Shown here: positions 1 through 58,114 of the stretch, in pieces | How positions within the stretch are numbered: the stretch's first letter is position 1 | Layout: the number at the start of each line of letters is the position of its first letter | IMG/VR virus record: IMGVR_UViG_3300048770_000009 | Span: 1-58,114 of that record | DNA from: a virus | Taxonomy: Duplodnaviria > Caudoviricetes | Length of the DNA: 58,114 bases | Reading direction: 5' to 3' (one strand) | The notes under the pieces: model-generated | What the model saw: only the letters and a program-made list of their open reading frames with translations | The model's database searches: none | Told to the model about the DNA's origin: nothing | Position numbers and translations under genes: made by a program

Positions 1-3000
1 TACTCTGCGGCCATCTTGCCGTTAGAGACAAATGCGATACGGTCCATCGGCAGACTACTTCCCCAAAGCAAAACTGAACCTCACCCTGCCATATTGCTGA
101 ATGCTAACTCTTATGCGATCATCCACAAAGGTATAGGCATAGGTGGGACACAGTGGGATGGTATAACACTGACCGGCGATCACATCACCGCTTTGGTGGA
201 TGGTCTTATTCGGAAAGCGGAAGAATCTAACAGCATCCAAGGACGTAGGAATCTGGCTGAGATTGCCAAGCGTATCGTTGAGGCGTCTCGTGAAGGTCAC
301 AGGATCATTCTTTACGCTGGAGAACCACGCCCTGACACGGTAATGGAGGAGCAATTTCACGGATGGCAAGTTTCCACCGGAGTTCATATAATCAAGGCAG
401 TTCAGGATGCAGTTCTAAATACGCCGGTGGGATCTGCATTCGCGGAGGCTTTAACCAAAGCCGGGAACAAGCCTACTCGTGCAGTTTTAGCTTCTGAGGT
501 AGCAGCCAAAGCCGTTACTGGTACGATGTTAGAAGATGGTTTTACCGAGAATCAGCGCGGGGAAGTTCTCAAAACCTACTTCGATGCAATAGCGCAGCAT
601 TCGCCAAATTCGCTCGATAACCTTCCCGCGATAAGCGATGAGGCGCGGCAAGCGATTCAATCAGCAAAGGAGCAATATGGAAAAGTCACGGACAACGATA
701 GTACCGGAGCACATGGTTTACATGAACCCGGAGGAAGACCCATTCAGAAGGGCGATGAAAGCGGCGGCAAGGAAACTGAATTGGGACAAGGACGACACGG
801 TGATCTTCTCGACGCCAGAGCAGGGACCGACCGTGGAGGGCGTCCGAAAGATGATGGAGATGACCAGGCAACTGGAAAAGAAACACTCACGCAACGCGCC
901 GAATCAAAGCAACCCACAGCCGGAGCCAGCGACCGCGCAGGCGTAGGCAAGCTCGGCGACCTGGGCACGAAGTTCTACTCCGGCTTTGGCGACCCCCAAC
1001 TCTTCAACCGCCTATTCCCCGACATCGGCGACCGCATGGCGGACTGGCTCTCCGACGCCCCAGGCCACGGTGACACCCAGCGCGCTATGATGCGCGAGAC
1101 GCGCGGCGAGATGGACCGTAAGGTCGCTATCGCCATTCACAAACTCAAGGACGCATCGAAGGAGTGGCGCACCCGTACCCGCGATGACTCCATGAAGTTC
1201 TGGAACGCCGTCGAGTCCGGAACGGTGGACACGCTGGCACCCAGAGACCAGGCTCTCGCCAATCTCTTCAAGGGCGCGTTCGACTCTGTGCGCGGCCAAC
1301 TCCAGGCGCTCAAGCCCGAAGTTCTTCAAGACTACATCGAGAATTACTTCCCGCATATCTGGGAGCGCCCGTCGCAGGTATCGGCCACCATCAAGGCGCT
1401 CATCACCGGCAAGAAGCCGTTCGCGGGAAAAGGATCATTCCTCAAGCAGCGCACCATCCCGACCATGCAGGACGGCATCGACCTTGGATTCAAGCCGGTC
1501 AGTTGGAATCCTGTCGATTCGTTCCTGACCAAGTACGCGGAGATGGCGCAGTTCTTGATGGGTCACCAAACATTGAAGATGATGCAGGACTCCGGCACGG
1601 CGAAGATGGTCCGCATTGGCAAGCAGCCGCCCGAGGGCTGGACCCAACTCGACGACCGCATCGGGACCGTCCAGAACTATGACGACGAGGGCCATCTCTA
1701 CATTCGCGGCCACTATTACGCGCCCGCCGAGGCCGCCCGCATCTTCAACAACTTTGTTTCTCGCGGCATGGCTGGCCGCTCCACCATCTACGACACGCTC
1801 AACTGGGCCAATCAGAACCTCAACGCTCTCCAGCTTGGCATCTCGGCCTTCCATGCTTCGACCACGAGCATCAATGCTGCGACCTCTGACGTTGCCCTGG
1901 GCATCCAGCAACTCGCCGAGGGTAAACCCCTGCGCGCGGGGTTATCGCTCGCCAAGGGCGCATCTGTCTTTCCGTCGCTGCTGCATACGATGGTCAATGG
2001 CTCCCGGCTCATGCGCGAATATCTGACCCCCGGAAGCTACGCAAAGATGGCCGAGGAAGCGAAAGCATTGGCATCAGCCGGCGGCCGTATTCGCCAGAAC
2101 ACCATCGAACTCAAACCGCTCGGCAAGGTTATCAACGCATGGCGCAATGGTGCGGTACTGGAAGGCCTCACGCCGATCCCCGCAGCCATCCTCCATGCTG
2201 CGGTCGCGCCCGTCATGGACTTCTATGTGCCACGGATGAAACTCGGAGCCTTCTACGGCATGGCCCACGACATTCTCGACAGCGCCCAAAAGCAGGGCTG
2301 GAGCGAAGGGCTCACGCGGTCGAGGATGCAGGAAGCATGGGACTCGATAGACAACCGTTTCGGGCAGGTGGTCTATGACAATCTCTTCTGGCACAAGGGT
2401 GTCCGCGATGCCCTCAACCTTGCCACCCGCTCCGTAGGCTGGAACTTCGGAAGCTACCGAGAACTGGGCGGCGCAGTGGCCGACGTAGGGCGCCAAGCTG
2501 GACGCGCCGCCTCGGGTCAGATTCCACGAGTCACGCCGCGGCTGGCCTTCGGTATCGCCCTTCCCTTGGTGAGCGCGCTATTCGGCGGCATCCTCAGCTA
2601 CCTATGGACTGGCAAGCGCCCGCAGACGTGGAAGGATTACTTTTACCCCGAAACAGCCAATGGCCAACGGCACTCCATTCCCGGTTACATGAAGGATGTT
2701 TTCTCGTTCGCGCACGACCCCATCAAGACAGCGCTCAACAAGATGGCTCCCATTTGGGAAGCGACCGCCGAGGCCATCAACAACCGCGACTTCTACGGAA
2801 CGGAGATCCGGCACAAAGACGACCCGCTCATGGCGCAACTTGGCCAGTTCTCCCGCTGGGCTGGAAGTCAGGCGGTCCCGTTCTCTGTCTCTGGCGCTGC
2901 GAAATTACTCCAGCAACGCGGGGCCGGGCCATCTCTGCAAGAGATGCTGCAAGAGGCAAAGAAGCACCCCGGCGACGTGGCGCTTGGCCAACTTGGATTC

Positions 3001-3474
3001 CAGCCCGCCCCGGCGTTTATCCAGAACAGCGAAGCCATCAACCAGGCTCGGCAGTATTCTATGGAGAACCGGCCACCGGGCACCAAAACGCAGGACCAGG
3101 CCGCGCACTATGCCGCCCTCGACGCGGTTGTCCGCATGTACCGAGAGGACGAGGTTGACCAAAAGCAGATCGACAAGTACGTGGACGAGGGCAAGCTCAC
3201 CGACAAGGATGTGGCCAAAGCTGAGCGAGAGTCCGACGAGGAGCCTATCGCGCGCGCCGTCAAGAACCTCACCATTGAGCAGATGCTAAATGTATGGGCC
3301 AAGGCAACCGCCGACGAACGTGAAGCCATGGAGCCTATTCTGGAGCGCCACGAGAAGGACATCGACAAAGTGGCTGACGACGAGCAGCGAGAGAAGCTCT
3401 ACGATGCTTTCGATAAAGCTATGGGGCAGACGGACACAGCCCCAGCCACGACATCCGGAAAGGGCGTCATCTGA
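1..3474 (+). CDS. Large virion/internal (ejection-type) protein, 5'-truncated
   Basis: Frame is open from base 1 (>1150 aa), helical and Ala-rich, and lies directly upstream of the terminase genes with a TGATG overlap. The function is inferred from size and position only. Confidence 0.55.
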   Translation, partial: YSAAILPLETNAIRSIGRLLPQSKTEPHPAILLNANSYAIIHKGIGIGGTQWDGITLTGDHITALVDGLIRKAEESNSIQGRRNLAEIAKRIVEASREGHRIILYAGEPRPDTVMEEQFHGWQVSTGVHIIKAVQDAVLNTPVGSAFAEALTKAGNKPTRAVLASEVAAKAVTGTMLEDGFTENQRGEVLKTYFDAIAQHSPNSLDNLPAISDEARQAIQSAKEQYGKVTDNDSTGAHGLHEPGGRPIQKGDESGGKETELGQGRHGDLLDARAGTDRGGRPKDDGDDQATGKETLTQRAESKQPTAGASDRAGVGKLGDLGTKFYSGFGDPQLFNRLFPDIGDRMADWLSDAPGHGDTQRAMMRETRGEMDRKVAIAIHKLKDASKEWRTRTRDDSMKFWNAVESGTVDTLAPRDQALANLFKGAFDSVRGQLQALKPEVLQDYIENYFPHIWERPSQVSATIKALITGKKPFAGKGSFLKQRTIPTMQDGIDLGFKPVSWNPVDSFLTKYAEMAQFLMGHQTLKMMQDSGTAKMVRIGKQPPEGWTQLDDRIGTVQNYDDEGHLYIRGHYYAPAEAARIFNNFVSRGMAGRSTIYDTLNWANQNLNALQLGISAFHASTTSINAATSDVALGIQQLAEGKPLRAGLSLAKGASVFPSLLHTMVNGSRLMREYLTPGSYAKMAEEAKALASAGGRIRQNTIELKPLGKVINAWRNGAVLEGLTPIPAAILHAAVAPVMDFYVPRMKLGAFYGMAHDILDSAQKQGWSEGLTRSRMQEAWDSIDNRFGQVVYDNLFWHKGVRDALNLATRSVGWNFGSYRELGGAVADVGRQAGRAASGQIPRVTPRLAFGIALPLVSALFGGILSYLWTGKRPQTWKDYFYPETANGQRHSIPGYMKDVFSFAHDPIKTALNKMAPIWEATAEAINNRDFYGTEIRHKDDPLMAQLGQFSRWAGSQAVPFSVSGAAKLLQQRGAGPSLQEMLQEAKKHPGDVALGQLGFQPAPAFIQNSEAINQARQYSMENRPPGTKTQDQAAHYAALDAVVRMYREDEVDQKQIDKYVDEGKLTDKDVAKAERESDEEPIARAVKNLTIEQMLNVWAKATADEREAMEPILERHEKDIDKVADDEQREKLYDAFDKAMGQTDTAPATTSGKGVI

Positions 3475-4088
3475 TGGAAACCCAGATCATCGCACCGCCG
3501 CTGTCGGCGGACGAATACAAATTCGTTGACGCCTACTGCGCCTGCCGGGACGTGTCCAAGGCCGCCGTCGAGGCTGGATTCCCGTCGAAGGCTGGCTCGG
3601 GCCTCTACCGCCGCAAGGCTGTCCACGACGAAATCACCCGGCGCATGGAAAACATCACGTCCGAAGTGAACCTCCAGATCGTCAAGAAGCGGCTTATCAA
3701 TGTCGAGATGCTGGACGCCAACCTCAAGCAGGTAATCACCATCCCCCGCAAGACGCTGATGGAAACGCCATCGCTGGCTACCCCCAAAGTCAACGCTATC
3801 GAGATGGGTTACAAGCGCATCGGGTTGCTGCTCGATGACAACTTTGTGCCGGACGCCAGCAGCGGGCCAAGCAAAGATGAGACCCCGCGCATCTACCGCC
3901 CGGCCGAGCAGACCATCATCACGCACCAGATCACCGAGACCCGGCAGGTGGTGACTAACCGCGCGCCGCAGTCCACCGTGCAGGAGCGCATCCGGCAGGG
4001 CTTCCAGCCGCCGACAGGCTACGCCCCCACGCCAACGCCCGAGCCGACAGCCTTTGAACCTGATGAAGACCCTTGGAAGGACTTCTAA
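3474..4088 (+). CDS. terS: Terminase small subunit
   Basis: N-terminal HTH pattern EYKFVDAYCACRDVSKAAVEAGF typical of TerS; immediately upstream of TerL. Confidence 0.8.
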   Translation: METQIIAPPLSADEYKFVDAYCACRDVSKAAVEAGFPSKAGSGLYRRKAVHDEITRRMENITSEVNLQIVKKRLINVEMLDANLKQVITIPRKTLMETPSLATPKVNAIEMGYKRIGLLLDDNFVPDASSGPSKDETPRIYRPAEQTIITHQITETRQVVTNRAPQSTVQERIRQGFQPPTGYAPTPTPEPTAFEPDEDPWKDF

Positions 4089-4091
4089 CCT

Positions 4092-5633
4092 ATGGGCCTG
4101 ATCATTCTTGAAGATCGCGGCCTCCTGCCGCTCCCTGCCAATGTTACGGAGGTCAGTGGGTGGGCTCCAAACAGTTCCCCGCAACTCACAGCCATCGAAA
4201 GCCGCGCGCAGTTTGTGCTGTATGGTGGAGCATCGGGCGGCGGCAAGTCGAACTGGCTGGTAGCGGACTCCGCCCAAGAGTACGATAACCCCCGGTTCCG
4301 CGGCATTCTGCTCCGCAAGTCCTACACCGAAATGACCAACCTCATGGACGAGATGGAGCGCATCTACTCGCCCTTGGGCGGCCGGAAGTCCGACGGCGGC
4401 AAGCTCTGGAAGTTCCCATCCGGCGCCATGATGCGCCTGGGGTACATGGCCAGCGACAAGGACGTTGAACTCTACACCGGAAAACCTATCTCCTGGCTGG
4501 GCATTGATGAGGCGCAGTTTCAGACGGAGGAGCGCGTCCGCTCCTTGCTGCCATGGGTGTCTACCCCGACAGAGTACGGTCTCAGAGATCGCGTGAGGCT
4601 CACCGCGAACCCCTCGACGCCCTGGCTGCGGCATGTGTTCCTGAATAGTGAATGCCCAGTCTGCCATCCTGAGCGGTGCGTGAAGCCTGCGGCGGTCTAC
4701 GCTGGCGCCACATGGAAGAAAGACTTGATGCCCGTCATGATGACGACGGCCTTCATTCCAGCGCTACTCAAAGACAATCCAGCCTACGATGAGCGCAAGC
4801 TCGCCATGCTGATGTCGCAGACAGCCGACATTCAAAAGAAGCTGATCGCCGGCTGCTGGTGCCATACAGAGGGAGCATTCTTCCCGTTCCTCAACGAGAG
4901 TTACATCCTGCCTTACTCTGAGTGCCGTGAAGAATGGTGGCATCTGCACCTGATTGTCATGGATTACGGCATATCTAGATCGGCGGCGGCGACGGGCCTT
5001 TACTTCCTGAATGAAGCCAATCGCATGTTCAAGATCGGCGAAGACATCGAACGGAAGATGTACTCCGAAGATTACGCCCACCATGTTCGGAAGAAGTTCC
5101 TGGAGCGGGAGCTTGGTGGACACCGTACCCGCATCATCACCGGCTACTGCGACCCCGCCATGGATGCCCACACCGGCACCGGCAGGAGCAACCGAGAAAT
5201 CATCCAAGAGGTCTTCGACCAGTGCGGGCTAACTCTCATGAGCGCGGCCAAGGATAGCATCGGCAATGCTCAGTCTCTCGCCGGAAGGCTCACGCGCGGG
5301 GAGTTTGTTTACACCGACCTTACCCCAAACAGCTTCGAGGCCGCCGTTAGCCGCAAGCATGACCCAGACCGCCCTGGGGCCATCCTCAAGATCAAGGGAG
5401 ATGAGTTAGATGATTGCATCGACTGCGACCTCTATACCAACACCTGGCTAACTGGCGACCGCAAGCCCGATGAGATCGTCACCGAGGAGAAGATACAGGC
5501 GCTCATCGCGGCTGGCGTGGATCAGCGGTCTATCATGGTAACCCGGCACCGGATGGAGCGGGAAAACGAGAAGAAGGGTGCGCCCATTACGATGGGTAGG
5601 CCGTCGCTGAATCGAGCACAGATACATCGTTGA
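4092..5633 (+). CDS. terL: Terminase large subunit
   Basis: Walker A YGGASGGGKS, Walker B LGIDEAQ, coupling motif LTANP, RNase H-like nuclease acidic motifs (VMDYG, DDCID). Confidence 0.93.
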   Translation: MGLIILEDRGLLPLPANVTEVSGWAPNSSPQLTAIESRAQFVLYGGASGGGKSNWLVADSAQEYDNPRFRGILLRKSYTEMTNLMDEMERIYSPLGGRKSDGGKLWKFPSGAMMRLGYMASDKDVELYTGKPISWLGIDEAQFQTEERVRSLLPWVSTPTEYGLRDRVRLTANPSTPWLRHVFLNSECPVCHPERCVKPAAVYAGATWKKDLMPVMMTTAFIPALLKDNPAYDERKLAMLMSQTADIQKKLIAGCWCHTEGAFFPFLNESYILPYSECREEWWHLHLIVMDYGISRSAAATGLYFLNEANRMFKIGEDIERKMYSEDYAHHVRKKFLERELGGHRTRIITGYCDPAMDAHTGTGRSNREIIQEVFDQCGLTLMSAAKDSIGNAQSLAGRLTRGEFVYTDLTPNSFEAAVSRKHDPDRPGAILKIKGDELDDCIDCDLYTNTWLTGDRKPDEIVTEEKIQALIAAGVDQRSIMVTRHRMERENEKKGAPITMGRPSLNRAQIHR

Positions 5634-5636
5634 AGT

Positions 5637-6170
5637 TCATGCTTTCTCTACCTCTAACCGCGGCCATCCGTGAGAGCGCAGAGTTACCCAGATCGGAACC
5701 AGACCTTGATCTTTGAACCTGCCAGGACGCCGGTACTCTCGGCCAAACTCTTCTTTCCATAGATCGAAGTTCTCGCGCATCGGGAATACGCCGCAGGGGA
5801 AAAGCTCCATACAGCGCAGCGCTAACTGGTCTTCGCTGCCTACGATGTCCCAGCGCAGTTTGTGGTCATCCCTCTGGCCAAGAATCCGCAGATACGCCCA
5901 CCACCCCATATAAGCAAAGCCGAACAGACCTGGCTGGTAGAAGGTCCAGAGATAGGCCGCCCGGCGCACTGGCGTTTCCACGGTCTCAACTTGGCGAAGA
6001 TGCTCGCGTTGCCTCTTGATGCGCTCGGCTTTGAGTTGGGCGTAGGTGACGAACTCCAGACGGCCGCCGTAGTTTGTGGCGTACTTAACGCCGCGCGGGA
6101 GGAAACTGCCAGTCTTTCTGACCCGCTCGATCATGTTCAATCCGTCGTCTACTACCGCGCTGGCTTTCAC
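5637..6170 (-). CDS. Hypothetical protein
   Basis: ORF track 5637..6194. The likely start is GTG at 6170, overlapping the stop of the groEL relic (GTGA). Confidence 0.6.
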   Translation of the reverse strand: MKASAVVDDGLNMIERVRKTGSFLPRGVKYATNYGGRLEFVTYAQLKAERIKRQREHLRQVETVETPVRRAAYLWTFYQPGLFGFAYMGWWAYLRILGQRDDHKLRWDIVGSEDQLALRCMELFPCGVFPMRENFDLWKEEFGREYRRPGRFKDQGLVPIWVTLRSHGWPRLEVEKA

Positions 6171-6274
6171 TTCTTCTGCTCCGGCCACGTGCAAACCATG
6201 GCCTCGGTGGTCAACAGTAGGGCTGCAACGTTGGCAGCATTCTGGAGAGCGCAGCGGCAGACCTTGCTGCTCAT
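6167..6274 (-). pseudogene. groEL: Displaced original groEL 3' end (35-aa mini-ORF MSSKVCRCALQNAANVAALLLTTEAMVCTWPEQKK)
   Basis: 21 of 33 aligned residues are identical to the C-terminus of the intact GroEL at 6869-6967. ATGA and GTGA overlaps with both neighbours. Confidence 0.85.
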
Positions 6275-6813
6275 ACTAACCTCGCGTATTCTCCGTGCAA
6301 TTCAAGCGCGGCGGGAACATAAAGTTCCTCATATGCGGCCTTTGCGGTAAGCCGATAGCCTAAGTTCTTCCGCTTGCCGTGGACCCGAATCCCGGCGGCG
6401 TACATCTGTAGTCGTTTATAGAAAGAAACACCTTTGTACCCACTTGTGTTGTTTTTGAACTTGCGGCGATTGCACGCACTCTGGTGTTGATCGACGATGC
6501 GCAAATTCTCGCGTCGGTTGTCTAGGGTGTCCGCTGGACGAATGTGATCCCCCTCGCGCGGATCTCCGTAGTGTAGGCCAAGAATTAACCTATGCATCCT
6601 TAATCTCGTTCTGCGACCGTTCGGAAGGACGATGTTACTGATCGCATAAACGATTCCCTTAGAATCCTTGCAGGCAGACCACGAGAACGTCATAAGCCAT
6701 TCGTAGTTATCTGCGTCAACGATAGCCACAAGGTTGTGTGTGAGTGGAATGTAGCGATAGGATGTATAAAGCGGCTGGACGACCGACATCCTCGGTTGGG
6801 GTTTACCTGCCAT
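6271..6813 (-). CDS. HNH homing endonuclease with AP2 DNA-binding domain
   Basis: MHRLIL...GDHIRPADTLDNRRENLR (HNH) followed by NNTSGYKGV...GIRVHGKRKNLGY (AP2). RBS GAGGTG precedes ATG 6813. Confidence 0.9.
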   Translation of the reverse strand: MAGKPQPRMSVVQPLYTSYRYIPLTHNLVAIVDADNYEWLMTFSWSACKDSKGIVYAISNIVLPNGRRTRLRMHRLILGLHYGDPREGDHIRPADTLDNRRENLRIVDQHQSACNRRKFKNNTSGYKGVSFYKRLQMYAAGIRVHGKRKNLGYRLTAKAAYEELYVPAALELHGEYARLV

Positions 6814-6868
6814 GATCTCACCTCGAATGAGATTGTGCGCACTGGCCGCGCACAACCCCATTCTATCA

Positions 6869-8548
6869 CTATTTCTTGTCTGGAAACGAGGCAACCATAG
6901 CCTGCGTTGTAAGTAACAGCGCACTGACTGAGGCCGCATTTTGTAAGCTACACCGAACGACACGCGCCGGGTCGATAACTCCAGTCTCCACCAAATTCTC
7001 AAATCTATCGGTGGCAGCGTTCCACCCAGCCTGGCTGTCCTCCAAAGGTTTAGAGGTATCGGATTGCCGACACCAGTAAGATATTGACCACCATCTGGCG
7101 CGTCTCCTATCCACTTTGCCGCGGTTCACGTTCACGATGAAGTCAGTCTCTTCCTGGCTCATTCCGGCATTGGCGGCGATCTGGCGCGTGGGAGATTCAA
7201 GCGCAGCAAGCACGATCTGAGCACCGAGCTTCTCGTCGCCTGCCAGCATATCGATCTGAGCCTGTAGCGCGTCAGTGCATAGGAGCAGCGCCTTACCGCC
7301 GCCAGGGACGATGCCTTCCATGACAGCCGAGCGCGTGGCGCAAACAGCGTCGTCCACTCTGTCCTTGCGCTCCCGCATCTCCCCTTCTGTGACAGCCCCC
7401 ACCTTGATAACTGCCACCCCGGACGCCAGCCGCGCCAGCCTCTGCTTGAGCCGCTCCCGGTCAAGGTCGTTCTCGGTCGAGTCAATCAGCGATCGCAGGA
7501 GCGTCATGCGGCTGTTCTTGCCCTCCTCGTCGCCATACCCCCCGGCAATCGTGGTGAAGCTCTGCCCCACCGTGACGCGCACGGCCCGCCCAAGGTCGTC
7601 CATGGTCACCGTAGACAGCGGCCTGCCGCAGTCCTCTGTGAAAGCGTAGGCGCCTGTCACGAGAGCCATGTCCTCCAGCATCGCCCGGCGCAGATCCCCG
7701 AAGGCTGGAGCCTTCACCGCAACCGACCGCAACACCCCAAGTTGGTTGTTGTGGATCAGCGAGATCACAAACGGTTGGTCGAAGTCTCCAGCGATGATGA
7801 GTACCGGCCTGCCGGACTGCCCCACTTGGGCCAGCACCGTGTCCAGTTCCGGCGTCATGGTGAACAGCTTGCGCTCGGTGAGCAGGATGTAGGGCTCATT
7901 GAGAACCGCTTCCAGGCGCTCGGGGTCGGTGATGAACGGGTACGCCAGCCAGCCGCGGTCGATCTGCATCCCCTCGACCACCTGCAGCGTGGTCTCCGCG
8001 TCCGTGGATTCCCCGATGGTGATAACGCCATCCCGGCCGACACGCTTCATGGCGTCGGCTATCAGCTCGCCGATGGAGCGGTCGCCGTTCGAGGAGATGG
8101 TGCCCACACGCACGATGGTTTCATCGTCCTGCACCGGCTGGGCAATGCTCTTGATGTGGTCTGTGACGACCGTCACAGCAGCGTCGATGCCACGCTTGAG
8201 GGCTACGGGGTTCGCTCCGGATGCAAGGCAGGCCAGCCCCTTCTGGTAGATCACTTGGGCCAGCAGCGTGGCCGTGGTGGTGCCGTCGCCCGCCTGGTCG
8301 CTTGTTTTGCTGGCGGCCTCGCGGATGAGGTTGGCGCCGGCGTTCTCGTAGGGGTCGGCCAGGTCGCGGACTTCCTTCGCCACAGTCACGCCGTCCTTGG
8401 TAACGACTGGCGGCCACATGGGATTGCGTTCAAGGATGACGTTGCGGCCCTTGGGCCCCAGTGTGCAGGTGACCGCATCGGCCAGCGTGTTGACGCCGCG
8501 CAGGATCGCCTGCCGGATTTCATCGCCCTTCATGATCTTTCTGCTCAA
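6869..8548 (-). CDS. groEL: Chaperonin GroEL (Cpn60)
   Basis: TLGPKGRNV, TKDGVTVAKE, GDGTTTAT, VEGMQIDRG, AVKAPAFGD, GIVPGGG. TTG start at 8548 with GGAGG RBS. No GGM tail. Confidence 0.97.
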   Translation of the reverse strand: MSRKIMKGDEIRQAILRGVNTLADAVTCTLGPKGRNVILERNPMWPPVVTKDGVTVAKEVRDLADPYENAGANLIREAASKTSDQAGDGTTTATLLAQVIYQKGLACLASGANPVALKRGIDAAVTVVTDHIKSIAQPVQDDETIVRVGTISSNGDRSIGELIADAMKRVGRDGVITIGESTDAETTLQVVEGMQIDRGWLAYPFITDPERLEAVLNEPYILLTERKLFTMTPELDTVLAQVGQSGRPVLIIAGDFDQPFVISLIHNNQLGVLRSVAVKAPAFGDLRRAMLEDMALVTGAYAFTEDCGRPLSTVTMDDLGRAVRVTVGQSFTTIAGGYGDEEGKNSRMTLLRSLIDSTENDLDRERLKQRLARLASGVAVIKVGAVTEGEMRERKDRVDDAVCATRSAVMEGIVPGGGKALLLCTDALQAQIDMLAGDEKLGAQIVLAALESPTRQIAANAGMSQEETDFIVNVNRGKVDRRRARWWSISYWCRQSDTSKPLEDSQAGWNAATDRFENLVETGVIDPARVVRCSLQNAASVSALLLTTQAMVASFPDKK

Positions 8549-8736
8549 TTTATTACCTCCGGTGGTCCTTCGATTAAATCCCACTCCCAATGGCAGTTGA
8601 AAGCTGATCTTGATCCTTCGGGGTCGCACTTGTAGATTCTGGTCCAGATTGTTCCATCGTCACATAGGGCCAGAAACTCGCCCTCGTACTCCGCCGTGGC
8701 CGGCGTCACCATAAGTTGAATGACTTTCCGTTTCAA
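8545..8736 (-). CDS. Small hypothetical protein between groES and groEL
   Basis: 63 aa (…FLALCDDGTIWTR…), with TTGA overlaps at both ends. Confidence 0.65.
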   Translation of the reverse strand: MKRKVIQLMVTPATAEYEGEFLALCDDGTIWTRIYKCDPEGSRSAFNCHWEWDLIEGPPEVIN

Positions 8737-9074
8737 CCCTCTACCTCCACGAGCTTCCCGTCCAACTCTTCGAGCCGGAGCAATAAGTGTTTGACTCCCA
8801 TGTGCATCACGTCGCGGCCGGCGTAGCGGGGGAACTGCACGCGGTCGCCGACTGCAACTCCAGATCCAAGAGCGAGACATCTCTCACCATTAACGTCGAG
8901 ATATTCCTCGTATTTTGCCTTCGGATTCTTGGCTGCCCTTGGCCCCGCCGCCACCACAATCCCCTCGGTGGGCTTCTCTTGCTCGCTCTGGGGCTTTGCC
9001 AGGCCCGTGGTCTTCGCTGGTGTTGCGTCGGGCAGCACCAGAACGCGGTCGCCGAATGGCTCGAATTGTCTCAC
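8733..9074 (-). CDS. groES: Co-chaperonin GroES (Cpn10)
   Basis: PFGDRVLV, EKPTEGIVVAAGP, VAVGDRVQFPRYAG; upstream of groEL. Confidence 0.92.
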   Translation of the reverse strand: MRQFEPFGDRVLVLPDATPAKTTGLAKPQSEQEKPTEGIVVAAGPRAAKNPKAKYEEYLDVNGERCLALGSGVAVGDRVQFPRYAGRDVMHMGVKHLLLRLEELDGKLVEVEG

Positions 9075-9077
9075 GGT

Positions 9078-9281
9078 TCAATCTCCTATCGCGGCGCGAA
9101 GCCGGATGTTATCGTCAATTTTTAGCCCCTCAGTTTCGATCGGTAATAGCTTCTCGGCCTTGAATTGGCGTATCCACAGTAAAGCGGATTCGTGCGACGG
9201 GAACTCCCGGCTGTCTAATCGTTCCCAATGGGTCCATCCCGAAGAGTACATAAAGATTGAAAATTCGATAAACCACTTCAT
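9078..9281 (-). CDS. Small hypothetical protein
   Basis: 67-aa ORF in a tightly packed operon, ATGA overlap with the upstream gene. Confidence 0.5.
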   Translation of the reverse strand: MKWFIEFSIFMYSSGWTHWERLDSREFPSHESALLWIRQFKAEKLLPIETEGLKIDDNIRLRAAIGD

Positions 9282-9463
9282 CCCATGTTCTCCTTCATCC
9301 CCGATATGCGCAGAATCGTAAACGAGTTAGGCCCGTTGGTAATGGCTCCGCACCTGTCGCCCGTCATTCGCTCCAGCATTTTGGCGACTTCCAGAGCAAA
9401 GCGCCTGTCGTAGATGGGTGACTTCCGGAGGTCCGCTGATACAAAGTTTGGCAACCCCTTCAT
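9278..9463 (-). CDS. Small hypothetical protein
   Basis: 61-aa ORF with ATGA overlaps. Confidence 0.5.
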   Translation of the reverse strand: MKGLPNFVSADLRKSPIYDRRFALEVAKMLERMTGDRCGAITNGPNSFTILRISGMKENMG

Positions 9464-9648
9464 CTGGCACTCCTCAGTGCTTGCGCGACTTCCTCAATCG
9501 GAATCCTCTTCAAGACAGAGATACGCCCGCTACGGAGCCAAACTTCTGTACCAGCGCCGTCATCGGTGCGCTGAATTTGGTCGATTGCGTCCAGCGGAAT
9601 AACAGCTTCCAACTTGCCGTTTTCGAGTGAAACTTCAAACGTATTCAT
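9460..9648 (-). CDS. Small hypothetical protein
   Basis: ATG 9648 overlaps the dnaB stop (ATGA). Confidence 0.55.
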   Translation of the reverse strand: MNTFEVSLENGKLEAVIPLDAIDQIQRTDDGAGTEVWLRSGRISVLKRIPIEEVAQALRSAR

Positions 9649-10970
9649 TTGCTTTTGTTCCTCCACAGGCAGTTATACCCAACGAACTCACACTCAACCG
9701 ACCCCGTCTCGCCGTCGCGTTGCTTCGCAATGAAAATCTCAGCTTTGTATTTCAGGGACTCGTCATCCCGATTGTAGTACCCAGGCCGGTGCAGGAACGC
9801 CACATTGTCGGCGTGCTGCTCGATCTTTCCGGACTCCGCGAGGTCCGCCAGCGTTGGCCTGGAGTCCTGATTCTTGATTGCGCCGCGCCCGACCTGGTGG
9901 TAAAGCACCAGCGGCACCTGGAGGTCCACGGCAATACCCTTGAGCGCAGACACCTTCTCCCCGATAACCTCGTCGCCGCGCATCCCCTTCTGGTAGATGC
10001 CCTCAGCGGATACACGGGATAGCTGGTCAACGAGGATCACATCCAACTCCCCCGACCGCTTCAACCGTGCAGCCTTGGCGCGAATGCTGGCCACGCTCAT
10101 GCTGCTGCGCTGGTCCCAGAAGATAGGAAGCTTGCGAAACTCCTGCTCGGCGTCTTGAATGTATTGCTTTTCAACCCAGTCCATCTGGCCGCGCTGGTAA
10201 CTCTTGAACGATACTCCACTCCGGCCGCACAGCATCCGTCCGATGAACGAGTGTTTGCTCTGCTCGTTGATGAATGCGGCCACGCACTTGCCGCCAACAG
10301 CCATCTTCCACGTGATGGTTCCGCAGTGCGCCGTTTTGCCCATTGAGGTCCGAGCGGCAATGATGGTCAGTTCCTCGGGATGCAGCCCGAATGTCATCTG
10401 ATCGTAGTCGTCGATGCCTGTGAATATGCCAGGCTTGCGCTCCTCGAAAACATCGTTCTTGCTCAACCATTGCCCGACGGATTCAAGGTCTGACCCCTGC
10501 ATCCCCGACGATTCAATGTCGGAGAGGTTCTGCATGGTGACGCTGAGCAGCTCAAGGGCCGACTCGCCCTGGTCGGCGGCGCGGGCAATGGCCATCGAAC
10601 AGATGCCCATCAGCCTGCGCAGCAGGCTCTTGTCCTTGACGATCCGGATGTACTCGCCGATCACCGGGCGGCGTGGTAGACCTTCAGTGAGGCTGGCGAG
10701 GTAGGCCACGCCGCCAATGGACTCAATCTCTTTGTGTTTGCTTAACTCGTGGGCCAGGGTCACGATGTCCACGGAACGCCGGGTCCGCATCAGGTCGGCC
10801 ATACGCAGGAAGATGCGGCGGTGGCTATCGAGCGAGAAATCGTCGCTCTGTATCTTCTCCGCGGCCTCCTCAAAGGCGGCGTTATCTAACAACACCGCCC
10901 CAAGGATGGTGACCTCGGCGTCTATGTTCGCCGGGAGTCCTGCGTCGAGTCTGAGGTCTGGAACGGTCAT
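9645..10970 (-). CDS. dnaB: Replicative helicase DnaB
   Basis: DnaB N-terminal domain (AEVTILGAVLLDN, DFSLDSHRRIF, GGVAYLASL), Walker A AARTSMGKT, RPTLADLAESGKIEQHAD, IAKQRDGETG. Confidence 0.95.
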   Translation of the reverse strand: MTVPDLRLDAGLPANIDAEVTILGAVLLDNAAFEEAAEKIQSDDFSLDSHRRIFLRMADLMRTRRSVDIVTLAHELSKHKEIESIGGVAYLASLTEGLPRRPVIGEYIRIVKDKSLLRRLMGICSMAIARAADQGESALELLSVTMQNLSDIESSGMQGSDLESVGQWLSKNDVFEERKPGIFTGIDDYDQMTFGLHPEELTIIAARTSMGKTAHCGTITWKMAVGGKCVAAFINEQSKHSFIGRMLCGRSGVSFKSYQRGQMDWVEKQYIQDAEQEFRKLPIFWDQRSSMSVASIRAKAARLKRSGELDVILVDQLSRVSAEGIYQKGMRGDEVIGEKVSALKGIAVDLQVPLVLYHQVGRGAIKNQDSRPTLADLAESGKIEQHADNVAFLHRPGYYNRDDESLKYKAEIFIAKQRDGETGSVECEFVGYNCLWRNKSK

Positions 10971-10973
10971 TGC

Positions 10974-11651
10974 TTACCAGGATACTTCGGTTGCGGGCTT
11001 CGGCGCGGGCGTGTTCTTCTTGCCTTTGCCGCGCGTGTCCGTGGTCTTCTGCTTGTCCAGCGCTTCCTTGAGCGTAGCCGGGAACTGCTCGGGCACACCC
11101 AGGGACTCCCGCACGCCGTCCTCGAAGTCTGCCGGCAGTGCTGTTGCGTCGGCGCCTACCTCCTCGGTGACTGGCGCTGCGCTTTCCGCTGTCGGCTGCT
11201 CGGTCGGCCTGCCGGGCTTGAAGAACTCGTCGATATTCTCGGCTGACGCCTCTGCCGATGCCTCGGCCACAGCGGGCGGGATCACTTCAACCTTGTCATA
11301 GAAGGGCAATTCCTCCTGCCGCTCGCTGATCGTCATGGGCCGCGTCTTGACAACCTTGCCGCTGGGGTCGGTGTAAGTGACTTCCCCGACATTGGGAGCG
11401 TCGTAGGTCAACATGCAAAGCTGGTTCTCCATGTCGTAGCCGTCGTTGAGCTTGCGGGATAACTCCCCGATAGTTAGCTCGACGCGGGCCTTGCGCTCCT
11501 TGATGCCAGCCTTCATGCTGGTTTCCTCGTCGGAGATTTGCGAAATACGGTTGTGCGCTTGCGCGAGTGATGCGCCCATTTCGAGCCGCTCGTCCGCAGT
11601 GAAATCGCGGCGTAGATAAAGCGTTTCTTTCGTGAGGCGTGTTGTTGCCAT
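10974..11651 (-). CDS. Hypothetical coiled-coil protein
   Basis: AGGAG RBS before ATG 11651. Coiled-coil N-half with an internal QEELPF motif. Confidence 0.7.
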   Translation of the reverse strand: MATTRLTKETLYLRRDFTADERLEMGASLAQAHNRISQISDEETSMKAGIKERKARVELTIGELSRKLNDGYDMENQLCMLTYDAPNVGEVTYTDPSGKVVKTRPMTISERQEELPFYDKVEVIPPAVAEASAEASAENIDEFFKPGRPTEQPTAESAAPVTEEVGADATALPADFEDGVRESLGVPEQFPATLKEALDKQKTTDTRGKGKKNTPAPKPATEVSW

Positions 11652-11662
11652 GGTGCTCCTTT

Positions 11663-12190
11663 TCAAAATTCCGGTAACCCATCATCCGCCGGTTGATCCT
11701 TCTTTGGTGCCTTGCTCCCCTTAACCAGCATCATCGCCCGCCGCGCCCCGGCTGCCAGCTTGATACTTTGCTCCAGCCGCTTGAGCACGTCGATGCGCCC
11801 CAGCGGTATCTTGGTCTCAAGGAACGCCAACAGCGCCAGGTACTCGTCCGGCGAGAGGCTGCCCTTGCGGTCGTTGCAGTGCTTGCACGGGTACTCCAAG
11901 TTATCGAGTCCAGCCGATCCGCCCCGGCTGAGAGGGTAGGCGTGGTCTACGGCCATCTCCGCCAGCGTCGTCACCTGCTTGCAGTACCGGCAGACCACCG
12001 CGCCGTCCTGGTTGCCGTTCATGGCGTTGAGCACGTGCGCGCGGAACTCGTCTTTGGTGAACGGCAAGGGCGGCTGCTTCTTGTTGCGCTCGATGCGCGT
12101 CTTCATGGCGTCGTAGCGGGAGCCGGTCAGGCGCAGGAAGTCAGACTTCGCGCGGTTCTCGAATAATGCGCCGATGCCTGCGGGCTTCAT
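11663..12190 (-). CDS. HNH endonuclease (Zn-binding, NinG-like)
   Basis: CRYC...VDHAYPLSRGG...DNLEYPCKHCNDRKG. Confidence 0.85.
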   Translation of the reverse strand: MKPAGIGALFENRAKSDFLRLTGSRYDAMKTRIERNKKQPPLPFTKDEFRAHVLNAMNGNQDGAVVCRYCKQVTTLAEMAVDHAYPLSRGGSAGLDNLEYPCKHCNDRKGSLSPDEYLALLAFLETKIPLGRIDVLKRLEQSIKLAAGARRAMMLVKGSKAPKKDQPADDGLPEF

Positions 12191-12396
12191 GCTCCGATCA
12201 CTCGAACGTTCTCCGCCTGGGGGCCCTTCTTGCCTTTGACGATCTCGAACTCCACGGGCTGATCCTGCTTGAGTGTCTTGTAGCCGTCGGAGGCGATACC
12301 GCTGTAGTGCACAAAGATTTCGGGGCCACCGTCATCATTCGACAGAAATCCAAAACCCTTCGCGTTGCTAAACCAGACTACCTTTCCCTTTGCCAT
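12187..12396 (-). CDS. cspA: Cold-shock protein (CspA family)
   Basis: MAKGKVVWFSNAKGFGF (RNP1) and IFVHYS (RNP2), KGPQAENV; 69 aa. Confidence 0.95.
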   Translation of the reverse strand: MAKGKVVWFSNAKGFGFLSNDDGGPEIFVHYSGIASDGYKTLKQDQPVEFEIVKGKKGPQAENVRVIGA

Positions 12397-12502
12397 GTTC
12401 CTATCCTCGTTCCTTCGTTGAATTGTTGAGGCGCGGGCTACCGTGCCGGCCGGGTAATCCTCCATGGTAGCCTCGCGCCCTCCCGGCGGTGGCCGGAAGC
12501 TT

Positions 12503-12772
12503 TTAATACCCGGACCCGGACCCGTACCCGTACCCGGACCCGGACCCGTACCCGTACCCGGACCCGTCCCCGTACCCGTACCCGTCCCCGGACCCGTACC
12601 CGGACCCGTACCCGTACCCGGACCCGTCCCCGTACCCGTACCCGGACCCGGACCCGTACCCGTACCCGGACCCGGACCCGGACCCGGACCCGGACCCGGA
12701 CCCGTCCCCGGACCCGTCCCCGGACCCGTCCCCGTACCCGGACCCGTCCCCGGAAGGTCTTAAACTTTCCAT
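12503..12772 (-). CDS. Gly-X (GS/GY/GD) repeat protein
   Basis: 89-aa ORF overlapping the end of the upstream gene, with 41 GX dipeptides. Confidence 0.55.
12506..12751. repeat. 41 x 6-nt tandem repeat (minus strand GGG-TCC/TAC/GAC; last unit GGG-TAT)
   Basis: Read directly from the sequence. Confidence 0.97.
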
Positions 12773-13050
12773 TCAGGAACGGCTTTGATTGAGGTCTCCG
12801 CTTCGGGAGTTACATCAAGAATTTCAATTGCTTCGGTGAGGGTAACTGACGGGACAGCTACGGGGAATTTGCATTCTTTTGGTTTCGACGTTCCCGCCAC
12901 CGCAAGCTGTGACAGGGATGCTGCGCCAGACCAATACCACAGCCGCCGCGCATTGGTTAGCGTGACTTCTTTGCCGTCACGTGATTTGAGATTGCCCGCG
13001 AAGACTCCAGCGGAGTAAGTTCGCACGATAACGTACTTCAGTTTCGGCAT
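12760..13050 (-). CDS. Conserved phage protein (DUF6948-like)
   Basis: [13 protein letters not shown]...[17 protein letters not shown]...AIEIL pattern, recalled as DUF6948. GAAAGGA RBS. Confidence 0.75.
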
Positions 13051-13078
13051 TGCTTTTCCTTTCTGTTATCTGATTGAA

Positions 13079-13165
13079 TGTGCTGCCAAGGCCACTGGCA
13101 TCCTCTCCTTATGGCGAGAGGTCTACCCTTCCTTGCCTTGCGGCCCCAGTGGCCTTGGCAGCACA
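13079..13165. repeat. Perfect 20-bp inverted repeat enclosing two hairpins
   Basis: TGTGCTGCCAAGGCCACTGG at 13079-13098 and CCAGTGGCCTTGGCAGCACA at 13146-13165. Confidence 0.9.
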
Positions 13166-13181
13166 CCCTGCCGGTTAGTGT

Positions 13182-15086
13182 TTACGTCAGCCGCTCAACC
13201 TTCGTCGCTGGCACGTCGCCGGACTTGTCGAGCGAGAGCATGTAGAACACCCTGCCAGCTTTGGCCGGGATCTCGCGCCGGCTGTCGGACTGGAGCACGA
13301 TCACCTGGTCCAACCCGGCCCCGTCCAGCGCTTGGTACAACTTCCCGCGGTTGGCGTCGAGGAAGACATCCGCCTCGTCGACCACGACAAAGTTAAGCCC
13401 GCTCACCTTGGCCAGAGCCACCTGAAACGCGATCGAGAACGAATGCTTCTGCGACTTCGAGATGGTGCGGAGATTGTAGACCTTGTCCTTGCCGGCGAAC
13501 ATGAGGCTGAACGCAAAGGGGTCGAACTGGAGCTTGGCCTGGAACCCCCATTTGTCGAGAACCTTGTTCATGCTGCCCTCAAATCCCCCCATGTGCTCGT
13601 TGAGGAATTTAGCCTGTACACCCTTCGGCCCAAAGTACTCCACCAAGCGCTCCAGAAGGGCCTGCTTGGCGTCGAGCTTCTTTTTGGCCTCCATGGCCTT
13701 GGCGTATCCCTCGCGAGCACTGTCGGCCTGAATGGCTGCCGTGAGCGCGGCATTTCCCTTCTCGATGCGACCGTCGAGGTCGGCAATTTGCTTGTCGATC
13801 TCCGCCGTGTCGGGCTGGGTGTCCTCGTTGCCGGCCTCTGCCTGCTCTTTCTGGAGGTCGGCAATGTCCTTCTCGATGCCCGCAATGTGCTCGTCTACCA
13901 GAGCGAGGTTCCTCTCGGCCTGGGCGTGGTCGGCCAGAACGCGGGCGGCGCCGTCGTAGTCGCCGAGGGACTTGCGGGCGTCTTGGAGATCGCGCTCGGC
14001 CTTGAGCAACTCATCTTGCCGCTTGATGAACGGCGCAGTGATGTTCTCGAACTCCGCATCGGTCACAGGCTGGGTGCATGTCGGGCAAGTTCCGGCCTCG
14101 CCGACATCGTTCAACTTCGCCAGCGTCCGCCGGACTTCGGCCAGGGCGGCATTGTTGGCCTGAATGTCGGCCTCGATCTTCTTGCCCTTCTCGGCCGCGG
14201 CGGCCAGCTTCGTTGCTTCCTTGAACGCAGCTTTGGACAGTTCACCCTTGGCGACATCGGCGCGCTTGGACTGCTCGGCGGCCAGGCGCAGCTCCAAACC
14301 TTGAATCTTCCCGCCGATCTTGCCGCGGGCGTCGTGAGCGCGCTGCCATTGGCCGAGTGTCGTGTTCTTCTGAATAGCCAGCGCGATACGCTGGGTCTGC
14401 CGCTCTGCCAGCCGGGTACGGATGGCATGGGCGTCGATCTCCTGGACCGCCACCGCCTCCGGCTCCCGCCATTCCTTGATAAGCCGGTTGACCAATTTGC
14501 GCTCGTCGTAGGCCGCTTCGTAGGCCAGCGCGATCACGTCGAAAGCTTTGAGGCTCCAGTCCACGCGCAGCTCGCACTGATTGAAGGCGCCCTCGACCCA
14601 ATCATCCCACTTTGCCGTGGCGGGCAGGATGATGCCAGCCAGGAGCTTCTTCTGCCGTGCGTGGTCCATCTCGACAAAGTACCGGCCATTGATGAGGCAG
14701 TCGAGTATCTCCCGCTTCATGGCGAGCGACGCCAGGAACTCCGAGCCCGTCCACGCTGGATCGTCGGGGTCTTTGATGATGATCGTGCGGCCGGACTTCT
14801 CGGTTACCGAGCACCGCATCTTCGCGGTGCGCGTGCCGAGCAGGGTGGTGTCCTGAATCTCGGCGGTGATGGCGCACTTGTCCTGGTCGCGCCGGATTAG
14901 GTCGCGGGAACCGCTGCCGTTGTCTTGGGTGGATGCGCTGCGGCCAGTGAAAAGCATTTCAAGGGCTTGCTCGATGCTGGACTTACCAGCTCCGTTCTCG
15001 CCACGAATGGAAACTAGCTTTTCAAATTCAAGCAGGTTGTCCGCATGAGAAAGCCAGTTATACAAATGCAAACTTTTCACAAACAT
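13182..15086 (-). CDS. Rad50/SbcC-like SMC ATPase
   Basis: Walker A GENGAGKSS, long coiled coil with CPTC zinc hook, Walker B VVVDEAD, degenerate signature ISKSQ. Confidence 0.88.
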   Translation of the reverse strand: MFVKSLHLYNWLSHADNLLEFEKLVSIRGENGAGKSSIEQALEMLFTGRSASTQDNGSGSRDLIRRDQDKCAITAEIQDTTLLGTRTAKMRCSVTEKSGRTIIIKDPDDPAWTGSEFLASLAMKREILDCLINGRYFVEMDHARQKKLLAGIILPATAKWDDWVEGAFNQCELRVDWSLKAFDVIALAYEAAYDERKLVNRLIKEWREPEAVAVQEIDAHAIRTRLAERQTQRIALAIQKNTTLGQWQRAHDARGKIGGKIQGLELRLAAEQSKRADVAKGELSKAAFKEATKLAAAAEKGKKIEADIQANNAALAEVRRTLAKLNDVGEAGTCPTCTQPVTDAEFENITAPFIKRQDELLKAERDLQDARKSLGDYDGAARVLADHAQAERNLALVDEHIAGIEKDIADLQKEQAEAGNEDTQPDTAEIDKQIADLDGRIEKGNAALTAAIQADSAREGYAKAMEAKKKLDAKQALLERLVEYFGPKGVQAKFLNEHMGGFEGSMNKVLDKWGFQAKLQFDPFAFSLMFAGKDKVYNLRTISKSQKHSFSIAFQVALAKVSGLNFVVVDEADVFLDANRGKLYQALDGAGLDQVIVLQSDSRREIPAKAGRVFYMLSLDKSGDVPATKVERLT

Positions 15087-15733
15087 ACTGTCTCGCCTTT
15101 CTTGTCTGAGTAGAGTATCTCCCGATGCCAAACTGTTGCCACGACATCGTATTGAGGGTTGTTTGTTTTGCGAAGATTTATCTGAAGCGCGCCGCCCTTG
15201 CAGCTTTTGTGAGCTATCTTCACTTCCACTTTTCTGATCTCATCTCCGCGCGTAATTAAGAAGTCAAAACCGCAACCGAAGCACATCGGACGGAACACAT
15301 GCCATCCCCTCAACAGTAGATCGATGACAACCTGAAGTTCTCCGACCTCTCCCTTAACCACCTTTGAAGCCCCAAGAAAGCATCCAGGCATATTTTTCTC
15401 ATGGAAAGAATGATTGCATTTCACTGAGCAAAACATGTGATGGTGGGTGGTTGGAATAAACGTCTGCCCGCACTCTTTGCAATCGCGTGTAGGTGGTATT
15501 GGCTCAGGTTTACGTCTCAACGTTGCGTCAGCATTTGAGCAAGCACGAGAACAATGACGACCACGCCCTAGGCGAACTGTGGACCTGTAACGCAGCATTT
15601 CTTTTCCGCAATAAGAGCAATTGGTAACGACAGTCTTTTCGGACGGACGCGGCGGAAGACTCGATTTCGGAGGAAGTAGTTCTCGTTGCGGCAAAGCGGT
15701 GAGAGTGAGATAATCTTCTGCAAGGGGTGTCAT
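15077..15733 (-). CDS. Zn-finger + PD-(D/E)XK endonuclease (free-standing, homing-type)
   Basis: Two CxxC...CSxxC repeats, then KGEVGE...FDFLI...KVEVK. GGAGG RBS before ATG 15733. AT-richer than neighbours. Confidence 0.75.
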   Translation of the reverse strand: MTPLAEDYLTLTALPQRELLPPKSSLPPRPSEKTVVTNCSYCGKEMLRYRSTVRLGRGRHCSRACSNADATLRRKPEPIPPTRDCKECGQTFIPTTHHHMFCSVKCNHSFHEKNMPGCFLGASKVVKGEVGELQVVIDLLLRGWHVFRPMCFGCGFDFLITRGDEIRKVEVKIAHKSCKGGALQINLRKTNNPQYDVVATVWHREILYSDKKGETVCL

Positions 15734-15928
15734 ATTCGCCCTCCTGTGGCGATGAGGCTTTGCCGGGGTTAGCGCCCCGACACCCCTATTATATCTCACT
15801 TCGCACTTGAGTTTCATGCCGTGCCTTTCCTTTCGATTGAATCCCCGGCCTGCCCGTTTTGGTTGGCTGTAGGCGGCAACCAGTACGGACGCAACGTCTG
15901 TGGGCCTTGCGACCGGCCGGGGAACTTG

Positions 15929-16387
15929 TTATTCCAAAAACGATTCCTTGATAGATTCGAGCATCGATTCAGGAAGATCGTCAAGGATTCTCTTCGCCCA
16001 GAGCGAGTCGGGCATCTTCGCCCAGAACGAGTCGGGCATCTTCGCCCAGAGCGAGTAGGGCATCTTCGCCCAGAACGAGTCGGGCATCTTCGCCCAGAGC
16101 GAGTCGGGCATATTCGCCCAGAACGAGTAGGGCATCTTCGCCCAGAACGAGTAGGGCATCTTCGCCCAGAACGAGTCGGGCATCTTCGCCCAGAACGAGT
16201 CGGGCATATTCGCCCAGAACGAGTCGGGCATCTTCGCCCAGAGCGAGTCGGGCATCTTCGCCCAGAACAAGTCGGGCATCTTCGCCCAGAACGAGTCGGG
16301 CATCTTCGCCCAGAACGAGTCGGGCATATTGGAACCACTCGACAGCTTGGCTCTTATGTCAGAGATCAATTCATCTTTCCTGCTCAT
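15929..16387 (-). CDS. Octapeptide-repeat protein (MPDSFWAK x14)
   Basis: GGAAGGA RBS, unique N- and C-terminal caps and 14 octapeptide units. Confidence 0.65.
   Translation of the reverse strand: MSRKDELISDIRAKLSSGSNMPDSFWAKMPDSFWAKMPDLFWAKMPDSLWAKMPDSFWANMPDSFWAKMPDSFWAKMPYSFWAKMPYSFWANMPDSLWAKMPDSFWAKMPYSLWAKMPDSFWAKMPDSLWAKRILDDLPESMLESIKESFLE
15992..16327. repeat. 14 x 24-nt tandem repeat
   Basis: Minus-strand unit ATG CCC (G/T)AC T(C/T)G (T/C)TC TGG GCG AA(G/T). Confidence 0.97.
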
Positions 16388-16420
16388 CTCGGTTTTCCTT
16401 CCTGATTTGCGGAACTTGTT

Positions 16421-16550
16421 TGGTGCGCGGTCCGGACTCGATCTTAGCGGTATCCTTGAACCGCATCAACTCCGCTCCGGCTGCGTATACATGAAGCGTG
16501 CGCACGCTCCGCGCACCTCCCGGCCAGCTTACCCCGAGGGGGATGGCCGG
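16421..16550 (-). ncRNA. Candidate structured RNA with 3' ...CCGCGCACCA end
   Basis: Stem GGTGCGCGG/CCGCGCACC (16517-16509 with 16430-16422), internal hairpins, and an upstream CCGGCCA/TGGCCGG hairpin. Flanked by AACAAGTTCC on both sides. Confidence 0.4.
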
Positions 16551-16556
16551 AACTTG

Positions 16557-17387
16557 TTACCAGAGTTCTGGTGCCTGCTCTGGCTGAGTTTGTTGTGCTG
16601 GCTGCTGCTCTTCTTCGGGATCTGATACAAGCTCGCGGCTTCCCTTGGCGCGACTTTCCCTCTCCGCCTGCTGCTGCTCCTGCGCAGTTTGCGACTCTTG
16701 CCGGGCCTGCTGCTCGGGCTGCGCCTTCTCTTTCGCCGCATTCGCCCGCTTCGCCACCACGGCCTTGACGGCATCGGTCTTGGTCGCAGAGCTATCAATG
16801 ATCGCCCGCGTCTCGTGAGTTACGTACTCGGGACTGCCCTCAATCGTCTGCGCCTCGTCGCTGTCGATGATGCCACTGACCGAGAACGCCACGCGGGCAC
16901 ATTGCACGAACGCCCGGTTGCGCGTCATGCGGATGGGCATGGTGTTCCATGGAATCGTATCCCGCCGGCACTCATGGGTGTACTCGGTGACCACCACAGG
17001 CAGAGCGCAGTCCTTGCGATGAATCTTGCAGGTCACCGCCTGGATGACACCTTTGTCGTTGAAGTGCTCCTCGAACTCGATGCCGTTCAACTGCGACTGC
17101 CGGTTGACGATGGCCGCCCAGCCGTCCACGCCGACCACAATCAAGAGCTTTCCCTTGGAGCGGAAGGCGTATATTTCCTTGGTGAACGGGTTGAGGTTGT
17201 AGGCGTTGCAGACGATCAGCGCTGCCGCCGTCTCTTCTTGGCTCAATGGCGGCTCGTTGCCTGCCTGCTTGAAGACAGTGGCGGCCACGATAGCCAGCAC
17301 CTTCTGGGGTTCAACATCGTACATCGTCGCAAACTTTGCGATGACGCCCTGCCGCTGCGGAGTTACTGCCAACTGTGTGTCTGCCAC
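16557..17387 (-). CDS. bet: Single-strand annealing protein (lambda Bet/RecT family)
   Basis: YNLNPFTKEIYAF...VVGVDGW...PWNTMPIRMTRNRAFVQCARVAF. GTG start at 17387; next to the YqaJ exonuclease. Confidence 0.9.
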   Translation of the reverse strand: MADTQLAVTPQRQGVIAKFATMYDVEPQKVLAIVAATVFKQAGNEPPLSQEETAAALIVCNAYNLNPFTKEIYAFRSKGKLLIVVGVDGWAAIVNRQSQLNGIEFEEHFNDKGVIQAVTCKIHRKDCALPVVVTEYTHECRRDTIPWNTMPIRMTRNRAFVQCARVAFSVSGIIDSDEAQTIEGSPEYVTHETRAIIDSSATKTDAVKAVVAKRANAAKEKAQPEQQARQESQTAQEQQQAERESRAKGSRELVSDPEEEQQPAQQTQPEQAPELW

Positions 17388-17505
17388 TGGATCACCTTGC
17401 CTTTCGGGGTTGAGTTTTTGCCCTATTCTGCCAGTCCTCGGCACCAGCTTTGAAGGGACTTATCCGCGCAGGACCAACCGAGGGACTCTGCGACTGGAAT
17501 CAAAC

Positions 17506-18537
17506 TTACTTCTTCCACCACGCTCTGAGGTATGCCGAGTTTTGCTTCTCTTCCGTGTGCTTCTTGATGATATCGGCGGAAGAAATGGCATTCCCGGCGC
17601 GCGCGTCGTCGTAGAGAGCGGCTAACTCGATCATAGCCGCCTTCTCGTCCGTAACAGGCTTCTTCTCGGGCCTCACCCATCCACACGTCCCAAACGGAGT
17701 TACCACCTTCTGCGCATCCCCCACCAGCGCCCGCAGTTGGTTGTTCGCTAACTGCTTCTGTTCCCCCGCTTCCTTCTCACAGTCGTCTGCCGACTTCATC
17801 TCGGCGGTCCACTTAAGAATCTCGGGGTATCTGGGATCGTGCGGGCCGATGACCTTGCCGGTGTTGAGTGAAAACTTGCGGGCGAGATACTTGCCATAAC
17901 TCTCGCTCTCGTCGATAGCTGGCTCGACTTTGCGCAGCACATTGTCAAACCAGAACGACCGGCACGCCTCGATCATGTCCTTCTCAAGTTGGGGATCGCG
18001 CTCAATGCGGTACTGGGCCAAGGTGTTGCCGGAGAACAGCACGGCGAAGTTCCAGCCCCGTGCATTGCAGACGGCGGTATACCAAGCTGCTTGTATGAGA
18101 TAGTGGGCGGGCACGCCATCGCTGCCCTCCTCGCCCCACTCCTCACTCTTGCGGGAGCTGCACTTGACCTCAAGCCCACTGTGCGCTGAGGGAATCCAGC
18201 CGTCGGGCGCGCCCAGCATCCAAGGCTCCGCGCCCTCAATGAGCGTTGAATCGCGCCACGGCCGGGATTTGGGGAAGATAACTCCGAGGTCGGCGGGCGC
18301 CACCACTTGGGTGTTGAAACGCTCTTGGTAGCGGCCGCGCACGATGGGTTCAAGCGCGCTGCCCCAGTACAAGCACTCCTTGTCAAGCTCCGGCTGCTTC
18401 TCGGGGCTGACCTTGCCGGCGTAGATCTGAATAGGGCGCTTGTATGGGGAGAGGCCTAAAATAGCTGCCGCATCGGTTCCCCCTACGCCTCCCGCTCTTG
18501 ACGCAGCATAACTTTCCTTTTCATCATAAATCGCCAT
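17506..18537 (-). CDS. YqaJ-like (lambda-Exo family) exonuclease
   Basis: RAGGVGGTDAAAILGLSPY, WGSALEP, GAPDG, LEVK, PAHYLIQ. Confidence 0.92.
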   Translation of the reverse strand: MAIYDEKESYAASRAGGVGGTDAAAILGLSPYKRPIQIYAGKVSPEKQPELDKECLYWGSALEPIVRGRYQERFNTQVVAPADLGVIFPKSRPWRDSTLIEGAEPWMLGAPDGWIPSAHSGLEVKCSSRKSEEWGEEGSDGVPAHYLIQAAWYTAVCNARGWNFAVLFSGNTLAQYRIERDPQLEKDMIEACRSFWFDNVLRKVEPAIDESESYGKYLARKFSLNTGKVIGPHDPRYPEILKWTAEMKSADDCEKEAGEQKQLANNQLRALVGDAQKVVTPFGTCGWVRPEKKPVTDEKAAMIELAALYDDARAGNAISSADIIKKHTEEKQNSAYLRAWWKK

Positions 18538-19168
18538 GTCCGTACCTTGCCTTTCTGGAGATCGCTCTCTCAAATGTTTCGCCGCGTCTGATGCGGCGGT
18601 AGATCAAAGCTCGATTCAACCCTAACATTTCGCACCACTCCGCCAGGCAGCGAGTTTTGCCGTCTTTGGTGAAGCGTAGATTGGTTCTCTGATTGCGAGC
18701 CTGCTCTTTGCTTGTTGCCCAGCGACAGTTGCGTGGCTCGTAATCGCCATTGACATCCTGCCGATCTAAGCTCATTCCACCAGGGCGCAATCCCATGTCG
18801 GAGAAGAAGTTCTCAAACTTACTCCAACGGTCGCAAACTTTGATTCCACGACCGCCATAGTTATGATAGTCCTCGTTGTTTGGATTGTTGCACCGATCCT
18901 TGATGCTGTACCATGCCCGATATTCCGGCGTGCCGGTCATCCGATGTGTGGCGCTCGCTGACAATTCACTGCGAATACATCCACATGAGCGCGTATTACC
19001 CGACCGCAGAGAATGTCCAAACGCTATGATTTCATTGCCACAGTCACAGCGACATAGCCATACCGCGCGCATGTCAGTGCTATTGGTCCCATGTTGGCGA
19101 GAGTCGCGCCGCTCCAACACCAGCAGTTTGGTGAATCTCTTGCCGGTCATCTCGATAACATGGCACAT
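18524..19168 (-). CDS. HNH-type homing endonuclease
   Basis: GKRFTKLLV...WLCRCDCG...SCGC...YGGRGIKVCDRW...SLDRQDVNGDYEPRNCRWAT; AT-richer. Confidence 0.88.
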   Translation of the reverse strand: MCHVIEMTGKRFTKLLVLERRDSRQHGTNSTDMRAVWLCRCDCGNEIIAFGHSLRSGNTRSCGCIRSELSASATHRMTGTPEYRAWYSIKDRCNNPNNEDYHNYGGRGIKVCDRWSKFENFFSDMGLRPGGMSLDRQDVNGDYEPRNCRWATSKEQARNQRTNLRFTKDGKTRCLAEWCEMLGLNRALIYRRIRRGETFERAISRKARYGHGDL

Positions 19169-19431
19169 CACTTGCCTTTCAGTGCCCAAATGCTTTCAAT
19201 GGGCAGTTCGATGAATGCTGCGATTTTGAGCGCACTATCCAGCCTGGGGGTGCATCCGTGCTCGATCTGGCAGAGCGTGGCATTACTGACTTTGATGACC
19301 TTCTCCACCTGCCGGATCGTGACGCCCTTGCTTTCCCTCATGCCCTGGATGTCCACTAGCAGCCGCGTCTTGGTGGGTCTCTGCGCGGTCACTGAGATGC
19401 GCTTGCCGGGTTTCATTTGCGAAAGTTTCAT
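19168..19431 (-). CDS. XRE/Cro-type HTH regulator
   Basis: MRESKGVTIRQVEKVIKVSNATLCQIEHG.TPRL HTH pattern. Confidence 0.8.
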   Translation of the reverse strand: MKLSQMKPGKRISVTAQRPTKTRLLVDIQGMRESKGVTIRQVEKVIKVSNATLCQIEHGCTPRLDSALKIAAFIELPIESIWALKGK

Positions 19432-19470
19432 ATCGCAAACCATCCTAGAGAATCAAACTCGCTTTGTCAA
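19416..19470 (-). promoter_or_regulatory. Sigma70 promoter with inverted-repeat operator over the XRE start
   Basis: TTGACA (19470-19465), N17, TAGGAT (19447-19442). Inverted repeat TTTGCGA...TCGCAAA at 19416-19439. Confidence 0.7.
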
Positions 19471-19687
19471 GCGAATTATTTTCGTCGCCCTCTTCCCGCT
19501 CCCGCCTGGCCGCCTTGCCGTTGCGGGCGTAGGTGTTGCCGACGTGCCACTTGTGGCAAAACCCACAGAGGTAGCTGTTCATCTCGACCCCGTATATGAT
19601 CTGCGAAGCCTTGGCCGCGGCGTCGGCCTTGCGCTCGGAGTTATGCCGTTGCTTGCCCCGGCAGGAGGAGGCCCAGCGATTACTCAT
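19445..19687 (-). CDS. Small Zn-binding hypothetical protein
   Basis: CRGKQRH...SYLCGFCHKWHVG motif; ATGA overlap with the upstream gene. Confidence 0.65.
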   Translation of the reverse strand: MSNRWASSCRGKQRHNSERKADAAAKASQIIYGVEMNSYLCGFCHKWHVGNTYARNGKAARREREEGDENNSLDKASLIL

Positions 19688-19854
19688 GCGCCCGCCTTGT
19701 CTGCCGGGGGTGCTGCGGCGCTAGCAGCCGCCTTGACCTCGGCTGGCTTTGCGTATTCACACCTACGACAACGCCATATTGGAGGGAATCCGCCCTTGAA
19801 GAATTTGTGTTCCATTTCTTCGCCACATACTCCACACTTTTTCTTCTCGCTCAA
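19684..19854 (-). CDS. Small zinc-ribbon protein (56 aa, below ORF-track cutoff)
   Basis: MSEKKKCGVCGEEM...WRCRRCE; TTGA and ATGA overlaps. Confidence 0.6.
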   Translation of the reverse strand: MSEKKKCGVCGEEMEHKFFKGGFPPIWRCRRCEYAKPAEVKAAASAAAPPADKAGA

Positions 19855-20396
19855 CGTCCTGCCTCCTTCGCAAGCTCGGCGAGACGGGCGATGCGTAGCC
19901 TAGCGTAATCCTGCGCGGCATCCAAGGAATCTTTGCCACTAAATGTCGCACAAACATCGCCATCTATAAGCACAGAGTTTTTAGAGACAGTCACCTGCTT
20001 TTGCGGCTTGGGCGCGATGCCAGCAGCAGCGATGCGTCTATCCAGCATGGCATTGAATCGGTCAGATAGCTTCATGTCGCGCCATCCTTCAATGCCCTCA
20101 GCCTCTCCTAAGCGCATGTGTCCGAGTAATTCCCGTACCTGCTCCAGTGTGAACGTCGGCTCCTGCGCGGCTGGCTGCTGGACCGTACCTGCCGCCGTCA
20201 CCATAGGTACATAGCGCAAAGGTGAAGGCTGCGCCATGCTGTATGTATCGGTTGGCTCTGGCTCCGCTGGTCGCTCCAGTGCGAGCACGGCCTCAGCAAC
20301 CTTAAAAGCAAACTCATCTACCTCTGTAACATGGTGATACTTGCGCCACTCACGGCACAAATACATAACCGCTTCTTTCTGCTTCTCACTCAGCAT
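19851..20396 (-). CDS. Hypothetical protein
   Basis: 181-aa ORF with GGAGG RBS, in operon. Confidence 0.6.
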   Translation of the reverse strand: MLSEKQKEAVMYLCREWRKYHHVTEVDEFAFKVAEAVLALERPAEPEPTDTYSMAQPSPLRYVPMVTAAGTVQQPAAQEPTFTLEQVRELLGHMRLGEAEGIEGWRDMKLSDRFNAMLDRRIAAAGIAPKPQKQVTVSKNSVLIDGDVCATFSGKDSLDAAQDYARLRIARLAELAKEAGR

Positions 20397-20605
20397 TTCC
20401 CCTCCTTCGCGCCCGTAGGCGGATGCTCGACCTCAACAAGCCCTTGGCACTCGCAGCACCAGGTCCAGTGATCCATCAGTTTCTCGTGAAATTTGACGAC
20501 GCTCTGCATGTGCCGCCCCGCTGCCATGCCGGTTAGCTCGCGGACAATCGCCGCCTCCGCATCGTGCCGCTCTCGCAGCCGCTTCCCTTCCGCGCACTCG
20601 CTCAC
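20390..20605 (-). CDS. Small hypothetical protein
   Basis: 71-aa ORF, GTGA overlap with the upstream gene. Confidence 0.5.
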   Translation of the reverse strand: MSECAEGKRLRERHDAEAAIVRELTGMAAGRHMQSVVKFHEKLMDHWTWCCECQGLVEVEHPPTGAKEGKC

Positions 20606-21231
20606 AATGAACCTCCCAACTCCCGCCGGCGCGCCATCAGCCAGGCCGCTTTGAAGTCGCGCTCGATCTGGAACTTGACCTTGGCCGCCTCGTCGCCGGC
20701 TAGCGCGTTGCTTTTGATGGCGGGGTGGCGGCTGAGGATATGCAACCCCTCAGTGGTCGTCCCGGCGCCCAAAATAGCCAGCGATTGGAATAACCGGCTA
20801 GGGATGGCCGGCGCAGGCTCGGCCTCTTCAAGCAGCGGCCCCGGCTGCCAGTCGTCCATGTGGGCGCCAGGCTTGCGCCAGCGATCGCCGTACACCGCCG
20901 GCCGCTCCTTCCACTCCACGCCGTGCCGGGCCAGGTTACGTAGAAGCCAGCGGAGATCCGCGGCGAACTCGGCGTCGAAGATGCACTCAGTGATGTCGCC
21001 CAGCGTCGGCCAGCCCTTGCTGGTGAGCGAGACCCAGTTGAATGCCTCGGCGAGTTGGTCCTCACCAAAGTTCCGGAGCGCGCGGGCCCACAGCTCCTGT
21101 TGCTTTGGGTTGGGTTCTTTGTCGAGCATCTCCCGCAGGAGCGCTACCGCGTTCGAGAGTTTCGTTATCTCCGGCTCTCTGCCGCTGAATACGATCGAGA
21201 ACGGATTCCCCGTGCCCGTTGGATTTGCCAT
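20602..21231 (-). CDS. Putative helicase loader/inhibitor-like replication protein
   Basis: Follows the initiator gene. LW..AL..FG.DQL..AF...WPTLGDI pattern, strong GGAGG RBS, 170-nt overlap with the initiator. Confidence 0.5.
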   Translation of the reverse strand: MANPTGTGNPFSIVFSGREPEITKLSNAVALLREMLDKEPNPKQQELWARALRNFGEDQLAEAFNWVSLTSKGWPTLGDITECIFDAEFAADLRWLLRNLARHGVEWKERPAVYGDRWRKPGAHMDDWQPGPLLEEAEPAPAIPSRLFQSLAILGAGTTTEGLHILSRHPAIKSNALAGDEAAKVKFQIERDFKAAWLMARRRELGGSL

Positions 21232-22027
21232 TTGACTTTCCTCCTGGTTTCCAGTTGAGCCGCTTTTCAAACTCTTCCTGAGACTGGAATATCTGATCGA
21301 TCCAGTCCACATACCCCTTAACCACGTGGTACTCGCTTGCGGCCAAGTTCTCTACCGCTTGGGAGAACTCTGTTTCCACGGCCGCCTCGTTGCCGTCGTT
21401 CGCCTTCAACCGCTCTCTGAACCTCATAGAGGCTTTCTTTCGCCGTTCGTCGGTCAACTGGTACTTTTTGGGGTTCTTCTGGAACTTCTCACAGTAAAAC
21501 CCAAAGACCAATTCAATGATCTCTTTCTCCCGTGAGCTTGTCTCACGGTGAGCCGAAGGCGACGAGTTCTTAGGTGTTGGTAAAGGTAAAGGTAACGGTG
21601 ATGGTAACGGGCATGAGCCAAGCATTGCTTGTTGATTGCTTGGAGCATTGCTTGGAGCATTGCTTGGAGCATTGCTTGGAGCATCCTTTTTCCATCGTGT
21701 TTCTGCCGCCGATTTAGCTTTCTCTTGTGCTTTCAATCGTTTACCTTGCCACTTCTCTAATTCTCGGTCTGCGCGGCCCTGGTGGTACTTCCCATCCTCT
21801 TGCAGCTCGAAGAACTCATCGAGCAATGCTTGAGCAATGCTCCAAGCATCCTGTTGCAGTTTGCAGATCGACGCGACCTGCTCGAGGTTGTTGGGAAGTG
21901 GCCCGCGACGCCAATAATGCATGAGCAGCAGGAGGTATGCCCCATGCTGCGTAGTTGTCAGATGTCCGGTGTCGGCGAGGTAATCTCCGATTGAGAGCGG
22001 CATCCAAATATCAACCTTGCTCGGCAA
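21062..22027 (-). CDS. Replication initiator (DUF1376/YdaU family)
   Basis: WMPLSIGDYLADTGHLTTTQHGAYLLLLMHYW...HQGRADRELEK. TTG start at 22027 after GAGGGG; internal iterons. Confidence 0.85.
   Translation of the reverse strand: MPSKVDIWMPLSIGDYLADTGHLTTTQHGAYLLLLMHYWRRGPLPNNLEQVASICKLQQDAWSIAQALLDEFFELQEDGKYHQGRADRELEKWQGKRLKAQEKAKSAAETRWKKDAPSNAPSNAPSNAPSNQQAMLGSCPLPSPLPLPLPTPKNSSPSAHRETSSREKEIIELVFGFYCEKFQKNPKKYQLTDERRKKASMRFRERLKANDGNEAAVETEFSQAVENLAASEYHVVKGYVDWIDQIFQSQEEFEKRLNWKPGGKSNGKSNGHGESVLDRIQRQRAGDNETLERGSAPAGDARQRTQPKATGAVGPRAPELW
21619..21850. repeat. Iteron-like repeats (probable origin of replication)
   Basis: 4 x ATTGCTTGGAGC at 21635-21682, palindrome CAAGCATTGCTTG at 21619-21631, and inverted copies GAGCAATGCT at 21821-21841. 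Confidence 0.75.
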
Positions 22028-22184
22028 TGCTTCCCCTCTCAGTGAGGCTGCCAGGGTGGGTCTGAGAAACCCACCCCAGCACTTTTTCGGCTCAGGGAGC
22101 GACCCCAAGCACCTGAGTCCAAACCACTGGGCGCGGCGGACAATCCCATAATACGCTCGCCGCCAGAAAACGCAACAGCAAAAA

Positions 22185-22331
22185 TCAGAACGGCCTGTGC
22201 TCCAAGTAGACGATCCACGCAGCCAGCGCCGCGGTAGCCAGCGCAATGGCGTAGAGAGCGGCGCGCAGCCAGGTCTGCCACTCTGGAGTGGGCAGGTGGC
22301 TGATGTTGCCCTCAACCGTGCGGCGGGTCAT
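22185..22331 (-). CDS. Small single-pass membrane protein (48 aa)
   Basis: ...WLRAALYAIALATAALAAWIVYL; ATGA overlap. Confidence 0.5.
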   Translation of the reverse strand: MTRRTVEGNISHLPTPEWQTWLRAALYAIALATAALAAWIVYLEHRPF

Positions 22332-22432
22332 GGCTGCACCATCGCCCGCCAGATCGCGCGGACTGCGTAAATGATCCAGCCGTCAAACACGAGCGAGACC
22401 GCCGCTATCTTCGCAAGCTGGTGCGGGGTCAT
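22328..22432 (-). CDS. Small membrane peptide (34 aa)
   Basis: MTPHQLAKIAAVSLVFDGWIIYAVRAIWRAMVQP; ATGA overlaps. Confidence 0.5.
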   Translation of the reverse strand: MTPHQLAKIAAVSLVFDGWIIYAVRAIWRAMVQP

Positions 22433-22752
22433 TTGCCGTCCGCCTGAGCGAGTGCGGCGCGTCCCGATGCAATCAAGCAGCAACCGTCCGATTGATTCAT
22501 GCATGTGCATGACCCAGCATCGACAAGTGCTTTCAGCGCCTCGTACATCTGCGTCTCAAGCGGGCGCGTGTTCCAAGCGGCGATGGCTAAGATTTCGGCA
22601 GTTTCTCTGTCGGTATCCCATCCGCACACCGGGCTTTTTACGCCGCATTTGCATGCCAGAAACGCTGGGCCATGCGTCATCGATTCAACAGACGGAGCCG
22701 AGAGTTCTTTGCACCACGGATTCGGGCACGGCTTCAACTTTGTCAATGGCAT
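22429..22752 (-). CDS. Lar-family (restriction alleviation-like) protein
   Basis: LKPCPNPWC...ACKCG...AIAAWNTRP. Confidence 0.75.
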   Translation of the reverse strand: MPLTKLKPCPNPWCKELSAPSVESMTHGPAFLACKCGVKSPVCGWDTDRETAEILAIAAWNTRPLETQMYEALKALVDAGSCTCMNQSDGCCLIASGRAALAQADGK

Positions 22753-22856
22753 CACTTCACCCCGATCTGCGCCGCGGCCCACACGACGCCGGAGGCGAAC
22801 GCGACGAATCCGGCGGCTACGATAAGTCCCAACAGTGCTGCGCGAACGTAAGTCAT
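22752..22856 (-). CDS. Small membrane peptide (34 aa)
   Basis: MTYVRAALLGLIVAAGFVAFASGVVWAAAQIGVK; AGGAG RBS and TGATG overlap. Confidence 0.5.
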   Translation of the reverse strand: MTYVRAALLGLIVAAGFVAFASGVVWAAAQIGVK

Positions 22857-22870
22857 GGCTTATAGTTCTC

Positions 22871-23089
22871 CTAAATCTTGTACTTCTTTGAATCGGTTGG
22901 GTGTTTAGGCACCGGCGGGCGGATCTCGGTCGATCCGTATACGGCATCCATGAAGTGCTTGTGCCGCAGCGTTTCTTGCAGTTCCGCGTGCTCGCGAAGG
23001 GTGCGCTGGGCTGCGACCCACCCCAGATAGCCGGCGACCGCCAGTGTAAGGATGAGCAATACGACAAGGGCCCCTGTCAACTTATCCAC
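22871..23089 (-). CDS. Small membrane-anchored protein
   Basis: N-terminal TM helix ALVVLLILTLAVAGYLGWVAA. Confidence 0.55.
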   Translation of the reverse strand: MDKLTGALVVLLILTLAVAGYLGWVAAQRTLREHAELQETLRHKHFMDAVYGSTEIRPPVPKHPTDSKKYKI

Positions 23090-23092
23090 GAC

Positions 23093-23518
23093 CTACCTCC
23101 GAACGAGCTTCAAAGGTTGAGTATTGCCGCCTTGGCGCCAGGCGCCGCGCAATGTGCCATCGGCGCCGACTTCCCCCGTCCAGAATGCCGGCAGCGTGGG
23201 AATGCGGAACGAAAGTGTGTAGCCTTCGAGGCTCTGCGCGGTGGCGAAATTGTCAACCTTGATGCCGGTCACGTCGTCTCCGTCAAGAGTGCCGGCCAGC
23301 TCGCCCTGGTTGGTGACACGCAGATGCAGCTTGATGTGCAAGGGGCCGAGGTTCCCCGCGTATTCCCCTGCCAGCGACAAGGGTACGACGCGAACCGTGC
23401 CGTGCTGGCTGGGCGCCAGAGCATATTGAATGGTCTGGAGAGCTGGCTTGACAGCCTGAGACCACGCGGGCGCGCTACAGGCCGCCAAGACAAGAGCCAA
23501 AGTGATTGTATGCTTCAT
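23093..23518 (-). CDS. Secreted beta-rich protein
   Basis: Sec signal MKHTITLALVLAACSAPAWS-Q, followed by a beta-strand-rich domain ending GAWRQGGNTQPLKL. Confidence 0.7.
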   Translation of the reverse strand: MKHTITLALVLAACSAPAWSQAVKPALQTIQYALAPSQHGTVRVVPLSLAGEYAGNLGPLHIKLHLRVTNQGELAGTLDGDDVTGIKVDNFATAQSLEGYTLSFRIPTLPAFWTGEVGADGTLRGAWRQGGNTQPLKLVRR

Positions 23519-23519
23519 T

Positions 23520-23909
23520 TTACCCCCTCACATAAGCCAGCGCCTCATCATGAGGGATGGCGGTATATTCCCGGTCGCACGCTACAAACTTGAACGTCCG
23601 GCCCGAGATGCGGTTGATGTTGAGGTAGCGGCGGCTGTTGATGTGCTTGTACAGCATCAGGTCGCCATCGTTGCCCATGAGCATGAAGTCGCCAGCCTCG
23701 CGCGCGCCGACGAGGTTTACCAGCGGGGTGAAATTGGAGGCCTGCGGTTTCTCTGGTGTGAGCGGAGATAGCGCGCAGTCGAAGAAGTGGAAGCCCACGC
23801 CAGCGCACGCTGGGCAGGACGCAGCACCTTTGCGGCGCCCGAACAGCGCGTCCGCAATGCCGTCGGCCATCACAAAGCCAAGGGGTTTGGGTTGTATGTT
23901 TTGGGTCAT
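23520..23909 (-). CDS. Hypothetical protein
   Basis: ATG 23909 overlaps the upstream stop (TAATG); CPAC and LYKHINSRRYLNI motifs. Confidence 0.65.
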   Translation of the reverse strand: MTQNIQPKPLGFVMADGIADALFGRRKGAASCPACAGVGFHFFDCALSPLTPEKPQASNFTPLVNLVGAREAGDFMLMGNDGDLMLYKHINSRRYLNINRISGRTFKFVACDREYTAIPHDEALAYVRG

Positions 23910-24418
23910 TAGCAGACCTCTTCTTGCAAATAGCGGGTGAATATCTCGATTTGCTTTGCCCACGCAGCGTCCCTCGCAGCGGCCCCCGCAGCGGCCCACG
24001 CAGCGGCCCACGCAGCGGCCCACGCAGCGGCCCACGCAGCGTCCCACGCAGCGTCCCCCGCAGCGGCCCTCGCAGCGGCCCACGCAGCGTCCAGTTCCTC
24101 TACTGAGATTCGGCCATGCGCGGAATCCCGCGCCGCCTTGATTGCTAACTCGGGCCGCTTGTCTTGTGAGTATTTCCGCCAGATCGGAAGAACCTCTTCC
24201 GCGAAGTCAGCAGCCATGAGCCGAGCCACCTTATCGCAGTTTTTGGAGGTCGCAGACAATGCCCATAGCGCATCATCTAAACCGTTGGTTCTAAGGATGG
24301 TGAGTAGGTTGATCGGCTCGGTATCCTTCACGCCCTTCAATGCCGCGCGAAGGAATTTGTACCGCTCCGTACATGCGCCAGCGGATCGCAAGCGCCGGAA
24401 TGTCGTAGTCAGTGTCAT
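23909..24418 (-). CDS. Imm5-like protein with AAW tetrapeptide repeats
   Basis: NGLDDALWAL...ARLMAADFAEEVL...DKRPELAIKAAR then (D/A)AA(W/R/G) x11. Family recalled, not searched. Confidence 0.7.
   Translation of the reverse strand: MTLTTTFRRLRSAGACTERYKFLRAALKGVKDTEPINLLTILRTNGLDDALWALSATSKNCDKVARLMAADFAEEVLPIWRKYSQDKRPELAIKAARDSAHGRISVEELDAAWAAARAAAGDAAWDAAWAAAWAAAWAAAWAAAGAAARDAAWAKQIEIFTRYLQEEVC
23960..24091. repeat. 11 x 12-nt tandem repeat
   Basis: Minus-strand unit G(A/C)C GCT GCG (T/A/G)GG. Confidence 0.95.
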
Positions 24419-24422
24419 CGGT

Positions 24423-24572
24423 CTAGCCTTTCTTGGGTTGAGTTTGGTTCCTCATCGCCGCGCGCAGCGCGCTCGTCACGAACTGCTTCAACGTAACCTC
24501 CGCGTCTACAGCAGCCATTTTCAACTGCTTTAGCAGCGCAGGATCGAAGTCGTTAACACGTAAATCAGCCAT
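24423..24572 (-). CDS. Ribbon-helix-helix regulator (49 aa, leaderless)
   Basis: MADLRVNDFDPALLKQLKMAAVDAEVTLKQFVTSAL, an Arc/FitA-like pattern. ATG lies 6 nt from the -10 box. Confidence 0.75.
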   Translation of the reverse strand: MADLRVNDFDPALLKQLKMAAVDAEVTLKQFVTSALRAAMRNQTQPKKG

Positions 24573-24578
24573 GTCACA

Positions 24579-24607
24579 AAACTACACGTAACGTATGGAC
24601 GTGTCAA
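24579..24607 (-). promoter_or_regulatory. Leftward sigma70 promoter
   Basis: TTGACA (24607-24602), N17, TAGTTT (24584-24579). Confidence 0.75.
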
Positions 24608-24626
24608 GCGTGTACTAAAATAAACT

Positions 24627-24655
24627 TTGACACCACGAACAATCTGTTCTATCGT
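24627..24655 (+). promoter_or_regulatory. Rightward sigma70 promoter
   Basis: TTGACA (24627-24632), N17, TATCGT (24650-24655); sits at the strand switch point. Confidence 0.7.
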
Positions 24656-24660
24656 CTGAA

Positions 24661-24812
24661 ATCGTGGGGGAACGAGGGGGAAGCACACAGCCACTCCCCG
24701 CCCGATCGTGAGCGCGAGGCGTCACCGCCTATCTGGCCCGATGCCCTCGACTGCTGCCTGCCATGCGGCTCAATAGCATGGACCGAAAAGGCCAGATTAA
24801 GCCGTAGGTATC
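24661..24812 (+). ncRNA. Candidate structured leader RNA
   Basis: Stems ATCTGGCC/GGCCAGAT, CCATGC/GCATGG and AGGCG/CGCCT, plus possible pseudoknot pairings. No plausible ORF. Confidence 0.45.
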
Positions 24813-24826
24813 TGAAAAGAGGCTAC

Positions 24827-25201
24827 TTGGCTCATTTCGAGACGATTCAGACCGGAAACAGGGTCGAGACGCACATTCGGGGCCGAGTTTTCAGATACGC
24901 ACCCAAACAACCCAAGGGATTGCAGCGGCCGCCGGCGAGCAAAGAACTGCGGCGTGTGTGTGTGCTGGATGGTCACCATGGCGCCATGCTGGAGCGGTGG
25001 GGCGTTGACCAGCCTTGCCACGGTCCCAGGTGCACACATCGTCACCATACGCGGGCTGAGGTTGAGAAGCTGGTGCGCGACGGGATATTGAAGTACGTGG
25101 CCGGGAGCCAGCGCAACGTGGCGGTGTACGTGTATGGGCGGATATGGAAGGGTGTGCCGAGCGGTGGGCCACAAGGCGCTAAGGTGATGCAACTTGTATA
25201 G
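24827..25201 (+). CDS. Hypothetical protein
   Basis: First ORF of the right arm, GAGG RBS and TTG start. Confidence 0.55.
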   Translation: MAHFETIQTGNRVETHIRGRVFRYAPKQPKGLQRPPASKELRRVCVLDGHHGAMLERWGVDQPCHGPRCTHRHHTRAEVEKLVRDGILKYVAGSQRNVAVYVYGRIWKGVPSGGPQGAKVMQLV

Positions 25202-25313
25202 TGCTCACTTTTGAGGCACTTGCAAAGAATCATGCCAAAGACACAAAAATTGGCAAAAACAAGCCTCTACGTTGACCTGAGAGCGATTGCAGAGGGTTCG
25301 ATGGACCACCAGC

Positions 25314-25814
25314 ATGGCAGATTTGAGGTACAAGGATTGGGACGACCCCAAGCGGGAATCGGTGCTGGAGAAGCGCAGTGCCTGGGTTCGGCGACGCCGG
25401 ATGAAGGCGTATCGGTCGGTGCCGGTCTGCCGCCGAGTGTGGTTCGTGACCTTGACTGCAACTGCGGCGGACTTGGACACCTTCTCGCCCCACGACCTCC
25501 CGGCAGGGTTGACGTTCACGCCGCAAGAGTTCTGGTGCCTAAGCCGGCGAGCTGCCAAGAGTTTGATTTTGTTGGACAAGGCAGCCGGGGGTTGCGGGAC
25601 AATGTACGCGGTGGAGTTTCGGCTGTGCCCAAACTGCGGCCGCATCTTGTTGGGCCCAGCGGCGCGCGAGTACCGAGAGAAGCAACTCAAGCCGACGTGG
25701 ATGTGGCACTACCCCGACGGGCCGGCGTGTAATCTTGAGTGCAAGCCCAATGGCCGCGGCGAAGAAAGGCAGCGGCTGACGTACCAAACCGAAAGGATCA
25801 GGTTGCGGCCATGA
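25314..25814 (+). CDS. Cys-rich (Zn-binding) hypothetical protein
   Basis: CPNC...CNLEC; the stop overlaps the next ATG (ATGA). Confidence 0.55.
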   Translation: MADLRYKDWDDPKRESVLEKRSAWVRRRRMKAYRSVPVCRRVWFVTLTATAADLDTFSPHDLPAGLTFTPQEFWCLSRRAAKSLILLDKAAGGCGTMYAVEFRLCPNCGRILLGPAAREYREKQLKPTWMWHYPDGPACNLECKPNGRGEERQRLTYQTERIRLRP

Positions 25815-25978
25815 TTAGAGTATGGTTGTTGCTAAAACAAACGTGGTCACCAACTGAGGGGATCACTGGCGTCGAGTTGATTGGGTGGTACACGTCCAAG
25901 ACAGACGCAGACGGTGCGCGAGCAGATCTCCCATCCGACACGACGTTTGAAGGCTACATAGTTGCCAGGCTGAGGTAA
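25811..25978 (+). CDS. Small hypothetical protein
   Basis: MIRVWLLLKQ...; ATGA overlap. Confidence 0.45.
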   Translation: MIRVWLLLKQTWSPTEGITGVELIGWYTSKTDADGARADLPSDTTFEGYIVARLR

Positions 25979-25985
25979 CGCGGTC

Positions 25986-26168
25986 ATGATCTCAGTTGGC
26001 GACCACGTGTTGATTATCAGCCCGAATGGGCGCAAGGTGCGCTGCCGGGCTATGGTGATGGGGGTTGACGACGGCAATACACTCATCCTCAACCGCAAAC
26101 TGCCGTCAACCGTCAAGCCTGGCGACCTCATCCAGGTGGAGCCGAATACGGGTAAACTTGTCGCATGA
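25986..26168 (+). CDS. Small beta-barrel-like hypothetical protein
   Basis: GAGG RBS; 60 aa. Confidence 0.5.
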   Translation: MISVGDHVLIISPNGRKVRCRAMVMGVDDGNTLILNRKLPSTVKPGDLIQVEPNTGKLVA

Positions 26169-26278
26169 TTACTCTAGCCCTGAATCTCGCCGCCCTGATC
26201 TTCGTCGTGATCGTTGCGCTCATCCTCAAGGCGCTCATCCCCGCCGCGCTCGTCTCCATATCCGACATTTTCATATAG
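26165..26278 (+). CDS. Small membrane peptide (37 aa)
   Basis: MITLALNLAALIFVVIVALILKALIPAALVSISDIFI; ATGA overlap. Confidence 0.45.
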   Translation: MITLALNLAALIFVVIVALILKALIPAALVSISDIFI

Positions 26279-26480
26279 ATGAGGTTTGCGTAGACATGAA
26301 AGCAATGAATTCACTCTGGATAAAGCAATTAGTATGGCCCCCGTGGGCAGAGCGATGCAGGCGAGACATTGCGTGGGGAATATGTATTCGCGCTGTGCAT
26401 CATTTAGCCATGAAACAGTCATACGATCATAACGATTTGGAAGCAGCGAAGTTGATTAACAGAATTGCCAAGGAGTTATC

Positions 26481-26699
26481 TTGATGAGCGAATATCCAGT
26501 AGGACACGCGACGCGCTATCCCACCATCGGAGGAATTCCTGTCTCCGTCCACATGGGCGGTAAATCTGCTTATAACCTCTTGACGGATCAAACTGTAACG
26601 ATTGGCGATGATCGTCCGGAAGTCCACGTGAACGCATTCGCCGTCGCCGAATTGGGCGATTTGATTGTTTGGAAAGACTACAAGGAGAACCATGAATAG
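26481..26699 (+). CDS. Small hypothetical protein
   Basis: AAGGAG RBS. Confidence 0.55.
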   Translation: MMSEYPVGHATRYPTIGGIPVSVHMGGKSAYNLLTDQTVTIGDDRPEVHVNAFAVAELGDLIVWKDYKENHE

Positions 26700-27039
26700 C
26701 AAGAACCAGGCCGAAAGCCTACAGGAGCGCGTCGGCGCCATCGCCAACGTGCCAGTCGCCACCGCAATCAACAACCTCCAAACTGAGTACATCGCCATCG
26801 GCAAGCGCCTGCGCGGCTACTCCATCCAGGTCCACGGCAGCATTCTCAACATGCTGCAAACTGAGTTCCAGCTCCGCCAGGACGAGACCAAGAACGCGAT
26901 CAGCGAGTTCCAGCACCAGGAAGCGGTGCGGCGCGAACACGAGGCGGCCGAGGCTCAGAAGAAACTGGAAGCCGAGCAGGATGCCATCGCTGAAGCCAAC
27001 CGGCCCAAGCTGGCTGTGGTGGGAGCACCAGTACAGTGA
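26692..27039 (+). CDS. Coiled-coil hypothetical protein
   Basis: AAGGAG RBS before ATG 26692; GC3-rich codons. Confidence 0.65.
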   Translation: MNSKNQAESLQERVGAIANVPVATAINNLQTEYIAIGKRLRGYSIQVHGSILNMLQTEFQLRQDETKNAISEFQHQEAVRREHEAAEAQKKLEAEQDAIAEANRPKLAVVGAPVQ

Positions 27040-27311
27040 CCAGTCCCGTCAGCCGTGCATACCTCATCGTCGAGATTGTGGGTCACCCGGAGATGGTCGA
27101 GCCTGAGATTCGCCGATTTCTCAAGCAGTGGCAATCGCAGAGTGCCCGCAGTATGGAGATCCCAGAAGCCACGCGCCACAGTTGCCTGGAGGTTCATATT
27201 GAGCTTTCCGACGGCGATTTAAGCGGGGATGTTGTGAGACTTCGCGCCGCACGCAAGCATACGACCTGCGAGATGTGCGAGTCGGACGAGCCTCTAGGGA
27301 GTGTCAGATGA
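27036..27311 (+). CDS. Hypothetical protein
   Basis: GTGA and ATGA overlaps. Confidence 0.5.
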   Translation: MTSPVSRAYLIVEIVGHPEMVEPEIRRFLKQWQSQSARSMEIPEATRHSCLEVHIELSDGDLSGDVVRLRAARKHTTCEMCESDEPLGSVR

Positions 27312-28825
27312 CAGCGCCCATAGCGCTATCGAGAGCGCAAGGCGACCAACTTAAGACCGTGCCGCCCGGCTTCCGTCTGTTCTTCTCGGTGCTGGCTAAT
27401 GCTTACTACCTCATGCCGCTCAAGTTGCTCCCAATCATCCTCTGCATGTTGACTATCGTGGCGCATAGCCAAACCTGCATCACCAATGCCCAGGTAACGC
27501 TGACCGGCAACCTCCGCAGCGCCAACGGCATTCCCTCCTCAAACTCCATCCTCACGCTGACCCCGAGCCAGCAAGGCCTCATCGCAGGATGTGGAGTCAA
27601 CCTCGCCACGGTCAACACGTGCGCGACATCGACCGATGGTTCCGTCGTCGGCGTCCAGAACCCCCAAACAGCGACAATCAACACCACCAGCGGTGGGGGA
27701 TCCCTGGGTTCTGGCGTCTACTACACGGTTTACGAGTGGTATGACGCTGCCAGCCACGTGACTCTGGTCAGCCCTGAGACCGCAACCAGTCTCGGCACTA
27801 CAGGTACGCTTGTGGTCAACCCACCATCGAGCGGCGTTCCGGCATTGGCAGTTGGGATGGATGTATTCATCTCCACTTCGAGCGGGACTGAGACACTGCA
27901 AGGTCAAACAACTGGGACGGCCTCTTTCGTCCAGTCCACCGCATTGACCTCTGGATCCAGTCCCGCCTCGACCAACACCACGCTGTGCCAAGTGGTGGCG
28001 AACGATGCAGTTTGGCCGACCGGCACCGGCTACAACGTGTCGATGGTCACTGTGAACGGCAATCCAGTTCCCAACTACCCGATGCAATGGCAGTTGCTCG
28101 GACCGGGCAGCACTTACAACCTATCGAACGGCCTGCCTTACTACCACGGCGTGGTCTTCTACCCCGTTCCGATCCTGTCTCAGCCAGCCAACCACGGACA
28201 GCAGAGCATCTCCGGCCCGCTGAACTTTGGAGGATACTACGTGACCGGCGTGGGCAAGCTCGGCGTCGGCACCAACTTCCCTGGCTGGGGCGTGGATGCA
28301 GAGGGAAGCGGGCTCGGTGCGTTTATCAATGCCGCGGGAGGCTATCTTCTTAATGGTTCTGGTGGAGTATCTGGCCAGTATCCATGCTCGGACGGCACTG
28401 CGATAGACCACTTCTGCACACTAAACACGACTTCGTATCAGACGATTGCCTCCAACGGCACAGCGCAGACCCAGCGCCCAACGCTCAATTTCAGTCCAGC
28501 ATTCTCTGTGACTGATTCCAGCTCGCCAGCGCAAACGACCATTGGAATCAACAAAGTGCAGTTGTCGCTTCCGGCAACGACTGTGAACGCCAACACCTGC
28601 ACAGCTCCAGCGACCGCGACACTGACCGGGGTAACCTCGACCTCGACGTTCTCAACAGCGTTCGCGACTAACCCGGTTGCGGCGGTTGGCTGGGGTGCAA
28701 ATGGCGGCCTGGTCGTCGAATTGTGGCCGGACGCCTCTCCCAATATGCTCGATTGGTCGATCTGCAATCAGACTGCATCGAACATCACCCCAACGGCTAT
28801 CGCGTTGAATGTAGGGGTGAACTGA
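27308..28825 (+). CDS. Secreted tail-fibre-like beta protein
   Basis: Start at 27308 or 27413. Signal (M)PLKLLPIILCMLTIVAHS-Q, Thr/Ser/Gly-rich, fibre motif KLGVGTNFP, 8 Cys in the mature chain. Confidence 0.7.
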   Translation: MTAPIALSRAQGDQLKTVPPGFRLFFSVLANAYYLMPLKLLPIILCMLTIVAHSQTCITNAQVTLTGNLRSANGIPSSNSILTLTPSQQGLIAGCGVNLATVNTCATSTDGSVVGVQNPQTATINTTSGGGSLGSGVYYTVYEWYDAASHVTLVSPETATSLGTTGTLVVNPPSSGVPALAVGMDVFISTSSGTETLQGQTTGTASFVQSTALTSGSSPASTNTTLCQVVANDAVWPTGTGYNVSMVTVNGNPVPNYPMQWQLLGPGSTYNLSNGLPYYHGVVFYPVPILSQPANHGQQSISGPLNFGGYYVTGVGKLGVGTNFPGWGVDAEGSGLGAFINAAGGYLLNGSGGVSGQYPCSDGTAIDHFCTLNTTSYQTIASNGTAQTQRPTLNFSPAFSVTDSSSPAQTTIGINKVQLSLPATTVNANTCTAPATATLTGVTSTSTFSTAFATNPVAAVGWGANGGLVVELWPDASPNMLDWSICNQTASNITPTAIALNVGVN

Positions 28826-29313
28826 TGCGCTGGCCTCTACTACTCTTGCTCTGTTGCGCTTCGGTGTTGGCGCAGGTTCCAGGATCTCCGGGAAGGACGA
28901 CATCCGGCGGCAACAACACCCACACTTTCACATTCTCGCCGGGGCTGGGCACGATCACGTGTAGCGGATCAACCTGTTCCGATACTTCCGGTTCGGTCTC
29001 TCCATCGTCTCAAGTGGTCTCAGGTAATCTCCATTTCAATTCGACCCATGACGCCAATTTCAACTTAGGTGGAGCATTTGGATCTGGAACAGGTCAGATA
29101 CAGGTGAGTTGCAACGGTGGCAGCACTTGGATGACGATAGCTTCCGGCAGTGGTAGCGTCGGCGGCGGATTGACCTACGGCTATTCCACGCCGGTCTGCT
29201 CAGGCCCCACCAACCTCAATACCCTGCTCTTCCGGTCGTTTCTGGGCGGCGGCGGGGCTTCGAGTTTCAATATGTCGTTTGAGTCGCCGTCATCGGTCGC
29301 GATTAGCTGGTAG
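28825..29313 (+). CDS. Secreted beta protein
   Basis: Signal MRWPLLLLLCCASVLA-Q; 4 mature Cys; TGATG overlap. Confidence 0.7.
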   Translation: MRWPLLLLLCCASVLAQVPGSPGRTTSGGNNTHTFTFSPGLGTITCSGSTCSDTSGSVSPSSQVVSGNLHFNSTHDANFNLGGAFGSGTGQIQVSCNGGSTWMTIASGSGSVGGGLTYGYSTPVCSGPTNLNTLLFRSFLGGGGASSFNMSFESPSSVAISW

Positions 29314-29360
29314 GCGGCAAGAAACCTCAACCATCAACCCCTCAAAGGAGCACCATCGCC

Positions 29361-30278
29361 ATGCGCAAAGCATTGTTCTCCATCGTCGCGCTGATCCTTG
29401 CCGCCATCTGCGCGGCCCCAGTGTCAGCGCAAACCGCCGTTACCCCGTTCACCGCGCCCTGGTACTACGCCACCAGCTTCCAACTCTGGTCGATCAACCA
29501 GCAGAGCCCCAACACGTACATCTTCCAGGGCCGCAGCCTTTGCAACAGCCAAGGGCAGAACCTCAACTTCTTCGTGTTCAACACCAATGCGCCTGTGCTG
29601 ATTGCGGACTCGAACTCCAGCAACTCGGAGGTTGTGACGCCATCGGCCATCGTGAATACCGCCGGCAGTTGCGGTGCGACCGTGGCGCCAAGCCACAATC
29701 ACTACACCTTCCAGATGAAATCAGGCACTGCCGGACTCCAAGAGGGCATCAACGCTCTCGACGGGCAGGGCGCATGGCCTGCGCTTTTGCTCTTGGATAA
29801 GAACTGGTGGACGATCGCCAACCAGATCCCTGGGACCACGGCGGCTACCATTCTCGGCGCGGCCAAGGGTGATGCTTCAGTCATGGTCGAGGACATCACC
29901 ACTCTTGGACCGATCTATTACGTGTGGAATGGCTCGGCGTATGCCTCTGGAACATGGGTCAACACCGCCCCGACCGCGGCGACAGGCGCGGCCGCAGGCA
30001 CCGCGACCAGCGAAGTTGCGACAGGCACCGCTCTCTCTGGCACCTATTCATTCACCACCGGCACCGCGACCACTGGCACTGTATTCACCGAGACTTGGGC
30101 GAACAGCGGCCAGTTCCAAGCTGCACCAGGCTCTTGCACGGTCACGAGCACTGGAGCGACAGCACCGCCAACCCTGACCGTGACGAACTCCTACTCAAGC
30201 CACGGCATTATGACGGTCTCTGTGGCCTCGGCGCTGGCCAGCACCACAGCGTACAGCTTTAGCTGGAACTGCAAGTAA
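29361..30278 (+). CDS. Secreted fibre-like protein, paralog 1
   Basis: Signal MRKALFSIVALILAAICAAPVSA-Q; SGTAGLQEGIN motif; AAGGAG RBS. Confidence 0.8.
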   Translation: MRKALFSIVALILAAICAAPVSAQTAVTPFTAPWYYATSFQLWSINQQSPNTYIFQGRSLCNSQGQNLNFFVFNTNAPVLIADSNSSNSEVVTPSAIVNTAGSCGATVAPSHNHYTFQMKSGTAGLQEGINALDGQGAWPALLLLDKNWWTIANQIPGTTAATILGAAKGDASVMVEDITTLGPIYYVWNGSAYASGTWVNTAPTAATGAAAGTATSEVATGTALSGTYSFTTGTATTGTVFTETWANSGQFQAAPGSCTVTSTGATAPPTLTVTNSYSSHGIMTVSVASALASTTAYSFSWNCK

Positions 30279-30304
30279 GCTCAACCAAGCCATCGAATGC
30301 ACCG

Positions 30305-30337
30305 GGCGGCCAGAATATGCACTGGCCGCCTTCTTTT
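30305..30337 (+). terminator. Putative intrinsic terminator
   Basis: GGCGGCCAG-N8-CTGGCCGCC followed by TTCTTTT. Confidence 0.65.
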
Positions 30338-30358
30338 ATGCAAAGGAGCAACATCGCC

Positions 30359-31162
30359 ATGAAAAGATTAGTATTGCTTGCAGCGTTTCTGGCTCTGCCA
30401 CTGGCGCTTGCTGCCCAAACCACCAGCGCAACAGCCAGCGTGACGAGCCCGGCCAACGGCCCAGCCAACCTCGCAGGATTGCTCTACGCTGCCAACTTCG
30501 CCCACTGGACCGCCTCACCGACCCCGCAGGGCACGCGCTGGGATAATCCCGGCCAGTGCTACGGCACGTCCGGCGGCCTGGTGTTCCCGCTCTACTCCAC
30601 CAGCGCGCCCATCACCATCGTGGATCTTGGCGTTCCGAGCAACACCGAGACGGTGACGCCGACCCTGGCTAGCTATCTTGGCTCCGGCTGCTCGGTTTCT
30701 TTGCCGGCTACCCATCCCCACTCCAACTACTACCTGCAATCTGGGACGCTCGGCCTCCAGGAAGCGCTGAACTTCGCCGGCTCGGCTCACTATGTCGTGG
30801 TCCTCACTCCAGACTGGCAGACCATGGGCGGCACAACCGGGATGATTACCAGCGCCACGGCCGGGACCAACACCACGATTCTGGATGCGCGCACATCGAC
30901 GCTGGTGCCGTACTCGGGATCAACCCCAGCATCAGGCAGCACCGGAACGGGAAAGCTTGTGCTTCAGACCAACCCAACTCTAATCGGTCCCACCAGCAAC
31001 ACCATTGTCCTCACCGCCGCGGCTCCCACAGTAGCGGCCTCACAGGTCGGTTTGGGCGGCACAACCGCTGCGGCCTCGAACTGCAACACCGTCGGCACAA
31101 GTCCTGCCGCCTGCCTGGTGGTAAACATTGCCGGCACCGTTCACTACATCCCCTACCAGTGA
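30359..31162 (+). CDS. Secreted fibre-like protein, paralog 2
   Basis: Signal MKRLVLLAAFLALPLALAA-Q; SGTLGLQEALN; fibre motif TGTGKLVLQTNPTL. Confidence 0.8.
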   Translation: MKRLVLLAAFLALPLALAAQTTSATASVTSPANGPANLAGLLYAANFAHWTASPTPQGTRWDNPGQCYGTSGGLVFPLYSTSAPITIVDLGVPSNTETVTPTLASYLGSGCSVSLPATHPHSNYYLQSGTLGLQEALNFAGSAHYVVVLTPDWQTMGGTTGMITSATAGTNTTILDARTSTLVPYSGSTPASGSTGTGKLVLQTNPTLIGPTSNTIVLTAAAPTVAASQVGLGGTTAAASNCNTVGTSPAACLVVNIAGTVHYIPYQ

Positions 31163-31166
31163 CCCC

Positions 31167-32387
31167 ATGAAAAAACTCATTCTTTGGCTTGCGATGATCG
31201 CGTTGGGCGCAGGGCAGTTGATCTCTGCGCAGTCTCCTGGGCAACCAACCAGGAACCCTGGCAACGATGCAGGCCTGCTTTACGCCTCCACTTTCGGCCT
31301 CTGGTCAATCCCTCAAGGTAATCAAGGCCAGTTCTCGTGGTCGGCGCCCTCTTTATGCACAACGAACGCCAACGGCATCCCGCTCAACCCAGTATTTGCC
31401 GTTGGAACCCCCATCTACATCAAAGATCAGGTTCCGGCCAACTCTGAAATCGTGGTTCCTACAGCGGTGACTGTCGGAGGCTTCGGCTGCTCGATCACCG
31501 TGAACCCAGTCAATCCACACAAAACATTCACACTCACATCGGCTACTGGTGGGCTCCAAGAAGCCATCAACTACGCCCACGGCCTTCCGTATGAGATTGT
31601 TCTAACGCCGGATTGGACACGGGTGGGCGGAACAACCGGCACTATTACGGCGGCGACCGGCATTACCAACATAAGCATCCTCGATGCGCGCACAGCTTGC
31701 CTGGTTCCCTATATCTGGAATGGCGCTGTTTACACCAATCAAGGGAACTTATGCAGTGGCGGCGGTGGGTTCACTATCAACTCCTTCACCGGCTGCGCTG
31801 GATCGCTTGAACTCGGGCAGACGGTCACGAATCCCACATGCGTGGCGACGTACACCGGGGTTCCGTCGAGCGCCAACATCACCAACACTGACTCGATTGA
31901 CTCGCCACTAGTCCTAAGTTCTCCATTCACAACCGGCACCATCGTTGGCAGCTTCCACCATTCCGCGATCGCAACGACGACTGTGACACTCACGGCGACT
32001 GGAGCTTCTACGCAGACCGCAACCCAGCAGTACACATGGCAGCCGCGCATCTTTGGCGGCGTAGGGACGGCCGGGGCGACCTCAACGGTGACCGCGAGCG
32101 ACACAACCGCCGTGCTGAGCACCAGCGACGCCCTGCCGAGCGCCGGCCTGGGCGCCGAGACGGTTGGACAGACCTTCGGGCCTTACACGCCGAGTGCGCA
32201 GAACGTCTACCTGCTGCTCTTGGGAGGCAGTCACACCTTCATCGACGCCGGCACCGGCTTCCCCTTTGCCTTCAATCCCCCCATTACAGTGACATTCGTC
32301 AATGAGTTTGGCGTGACGGTGACGATGTACCTGTACCAGAGCACCAACCCGCTCTACGGAACGTACACGCCAAAGGTGGCTAGCTAA
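31167..32387 (+). CDS. Secreted fibre-like protein, paralog 3
   Basis: Signal MKKLILWLAMIALGAGQLISA-Q; SATGGLQEAIN. Confidence 0.8.
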   Translation: MKKLILWLAMIALGAGQLISAQSPGQPTRNPGNDAGLLYASTFGLWSIPQGNQGQFSWSAPSLCTTNANGIPLNPVFAVGTPIYIKDQVPANSEIVVPTAVTVGGFGCSITVNPVNPHKTFTLTSATGGLQEAINYAHGLPYEIVLTPDWTRVGGTTGTITAATGITNISILDARTACLVPYIWNGAVYTNQGNLCSGGGGFTINSFTGCAGSLELGQTVTNPTCVATYTGVPSSANITNTDSIDSPLVLSSPFTTGTIVGSFHHSAIATTTVTLTATGASTQTATQQYTWQPRIFGGVGTAGATSTVTASDTTAVLSTSDALPSAGLGAETVGQTFGPYTPSAQNVYLLLLGGSHTFIDAGTGFPFAFNPPITVTFVNEFGVTVTMYLYQSTNPLYGTYTPKVAS

Positions 32388-32388
32388 T

Positions 32389-35300
32389 ATGAAAAATCTG
32401 TCGAAACTGTTGATTCTCGCCATTTTGGCCCCTTGCGCCCTCGCGCAGGTTCCAGCACCGCAGATCCCATTGACCGGCAACATCGGCTCGGGCGGCGTCT
32501 TCCCGAATCGCAATCCGGGAGTTATTTCATTCACATCTGACGCAAATCACACGATGGTCTATCCCGAAATGAGCGCCGGTTTTATCAAAGTGATTAGCTC
32601 GGTCTCGCTCACCGCAACACGAAGTCTTGTGGCCCCCCAGGCAGCAGGCTTCCAATTCACCATCGAGAACGCTACCACCGGAAGCCAGTCTATTCAGGTT
32701 ATCGGCGTGACTGGAACCGGTGTGACGATTACAAATGGCACCACTGTCACGGTGGTCAGCGACGGGACGAACTTCGTGCAGTCAGGAGGAATCAGCGGTG
32801 TTATTTCGATACCCGGTGGTGGCACAGGTGCGACCACGGCCTATGGCGCGGCGACAAACCTCGGGGTTCCGCAATGGACAATCGGAGTGGGCGCTCCCTC
32901 GGCGACGTGCTCGGCAATCGCAAACAATGGTACTTTCTATACGAGCAGCACATCGGAAATCTTCCAGTGTTCAAATGTGACAGGCACGTATCAGTGGAGT
33001 CAGCTTGGACCCACGCTTAACTGCGCGGCGGCATCGGTCTACAGCAACATTTTGTGCTACGGCGGCATCGCCGACTTGCAGCCATCCTTTGGATACATGA
33101 GCTTTGGCTGGTCTAGCGGGGGATATGCTGTTAACGTCACAGGCTCACTTGACGGTTACTCTTGGAATTTCACGTCTGCCGACGTGGGCAAATACATCTC
33201 ATTTAACAAAAACTCAGGAGCTTGGACGGGGGGCTTGCCTTTCGTTGCGAACTCCATCACGACCGCTAACACCGCCAAAATTGTGTCAGTTATTGACGCC
33301 ACCCATTTTACAGTGGATCGGCAGTTCCAGACCACGGACTCAGCCTATGGCATCTGGGGCACGGATAACACCCCCGCTGCCCATGCTTGTTACACAGCAG
33401 TTGTCCAGGGCAACGGCGGAACTTGTGCTTGGCTGGCGGGCCACTATATGCTTGCCACCTATGACCATGACGCTAATGGAAATGTTGTCTACGCCTATGG
33501 TGGTCTTGCTCAAGACTCAGGCGATTATCAGACTAACGCAGGTGGCTCTGGAGCGACGGTCTCTTGTACCACTGTATCCGGACATCTTAACGCTTGCACC
33601 GTAACTGGCGGGGGTACAAACTACCCCGCCTCGAATACAGAAATTCTGGATTTTGGACAGAGTGCTTCTAGCTGGCTTGGATGCCCAACTATTTACGCTG
33701 GTCCGTGCGGTGGTGAGTTCGCTACAGTTACAACTGACTCCAGCGGGCACGTGCAGAACCCTGTCACAATCGTCTATGCCGGTTTTGGTCTAACCGGCAC
33801 AGTAGCTCCAAACGTAATTCCGACTGGCGGAGACGGGGAAGCTGCAACCTGCTCGTTGACTGGCGGCACCTGCGGAACCCCGACCATCACCAATGCTGGC
33901 GGCGGACACCCAACTTCCCAAACTAATTTCCTTGCGATTCACGCTTTCAATGCTGGCGGCTCAACTTGCTCCACTGTCGGCGGCTATGCTGGAACCAACT
34001 TCGTCGGCGTGGGTACAGCCTCATCGAACTCCTCTGGCGGCATTTCCTCTGCCGTGTGGACGACCGCTCCGACAGGATGCGGCTCTGTTGCCCCAACTAT
34101 TGTCTTTGGCCCCTTCGCTTGCTGGGATTCCGGCACGTCCAAGTTTGATGCTCAGTGTACCAACCTATCCCCACTTATCCCCCCGGCTATCCCGATTCAG
34201 GTAGCTCTGGTATCAGGAGCATCTACGTTCGCCCCGACCGGGTCAGCGCTACAGGGTGCCTCCGTCTTTAGCACGTGGGATGGGGTGACTGTTGATACCC
34301 CTACTCCAGGCGTGTTGCAAACTCAATCAGCAATGTTCGGAGGACCGTATAGCCGAGAGGACGTGGGTAATCTGGAAATAGACTCTGGATTTATCGGGCT
34401 GTGGGTAACCAACAACGCCAACAAGGGAAACCAGCACGACATGGTTTTTGCAACAGGTATCGGTATCTTGAGCGCGTCCACCGATCTTGGACTGAAAGTT
34501 AGCAATCTGGAGTTTGACTCAGGCGCTCCCTACGTTAATGGTGGAACATGGAGCCACCGCTCAGACTTCCCGGCTGGCGCGGGTGGGATCAACGATTTTG
34601 AAGGTTTTGACAACATGGTAGTCGAGCCTTCGGCATATAACTCGGTGTACGCCAACCTGGACACCTGGTTTGACAAGGCTGTGTGGCACTCCGACTTTAC
34701 CGGAGACGCCGTGGATATGCCTGAGACTTGCGCTACCCCAATGGGCATTGCACAGCGTCAGACAGGACCGAGCTTTAGCACGCCGCAGGGCGCGAACGCC
34801 ATGTGCTACAAAGGCATCACGGGTTTTGGGTATCTTAATCTCGCCCGCGATAACCGCAACGCTGGAGGATCACCCCTCACCAACCTTAACGGCAAGTATT
34901 TGTACCGTCCGATCTTTTACGGGTCTCTCGGGCCGTCGCCTGTATTCAACTTCGATTGCGAAGGATGCACCACGCTCGTTTCGGACCCATACCGTGTAGA
35001 GTCTGTGCAGGAAGGCGCGATGGAGTTCTCGGGTGGCACTTGGGCGAACATCAACAAGGTGTATTGGAGCGGAAGCCCAATCTTGCAGCCCTTGTGGAAT
35101 TTCCAAGGGCTATCTACCTATGGCACTGCCGGTTCTCCAATCGGGACGGCATGGAGCGAAATCGGCGCGTCTGCCCCAGTGAACGCTCAGCCTGTGCAGA
35201 ACCTGAACATTCAGGCTCAGATTCAAAACCAATTTGGTGAAGCGATCACCTTCAACCCGGCAACTGGAATTCCCGGTGAGATTGACTTCCTGAACCAGAG

Positions 35301-37935
35301 CAACACAATTACACCTGAGTTGGGCGGTGTTATCAAGCCGAACGGGTATAACAACGATGGCTATGGACTCTACGACGGCTTTGGCAACAAGATTGTAGAC
35401 ATCCATCACAGCCAAATCAGCTTGCCTCAACAGGCGGCTGGCTCTGGGCTGCATCAGTGCTTACACACGGATGACAATGGAATTGTAACGGGCACAGGCT
35501 CCGACTGCGGCTCTGGCGGCGGCGGGGGCGTACCCAGCGTCAACGGCGTCACCACTGCAGTAACGATAGCAGCCGGGGCAGGCATAGCGGTCAGCACTGT
35601 TGGAAGCACAGTCAGCATTGCAAGCACTGGCGGCGGGGGTGGGTATGTCAGCCCACTGGCAGGAAAAACGCTTGTGGATATGGGTGACTCACGGCAGATT
35701 GTAGCGGGTAGCTGTCAAGTGGGGGCATTGAGTGAAGATGCAATCTCAGGCTGCACCATTTCAAGCCATATCGCAACATGCACAGAGGCTAACACCAACA
35801 ATCAGGTCGTGAATAATGCGCTGCTGCTCTCTACTTTTGGCGGCTCTTATACAGCACTCAACGGTTTTGTGGCGACAGTTACAGGGATGCCAGGGACCAA
35901 TCAATTCACCTTTGACGCTACATCTACAGGAGTACCCGATGGCTCGACCGGGGCAGGATATGAGTCCTGCAAATATGCGCTTCCGCAACAGCAGCGCGAT
36001 GATCCATTGTATGCTGGTGTAACCATCGTGCAAAAATCAGCAGGTGGAGATAGCGCCGCGAATGAAGCTGCCACCTTTTCCACGAATCCCAACTTTCCAA
36101 GCGTCACGCCGGGTAGCACTATCCTTGTATCACAGCTTGGGTCGCAGGATTGTCTTAGCGGCACCGCACAGGCAACCACCGAAGCAAATCTTTTCTCGTA
36201 TATGCAACAGGTTCACGCCAAGGGTTATCTCTACACGGCGGAAACACTGCTACCAGTTCCAAGCAATGTTTATGCTTCTGCAGCTGCTAACTGCACACAG
36301 ACTATCAGCACGTGGTTGAGTCAACAGTCCAAGACATCGTTGAATTCCAACCCAGCGGTTTGCACTACAGCAGGAGTAGCAGGACAACCCGGTCAGACAG
36401 CGGGAAGCAACATTTGCGGATATTATTGGAACAGTTTTGCTGATCCAGCCGCATTGTTACCCTTTTATCCTAATAGGTATTTTTTCTGTGACTATCCAGA
36501 CAACCCCGCGACCAATTGCGAAAACCTGCATCTTACCGATCCCGGAGTATCGCGGTTAGAGGCTGCAATCTCCACTGCCACCATCTCAAACACCATCCAG
36601 CCGGGTTTAGGCGACATACAGCAGGTGGTTAGCTCGGATCAGGCAGCAATGCTGAATATGAGAGTCAGCACAGTTAACAACTCTGCGGGTTCCGGACCTG
36701 TGGCATCGTTTGGGATCACTCTGCCAAACTACAATTTTCCCAGCGAGTATACCCAAGGCGGTTATTCGGCTATGCAATTTTATGCGCCGTACGTGGATCA
36801 ACTAGTAACGGATATGCCCGGTGACTCGGCGCTGTGTTTTGACAAGAATTTATTGCTTACACCTTACCTAAACGGCGATAGCGGCGATGTATGCACGGTC
36901 CACGATCCCTCTAACATACAGACAGAAATCCTAGTCTCCGGTCCGACAGCAGCCACCGCGCTGATGCCAGATGCGAACCTGTCAGCGCACAATGTTTCAA
37001 TCAACGGTGCACTGAATCTTCTAACCAATCCTGTAGACTTGGCGCTGAACAATCAGAGCCAGACGTTTAACGGCACGCAGACTGTTGTAGCTCCCGATGC
37101 TAACAACGCCGCCGCCATTTTCAGCGCGAACACAACTGGCATTTTGCAGCCAGTATTTGTGCAGGGAAGTTCGGATGGTACAGGGACTCTCCCCAATCCG
37201 GTGACGGCTGGAAATGCCATCGTTGTAAATTGCGGAAATGCTGAGGGGGGATTACCGGGTATAACAGACAATTTAGGGAACACCTACACAACAGCAGCAA
37301 GTGTAATTATAAGTCCCGCCAGTTACCACGATGTATGGTCAGCAGTTGCTTGCAATGTCAACGGTGGTACAATTACAGTTTCCTCAACGGTATCTCCATA
37401 TCCAGGTTGTGGGACTAATGGTATGAGCGTAGCTGAGTACACCAACGTGGCTGCATCATCCTCTTGTGTGGATGGTAGTGGTGTTGCAATGTTGACGACA
37501 TACAATCCACTTGGTGTCGGAATCCAATGGACAGCTACGACGCCAACCTTGACCACGACTCAACCAAACGATAGGTTGATTGCAGCGTATGCGCGTGTAG
37601 ATAGTGGTATCCCCATATACTTAGGTAAATTTGCTACGCCAGATACCTCCTCGATTTACACGTCAATGTCATCAGCCCCGGCTTATGCAGCGGGTGTGCA
37701 AAAAGGCGTATCTGTCTCCTATCCATACGACGGATATGGTGGATTGATGCTGTTTGCGCTCAAAGGTAAAGCAATCTCCGGCGCAGCAGCACCAGCGGTA
37801 CGGTCACAGGGGGATATTACTCTTAGCGACTCAGCTATCAATGGTGTGATCTGGAAAGACACGGTAGATGGAAGTTGCAGACGGTTCCAGCTAAGCGGCG
37901 GCATTCTTGTCGGCACCGAAATACCTTGTCCATAA
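32389..37935 (+). CDS. Giant secreted tailspike-like protein with SGNH-hydrolase-like domain
   Basis: Signal MKNLSKLLILAILAPCALA-Q. Fibre motifs GGGTGATTAYGAATNLG and VPSVNG, tailspike-type NILCYGG...GTDNTPA, SGNH blocks GDS / GSQD / NLH. 40 Cys in the mature chain. Confidence 0.75.
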   Translation: MKNLSKLLILAILAPCALAQVPAPQIPLTGNIGSGGVFPNRNPGVISFTSDANHTMVYPEMSAGFIKVISSVSLTATRSLVAPQAAGFQFTIENATTGSQSIQVIGVTGTGVTITNGTTVTVVSDGTNFVQSGGISGVISIPGGGTGATTAYGAATNLGVPQWTIGVGAPSATCSAIANNGTFYTSSTSEIFQCSNVTGTYQWSQLGPTLNCAAASVYSNILCYGGIADLQPSFGYMSFGWSSGGYAVNVTGSLDGYSWNFTSADVGKYISFNKNSGAWTGGLPFVANSITTANTAKIVSVIDATHFTVDRQFQTTDSAYGIWGTDNTPAAHACYTAVVQGNGGTCAWLAGHYMLATYDHDANGNVVYAYGGLAQDSGDYQTNAGGSGATVSCTTVSGHLNACTVTGGGTNYPASNTEILDFGQSASSWLGCPTIYAGPCGGEFATVTTDSSGHVQNPVTIVYAGFGLTGTVAPNVIPTGGDGEAATCSLTGGTCGTPTITNAGGGHPTSQTNFLAIHAFNAGGSTCSTVGGYAGTNFVGVGTASSNSSGGISSAVWTTAPTGCGSVAPTIVFGPFACWDSGTSKFDAQCTNLSPLIPPAIPIQVALVSGASTFAPTGSALQGASVFSTWDGVTVDTPTPGVLQTQSAMFGGPYSREDVGNLEIDSGFIGLWVTNNANKGNQHDMVFATGIGILSASTDLGLKVSNLEFDSGAPYVNGGTWSHRSDFPAGAGGINDFEGFDNMVVEPSAYNSVYANLDTWFDKAVWHSDFTGDAVDMPETCATPMGIAQRQTGPSFSTPQGANAMCYKGITGFGYLNLARDNRNAGGSPLTNLNGKYLYRPIFYGSLGPSPVFNFDCEGCTTLVSDPYRVESVQEGAMEFSGGTWANINKVYWSGSPILQPLWNFQGLSTYGTAGSPIGTAWSEIGASAPVNAQPVQNLNIQAQIQNQFGEAITFNPATGIPGEIDFLNQSNTITPELGGVIKPNGYNNDGYGLYDGFGNKIVDIHHSQISLPQQAAGSGLHQCLHTDDNGIVTGTGSDCGSGGGGGVPSVNGVTTAVTIAAGAGIAVSTVGSTVSIASTGGGGGYVSPLAGKTLVDMGDSRQIVAGSCQVGALSEDAISGCTISSHIATCTEANTNNQVVNNALLLSTFGGSYTALNGFVATVTGMPGTNQFTFDATSTGVPDGSTGAGYESCKYALPQQQRDDPLYAGVTIVQKSAGGDSAANEAATFSTNPNFPSVTPGSTILVSQLGSQDCLSGTAQATTEANLFSYMQQVHAKGYLYTAETLLPVPSNVYASAAANCTQTISTWLSQQSKTSLNSNPAVCTTAGVAGQPGQTAGSNICGYYWNSFADPAALLPFYPNRYFFCDYPDNPATNCENLHLTDPGVSRLEAAISTATISNTIQPGLGDIQQVVSSDQAAMLNMRVSTVNNSAGSGPVASFGITLPNYNFPSEYTQGGYSAMQFYAPYVDQLVTDMPGDSALCFDKNLLLTPYLNGDSGDVCTVHDPSNIQTEILVSGPTAATALMPDANLSAHNVSINGALNLLTNPVDLALNNQSQTFNGTQTVVAPDANNAAAIFSANTTGILQPVFVQGSSDGTGTLPNPVTAGNAIVVNCGNAEGGLPGITDNLGNTYTTAASVIISPASYHDVWSAVACNVNGGTITVSSTVSPYPGCGTNGMSVAEYTNVAASSSCVDGSGVAMLTTYNPLGVGIQWTATTPTLTTTQPNDRLIAAYARVDSGIPIYLGKFATPDTSSIYTSMSSAPAYAAGVQKGVSVSYPYDGYGGLMLFALKGKAISGAAAPAVRSQGDITLSDSAINGVIWKDTVDGSCRRFQLSGGILVGTEIPCP

Positions 37936-37947
37936 GGAGGACAAAAA

Positions 37948-38280
37948 ATGAAAAAAGTACTTTTACTCGCGGTTCTGTTTGTGGCTGTTCTCGGCAAGGC
38001 ATCTACCCCTGCCCAAACAGCACCTGTTGCACCGCCCCTTGCAGCTTGTGCCTTTAACCATCCCGAATCTAAGCCGACAATGTTTGTGCCTCGCATCCAG
38101 AAATCCTATGGGCTGCTCACTCTCAACAGTGCTGGTGATCCTATTCTCATTCACCCGGCTAACAACACAGTTGCAGTTCCAACTTCAGTCACAACAACCC
38201 CTTGCGTTACGGGTGAGAAAAGCCTGGTCTATCTGCTGACCGTATCAGTTGCACAGCAGTTGAACACGGGCACGAAGTAA
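37948..38280 (+). CDS. Small secreted protein
   Basis: AGGAGG RBS; signal MKKVLLLAVLFVAVLGKA...; 2 Cys. Confidence 0.7.
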   Translation: MKKVLLLAVLFVAVLGKASTPAQTAPVAPPLAACAFNHPESKPTMFVPRIQKSYGLLTLNSAGDPILIHPANNTVAVPTSVTTTPCVTGEKSLVYLLTVSVAQQLNTGTK

Positions 38281-38369
38281 GATCATAACCGCGCCAAACC
38301 TGGCGCACCCGGCAAGGCTCCAGTAATCGGAAAGCCGGGGTTGTAGATTTTGGGGTTCGGGGGGATGGG

Positions 38370-38894
38370 ATGCCACTCAGCGAGGACGAGAGGGATCAAA
38401 TCGTGGAAATAGTAGACGCTAGATTGGACCACCGACAGCTCGATAGTCCGCTGCCTGTGATTCAGGCGACGGTGGAGAGGATAAGGAAAGAACTCTTCAA
38501 CGGCGATGATGGGAAAACTGGCTTCATTCCTGAGGGAAGAACCTTCTTTAGCGACTGGAAAACTCGGAATGATGTAGCAGATCGGCGCAAGAAGCGGGCC
38601 GCATGGGCCACCACTACCGCAATCGCGCTCTTAGGAATCTTTGGCGCTGGCCCCGTCGCCGATGGTTGGAAAGATGTGCAGGCGCTCATGGCGCTGGCTC
38701 GGAAAGCCCCTGACATCATCAAGCTCACGGACGATTGGAAGAATTACTACTCCAGACCAGACCCAGTGCCGTTTACGATCGCGCCGCAGGACTCGCAGCC
38801 GAAGAAGCCCTCGTTCTTTGCTCCCAAGGGACGCAAGAGTGAGTTCAACACGCTGCCACCGCTGCTTTCAAACGGCGGCGATCACAGTCAGTGA
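38370..38894 (+). CDS. Membrane protein (lysis-region hypothetical)
   Basis: Basic patch RRKKR followed by a TM segment AAWATTTAIALLGIFGAG. Confidence 0.6.
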   Translation: MPLSEDERDQIVEIVDARLDHRQLDSPLPVIQATVERIRKELFNGDDGKTGFIPEGRTFFSDWKTRNDVADRRKKRAAWATTTAIALLGIFGAGPVADGWKDVQALMALARKAPDIIKLTDDWKNYYSRPDPVPFTIAPQDSQPKKPSFFAPKGRKSEFNTLPPLLSNGGDHSQ

Positions 38895-38902
38895 GGTGTA
38901 GC

Positions 38903-39211
38903 ATGAAACCGAAGAAGCAAGGATTCCCGATCAACCCTAACCCAGGACCGCCGCCGATCATCTACTGCGTCCATTGCGGCACCGCGCTCGTCAACGACAA
39001 GTGCCCGAAGGGACACGAGCAGGCGCCCAAGGGCGACGATGGCCCGGAAATCATCCACGTAGGCCCAACCGACCTCGATTGGAGTCCTTTGCCCTACAAT
39101 GAAGTGCGCATGATTCAGAGCGGTCTGATAATCCCGAACCAGCAATGCAGCCGCCGCCTCTGCCGCATGATCCGCGTACTCATGGGCGAGGCGAACCCTG
39201 ATCTGATCTGA
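38903..39211 (+). CDS. Hypothetical Zn-binding protein
   Basis: CVHC...CPKGH; GAGGTG RBS. Confidence 0.55.
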   Translation: MKPKKQGFPINPNPGPPPIIYCVHCGTALVNDKCPKGHEQAPKGDDGPEIIHVGPTDLDWSPLPYNEVRMIQSGLIIPNQQCSRRLCRMIRVLMGEANPDLI

Positions 39212-39229
39212 AAATAATCGCGCAGGGGC

Positions 39230-39260
39230 TTGACAACCTGCGGGACAAGTGACACACTTG
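39230..39260 (+). promoter_or_regulatory. Sigma70-like promoter with palindromic operator
   Basis: TTGACA (39230-39235), N17, CACACT. Inverted repeat CAAGTG-ACA-CACTTG. ATG lies 6 nt downstream of the -10 box. Confidence 0.55.
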
Positions 39261-39264
39261 CGTC

Positions 39265-39441
39265 ATGAGTGTCAGACCGAACATTGCGCTACCCGATGAC
39301 CTGCACCGCAGGATGAAGATGCAGGCTATCGATCAAGGTGTAACCGTGCAGGCGTACATCGTGAACTCCATCTGGAAAATCGTGCTTCACGATGAGGCTT
39401 CGGTCCACCAGCGCAAGACCGCGAAGGAGCCGACGAAATGA
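39265..39441 (+). CDS. Ribbon-helix-helix regulator (58 aa, leaderless)
   Basis: MSVRPNIALPDDLHRRMKMQAIDQGVTVQAYIVNSI; ATGA overlap with the holin candidate. Confidence 0.75.
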   Translation: MSVRPNIALPDDLHRRMKMQAIDQGVTVQAYIVNSIWKIVLHDEASVHQRKTAKEPTK

Positions 39442-39761
39442 ACTGGAAGCCTTGGCTATACTCGCTGATCTCCGCTGGCATCGGCGGCGCATCAAGTGCC
39501 CTCGGTGGCGTGATCGTCGCGCCCTCGGTATTCAACTTCACGCCGACCGGCTGGGCGAACATCGGCAAGCTGGCGCTATTCGGTTTTGCGGTGCCAGTGC
39601 TGGCTTACCTTAAGCAATCGCCGCTGCCGCCCGAGTCGCAGGTGACGGTGGTGGAGACAAAGCAAACCGAGACGACCACAGTCACACCGCCGCCAGTAGC
39701 ATCCAAGTATGCGCCCGGTCTGCCGGTTGACGAGCAGGGCAGACTGAAACAGAACCCGTAA
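39438..39761 (+). CDS. Putative holin
   Basis: Two hydrophobic segments in 107 aa, ending LAYLKQSPLP; AAGGAG RBS. Confidence 0.55.
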   Translation: MNWKPWLYSLISAGIGGASSALGGVIVAPSVFNFTPTGWANIGKLALFGFAVPVLAYLKQSPLPPESQVTVVETKQTETTTVTPPPVASKYAPGLPVDEQGRLKQNP

Positions 39762-39785
39762 CGCAGCACAACCGAAAGGACACCG

Positions 39786-40040
39786 ATGGACCAGATGGAC
39801 CACGAGAAAACGAAGGCGCAACAGGAATCAACATGCAACCAGGCTGTTGCTGGCTGTGCGCGAGACAAGGTTGGGTATGCGCAAGCTGCTCAAGTTCCGT
39901 TGCGGTTACAGCTTGAGCGCGAGTTCAACTCGAACGCTTCCCGGCAGAGGGTGGTTGCTCAGGCGCTTGACATCATCACGCGGCACCCGGAGTTTGAAGA
40001 GTTCCTTCTGCTCCAACGGATCATCAACCACGGCTACTAA
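39786..40040 (+). CDS. Hypothetical protein
   Basis: GAAAGGA RBS. Confidence 0.55.
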   Translation: MDQMDHEKTKAQQESTCNQAVAGCARDKVGYAQAAQVPLRLQLEREFNSNASRQRVVAQALDIITRHPEFEEFLLLQRIINHGY

Positions 40041-40057
40041 CCGAAAGGACACGCACC

Positions 40058-40597
40058 ATGTGCAAAAACGCAACGAAGTCCGCAGCCGCTTTGATGGCCG
40101 CAATCGAACCGACAATCAAGTCGCTGCTCGCCGCCACCGGCCAACTCAACACCCCGAACGGCATCGCGGCCATGAACGCCTATGATGCGGCTCTGCTCGC
40201 CGTTCAGAACTGGACTCCCAGCACCACCGCGCAGAACGTGCTCCAACTCATGAACGCCTTCACGGCGGTATTCGACACGCTTCCGCTTCCGCCGAATGTT
40301 GCGCTTTACGTGAACATCATCACGGCTGGCATCACTGCGGTCATCGCTATCCTGACGGCCAACTCGCCGGCCCCTGCTTCTCTCCTTACTCATGAAGAGA
40401 CTCAGGCCATGCACCAGGCGGCAGTTGCGGCAGACGCAGCGGCGGCAGACGCAGCGGCGGCAGACGCAGCGGCGAAGGTTGCGGTGCTCGTACCTGGCTT
40501 CAAGCGCAGCATCTTCCATTCGCCTGAGAGCCAGTACAACACGGCATGGAACAACGCTTGCGACACGAACCCGGTCGAGGGCATCGGCAAGGTGTAG
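40058..40597 (+). CDS. Hydrophobic Ala-rich protein
   Basis: GAAAGGA RBS; hydrophobic helix VALYVNIITAGITAVIAIL. Confidence 0.65.
   Translation: MCKNATKSAAALMAAIEPTIKSLLAATGQLNTPNGIAAMNAYDAALLAVQNWTPSTTAQNVLQLMNAFTAVFDTLPLPPNVALYVNIITAGITAVIAILTANSPAPASLLTHEETQAMHQAAVAADAAAADAAAADAAAKVAVLVPGFKRSIFHSPESQYNTAWNNACDTNPVEGIGKV
40427..40471. repeat. 3 x 15-nt tandem repeat (AADAA)
   Basis: GCGGCAGACGCAGCG x3. Confidence 0.9.
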
Positions 40598-40806
40598 CCA
40601 GCCAGAGACGGCACAGTTTGCGCGGGCCGAGGACTGGTAGTTTGCTTTCGAGCTTCTACCTTAGCGTGATCCGGCCCGCGCAATTCAGAGGCACCCATGA
40701 CGCCCGACCAGATCGCCCAACTCGAATCCGCGCTCTGCTGGGTGGCGTTCGTAGCGGCTCTGGCGTTTACGGCGGTGACCGGAATGAACAAGGGATGGTG
40801 GGACGA

Positions 40807-41397
40807 ATGACAACTGAAGTAAGCATATCTCCAGGCAGAAAGCCGATTCTCAACCTCGACTTTGACGGCGTGTGCCATCTGTACACGTCGGGGTGGAAGG
40901 GCGCGGCTAACATTCCCGATGCGCCAACGGAAGGTATGTGGGAAGCCCTCCGCTCCTATCAAGCCATTTTTGAAGTCGATATATTCAGCTCTCGGAGCAA
41001 CCAAGAGGGCGGCATTGAAGCCATGAAAAATTGGTTCTACAGGAACCTGCCATCGGATGAATACCTTTCCGTAGTCGAGGCTCTTGTATTCCCAGTTGAC
41101 AAACCTCCTGCCTTTATCGGCATCGATGATCGAGTGGTAACCTTTCGGGGAGCATGGCCAGATGCCCAGGAGCTGCGGGCGTTCAAAACATGGACGCAAA
41201 ATCCGCTGGGAGCCACCAACAATCATCCTCGCGGCAAACTTAACGAGAGCGACGAAGGGGAGTTAAGGCTGGCTGTTTTCGAGAAAGACGGCACGGTGGT
41301 TATCGACTTCGGAAAGCCTACGGCTTGGATTGGTCTCGATGCAGAAACCGCCAGGAGTTTTGCCAACCTCATTGTCAAATATGCGAATAATTTATGA
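40807..41397 (+). CDS. HAD-superfamily phosphatase fused to a small C-terminal domain
   Basis: Motif I LDFDGV, motif II FSSR, motif IV IDDR. Confidence 0.75.
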   Translation: MTTEVSISPGRKPILNLDFDGVCHLYTSGWKGAANIPDAPTEGMWEALRSYQAIFEVDIFSSRSNQEGGIEAMKNWFYRNLPSDEYLSVVEALVFPVDKPPAFIGIDDRVVTFRGAWPDAQELRAFKTWTQNPLGATNNHPRGKLNESDEGELRLAVFEKDGTVVIDFGKPTAWIGLDAETARSFANLIVKYANNL

Positions 41398-41455
41398 CAC
41401 CACCCATGCCTGAGCAACCCGGCCTGATCGCGCTCCAAACCGCAGAGGTAGACTG

Positions 41456-41719
41456 ATGGCCCCGTACATCCCATGGAAGGTGCGCAAGGCGGCAGAGGCA
41501 GCTAGAGCCGCGCAGCCACGCCAAGTATGGTGTACTCGATACCGCGAAGCACGCCAAGCGAAACGAGAAGATGCGGCATTCGAGAGCGGGATTGAGAAGC
41601 TCGGCGAATATCTGGCTGCATGGACATGGCTTGACGAGATCCCGCAGCCGCTATGGTTCCCGCGCTGTGTGAGCATCGAGTGCCGTCCGGACCAGCAGAT
41701 TTTCATGGGGATGCGATGA
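41456..41719 (+). CDS. Hypothetical protein
   Basis: GAGGT RBS; ATGA overlap. Confidence 0.5.
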   Translation: MAPYIPWKVRKAAEAARAAQPRQVWCTRYREARQAKREDAAFESGIEKLGEYLAAWTWLDEIPQPLWFPRCVSIECRPDQQIFMGMR

Positions 41720-42297
41720 AGAGACTCGCCCTCATCGCGCTCCTTGCCGTTCCCTGCCACGCGCAGCAGCCGGGACTTGCCAAGCTCCAGCAGGCGGTTA
41801 CGGACCTAACGGCGGCGGTCCAGAGGCTCACGGCGGCGCAACCGTCACCAGGCGCAGGTCTGCTGCCCGGTCAGACAGGACTCTTTGCCGCGTTTCCCAA
41901 GGGCCAGTTCGGAATGCCTACGACCTTGCCAGCGGGCTTGGTGCCGGTCTGGACGACGAATGACCCCATCAACTGCCCACTGACGCCAGCCGTGGCCGAT
42001 TCCAACGCATCGCAGATGGTTGTGACCGTGCCAGCGAACCTGATCCCGAGCGCCGGCCAGGTCTGCATCCTGACCGTGACCTCGCCGGACGGGACCGGCG
42101 CAAGCAGCATTGTGATTCCATTCACGGTGCCGGGGCAGGGACCGTTCAACGCGAACATACTCAACTGGCAAGTAGCCCCGCAGGTGATTACGGGCTACTA
42201 TGTTTACCAGATCGCGCTGCCGACACCGCCCGCGCCTGGGCAGTCGGTTGCGCGGCTGGAGAAGAGGGGAAATGCTGAGCGAACCGTTAGGCCGTGA
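41716..42297 (+). CDS. Secreted protein with Ig-like domain
   Basis: Signal MKRLALIALLAVPCHA-Q; VVTVPANLI..AG...LTVTSPDG (IPT/TIG-like); 2 mature Cys. Confidence 0.65.
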   Translation: MKRLALIALLAVPCHAQQPGLAKLQQAVTDLTAAVQRLTAAQPSPGAGLLPGQTGLFAAFPKGQFGMPTTLPAGLVPVWTTNDPINCPLTPAVADSNASQMVVTVPANLIPSAGQVCILTVTSPDGTGASSIVIPFTVPGQGPFNANILNWQVAPQVITGYYVYQIALPTPPAPGQSVARLEKRGNAERTVRP

Positions 42298-42523
42298 CTG
42301 GAAGCATCCGTATCGACTCCCCGATCTTGCACGGGCTATTGCAGTGGCTAAGAGGGATGAGCAAAAGATATGGGCTAAACTGCTTGAACACGAAGCCTAT
42401 ACCTACGAGGTTTATCCCGGTGGAAGAAATGTTGCTTGGCAGGATGTGACCTTAGAAAGACGCAGCCGGAGGGCAGAGATTGAACCAGCGCGGCGCGGAC
42501 CTAAAGAAAAGAACTGGGAGTAG
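42272..42523 (+). CDS. Hypothetical protein
   Basis: GAGGGG RBS before ATG 42272. Confidence 0.45.
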   Translation: MLSEPLGRDWKHPYRLPDLARAIAVAKRDEQKIWAKLLEHEAYTYEVYPGGRNVAWQDVTLERRSRRAEIEPARRGPKEKNWE

Positions 42524-42526
42524 ACA

Positions 42527-42730
42527 ATGCAGATCATCGTTCAACCAGTGTTTCCACCGATCCCTACGACCGCCTTCGATTGGTGCGCTTACATCGACGG
42601 CATGGAAGAGCTTCCGCACCTTTACGGCCACGGCAGGACTAAGGAAGACGCCGTGAAGGAACTTCGCTTCAACCTCGAAGATCAAGGCGAGCATTTCCTT
42701 TTTGACTTCGACCAAGCGCAGGTAGCCTAA
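42527..42730 (+). CDS. Small conserved phage protein
   Basis: PPIPTTAFDWCAY...GHGRTKEDAVKEL. Confidence 0.6.
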   Translation: MQIIVQPVFPPIPTTAFDWCAYIDGMEELPHLYGHGRTKEDAVKELRFNLEDQGEHFLFDFDQAQVA

Positions 42731-42996
42731 TGTTCTACGGCACACGCATTCTCGCAGCGGTCCAGGTAGCAATGCTGGGCTATGTCATTTACCTTCAACG
42801 GAAACAGGAGAAAATCATCATGTCAGGACTCACCGATCTGCAAACGTCAGTCACCGCGCTCACCACTGCGGTCAACAACATCATCGCGCTCGTCAAGAAC
42901 GCCGATCCCGATGCAACCGTCGCCTCCATCGCTGCGCAGGTTCAGGCCGAAGTGGATGCGCTCAACGCTGCAATGGCCCCTCCCCCGGCGTCCTAG
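42730..42996 (+). CDS. TM + coiled-coil protein
   Basis: N-terminal TM then heptad repeats; TAATG overlap. Confidence 0.55.
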   Translation: MFYGTRILAAVQVAMLGYVIYLQRKQEKIIMSGLTDLQTSVTALTTAVNNIIALVKNADPDATVASIAAQVQAEVDALNAAMAPPPAS

Positions 42997-43305
42997 CCCG
43001 CGCACAAACCGGGGTCGCAAGGCCCCGGAAGTTCTGGATTCGCGCAACTGGCGCACGGAAGAGGGTGAAGCCATTGACAAACAATACTCAGAACCGACTC
43101 CGAATTTTGGCATGGACAATCTTCCTATGGGAGGCATGTTTGTTTCCCCAATGGGCTTTAGCTGCCCAGAGGGTACACATCTCGCGGCACTCCCCGACAC
43201 GGATAAGAAAGTCTGCCAACCGAATCCAGGTTCTGATTGACGCCGCTGTATAGGCACCGTATTACAGGGCGCAACCAACACGGTGCGGAAGTTCTGGAGC
43301 ACAAT

Positions 43306-43704
43306 ATGTGGTGGACCTTTGAAATCCCGACCGGCCGCTACTTCAACCCATCCGGTGCCTACGTCTCGACGGGCTATGCTGGGAACGGACCAGATAAAGA
43401 TAATGTAGACTCTGAGGCTATCGTTGGCCATGGCCCGCTGCCAGAAGCGACCTACGCGATGGGAAAATGGTTCGATGATCCCGAAAAAGGACCGATCGTT
43501 TGCCATCTCACTCCGTTGCCGGGAAGCGAGATGTACGACCGTGACGCTTTGAGTTTTATGATTCACGGCGATTCGCTTCGGCATCCTGGCTGGGCTTCCG
43601 ATGGCTGCTGTGTCGCCGACCATCCCACGCGGCTTGCAATGTCCACGTCGCCCTGCCAGTTCATCAGGACGGTAAAACAATTCACGCCTACCACCGGAGA
43701 ATAA
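43306..43704 (+). CDS. Tlde1/DUF2778-type L,D-transpeptidase-fold protein, putative endolysin
   Basis: GYAG.G....N...GPLP...Y...FMIHGDS...GWASDGC (His...Ser-x-Gly-Cys catalytic motif). GGAG RBS. Confidence 0.75.
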   Translation: MWWTFEIPTGRYFNPSGAYVSTGYAGNGPDKDNVDSEAIVGHGPLPEATYAMGKWFDDPEKGPIVCHLTPLPGSEMYDRDALSFMIHGDSLRHPGWASDGCCVADHPTRLAMSTSPCQFIRTVKQFTPTTGE

Positions 43705-43737
43705 AAGGAGATCGCGGAACACGCCAGAGCATGAGAT

Positions 43738-43761
43738 GGGCGGCCTTCGGGTCGCCCTTTT
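43738..43761 (+). terminator. Intrinsic terminator
   Basis: GGGCGGCC-TTCG-GGTCGCCC-TTTT. Confidence 0.8.
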
Positions 43762-43783
43762 CATTGGCGCGCGGTCTCAAAGA

Positions 43784-43893
43784 GGTTGCCTCGCCGGTTT
43801 CTGCCGCTTCCCGGCGATCACGCGGGCTCGAAGCAGAGCGGCGGTAGAGTCCGCGGCAACACAGAGTATCAGAGAAAAAGAATCGAGGCAACC
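43784..43893 (+). ncRNA. Candidate cis-regulatory RNA (three-way junction with kissing loops)
   Basis: P1 GTTGC/GCAAC, P2 TCGCCGG/CCGGCGA, P3 CGCGGGCTC/GAGTCCGCG, with complementary loops. Alternative 10-bp pairing to the RBS. Confidence 0.5.
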
Positions 43894-44079
43894 ATGGATA
43901 TGAGCTACTCGAAAGGTAAGAATATGTTTAAGGCCAAGAAGATCCCGATTCCTGGCAATGAGCAATTCCACATGAAGCAGGAGGAGCCGCTGAACAACGG
44001 CGCCGCCGAGAAACCATCGAACATCAAGCCAAAGAGGGCCGGACAGCGTATCTTTGGCAAGAAGGCAGGCAGCAAATGA
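43894..44079 (+). CDS. Small basic protein
   Basis: GAGG RBS; ATGA overlap. Confidence 0.55.
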   Translation: MDMSYSKGKNMFKAKKIPIPGNEQFHMKQEEPLNNGAAEKPSNIKPKRAGQRIFGKKAGSK

Positions 44080-44516
44080 GCAAACCAGGCTACAGCGGTA
44101 ACCAGTACATCCTCGACATCAACGCCGACTCCGGCGCGTTCGTCAACATTGTCGCTAAGTCCACTGTCCGCCGGCTCGTGGTCGAGGAGAGCAGCATCAC
44201 GGTGGCCGGTGGCGCCAACACGCTCCAGGGCATCCTCCAATACAAAGTGCCGAACGACAACACACTCAACGGCTTCGCAACCATCTTCCAGGCCGTCGGC
44301 GGCAACACCGAAGCGGCCGAGGGAACGGTGGTCGTCGCCAAGTTCGAGTTGGGCAACAAGGTTGGCCAGATCGGTGCATGGGGCGAGATTATCGGCCAGC
44401 TTGGGCAGCCGATCATCGGAAACAACCCTCCAGGGCTCACCAATGCCACCGTCATGGCGCAGGTACGGTCTGGAACCGGGACCGGGACCAGCGTCATGGT
44501 CACCGAGTACAACTGA
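44076..44516 (+). CDS. Putative virion structural protein
   Basis: Beta-rich 146 aa, upstream of portal. Confidence 0.55.
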   Translation: MSKPGYSGNQYILDINADSGAFVNIVAKSTVRRLVVEESSITVAGGANTLQGILQYKVPNDNTLNGFATIFQAVGGNTEAAEGTVVVAKFELGNKVGQIGAWGEIIGQLGQPIIGNNPPGLTNATVMAQVRSGTGTGTSVMVTEYN

Positions 44517-44842
44517 TGAAACTCCCTTGGGTATCCCGCGAACGGTTCGACGAGGAGCGCGCCCGCGCCGTAAAGGCCGAAACTGCGCTTGAGGAACTCC
44601 GCCAGAAGTTCCTCGACTACATCCAGAACCAGCAGTTGGCCGCTCCGGTGATCGGCGAGAATACGGACCTGTCGAAGATTCAACCCATCGCGGGCAGGCC
44701 CACCATCGCCAACATCATCGACATTGCCAACCGGGACGCCTACAGGGCAGCTCAAGTCCCTGGCGCGAAGAGTGTCACCGAGCAACTTGCAGAGGCCCGT
44801 TCCAAAATGAACCGAGTCAAGGCGGCAGCGAATGGCAACTAA
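44516..44842 (+). CDS. Hypothetical coiled-coil protein
   Basis: MKLPWVSRERF...; TGATG overlap. Confidence 0.6.
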   Translation: MKLPWVSRERFDEERARAVKAETALEELRQKFLDYIQNQQLAAPVIGENTDLSKIQPIAGRPTIANIIDIANRDAYRAAQVPGAKSVTEQLAEARSKMNRVKAAANGN

Positions 44843-47429
44843 TCCTCCCGTACTCCAGATGAGCGCCATGCAGCCTGGGCAGCCCCAGCAGGGTGCGCAG
44901 CAGGACCAGCCTACGCCCAATGTCGAGCGCAGCCCGCAGAACCCCCTGCGCGGCGATGCTGACTCCCCTGGGCGGTTTGGCGGCCTCACGAAAGAGGAAG
45001 CTCTCAGGGTTTCAGGGGAGATCGTCCAGCCATTCAGAACGCAGTGGGCCACCGATCGCATCATGAAGATGCCGAACTGGCTCAAGTCCACCGAGTACGA
45101 CAAGGGTAAGCAGATTCTGGGCTGGGACCCAATCAGCCGGACCTACTTCGACGCCGTGGCGTGGTATCGCCAGAACAACCAGGAATCCGACTACAGCTAC
45201 CTCGAAAAGTACGTCAACAACATCACCCAAACCTGCCGGCGCAACTTCACTTCCGCCGTGGCGCGCGCTGTGCCGCCCGTTGTGATTCGCCCCGAGAACG
45301 CCGAGAACCTGGCCGACATGACGACTGCCAAGGCCGCGCAGGAGGCTATCTCGATCATCGAGGAAGCAAACGCCGTCAAGGGCTTGCTTGGGCTGGAGTC
45401 GCAATATCTCTTCCTGTATGGCGTCTACTTCAAGTGGACCCGGTTTGTGATCGATGGAGTCTGGGTCGGCTACAAGGATGAGCCGGTGTTTGGCGAGGTC
45501 CAGGCCAAAATCTCAGACGACCACTTCCACTGCCTGAATTGCGGGCAGAACTCCTCTGAAACCGACGTAGCGCAGTCCGGAGCTATGAAGTGCCCGAAGT
45601 GCCAGGCACCGCTCAATCCCCAAGACTTCCAACCCGGCGAGTCCACAACCGGCATCGGGCAGGTTGGCACCAAGAAGAAGCCCAACGGTTTGCCGAAGTG
45701 GTCGATCTATTCCCCGCTCCAGGTGGACACGGACCCCACCAAGGAGTACCTGGCCGACGTTCCGCTCCTGGCGCTTGAATGGGAAGTGGATGCATCGGAC
45801 ATTCGCGCCACGTTCCCCGACATGGCCGCCGAGATCACCGAGGGCGTCGAGAGCGCGACCAATGACAATGCCAGCTACGAGCGGCTGGTCCGGACGATGG
45901 TTTACTCGTCCTCATTCTCGGTCACCGCCGACATCTTCGCGGCGCGCGGCACTTACTCTCTGGTCTGGGTGCAGCCAAACTCCTACTACCGAATCTCGAA
46001 CGACGACGCCTTTGTACAGAAACTGCAGCAGTTGTTCCCCTACGGTCTGAAGTTGAGCATGTGGGGCCCGCTGGTTCTTAACTGCGAACCGGCCGTGCTG
46101 GTCAAAGAGTGGTCCTGCTGTAAACTCCACCGTGGGTATGGCCTGTATCCGCCCAGCGTGGCTGACAATGTTGTTCCCTTCAACGAGCGTTTCAATGCCA
46201 TCAACAATATCCTCGATGACTACATGGAGCGCTGCTCGACCGGCATCACGCTGGTTGATACCCGCCGCATCGACATTCGACAGATGAGCGGAAAGCCGCT
46301 GACCGGCGAGGTGCTCAATCCAACCCCGTCCATCGGCGAGGGTGTAACCCAGCCATTATCGAATGCTATCTATCATTTCCAGTTCCAGATGGACCCCGGC
46401 CTGATGAACTATCTCGACCGGCTCTGGAACTATTGCCAGATCATCTCCGGCATTCCCCCGCAGGTGTCCGGCACCGGTACTACTCCCGGCGTCGAGACGG
46501 GCAAAGGTCAGAAGCAGATGCTTGACCAGGCCATGGGACCGCTGGGCGACGTGTACGACTCCATCAAAGACGAGCACGCCTGGGCTGGGCAGAACGCTAT
46601 CGAGTGCCTGCAGGTCAACATGGCGTACACCGGTTCGCTCTGGAAGGTGATCGAAGAGAACGGTTCGGAGTTCCGGAACAACTACGTTCATCTCGATGAG
46701 ATGCAGGGGCGAGTGAGGGTGAAGGCCAACACAGACGAAGGCCTGCCCATGACGCCAGAGCAAAAGCGCCAATGGTGCGAGACCATCATGGAGATGGCCG
46801 AGAAACAGAACCCCGCGGCGATCGCATGGCTAGACGAGACTGCCAACCAGCAACTGCTTAACGATTACTGGGGCCTGCCTGGCTCTGTTGCGCCCGGCGC
46901 TGCGCAGAGGTCGAAGACCCTCCAAGACATTCGCCGACTGCTCCAGACGCCGCCTACGCCGAAGATTGACCCCAAGACCGGCCAGCAGATGCTGGACCCG
47001 GACGACGGCTCGCCGATGTTCCAACCCTCGATCGCGCCCAACAAGTGGGTTGAGGATTACGGCATCCTGCTGCCAACGATAGATCAATTTTGCGCAGAAA
47101 ACTGCGATGTGAAGACGCAGAATCCTCTTGGATGGCAGAATGTAATAGCTTTCAAGCGGCTGGCGCTTGATTATCAGAGCCAAGTTTCTGGGTATATGCA
47201 GAAACTAAAAATGCAAGCCGCCAAGGAAGGGCAGCCACCGCCGCCGCAGCCTAACCCCACAGTTCAACAGATGGAGGCCGCCGCGCTCCAGGATGCCATG
47301 ACGGGACTTAGTAACCTCACAAAGCAGAGTTCCATGCCGCCGCTGGGACCGAGCGCAAGCATCGCAGGGCAGGTTTCAGCCGGAAAGCAATTGGTTTCAG
47401 AAGTTGCAAAATTCCTTTCACCACAGTAG
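44832..47429 (+). CDS. Portal protein
   Basis: 865 aa at the start of the head module. YVNNI, IISGIPPQVSG...ETG.G pattern and Gln/Pro-rich C-terminus as in P22-like portals. Confidence 0.75.
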   Translation: MATNPPVLQMSAMQPGQPQQGAQQDQPTPNVERSPQNPLRGDADSPGRFGGLTKEEALRVSGEIVQPFRTQWATDRIMKMPNWLKSTEYDKGKQILGWDPISRTYFDAVAWYRQNNQESDYSYLEKYVNNITQTCRRNFTSAVARAVPPVVIRPENAENLADMTTAKAAQEAISIIEEANAVKGLLGLESQYLFLYGVYFKWTRFVIDGVWVGYKDEPVFGEVQAKISDDHFHCLNCGQNSSETDVAQSGAMKCPKCQAPLNPQDFQPGESTTGIGQVGTKKKPNGLPKWSIYSPLQVDTDPTKEYLADVPLLALEWEVDASDIRATFPDMAAEITEGVESATNDNASYERLVRTMVYSSSFSVTADIFAARGTYSLVWVQPNSYYRISNDDAFVQKLQQLFPYGLKLSMWGPLVLNCEPAVLVKEWSCCKLHRGYGLYPPSVADNVVPFNERFNAINNILDDYMERCSTGITLVDTRRIDIRQMSGKPLTGEVLNPTPSIGEGVTQPLSNAIYHFQFQMDPGLMNYLDRLWNYCQIISGIPPQVSGTGTTPGVETGKGQKQMLDQAMGPLGDVYDSIKDEHAWAGQNAIECLQVNMAYTGSLWKVIEENGSEFRNNYVHLDEMQGRVRVKANTDEGLPMTPEQKRQWCETIMEMAEKQNPAAIAWLDETANQQLLNDYWGLPGSVAPGAAQRSKTLQDIRRLLQTPPTPKIDPKTGQQMLDPDDGSPMFQPSIAPNKWVEDYGILLPTIDQFCAENCDVKTQNPLGWQNVIAFKRLALDYQSQVSGYMQKLKMQAAKEGQPPPPQPNPTVQQMEAAALQDAMTGLSNLTKQSSMPPLGPSASIAGQVSAGKQLVSEVAKFLSPQ

Positions 47430-47438
47430 GGAGAATCC

Positions 47439-47867
47439 ATGCAAAAGCAGTTCAACGACTCTATAATCTACGTCCGGAACGGCAAGCCCCTTCCGGCCAT
47501 CGTGCTCGCGTCCCAGGCAACAGCCGAAGGCGAGCTTCTCACTCTGCTCTACGCAGATCCAGTAAACGGTCCTCAGTTGCTTGCGCAGGGCACCACGCGC
47601 GGCATTGCGCAGGTCCAGAAGGCAGTTGCGCCGTTCGTCGAGGGGAACATGTTCGGCTGGAAGCCATGGGGAGAGGTCGCCCCAACTGAACCTCCCACCG
47701 CCCCCGAGCAACTCGACGAGGCGCAAGGCCCGGTGGAACCCGGCGCGCCAGAGTCGCCACACGCGATTGAGCCGATCATGCCGACCGACCCCACTTCGTA
47801 TGAGAGCGTTGAAGCCGCCAAGGCCGCCGCGCTTGCCGCCGAGAACCCGGAATCAAAACCGGAATAA
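47439..47867 (+). CDS. Hypothetical virion-module protein
   Basis: GGGAG RBS; lies between portal and scaffold. Confidence 0.65.
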   Translation: MQKQFNDSIIYVRNGKPLPAIVLASQATAEGELLTLLYADPVNGPQLLAQGTTRGIAQVQKAVAPFVEGNMFGWKPWGEVAPTEPPTAPEQLDEAQGPVEPGAPESPHAIEPIMPTDPTSYESVEAAKAAALAAENPESKPE

Positions 47868-47889
47868 TCTGAGCCCAGTTTTACAATAG

Positions 47890-47917
47890 GGGTCGCCTTC
47901 GGGCGGCCCTTTCCTTT
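47890..47917 (+). terminator. Intrinsic terminator
   Basis: GGGTCGCC-TTCG-GGCGGCCC-TTTCCTTT. Confidence 0.75.
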
Positions 47918-47972
47918 GCAGCCCACAACCTGACGGGACAAGTTCCCGCAGTCTTTTGAAGGAGCACCACCC

Positions 47973-49721
47973 ATGGCATCGACCCCAGTAGTACCGATTT
48001 CTGCCGCGCCAGCAGCACCGGCCCCGGCTCCAGCGCCCGCCGCGGCTCCTCCAGCCGCACCAGCCGCAGTAGCGGCCCCGTCCACCCCAGCGCCTGCTGC
48101 GCCGTCCGCTGCGCCAACAGCCCCGGCTACACCAGCAGCGGGCGCCCCGCCTGCAACACCCAGCGGCCCCCAGCCGCCGGCGAAGCTCAACCCCGGCGAG
48201 TATGGCAACGCCGTTGATTCCTACCAAGCCGAGGTAACCTGGCGGCAAGAGCTTGAAGCGTTCAAGGCAGAGAACCCAGGAGTGGCCGTCGATGATGAAT
48301 CGCCATGGGTTGGCACTGAGACGAAACCAGCGGAAGGTGAGACGCCGGCTGCCGATGCTGCCGCAACACCGGCAGACGCTGAGACAAAGCCGGCTGAGAC
48401 TGAGACTCCCGCGGCCGACGCCGATGCAGAGACATTTTCTCTGGATGAAGGTCCGGCGTCACTCACACCACAGGCTCTAAACGATCTTCTCAAGGGCGAC
48501 GAAGCGCTCAAGGCTGCGATTGAAGGCAACCCCGCCGCCAAGGGTGCGCTGTTCAAGATGGCCCGCGAGCACGCGGAACTGTCGCAATTCAAGGGCATCT
48601 TCCCGAACAAGGACGCCGCTACCTTCGCGCGCGACACTGCCAACCGCACCGTTGGGCTCCGCTCACAGTTCCAGATGGCCGAGACCCCCGAGGGGATGTC
48701 CAAAGCCTTCGATAGCTTCATGCAGGAGTTTGCCGTCATCGGCGCCGACGGCAAGCAGGTGGTGGACGAGACCGGATCACCGGTTTACGGAGACGACCTC
48801 TATCTGTTCGGCGAGCACGTCGTCGACCGCTATGCGGACAGTTCGCTGGCCGAGGTAGACGCCCGCCTGGCCGCCAACCAGTACACAGACGAGGCCCAGC
48901 GCGAGCGCGACAACGACCTCAAACTGGCGCTGTCGATCATCAAGGACGACCTCCACCCGGCAGACGGCAACCCAGGCGCGAAGAAAGACCCCGACCTCTC
49001 CCACCTGCCCGACGATGTGCGCAAGGAAGTCCAGGGCAGGCTTGATGAGGCCAAGAGGATCGAGGCTGCCAATGCCGAGGCTAAGGCTGGTGGCAAGAAG
49101 CAATCCCGCGACCAGGTGCGCAAGGAAGGGACGCAACAATTCTTCAAGGACGCCAGCACGCGGACCTTCCAGCAGGTGGACAAGATCATCGACGGGCTGC
49201 GCAAGGCCGGAGCCATCATTCCCGACTGGCAACTCAACACCCCGCTACCGGGCACCCAGACGAGCGCCTTTAAGAACGCCGTCGGCATGGAGATCGAGAA
49301 CCATATCAAGGCCGACCCCTACGAGTCCAACAAGCAACTCCAGCTTGAGGTCCAGTACCTCGCCAATCCCACACCGGAGAACATGGCGGCCCGCGTCCAG
49401 GCGTTCGACTCCATGCTCCAATCAAGGGACGAAACAGGAAAAAGCCTCCTCAACCGCATCGTTACCAAGTTGGTCAGGAAGTACGGTTCCGAGGTCCAGA
49501 CGGCGGCGCAGAGCCAGCAAACAGGCAAGGCACCGACCGCCAGTACCGAGCCAAAAGCAGGCCCGGCGGTGCAACCAAAGCAGATGAATGCTGACGAAGC
49601 ATGGTCCACCGCAACGAATCAACTTGCCAAAGAGGTAAAAGACTGGCATTCTCTTAGTGATAGCGAACGCCTGAGTCAGGTATTTGCGCGGCAACGCGAG
49701 ATTCTGACGGCGAAACGCTGA
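47973..49721 (+). CDS. Putative capsid scaffolding protein
   Basis: Pro/Ala-rich acidic N-terminus with a helical body; located between portal and major capsid. Confidence 0.65.
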   Translation: MASTPVVPISAAPAAPAPAPAPAAAPPAAPAAVAAPSTPAPAAPSAAPTAPATPAAGAPPATPSGPQPPAKLNPGEYGNAVDSYQAEVTWRQELEAFKAENPGVAVDDESPWVGTETKPAEGETPAADAAATPADAETKPAETETPAADADAETFSLDEGPASLTPQALNDLLKGDEALKAAIEGNPAAKGALFKMAREHAELSQFKGIFPNKDAATFARDTANRTVGLRSQFQMAETPEGMSKAFDSFMQEFAVIGADGKQVVDETGSPVYGDDLYLFGEHVVDRYADSSLAEVDARLAANQYTDEAQRERDNDLKLALSIIKDDLHPADGNPGAKKDPDLSHLPDDVRKEVQGRLDEAKRIEAANAEAKAGGKKQSRDQVRKEGTQQFFKDASTRTFQQVDKIIDGLRKAGAIIPDWQLNTPLPGTQTSAFKNAVGMEIENHIKADPYESNKQLQLEVQYLANPTPENMAARVQAFDSMLQSRDETGKSLLNRIVTKLVRKYGSEVQTAAQSQQTGKAPTASTEPKAGPAVQPKQMNADEAWSTATNQLAKEVKDWHSLSDSERLSQVFARQREILTAKR

Positions 49722-49787
49722 CAAGAAAACCCAAAGAGGGGGCTTAGTAGCGAAATGCGAAAGGCCCCGAGAGTTTTAAGGAGCAGG

Positions 49788-50516
49788 ATGCATCTACCGT
49801 CATACCGAGGATATGTTTACTTGATCGGCTCCAGTCGCTTCGGCTGGTACAAGATCGGCATGTCCAAGAAAGTGGCGATCCGTGTCGAGGACATTGGAGT
49901 CCTGCTCCCCTTCAAAATCGAGGTTTTCGCTGTTTGGATGGTCACCAACCCCCAGGCGGTAGAAGCAGCGCTCCATGAGAGATTCTCTCGATACAGCATC
50001 AATGGAGAGTGGTTTAGTTTCGACAGGCAGCAGTTGAGGTCTGCGGTTTACACGCGAACCACATTCGGTATGGAGCGGATATTCCCCGGAGATGTTGACG
50101 TGCGATCGCTCTCTGGCTTTTCAAACATGCCGGAGGATATCGTTCAAGCCACATGGACCACAGAGCCTCAGATCGAATACAGATCAGAAATTGGGTTCAT
50201 GGATCTCGTCAAAGATTGGCTGGAAGTAAATGGGTTGGACTACACCCGCGAAAACAGGAAAGCGGCTAGGGATGCGGTAGTCTCGCTTTTCCGGGAGAAG
50301 CGGTCCAGCATAAAGGCCATCGTCAAGCCGAGTAGTAAGAAGTCTAAACCAGCGCCGGGTAATCCGGTAGACTTTCCGGCTTTGATGGAAGCATGGTTGG
50401 TTCAAGAAGGTTTGGAGCCGACCTCGCAGAACAAGAATTTGGCACGCAACGCAGTACAGCAGTCCTTGAAAGAAAGTCGAGAGCAAGCTGAAAACGGCAC
50501 TCAATTGGTGATGTGA
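49788..50516 (+). CDS. GIY-YIG-like (T5orf172/MUG113) protein
   Basis: GYVYLI...YKIGMS...R...EAALHERF...GEWF. AT-richer insert with AAGGAG RBS. Confidence 0.85.
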   Translation: MHLPSYRGYVYLIGSSRFGWYKIGMSKKVAIRVEDIGVLLPFKIEVFAVWMVTNPQAVEAALHERFSRYSINGEWFSFDRQQLRSAVYTRTTFGMERIFPGDVDVRSLSGFSNMPEDIVQATWTTEPQIEYRSEIGFMDLVKDWLEVNGLDYTRENRKAARDAVVSLFREKRSSIKAIVKPSSKKSKPAPGNPVDFPALMEAWLVQEGLEPTSQNKNLARNAVQQSLKESREQAENGTQLVM

Positions 50517-50701
50517 TTAACCATCGACGTATTACCCGCCCGACGGGGTTAGGTCAAAGCACACCATTTTAGAGAGTCAGTTTTCGGTAACGTTCTCACA
50601 TCCAAAAGCCGCATCAGCGCATTGCTGGCGCGCGACAATCACTCCAAGAAACCTGAACCACCGCGAGCACGCCTCTGTGCGTCCGCGAAGGAGTGTATAC
50701 C

Positions 50702-52006
50702 ATGGCAGCTCCCAACTTCACCACAGCATCGGCTGATTCCGTCATCATGCTGCAAACCTATACGCCGCCCAAGGAAGTCATTGAGAATATGGAGTCCGAA
50801 CTGGACCGCCGGTTCTCGACCATGGGCCCGCAGACCATCACCAGCCTCCAAGAGTTCCGCGTCATGCTCCAGTACGAGTACGGTGGCAGCTTCGGCGCAG
50901 GTTCGACCGACGGCGGCAACTACCCCACCGGCACCGGCGGAGCGTACAACGAGGGCATCATGACCCCCGTCGAGATCCTTCTGGCCATCACCTGCACCGA
51001 CCTCCAGAAGCGCATCGGCTCCAGCGGCAAGACGGTAATCGCCGTCAACCCCGTGGACAAACTCGTTGCCGACGCTCACACCAAGATGCCCAAGAAGCGC
51101 AATCAGTCGCTCCAGGGCTTCAACACCGGCCAGATTGCCACCGTGTCGGCGACCTATGCCGGCGGCGGCGCCAATCCCATCGCTCTCGCCACAACCCCGT
51201 TCGGTTCCCGCCTGATTGACATTCAGGACACCGTACAGTTCATGTCTGGAGACGGCAACTTCACCCTGCGCGGTTCGGCTGTTGTGGTCGACGCTCCCAA
51301 GAACGGTATTGGCACCGGCAACCAGATCACCGTGGATAACGTTCCGGCGGGCGTGGTCGCTGGCGATTATGTCATGGTCAACAACGTGGCGTCCCTCTCT
51401 CCACTGTTCTTCAACGGAATCCAGTACATCGTCAGTCCCAACACGACCGGCGAGTATCTGGGCATGGACCGCAGCCTGTCTTATGTGCAGTCTCCGGCCT
51501 ACAACGCCAATTCCCTGCTCACTCTCGGCATCGTCGAGACCTTCCTCACCAGGATGCAGCAGGCTCTGGGCAACACCACGTACAACCGCGACCGCCCAAA
51601 GAACTTCTGGTACGGGCACAACGCGCAGCGGGCGTCGTGGAACCAGTTGGGCTTTGCTATCCAACAGGTGACCATGCCGACAGGCAAGGCCCCCAAGTTC
51701 GATGGCGTTCCCGACACGTTCACCATGGAGATGATTGCCGGCGTCGAGTGGCTTCTGGACACCGTGGCCGCAGTCGACAAGCTCTACTTCATGGACCGCG
51801 CCAGCATGATCCGGTGCCGCTTCAACGACGCTCCGCAGTTCGTTCCGGGGCAGATTGAGGGCATCTGGTTCCAGCGGCCGTCCGGCAGCAACACATCCAG
51901 CTTCAAAGATGCGTGGCTGTACGATGCGGTCAACTATGCTTCGAGGAACAACTGGACCTCGGGCGTGATCTACGGCTTGACCATCCAGTCCAGCTTCTCC
52001 AACTAA
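50702..52006 (+). CDS. Major capsid protein
   Basis: 434 aa after the scaffold, strongly biased codons, AAGGAG RBS, FNGIQYIV...YLGMDRS pattern. Confidence 0.75.
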   Translation: MAAPNFTTASADSVIMLQTYTPPKEVIENMESELDRRFSTMGPQTITSLQEFRVMLQYEYGGSFGAGSTDGGNYPTGTGGAYNEGIMTPVEILLAITCTDLQKRIGSSGKTVIAVNPVDKLVADAHTKMPKKRNQSLQGFNTGQIATVSATYAGGGANPIALATTPFGSRLIDIQDTVQFMSGDGNFTLRGSAVVVDAPKNGIGTGNQITVDNVPAGVVAGDYVMVNNVASLSPLFFNGIQYIVSPNTTGEYLGMDRSLSYVQSPAYNANSLLTLGIVETFLTRMQQALGNTTYNRDRPKNFWYGHNAQRASWNQLGFAIQQVTMPTGKAPKFDGVPDTFTMEMIAGVEWLLDTVAAVDKLYFMDRASMIRCRFNDAPQFVPGQIEGIWFQRPSGSNTSSFKDAWLYDAVNYASRNNWTSGVIYGLTIQSSFSN

Positions 52007-52009
52007 CCC

Positions 52010-52705
52010 ATGAACAATCCATTGCAGGATACCCCAGCGGAAGTAACGGACAAGCTACTCCGCTGGGGCGGCAAGAACGAGCACGGCGACCCCAACTGGC
52101 GCATCATCCTGGCGGAGAATCATCTCGTCCAGCGCGCCGGCATGTGGACGGAGTTCGCCGACGAGACCGAACAGGTCCAGTTTGAGACCGTGGGGAAGGA
52201 TGTCCGGTACACCACCAGGCAGATTGCCCCCGACGCTATCAGGATCGGCATGTTCTGGGTTCCACTCTACCCCTGCCAAGGCTGGATTCTCGAACGCTGG
52301 TTTCCTGCATCGGCCTACGGCTCCCGGCAACAGTGGGAGTCTGCGCTGTCTCAGGACGGCGTAACCCCCATGATGGGACCATTCCCCGAGAAGGGCGGAT
52401 ACTTCATGCCGTCCGGCGGTGGACCCTGGCCGCAGATTCCATTGCTTGAGGACGTAAGAGCGTCAATCGCGGCATGGGAGAACGCTCCGCACCTTCATGG
52501 AACGATCGATGAGGCTGCGATAGCCCGCGCGATGCAGCGGGATATCGAGGAGGCGGACGCCAAAGAGGAGGCCCAGTACGAGGCTTTCTTGAAGGAAGTC
52601 ACCTACCAGCGATTGAGCCATCTCGAATCGATCAAAGGGAATCCGGCACTCAGCGGGTTCCGCAACCGTCTCGTCAACGCTCAAGGGTTGATGAGTCATA
52701 CCTAA
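52010..52705 (+). CDS. Virion-module hypothetical protein
   Basis: WILERW motif; follows the capsid gene. Confidence 0.65.
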   Translation: MNNPLQDTPAEVTDKLLRWGGKNEHGDPNWRIILAENHLVQRAGMWTEFADETEQVQFETVGKDVRYTTRQIAPDAIRIGMFWVPLYPCQGWILERWFPASAYGSRQQWESALSQDGVTPMMGPFPEKGGYFMPSGGGPWPQIPLLEDVRASIAAWENAPHLHGTIDEAAIARAMQRDIEEADAKEEAQYEAFLKEVTYQRLSHLESIKGNPALSGFRNRLVNAQGLMSHT

Positions 52706-52751
52706 CCTCGCGGGACAAGTTCTCGGAGCGCAACAGAAGGAGCGTACCACC

Positions 52752-53696
52752 ATGGCAACCTCAGTAATCACCCCTCCCATCATCGGCGCCGACTCCGCTC
52801 TTGCCGGCGGCGGCAAACCAGACTTCGCGCATCTTGGCCAAGCAGCCCAGGAGCGTCTACGGCTACGTGAACGCAAGATCACCGAATTGGAACTGCGCGG
52901 CGAGATCAAGCCTGCGACCATCCTCAATCGTTCACCGTTCCCGCTCAAGGTCGAGACTGGCCTCTGGGATTACCAATGCCCGGCCCGGCCATTTGATAAG
53001 CCGTTCTCCTCGCTGACCGTCACCGGCACCAGAAGCCTTCCCATCTACCGCGGCAACCAAGAGATGTCCGACAAAAGCCTTCGCGCGCGCTACGACGTGA
53101 AGATCCTGCTTCCCGTCGAGCAACTGATGGAGTTCAAACACTGGTACGTGGGCGAGACCGACGAAGACCGGCTAGTGAAATCGGGCGGCGTGGTGGTCTT
53201 TGAGGGCACCATGGACGGTCTCAAGCCGGCCGACACGGTGCGCGTTCCTGAGTACGTCTTCCGCAAGGGAGAGCGGTACTTGCGGTTTGTCGATCGCACG
53301 CTCAAAGATATGCTGGCCGATGCCGATGAGCAGCTTTACAATCACTGTCACGCGGTTCTGATGGAAGCGAACCACGACGCCGACGACCCCCAGAAGCGCA
53401 AGAATATCCAGAAGTACCAGCACATCGTGGCAGACTTCATGCTTCACATGAAGCAAATCCAGAACGCCCCGTCCTGGCGCAATGTCCAGTTCAAGGCCGA
53501 GGATTGCTGCCCGCGCTGCAATGCCCAGTATGTCTCGAAGACTGGCATGTGCAAGTGCAGTTACGTGGTGGACCCGCTGCTGGCGTTTATGAGCGGTGAA
53601 ATCTCGGTTGACCATGTGAGGATGAACACGCTGACAGCCGAGCAGTGGAAGAAGGCCAAAGCCGAACAAGCACGGCGCGTAGAAGCGCAGAAGTAG
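52752..53696 (+). CDS. Virion-module protein with C-terminal Zn finger
   Basis: CPRC...CKC; AAGGAG RBS. Confidence 0.65.
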   Translation: MATSVITPPIIGADSALAGGGKPDFAHLGQAAQERLRLRERKITELELRGEIKPATILNRSPFPLKVETGLWDYQCPARPFDKPFSSLTVTGTRSLPIYRGNQEMSDKSLRARYDVKILLPVEQLMEFKHWYVGETDEDRLVKSGGVVVFEGTMDGLKPADTVRVPEYVFRKGERYLRFVDRTLKDMLADADEQLYNHCHAVLMEANHDADDPQKRKNIQKYQHIVADFMLHMKQIQNAPSWRNVQFKAEDCCPRCNAQYVSKTGMCKCSYVVDPLLAFMSGEISVDHVRMNTLTAEQWKKAKAEQARRVEAQK

Positions 53697-53703
53697 GGTA
53701 GCA

Positions 53704-54414
53704 ATGCAAACTCGGGGCGATTGTTTCTCTCAGGTTGGCGGGCTCGTCGGGGTCACTTATCCCGATGACGATTGGCTTACAGAGGAGTATCTCGCCCCGA
53801 AATGCAACACAGCTTATGAGCAGTCGATCATGTACCTTGAGCTTTCCTGCTCGCCGTACATCGAAAAGGTTGTGCTGATTCCATCGGTGAATGTGGGAGC
53901 CGACGAAAGCAACCTAACTCCATACGCCGGAGCCGATAGGACTTATCCCCTCAAGAACCTTGTGGAACCCCGCTTTGTGGACTTCCGTGTATCTGGGACC
54001 AATGGACCGTGGAAGCCCGTCAAGGAATGCACGATCCTGCCCGACACGCCTCAACAAGTGCAGGCCGGGACGTTTGACTTCCGTGTGCGGGGAGACTTCC
54101 GGCCGGCGGACCTCACAACCGATGACAGCGTTATTGAGGTTCACCCTCTCGCGGCGCATGCCCTGGCTTACTCCATCGGCGCGCTGATCGGCGCGGAGCG
54201 GCCCAACGATGCGTGGACGACCAATTATGGCACGATCGCCAAGGCTGCATGGGATGTCATCTCGGCCAAGCTCACCCAACAGATGCAGCGGCAGAGTTTC
54301 AGGCTTGGCTCTCCAAACCGCGGCAACGGAAGCGGGCGCGGATGGAATTACAACCTCCAATCCAACGTGGGATGGGAGTGGCGCAGTTTCGGTCTGTATG
54401 TGAAATTGATCTAA
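53704..54414 (+). CDS. Putative head-tail adaptor
   Basis: Size, position before the nozzle-like gene, and helical ends. Confidence 0.5.
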   Translation: MQTRGDCFSQVGGLVGVTYPDDDWLTEEYLAPKCNTAYEQSIMYLELSCSPYIEKVVLIPSVNVGADESNLTPYAGADRTYPLKNLVEPRFVDFRVSGTNGPWKPVKECTILPDTPQQVQAGTFDFRVRGDFRPADLTTDDSVIEVHPLAAHALAYSIGALIGAERPNDAWTTNYGTIAKAAWDVISAKLTQQMQRQSFRLGSPNRGNGSGRGWNYNLQSNVGWEWRSFGLYVKLI

Positions 54415-54438
54415 CCAATTCAACCAAGGAGAACCATC

Positions 54439-54789
54439 ATGGCAAATGCAGTTACCATCGCCTATCAAAAATCCGGCAATAACTTCAAAACAACGATCTT
54501 CAAGATCGCTCTGAGTGGCAATTATGCTGCACCCGAGGTCGTGACTCTGACTAACGCAGCATCTAACCCCGCTGCTCAGACGGCTACTGGTCCTTCTGGA
54601 GCTGCTCCACTTGGCGCCGTTCCTACCTTCGGTGGAGTTCCGGGTTATTCTGCAACTCTAACCCCCACGGCGACGGCGGGACAGTACAACCTCACGTTTG
54701 CCAATGGGGGATCTGCTCTTTCTGGTGCATATCCCGCTGGCACGCAAACCCTCGGCGCTGAAATTGACCACTGTTTGCAGGGATTCTAA
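54439..54789 (+). CDS. Small structural (decoration-like) protein
   Basis: AAGGAG RBS; Ala/Thr/Gly-rich. Confidence 0.55.
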   Translation: MANAVTIAYQKSGNNFKTTIFKIALSGNYAAPEVVTLTNAASNPAAQTATGPSGAAPLGAVPTFGGVPGYSATLTPTATAGQYNLTFANGGSALSGAYPAGTQTLGAEIDHCLQGF

Positions 54790-54798
54790 GGCAGGTAA

Positions 54799-57700
54799 AT
54801 GGCCAATTACGGCGGAGCGACCAAGGTAGAGTTCAGTCGCTGGCTTGGCCTCGTAGATGAGGATGACCCCACCAATCTGCCCATGGGCTGTGCTGCCCTG
54901 TCGCAGAATTGCCGGTTCAATCTTACCGAGGTCGAGACCAGATACGGGATTCAGACTGCAATCCAAGGAAAGAACCAGAGTCCAATCACGGGCCTCTTGG
55001 GGTGCGCCTTCACCCCGGAGACCGCGACTCAGGTTTACTTTCAGGCCATATTGCTCTACGACTATGCCGGCGCCTTCCAGATCGAGAATCCATCCGGAAC
55101 AGGTCGTACCACGAGCATAACCGGGCCGCTGGTCACTCTCCCCGCCAACTCCCACATGATCGGCACCCAAGCCTATAACCGGGCTTGGATGGGATTCTCC
55201 AACCTCCTCACCCCCACAGCTTTCCCGGCAGCATACGACCTCTCGACCAAGCAACTCCTTCCTTACGGCATGAAGCCTGTGGGCTTCGGCTGGTACGCCG
55301 GCGCGCAGGTGCTGGTGGGGGAATGCTGCACCCCGTCGCAACTCCAGAGCGGGGTTACTGTGGCTGTCGGCAATGGCCATCTCTACATCTGCACCGTGGC
55401 CGGAACGACAGCGAACGTACAGCCAGTGTGGCCTCTCACTGAAGGCGGGACTGTTGTAGACGGCGGAGTGACGTGGAAAGAACAGACGCCGGTTATGGCG
55501 AACCGCATTGCTGCTCCGAATGCCCCGGCGCTGGCTCTGGCTGGCGGTGGAACGATCGCGGCCGGGCAGGATGTCTATGTCGCCATTACGCTCGTCAACG
55601 CCCAGGGAGAAAGCCTCCCAAGCCTCTCCAGCAAGATCACCACACTTGCCGGAGCTACAACCGTCAACGTCACGATTCCAGCTCTTGCGTCGATGGCCGG
55701 CTGGGTGCAGGGATTGCCGTCACAATACGTTCCCATCGCGGCAAATGTTTATGTCGCCATTGTCGCCACGGCAACGCCTGCGCCACAGCTATCCACCTAT
55801 CAAGCCGCGAATGCTGCACCTGTCGCTCTCGGCGGAACTTATGGCGTCGCCGCGGCTGGTTCCTTCCAAGCTCCCCCGACCACCAATACAGCCCGTATCA
55901 CGGGCGGCCAACTTCCCACTCCAGACATCGAGCCTGTCATCGCGCGCGCGGGCGGTGGCGGAGTATTTGCGGCCGGGTTGGATGTCTACATCCTCCAGAC
56001 CTATGTGAACGCCATCGGCGAGACGCTCCCAGGTCCGGCTAATTCCGTCATCGACACACAGTTGGATGATTCGATCGTCATCACTACGCAGTTTCCGCAG
56101 GGTTACGCCGTCACCGGCATCAACCTTTACGAATGCGATGTGCCAACCGGGACCACCTTCGATGGCAGCACCTTTCCGCCTCCCGGTAACTTCGCTCTCA
56201 TTGGCACATTCGGCACTGGCGCGACCGTCACGATTACAAATACCGTGGTCGGTCCTCCACCGCCAACCGTCAACACTACCGGGCCTGCTGGCAACATCGC
56301 GCAGGACACGGCCACGGGAGGCCCCAACGGCACCCAGGGCTATCGCTGGCTCTGCATCGCCTATGAGGATGACTTCGACACCATCTCTGGCTTTACGCAG
56401 GCTGCGACCTTCAGTTATATCGTGGATGAGAACGGCTGGGAGTTATCCCTCTTCAACCTTCCCACAGGGCCAAGTTACATCCAGAACGTGATTGCTGGCT
56501 TCTCCGTTGCCGATGGGTTGAGCGCTGGACCCTTCTTCTATATCCCGCAGTCAACCGTCTCGGACGCCATCCCCATGACGGCGACGGCCTTCCCGAATGG
56601 AACCTCGACAGCCACGGTCAACTTCACCGATGAGTTTCTGATTGGCTCCATCGACATCACTGACAGGCTGCGCGTCATTCAGCCTCAACAATGCGTTGAC
56701 ATCTACTACTCCCCGACCGTTGACCGCATCTTCCAGACTGGCGTGCCGGGCTTCTATTCCAGCCACTGGGTCTCGCTGGCGGCAGATCCTGAAAGCTACT
56801 ACGGCGACACCAGCATCATCACCGTGGGAACCGACGACGGCGAGCGCGCCTGGTGCGTGCGCGAGTTTCAAGGCGTTCTCTATTCCTTCCGTGAGCGGTC
56901 TGGTTTTGAAATCAATCCCTCGACGGCGGACCCAGCAACATGGGTAGTCACGAAACGCTGGACCAAGGTGGGACCGTGCGGGCCGCGCGCGGTCGATGTG
57001 TGCGGCCAGTTCATCATTTTCGTGCATTCGAGTGGTATCTATAAGTACGAAAGCTCCTACCCTGAATTGGTCTCAAAGGAACTGCCGCGCTGGTGGAACA
57101 CGATCAACTGGGCAGCCCAGCAAACCATCTGGTGCGCGATTGATGCCGAGGAGCATGAAGTCAAAATGGGCTTCCCTGTCGGTAACAGCACCGTGCCGAA
57201 TGTGGTTCTCACGCTCAACTATGAGGAGGGCTGGAACAACCCCCTGCTGTTCTCGCGCTACTCTGGCAAAGAAATAACCATCGAGCAGTGCCGCAAATAC
57301 TCAGTGGATAGCATTGCTGGATTTGTCGGCGGCAGGGTTTACCGGACTATCACGGGCGAGCCCACCCCAGACGAGGGTCCAGTGGACACCACCGAAGAAT
57401 ACGCGCGCCAGTACATCTCGCAGTTCCTGATTGCCTCCTCTGGACCTGATGGGACGGTGCAGGCCATCTCGCCGGGAATCTACAACGACAATGGAGCCGG
57501 GATCGATTGTCAGTACGAAAGCGTGGCCGCGCAGGAGATGATGACTCTTTGCAAGCTCCAAGGTCTCAACATGAACGCCCGCGGCAACGGCAGCCTCTTT
57601 GTATCGTTCATTGCTGGCGCGCGCAGGATCACGGACTGGGGAGCCGGTACGCCACAGCCAAGATGGTATGTCCCGCTTAAGCCGATCCAGCTTGAACTGA

Positions 57701-57864
57701 ATCCCACCAAGGGAATCAGCCGTAACACCCCCAGCAAGCTCAATGAGCGGTGGAGAGTGCGCTACACCAACGGAGCGATTGCGGATGCCTGGTTCTCGAT
57801 GAAGTACAGTTGCGTGTTTATCAGTCCCATGTTCCAGGGCCGACTGGCTGGGGAGAGTAGATAG
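54799..57864 (+). CDS. Tail nozzle/DNA-stabilisation (P22 gp10-like) protein
   Basis: WLGLVDEDDPTNLP...QNCRF start and beta-propeller-like VGPCGPRAV...IIFVHSSGIYKY; 1021 aa. Confidence 0.65.
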   Translation: MANYGGATKVEFSRWLGLVDEDDPTNLPMGCAALSQNCRFNLTEVETRYGIQTAIQGKNQSPITGLLGCAFTPETATQVYFQAILLYDYAGAFQIENPSGTGRTTSITGPLVTLPANSHMIGTQAYNRAWMGFSNLLTPTAFPAAYDLSTKQLLPYGMKPVGFGWYAGAQVLVGECCTPSQLQSGVTVAVGNGHLYICTVAGTTANVQPVWPLTEGGTVVDGGVTWKEQTPVMANRIAAPNAPALALAGGGTIAAGQDVYVAITLVNAQGESLPSLSSKITTLAGATTVNVTIPALASMAGWVQGLPSQYVPIAANVYVAIVATATPAPQLSTYQAANAAPVALGGTYGVAAAGSFQAPPTTNTARITGGQLPTPDIEPVIARAGGGGVFAAGLDVYILQTYVNAIGETLPGPANSVIDTQLDDSIVITTQFPQGYAVTGINLYECDVPTGTTFDGSTFPPPGNFALIGTFGTGATVTITNTVVGPPPPTVNTTGPAGNIAQDTATGGPNGTQGYRWLCIAYEDDFDTISGFTQAATFSYIVDENGWELSLFNLPTGPSYIQNVIAGFSVADGLSAGPFFYIPQSTVSDAIPMTATAFPNGTSTATVNFTDEFLIGSIDITDRLRVIQPQQCVDIYYSPTVDRIFQTGVPGFYSSHWVSLAADPESYYGDTSIITVGTDDGERAWCVREFQGVLYSFRERSGFEINPSTADPATWVVTKRWTKVGPCGPRAVDVCGQFIIFVHSSGIYKYESSYPELVSKELPRWWNTINWAAQQTIWCAIDAEEHEVKMGFPVGNSTVPNVVLTLNYEEGWNNPLLFSRYSGKEITIEQCRKYSVDSIAGFVGGRVYRTITGEPTPDEGPVDTTEEYARQYISQFLIASSGPDGTVQAISPGIYNDNGAGIDCQYESVAAQEMMTLCKLQGLNMNARGNGSLFVSFIAGARRITDWGAGTPQPRWYVPLKPIQLELNPTKGISRNTPSKLNERWRVRYTNGAIADAWFSMKYSCVFISPMFQGRLAGESR

Positions 57865-58114
57865 ATGGCTCTAAGTAAAGCGCAGATAAATGCAATTCGG
57901 GACTTCGGGCTTCGTACCGTGCTGCTCGGCATCTATGCCCAACTTGAGGTTCATAACAATCAACTTGGCAGTAACTTCATCGAGCCGACTAACTCACCGC
58001 AGGAGCCATCGAGCGCGCCTCCCCCGCTTGCATCATTAATGGTTAGCGGAGCAAATGGGATATTCACTGTCGCAATCACCAATCCAACGCAGTCGATCAA
58101 CAAGACGCTCTATC
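57865..58114 (+). CDS. Tail-module protein, 3'-truncated
   Basis: ATG directly after the previous stop; open to the window end (MALSKAQINAIRDFGL...). Confidence 0.6.
   Translation, partial: MALSKAQINAIRDFGLRTVLLGIYAQLEVHNNQLGSNFIEPTNSPQEPSSAPPPLASLMVSGANGIFTVAITNPTQSINKTLY

Follow-up and report, generated by a model that had tools for sequence, protein, structure and literature searches.

Tailed-phage morphogenesis is taught as an entirely cytoplasmic process, and solved phage tailspikes are known only as cytoplasmic proteins without signal peptides. The locus described here raises the question of what eight genes, whose products resemble tail fibres and tailspikes but begin like exported proteins, may do for the phage that carries them. 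The window, that is, the whole stretch of DNA that was analysed, is the 58,114-nt linear record IMGVR_UViG_3300048770_000009 (genome G000 in our comparisons; CheckV completeness estimate 60%), which lacks ~7 kb of the late region, a part visible only in the relative G002. TerL, TerS and an HK97-type head match point to an ordinary tailed phage, no membrane-virus hallmark was seen, and the virus is probably a podovirus-like (tail-tube-less) soil phage whose host probably belongs to the Acidobacteria.

Seven of the genes follow each other on the plus strand. The first, g1, spans 27413-28825; the start at 27308 preferred in the first-pass annotation adds a 35-aa extension before the hydrophobic segment. 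One base is common to the g1 stop and the start of g2 (28825-29313), after which come g3 (29361-30278), g4 (30359-31162) and g5 (31167-32387), the 1848-aa g6 (32389-37935) and, directly 3' of it, the small g7 (37948-38280). The eighth, g8 (41716-42297, plus strand), stands apart from them, among small genes that separate the cluster from the head genes.

All eight proteins start with M-K/R and a hydrophobic core, after which a small-x-small site precedes Gln, with predicted cleavage at AHS/Q, VLA/Q, VSA/Q, LAA/Q, ISA/Q, ALA/Q, TPA/Q and CHA/Q from g1 to g8; the signal segments read MPLKLLPIILCMLTIVAHS/QTC... in g1, MRWPLLLLLCCASVLA/Q in g2 and MKRLALIALLAVPCHA/QQPG in g8. Signals were called by a crude rule of our own together with conservation among homologs. 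This rule flagged nine of the 61 window ORFs, eight of which are g1 to g8, all with the positive n-region, the 8-15-residue hydrophobic core and the small residues at -3 and -1 that define a Sec/signal peptidase I substrate. The first-pass annotation had placed signals on the seven consecutive genes and on an eighth at 41716, with none on portal or capsid, and both statements were borne out, since no ORF taken for a portal, capsid or other structural protein was flagged among the 61. The ninth flagged ORF, 125 aa on the minus strand (26427-26804), is probably not a gene. The twin-arginine motif S/T-R-R-x-F-L-K is absent from all n-regions (MK, MRK, MKR, MKK, MKN), which does not fit a Tat signal. 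A lipobox would place [LVI][ASTVI][GAS]C around the site of cleavage; the near cases, LAPC in g6 and AVPC in g8, have Pro at -1 and the other proteins have no Cys there, and the lipoprotein (signal peptidase II) type does not fit them either.

The first-pass annotation had proposed testing whether homologs in related phages keep the signals, and most do: by the crude rule, a hydrophobic signal is present in 106/120 g5, 129/150 g6 and 110/120 g1 homologs among the matches listed, the g5 and g1 counts resting on the best 120 of 279 and 355 proteins, respectively. The signal is kept as a property in the IMG/VR relatives while its sequence differs. In 102 aligned g6-type N-termini, entropy is 2.3-3.6 bits at the signal positions and 0-1.6 bits at the first 12 mature positions, with A at -1 in 65/98 and Q at +1 in 70/98. 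Moreover, the signal-less homologs P0158, P0214, P0246, P0240, P0251 and P0255 begin at the predicted cleavage site or a few residues from it, and signal-less homologs retain the Gln (MAQIP...), P0158 and P0246 starting with MAQI.... Judged from these alignments, the signals are a trait of large families, under selection, rather than a product of chance. The Gln itself had been noted in the first-pass annotation, and it does occupy +1 of the predicted cleavage site in 8/8 window proteins, but among the 42 signal-like ORFs in 400 kb sampled from a genome of the order Terriglobales, 18 show Q directly after a candidate site, and the residue looks like a general host habit rather than a fibre-specific feature.

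The mature chains of g1 to g8 contain 8, 4, 4, 4, 6, 40, 2 and 2 cysteines, a recount identical to the earlier hand count, and the chance of eight all-even counts is 1 in 256. Even numbers were likewise found in 100/106 g5, 104/129 g6 and 103/110 g1 homologs among those listed that are signal-positive. In the g6 relatives, sequential Cys pairs are gained and lost together, one of two adjacent cysteines standing alone in 10/203 cells versus 73/162 for pairs shifted by one Cys. Cysteines number 1-5 in the six N-domain homologs that lack a signal and 0-4 in the 59 full-length IMG/VR relatives without one. Even, pairwise-covarying cysteines thus accompany the presence of a signal, as fits Sec export and oxidative folding, and we consider export and disulfide folding of the eight proteins well supported at the level of sequence. 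The signal-bearing and signal-less homologs amount to a natural experiment, in which a single domain can be compared in exported and non-exported form, the cysteines appearing only in the exported one.

What kind of protein is exported is best seen in g6, which is made up of a signal (residues 1-19), a conserved N-domain (~20-135) whose mature N-terminus (QIPAPQIPLTGNIG...) is highly conserved across relatives, a trimeric neck (~135-235), a right-handed beta-helix (~235-1010; AF2 pLDDT mostly >90) and 800 C-terminal residues. Comparison of the beta-helix with the PDB gave VIA Z scores of 17-22 over 250-314 aligned residues, with 223 chains at Z of at least 8, and the top Foldseek match of the model was 7vul (E 2.4e-4). 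The Sf6, CBA120, K5A and Klebsiella phage tailspikes match it at Z 19-22. The tailspike depolymerases as a group (Sf6, HK620, CBA120 TSP2, K5A lyase, Klebsiella Depo32/DpK2) resemble g6 (~220-1010) in the beta-helix (Z 19-21, ~250-300 aligned residues) and in the order of an N-terminal adaptor domain followed by a trimeric neck, and g6 lies in a late operon; it is set apart by its Sec-type signal and by 40 pairwise-covarying cysteines. Trimer modelling had been proposed for a fibre protein, and three copies of g6 residues 21-250 gave a trimer score of 0.71 versus 0.01 for the best of three controls, with contact agreement of at least 58% and partner pLDDT of at least 67; the trimer mark, calibrated on two copies, was reached by 20/30 proteins solved as pairs and by 1/23 solved as single chains. 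The N-terminal part of g6 is thus predicted to be homotrimeric.

The N-domain core of g6 (~44-135) is homologous to a signal-less family (hhalign 99.8%, E 1.4e-28, 42% identity over 92 columns) that is annotated as tail fibre or tail spike in the Roseobacter phages CRP-901 and CRP-902, pelagiphage HTVC023P, Synechococcus phage MinM2 and a Planktothrix phage. The link to these cultured marine phages runs through IMG/VR proteins matching their records at E 1e-36 to 8e-7; a direct tblastn search with g6 residues 1-156 against cultured phages gave no match. Proteins of the CRP-902/HTVC023P type begin MASTY.NNLRL..G..GTWG, without a signal, and have 0-4 cysteines, whereas in the soil lineage (g6 and 129/150 relatives listed) a signal peptide and QIPAPQIPLTGNIG... 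(QIPAPQ...) replace the first ~45 residues. Taken together, sequence and model comparisons support g6 as a tailspike-type protein with an N-domain akin to those of tail fibres.

Neither g1 nor the 98%-identical P0271 has a Pfam match; among g1 relatives, PF21882 (Gp53-like_C, a putative tail fibre C-terminus) was found in P0288 (60 bits), P0302 (39.8) and P0278 (26.2), the cut-off being 24.9. The genes g3, g4 and g5 are paralogous through a common type-A N-domain (BLASTP E 1e-11 to 1e-21). In g5 this domain (~35-195) precedes two Ig-like C-terminal domains (~200-406), and the model (AF2 mean pLDDT 86) found 48 BFVD matches at E<=1e-3, the best at 8.8e-15 and several named tail fibre; the type-A domain alone matches the PDB weakly (best Z 7.4), which at the level of models speaks against a receptor-binding role. 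The variable C-terminus of g4 carries the TGTGKLVLQTNPTL motif, and the fibre/tailspike motifs quoted in the first-pass annotation were indeed found, in g4 and g6. Its placing of the proteins in a late operon of tail-fibre/tailspike kind is upheld by the N-domain homology, the beta-helix, the BFVD matches and the Gp53-like_C domain in g1 relatives. Family searches gave no match for g2 and no meaningful one for g8. From its position, g7 may be a periplasmic assembly factor; small signal-positive ORFs also come after the large one in related loci.

Among relatives, the cluster behaves as is typical of receptor-binding proteins. Between G000 and its close relative G002, other late proteins are 70-87% identical over their full length or nearly so, and mosaicism is confined to the cluster: N-domains alone are common to both, g6 is absent from G002, the g3 homolog retains its signal peptide, and the g4 homolog has the first ~204 aa in common at 71-73% identity and then a different C-terminus. 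Modules of the cluster are 57-81% identical to those of G003 and G004, with only 22-32% identity between their core proteins; in G003 and G004 the structural module ends with signal-positive genes in tandem. At least two signal-positive genes in tandem were found in 18 of 19 IMG/VR loci examined. No signal-less paralog of the cluster N-domains was present in G000, G003 (90% complete) or G004 (terminal repeats). Clues to the host, which point to the Acidobacteria rather than the Bacteroidota, are a homolog in an Edaphobacter MAG and homologs in 5/301 genomes of its order, the Terriglobales.

We propose that the cluster encodes a receptor-binding apparatus of Sec-exported, periplasm-folded fibres and a tailspike that join virions around lysis, a reading for and against which we find the balance even. 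The apparatus would comprise g6 as a giant trimeric beta-helix tailspike, the fibre-like g1, g3, g4 and g5 with N-terminal adaptor domains (common to g3 to g5), and g2, g7 and g8 as small accessory proteins. Each would be made as a Sec preprotein, cross the inner membrane unfolded and be cut by signal peptidase I before the Gln, whereupon the mature chain would fold, trimerise and form intrachain disulfides in the oxidising periplasm; the sequence statistics support these steps of export, cleavage and periplasmic folding. Heads and tails would be built in the cytoplasm, and the fibres would therefore meet particles only at lysis, once a canonical holin had opened the inner membrane and the cell burst, the conserved mature N-terminus (QIPAPQIPLTGNIG... 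in g6) docking on the tail. A holin candidate of 107 aa with two hydrophobic stretches, called from its sequence and giving no family match, lies at 39438..39761 on the plus strand. An endolysin candidate (43237..43704, plus strand) is Tlde1-like (L,D-peptidase fold), with a Pfam Tlde1_dom match of 29.2 bits (E 1.4e-6), slightly below the 30.1-bit cut-off, and one to phrog_24118 at E 1.2e-18; it has no signal peptide, which fits the large-hole holin route.

Attachment of the exported proteins to virions, whether during lysis or after it, is an inference we would put at roughly evens; mixing at lysis is short-lived and dilute. Against periplasmic folding, the g6 trimer, at ~570 kDa, is large for the periplasm. 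We know of no tailed phage that adds exported fibres, and the literature searched contained no report of exported, disulfide-folded tail fibres in tailed phages. The wider claim is that a soil-phage lineage, comprising hundreds of protein clusters on at least two unrelated backbones and with a host probably in the Acidobacteria, shifted its receptor-binding proteins beyond the cytoplasm, with Sec export, processing, disulfides, periplasmic trimerisation and joining only at lysis; this we hold tentatively, leaning slightly to the doubtful side. Such a shift may be an adaptation that hardens fibres against acid and proteases by oxidative cross-linking.

A possible though doubtful alternative is that the cluster encodes secreted, non-virion derivatives of receptor-binding proteins, acting as free depolymerases or surface remodellers on the infected or lysogenic cell while a signal-less protein does the adsorption; exported, perhaps with onward passage through a type II system, they would strip or alter exopolysaccharide or O-antigen, which would release progeny, eliminate the receptor or keep competing phages out. 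Topology poses no problem here, and the g6 beta-helix is equally like secreted polysaccharide enzymes: AlgE epimerases and polygalacturonases match it as highly as tailspikes do, and, on modelling grounds, the commonness of this fold among ordinary secreted bacterial enzymes speaks against a virion role. Signal-positive homologs also occur in Terriglobales-order genomes. A further point against a virion role is the Edaphobacter homolog, which adjoins an integrase and a primase-like gene in a small island with no head genes visible nearby. Signal-less virion proteins of no assigned role, namely one of 1021 aa in the window (54799-57864) and those of 353, 338 and 547 aa in G002, could be the real adsorption device, and the earlier statement that the window holds no signal-less fibre gene stands for paralogs of the N-domains in G000 and may not extend to other fibre genes, given the 1021-aa protein and the absent ~7 kb. 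Two known systems lend further weight. Pantoea stewartii WceF (PDB 6tgf), a trimeric tailspike-like beta-helix glycanase that matches the g6 model at Z 18.5, is exported, but folded and by a Tat signal, and is the product of a chromosomal exopolysaccharide-cluster gene without a phage adaptor domain (PMC7949094). Porphyromonas gingivalis prophages encode substrates of signal peptidase I with Gln at the exposed N-terminus (the Q rule), as is predicted for g1 to g8; they differ in being five genes of no known function in a Bacteroidota host, read as host-surface modifiers and, in the available part of the account, not linked to fibres (Matrishin et al. 2023, PMC10367356). Secretion of free enzymes, however, leaves unexplained the tail-fibre-type N-domains with a near-invariant mature N-terminus over hundreds of variants, the lack of a signal-less N-domain copy in near-complete genomes, and why the signal-positive cluster alone is a mosaic, host-range-like module.

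It is unlikely that some or all of the hydrophobic N-termini are uncleaved signal anchors, or that the virion contains lipid. In the g1 family the hydrophobic segments are often 18-22 residues long with long n-regions and may, from their sequence, be such anchors, and Sec-exported and SAR endolysins (fOg44 Lys44; P1 Lyz type) are late phage proteins that use host Sec before lysis, the SAR type offering a precedent for tethering and later release (PMC6116005), although they are lysis enzymes and not virion parts. However, h-regions are short in g2 to g8 and in most homologs of g5 and g6, with the preferences for A and Q given above; the signal-less homologs begin at or near the cleavage site; and the head and packaging genes point to a tailed phage rather than a membrane virus. 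Very improbable, finally, is assembly of the fibres by the conventional cytoplasmic route, with structural hydrophobic N-termini and cysteines oxidised only after release, given that all eight proteins have n-h-c signal architecture with AxA/Q conserved as a property despite sequence drift, that the segment is missing altogether from the Cys-poor signal-less homologs, and that even, pairwise-covarying cysteines track signal presence.

A functional parallel to periplasmic maturation with joining at lysis is offered by g3p of filamentous phages, which binds the receptor, is Sec-exported and disulfide-bonded, and enters the virion outside the cytoplasm; inoviruses are extruded at the membrane, whereas the phage in the window is terminase-packaged and of HK97 type. 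If our reading is right, a two-compartment assembly pathway would be new for Caudoviricetes, and an assembly step at or after lysis that relies on host Sec, signal peptidase and Dsb would create new host-factor dependencies and defence targets. Signal peptides could then no longer be used to exclude virion or receptor-binding candidates in metagenomes, and acidic soils would be a source of appealingly stable enzymes in the form of disulfide-stapled receptor-binding proteins and depolymerases. Should the proteins instead be secreted depolymerases, phages secreting batteries of enzymes derived from receptor-binding proteins would still be notable and would bear on how phages in soil cope with exopolysaccharide-rich hosts.

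Between g3 and g4 lies a terminator-like hairpin (30304..30331, plus strand) in which 8 of 10 pairs are G-C and which runs into a T-rich tail; it is a consensus match only, such sites not being enriched region-wide relative to shuffles. No AAGGAG-type ribosome site was found upstream of g1 and g5; correctly spaced sites of this type precede g3, g4, g6 and g7 (TAAGGAGG for g7).

The eight plus-strand genes g1-g8 encode proteins whose N-termini have the classic n-h-c organization of a signal peptide, with a small-x-small end followed by Gln. Seven of these genes are consecutive, namely g1 (27413-28825), g2 (28825-29313), g3 (29361-30278), g4 (30359-31162), g5 (31167-32387), g6 (32389-37935) and g7 (37948-38280), and they are tightly packed, with intergenic gaps of -1 to 80 nt and AAGGAG-type ribosome sites at g3, g4, g6 and g7; the eighth, g8 (41716-42297), lies further downstream. 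Using our own, crude signal rule based on charge, a 10-residue hydrophobic window and the -3/-1 positions, we found 9 positives among the 61 ORFs of the window, which were g1-g8 and one doubtful antisense ORF. From g1 to g8, the predicted mature chains contain 8, 4, 4, 4, 6, 40, 2 and 2 cysteines. The first-pass annotation had described both the signals and the even cysteine counts, and the window ORFs bore it out in all checkable details, only the start of g1 being ambiguous between 27308 and 27413. Lipoproteins and Tat substrates were both ruled out, as the respective motifs are absent from g1-g8. Apart from one meaningless weak match, Pfam and PHROGs returned nothing for these eight proteins.

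Across nine IMG/VR loci, every homolog of g1, g3, g4, g5 and g6 carried a signal, with differing sequences. Among database homologs, 106 of the best 120 of 279 were signal-positive for g5, and 110 of the best 120 of 355 had a hydrophobic N-terminus for g1, while a full scan with g6 residues 1-1200 gave 704 matches at E<=1e-3, with 129 of the 150 listed ones signal-positive. Upon aligning 102 g6-type N-termini on a conserved PQ motif, we observed an entropy of 2.3-3.6 bits at the signal positions and of 0-1.6 bits over the opening dozen residues of the mature chain (Q-I-P-A-P-Q-I-P-L-T-G-N-I-G). Of 98 N-termini, 65 have Ala at -1 and 70 have Gln at +1. A few signal-less relatives of g6 (P0158, P0246, P0214, P0240, P0251 and P0255) start at the predicted mature end or only a few residues from it, and P0158 and P0246 open with MAQI; a search of IMG/VR for the genomic context of P0246 gave no match. 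These family statistics rule out that the signals occur by chance, and the predicted signal is thus a trait of the family. A g6-type sub-family (P0183, P0238 and P0239; 39 of the 102 aligned N-termini) reads GNIGCQGFPC, placing a Cys-x4-Cys pair directly past the mature N-terminus, where the remaining members have no Cys.

Among the listed homologs, the signal-positive mature chains had even cysteine counts in 100 of 106 cases for the g5 set, which is not independent because one conserved domain is common to all its members, in 103 of 110 for the g1 set and in 104 of 129 for the g6 set, the C-termini of which are very diverse. Six signal-less N-domain homologs of g6 contained 1-5 Cys in 288-1419 residues. 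In place of Cys-Cys distances we used pairwise cysteine covariation in a 50-row alignment of g6, in which cysteines next to each other in the sequence came and went in pairs. For eight adjacent pairs within g6 residues 334-860, a lone member was present in 10 of 203 cells, as compared to 73 of 162 cells when the pairing was shifted by one Cys. Such paired gain and loss is the signature expected of local disulfides, and it tracks signal presence. For the g1-g8 set, predicted Sec targeting, cleavage of the signal ahead of Gln and oxidative folding that forms local disulfides are well supported by these sequence patterns.

An AF2 model of g6 residues 1-1200 (mean pLDDT 73) was confident for an N-domain (residues 40-132) and for residues 235-1010, modelled as a right-handed parallel beta-helix, with a low-confidence neck at 134-233 between them. 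In VIA-align, the beta-helix matched the tailspikes of Sf6, CBA120 TSP2, K5A lyase, Depo32, DpK2 and Geobacillus virus E2 ORF18 with Z 17-22, and AlgE epimerases, alginate lyases and polygalacturonases scored equally; in Foldseek, Klebsiella phage depolymerases ranked first, with a best E of 2.4e-4. Three copies of g6 residues 21-250, run with our own alignment, were predicted to bind through the neck with a score of 0.71, versus 0.01 for the best of three controls; contacts agreed to at least 58%, and pLDDT was 67 or higher. In the calibration of the mark applied, which used two copies, 20 of 30 proteins with a structure solved as a pair reached it, compared with 1 of 23 solved as a single chain. 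A phmmer search of g6 against PDB sequences found nothing, and the ESM Atlas had no usable match for residues 1040-1848, in which we suspect, from reading the sequence, a candidate SGNH esterase with a GDS motif. At 36001-38000, across the C-terminal third of g6 and across g7, GC falls to 0.50 from 0.55-0.61 elsewhere, which would fit a recent horizontal acquisition of this module.

The g6 N-domain occurs at the start of hundreds of proteins that range from 116 to 1453 aa and whose C-termini are unrelated. An IMG/VR scan gave 295 relatives, and among the 80 kept, 15 met the signal rule and 4 more (L035-L038) missed it only marginally, this signal-bearing group having a GC of 0.50-0.58. The other 61 comprised two truncated by contig ends and 59 full-length, signal-less proteins that start with MASTY.NNLRL..G..GTWG and have 0-4 Cys and a GC of 0.34-0.62. 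The signal-bearing and signal-less N-domains are homologous in their core (hhalign 99.8%, E 1.4e-28, 92 columns, 42% identity). A signal-less member matched proteins annotated as tail fibre, tail spike or tail protein in six of seven records, the seventh being hypothetical; these annotated records include Roseobacter phages CRP-901 and CRP-902, pelagiphage HTVC023P, Synechococcus phage MinM2 and a Planktothrix phage. Searching cultured phages by tblastn with g6 residues 1-156, g5 and g1 gave no match.

A second N-domain of ~190 aa is common to g3, g4 and g5. The AF2 model of g5 (pLDDT 86) consists of this alpha/beta N-domain and two Ig-like domains, and it had 48 matches in BFVD at E<=1e-3 (top 8.8e-15), many without a name and several called tail fibre, crAss-like phage proteins among them; since BFVD covers viral proteins only, these matches indicate likeness, not exclusivity. 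Against the PDB, Foldseek gave only weak Ig-like matches for g5 (best E 1.2e-3), and the best Z of 7.4 in a wide VIA search, which included the N-part of K1 lyase 7w1c over 71 residues, was too weak to use. Some relatives of g1 carry the C-terminal Pfam domain Gp53-like_C, 'putative tail fiber protein', for which g1 itself gave no Pfam match. Fold and homology thus support the prediction that the cluster encodes trimeric tail-fibre and tailspike proteins.

Outside the cluster, the late proteins that the phage shares with its close relative G002 are 70-87% identical over their full or nearly full length, apart from a 116-aa protein with only 40%. Within the cluster, similarity is confined to the N-domains (56-71%); the C-termini have been exchanged, and G002 has no counterpart of g6. 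Cluster modules also occur, at 57-81% identity, in the phage genomes G003 (90% complete) and G004 (47,988 bp, with terminal repeats). Between these two genomes, core proteins share only 22-32% identity. Three tandem signal-positive genes in G003 and four in G004 occupy the distal end of the structural module. Among 19 further IMG/VR loci (L025-L043), chosen for having one signal-positive gene of this kind, 18 had at least two such ORFs in tandem, and a recurring order was two signal-less proteins of ~500-600 aa, a 276-aa signal-positive protein and a large signal-positive protein. A signal-less paralog of the cluster N-domains is absent from all four genomes. This mosaic, tandem and module-sharing pattern is the behaviour of a receptor-binding module. 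That the cluster is a host-derived cargo island was rejected, as its genes lie in a late operon and its modules are common to several phage backbones. In G004, two of the signal-positive fibre genes have an HNH-like ORF between them (L012 12344-12841).

The first-pass annotation had proposed that these exported, disulfide-rich proteins are added to virions at or after lysis, and we likewise infer that exported fibres would join the particle at lysis. The Tlde1-like endolysin candidate (43237-43704) is without a signal, which suggests a canonical large-hole holin, and such a holin would let particles and periplasm mix. The small signal-positive ORFs g2 and g7 occupy the usual place of fibre chaperones. 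The strongest rival explanation is that g1-g8 are secreted enzymes derived from receptor-binding proteins, by analogy with WceF, the Tat-exported tailspike-like enzyme of Pantoea stewartii (PMC7949094), and with the interpretation offered for Q-rule proteins of P. gingivalis prophages (PMC10367356).

There is a substantial chance that the cluster reflects a new assembly route, with the fibres exported before they join the particle. Signal peptides are known on phage morons. They are known for endolysins as well (PMC6116005) and from P. gingivalis prophages (PMC10367356). Full-text literature searches turned up no account of Sec signals on the tail-fibre/tailspike set of a tailed phage, nor of a contrast between signal-bearing Cys-rich and signal-less Cys-poor homologs.

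When a cluster N-domain was compared with 185,579 species genomes, the only long genomic match was an Edaphobacter MAG, in which a 972-aa signal-positive homolog adjoins an integrase. On its contig (L021, 7799-8365 and 13295-14545) the homolog sits in a small island with serine recombinase, primase-like, AlpA-like and tyrosine integrase genes and no visible head genes, which may be a satellite or remnant with its own fibre. Homologs were found in 5 of 301 genomes sampled from the same order, the four large ones signal-bearing. In 400 kb of a Terriglobales-order relative of the Edaphobacter MAG (G072, L110-L129), a candidate cleavage site was followed by Gln in 18 of 42 signal-like ORFs, versus 4% Gln overall, by a crude rule and in one genome without a control genome. 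It follows that a Gln at +1 probably reflects a convention of the host. PMC5837995 describes the published 'Q-rule' as Bacteroidetes-specific and does not contain the word Acidobacteria; the G072 count hints that the rule may also be valid there.

The window is one entire, linear IMG/VR virus record of 58,114 bp with a GC of 0.58 and a CheckV completeness estimate of 60%. It belongs to a tailed phage, since it encodes TerS (3474-4088, +), TerL (4092-5633, +) and, by a weak match, an HK97-type major-head candidate (50693-52006, +); the minus strand carries DnaB, a RecT/YqaJ pair, an SbcC-like ATPase and a GroEL-like chaperonin. The comparison with G002 indicates that the record lacks ~7 kb of late sequence between the two ends of the window, a part that in G002 encodes proteins of 353, 128, 146, 338 and 547 aa and the N-part of a 1987-aa protein. 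By phmmer, PDB sequences had no match for the 1021-aa or 865-aa protein and only noise for the 582-aa protein; PHROGs matched almost none of the G002 and G003 tail-region proteins. No tRNA was found, and promoter and terminator scans showed no enrichment over shuffles.

The chaperonin gene (6869-8629, -) encodes a full-length GroEL/Cpn60-type protein (Pfam Cpn60_TCP1, E 3e-65), which is uncommon in phages. A T5orf172/MUG113 gene of the GIY-YIG-like homing-endonuclease type (49755-50516, +) has the gene for the 582-aa virion protein on one side and that for the major-head candidate on the other. ORFs at 40546-41397 (+) and in G002 (L019:11530-17493) gave weak PHROG matches to 'phosphoheptose isomerase' (phrog_1238), and an LPS-modifying moron of this class is also highlighted in P. 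gingivalis prophages (PMC10367356). Finally, several large virion-region proteins, encoded at 16-3474, 47973-49721 and 47439-47867 (all +), have no Cys at all (0 of 1152, 582 and 142 residues, respectively), in contrast to the Cys-rich, predicted exported g1-g8 set.
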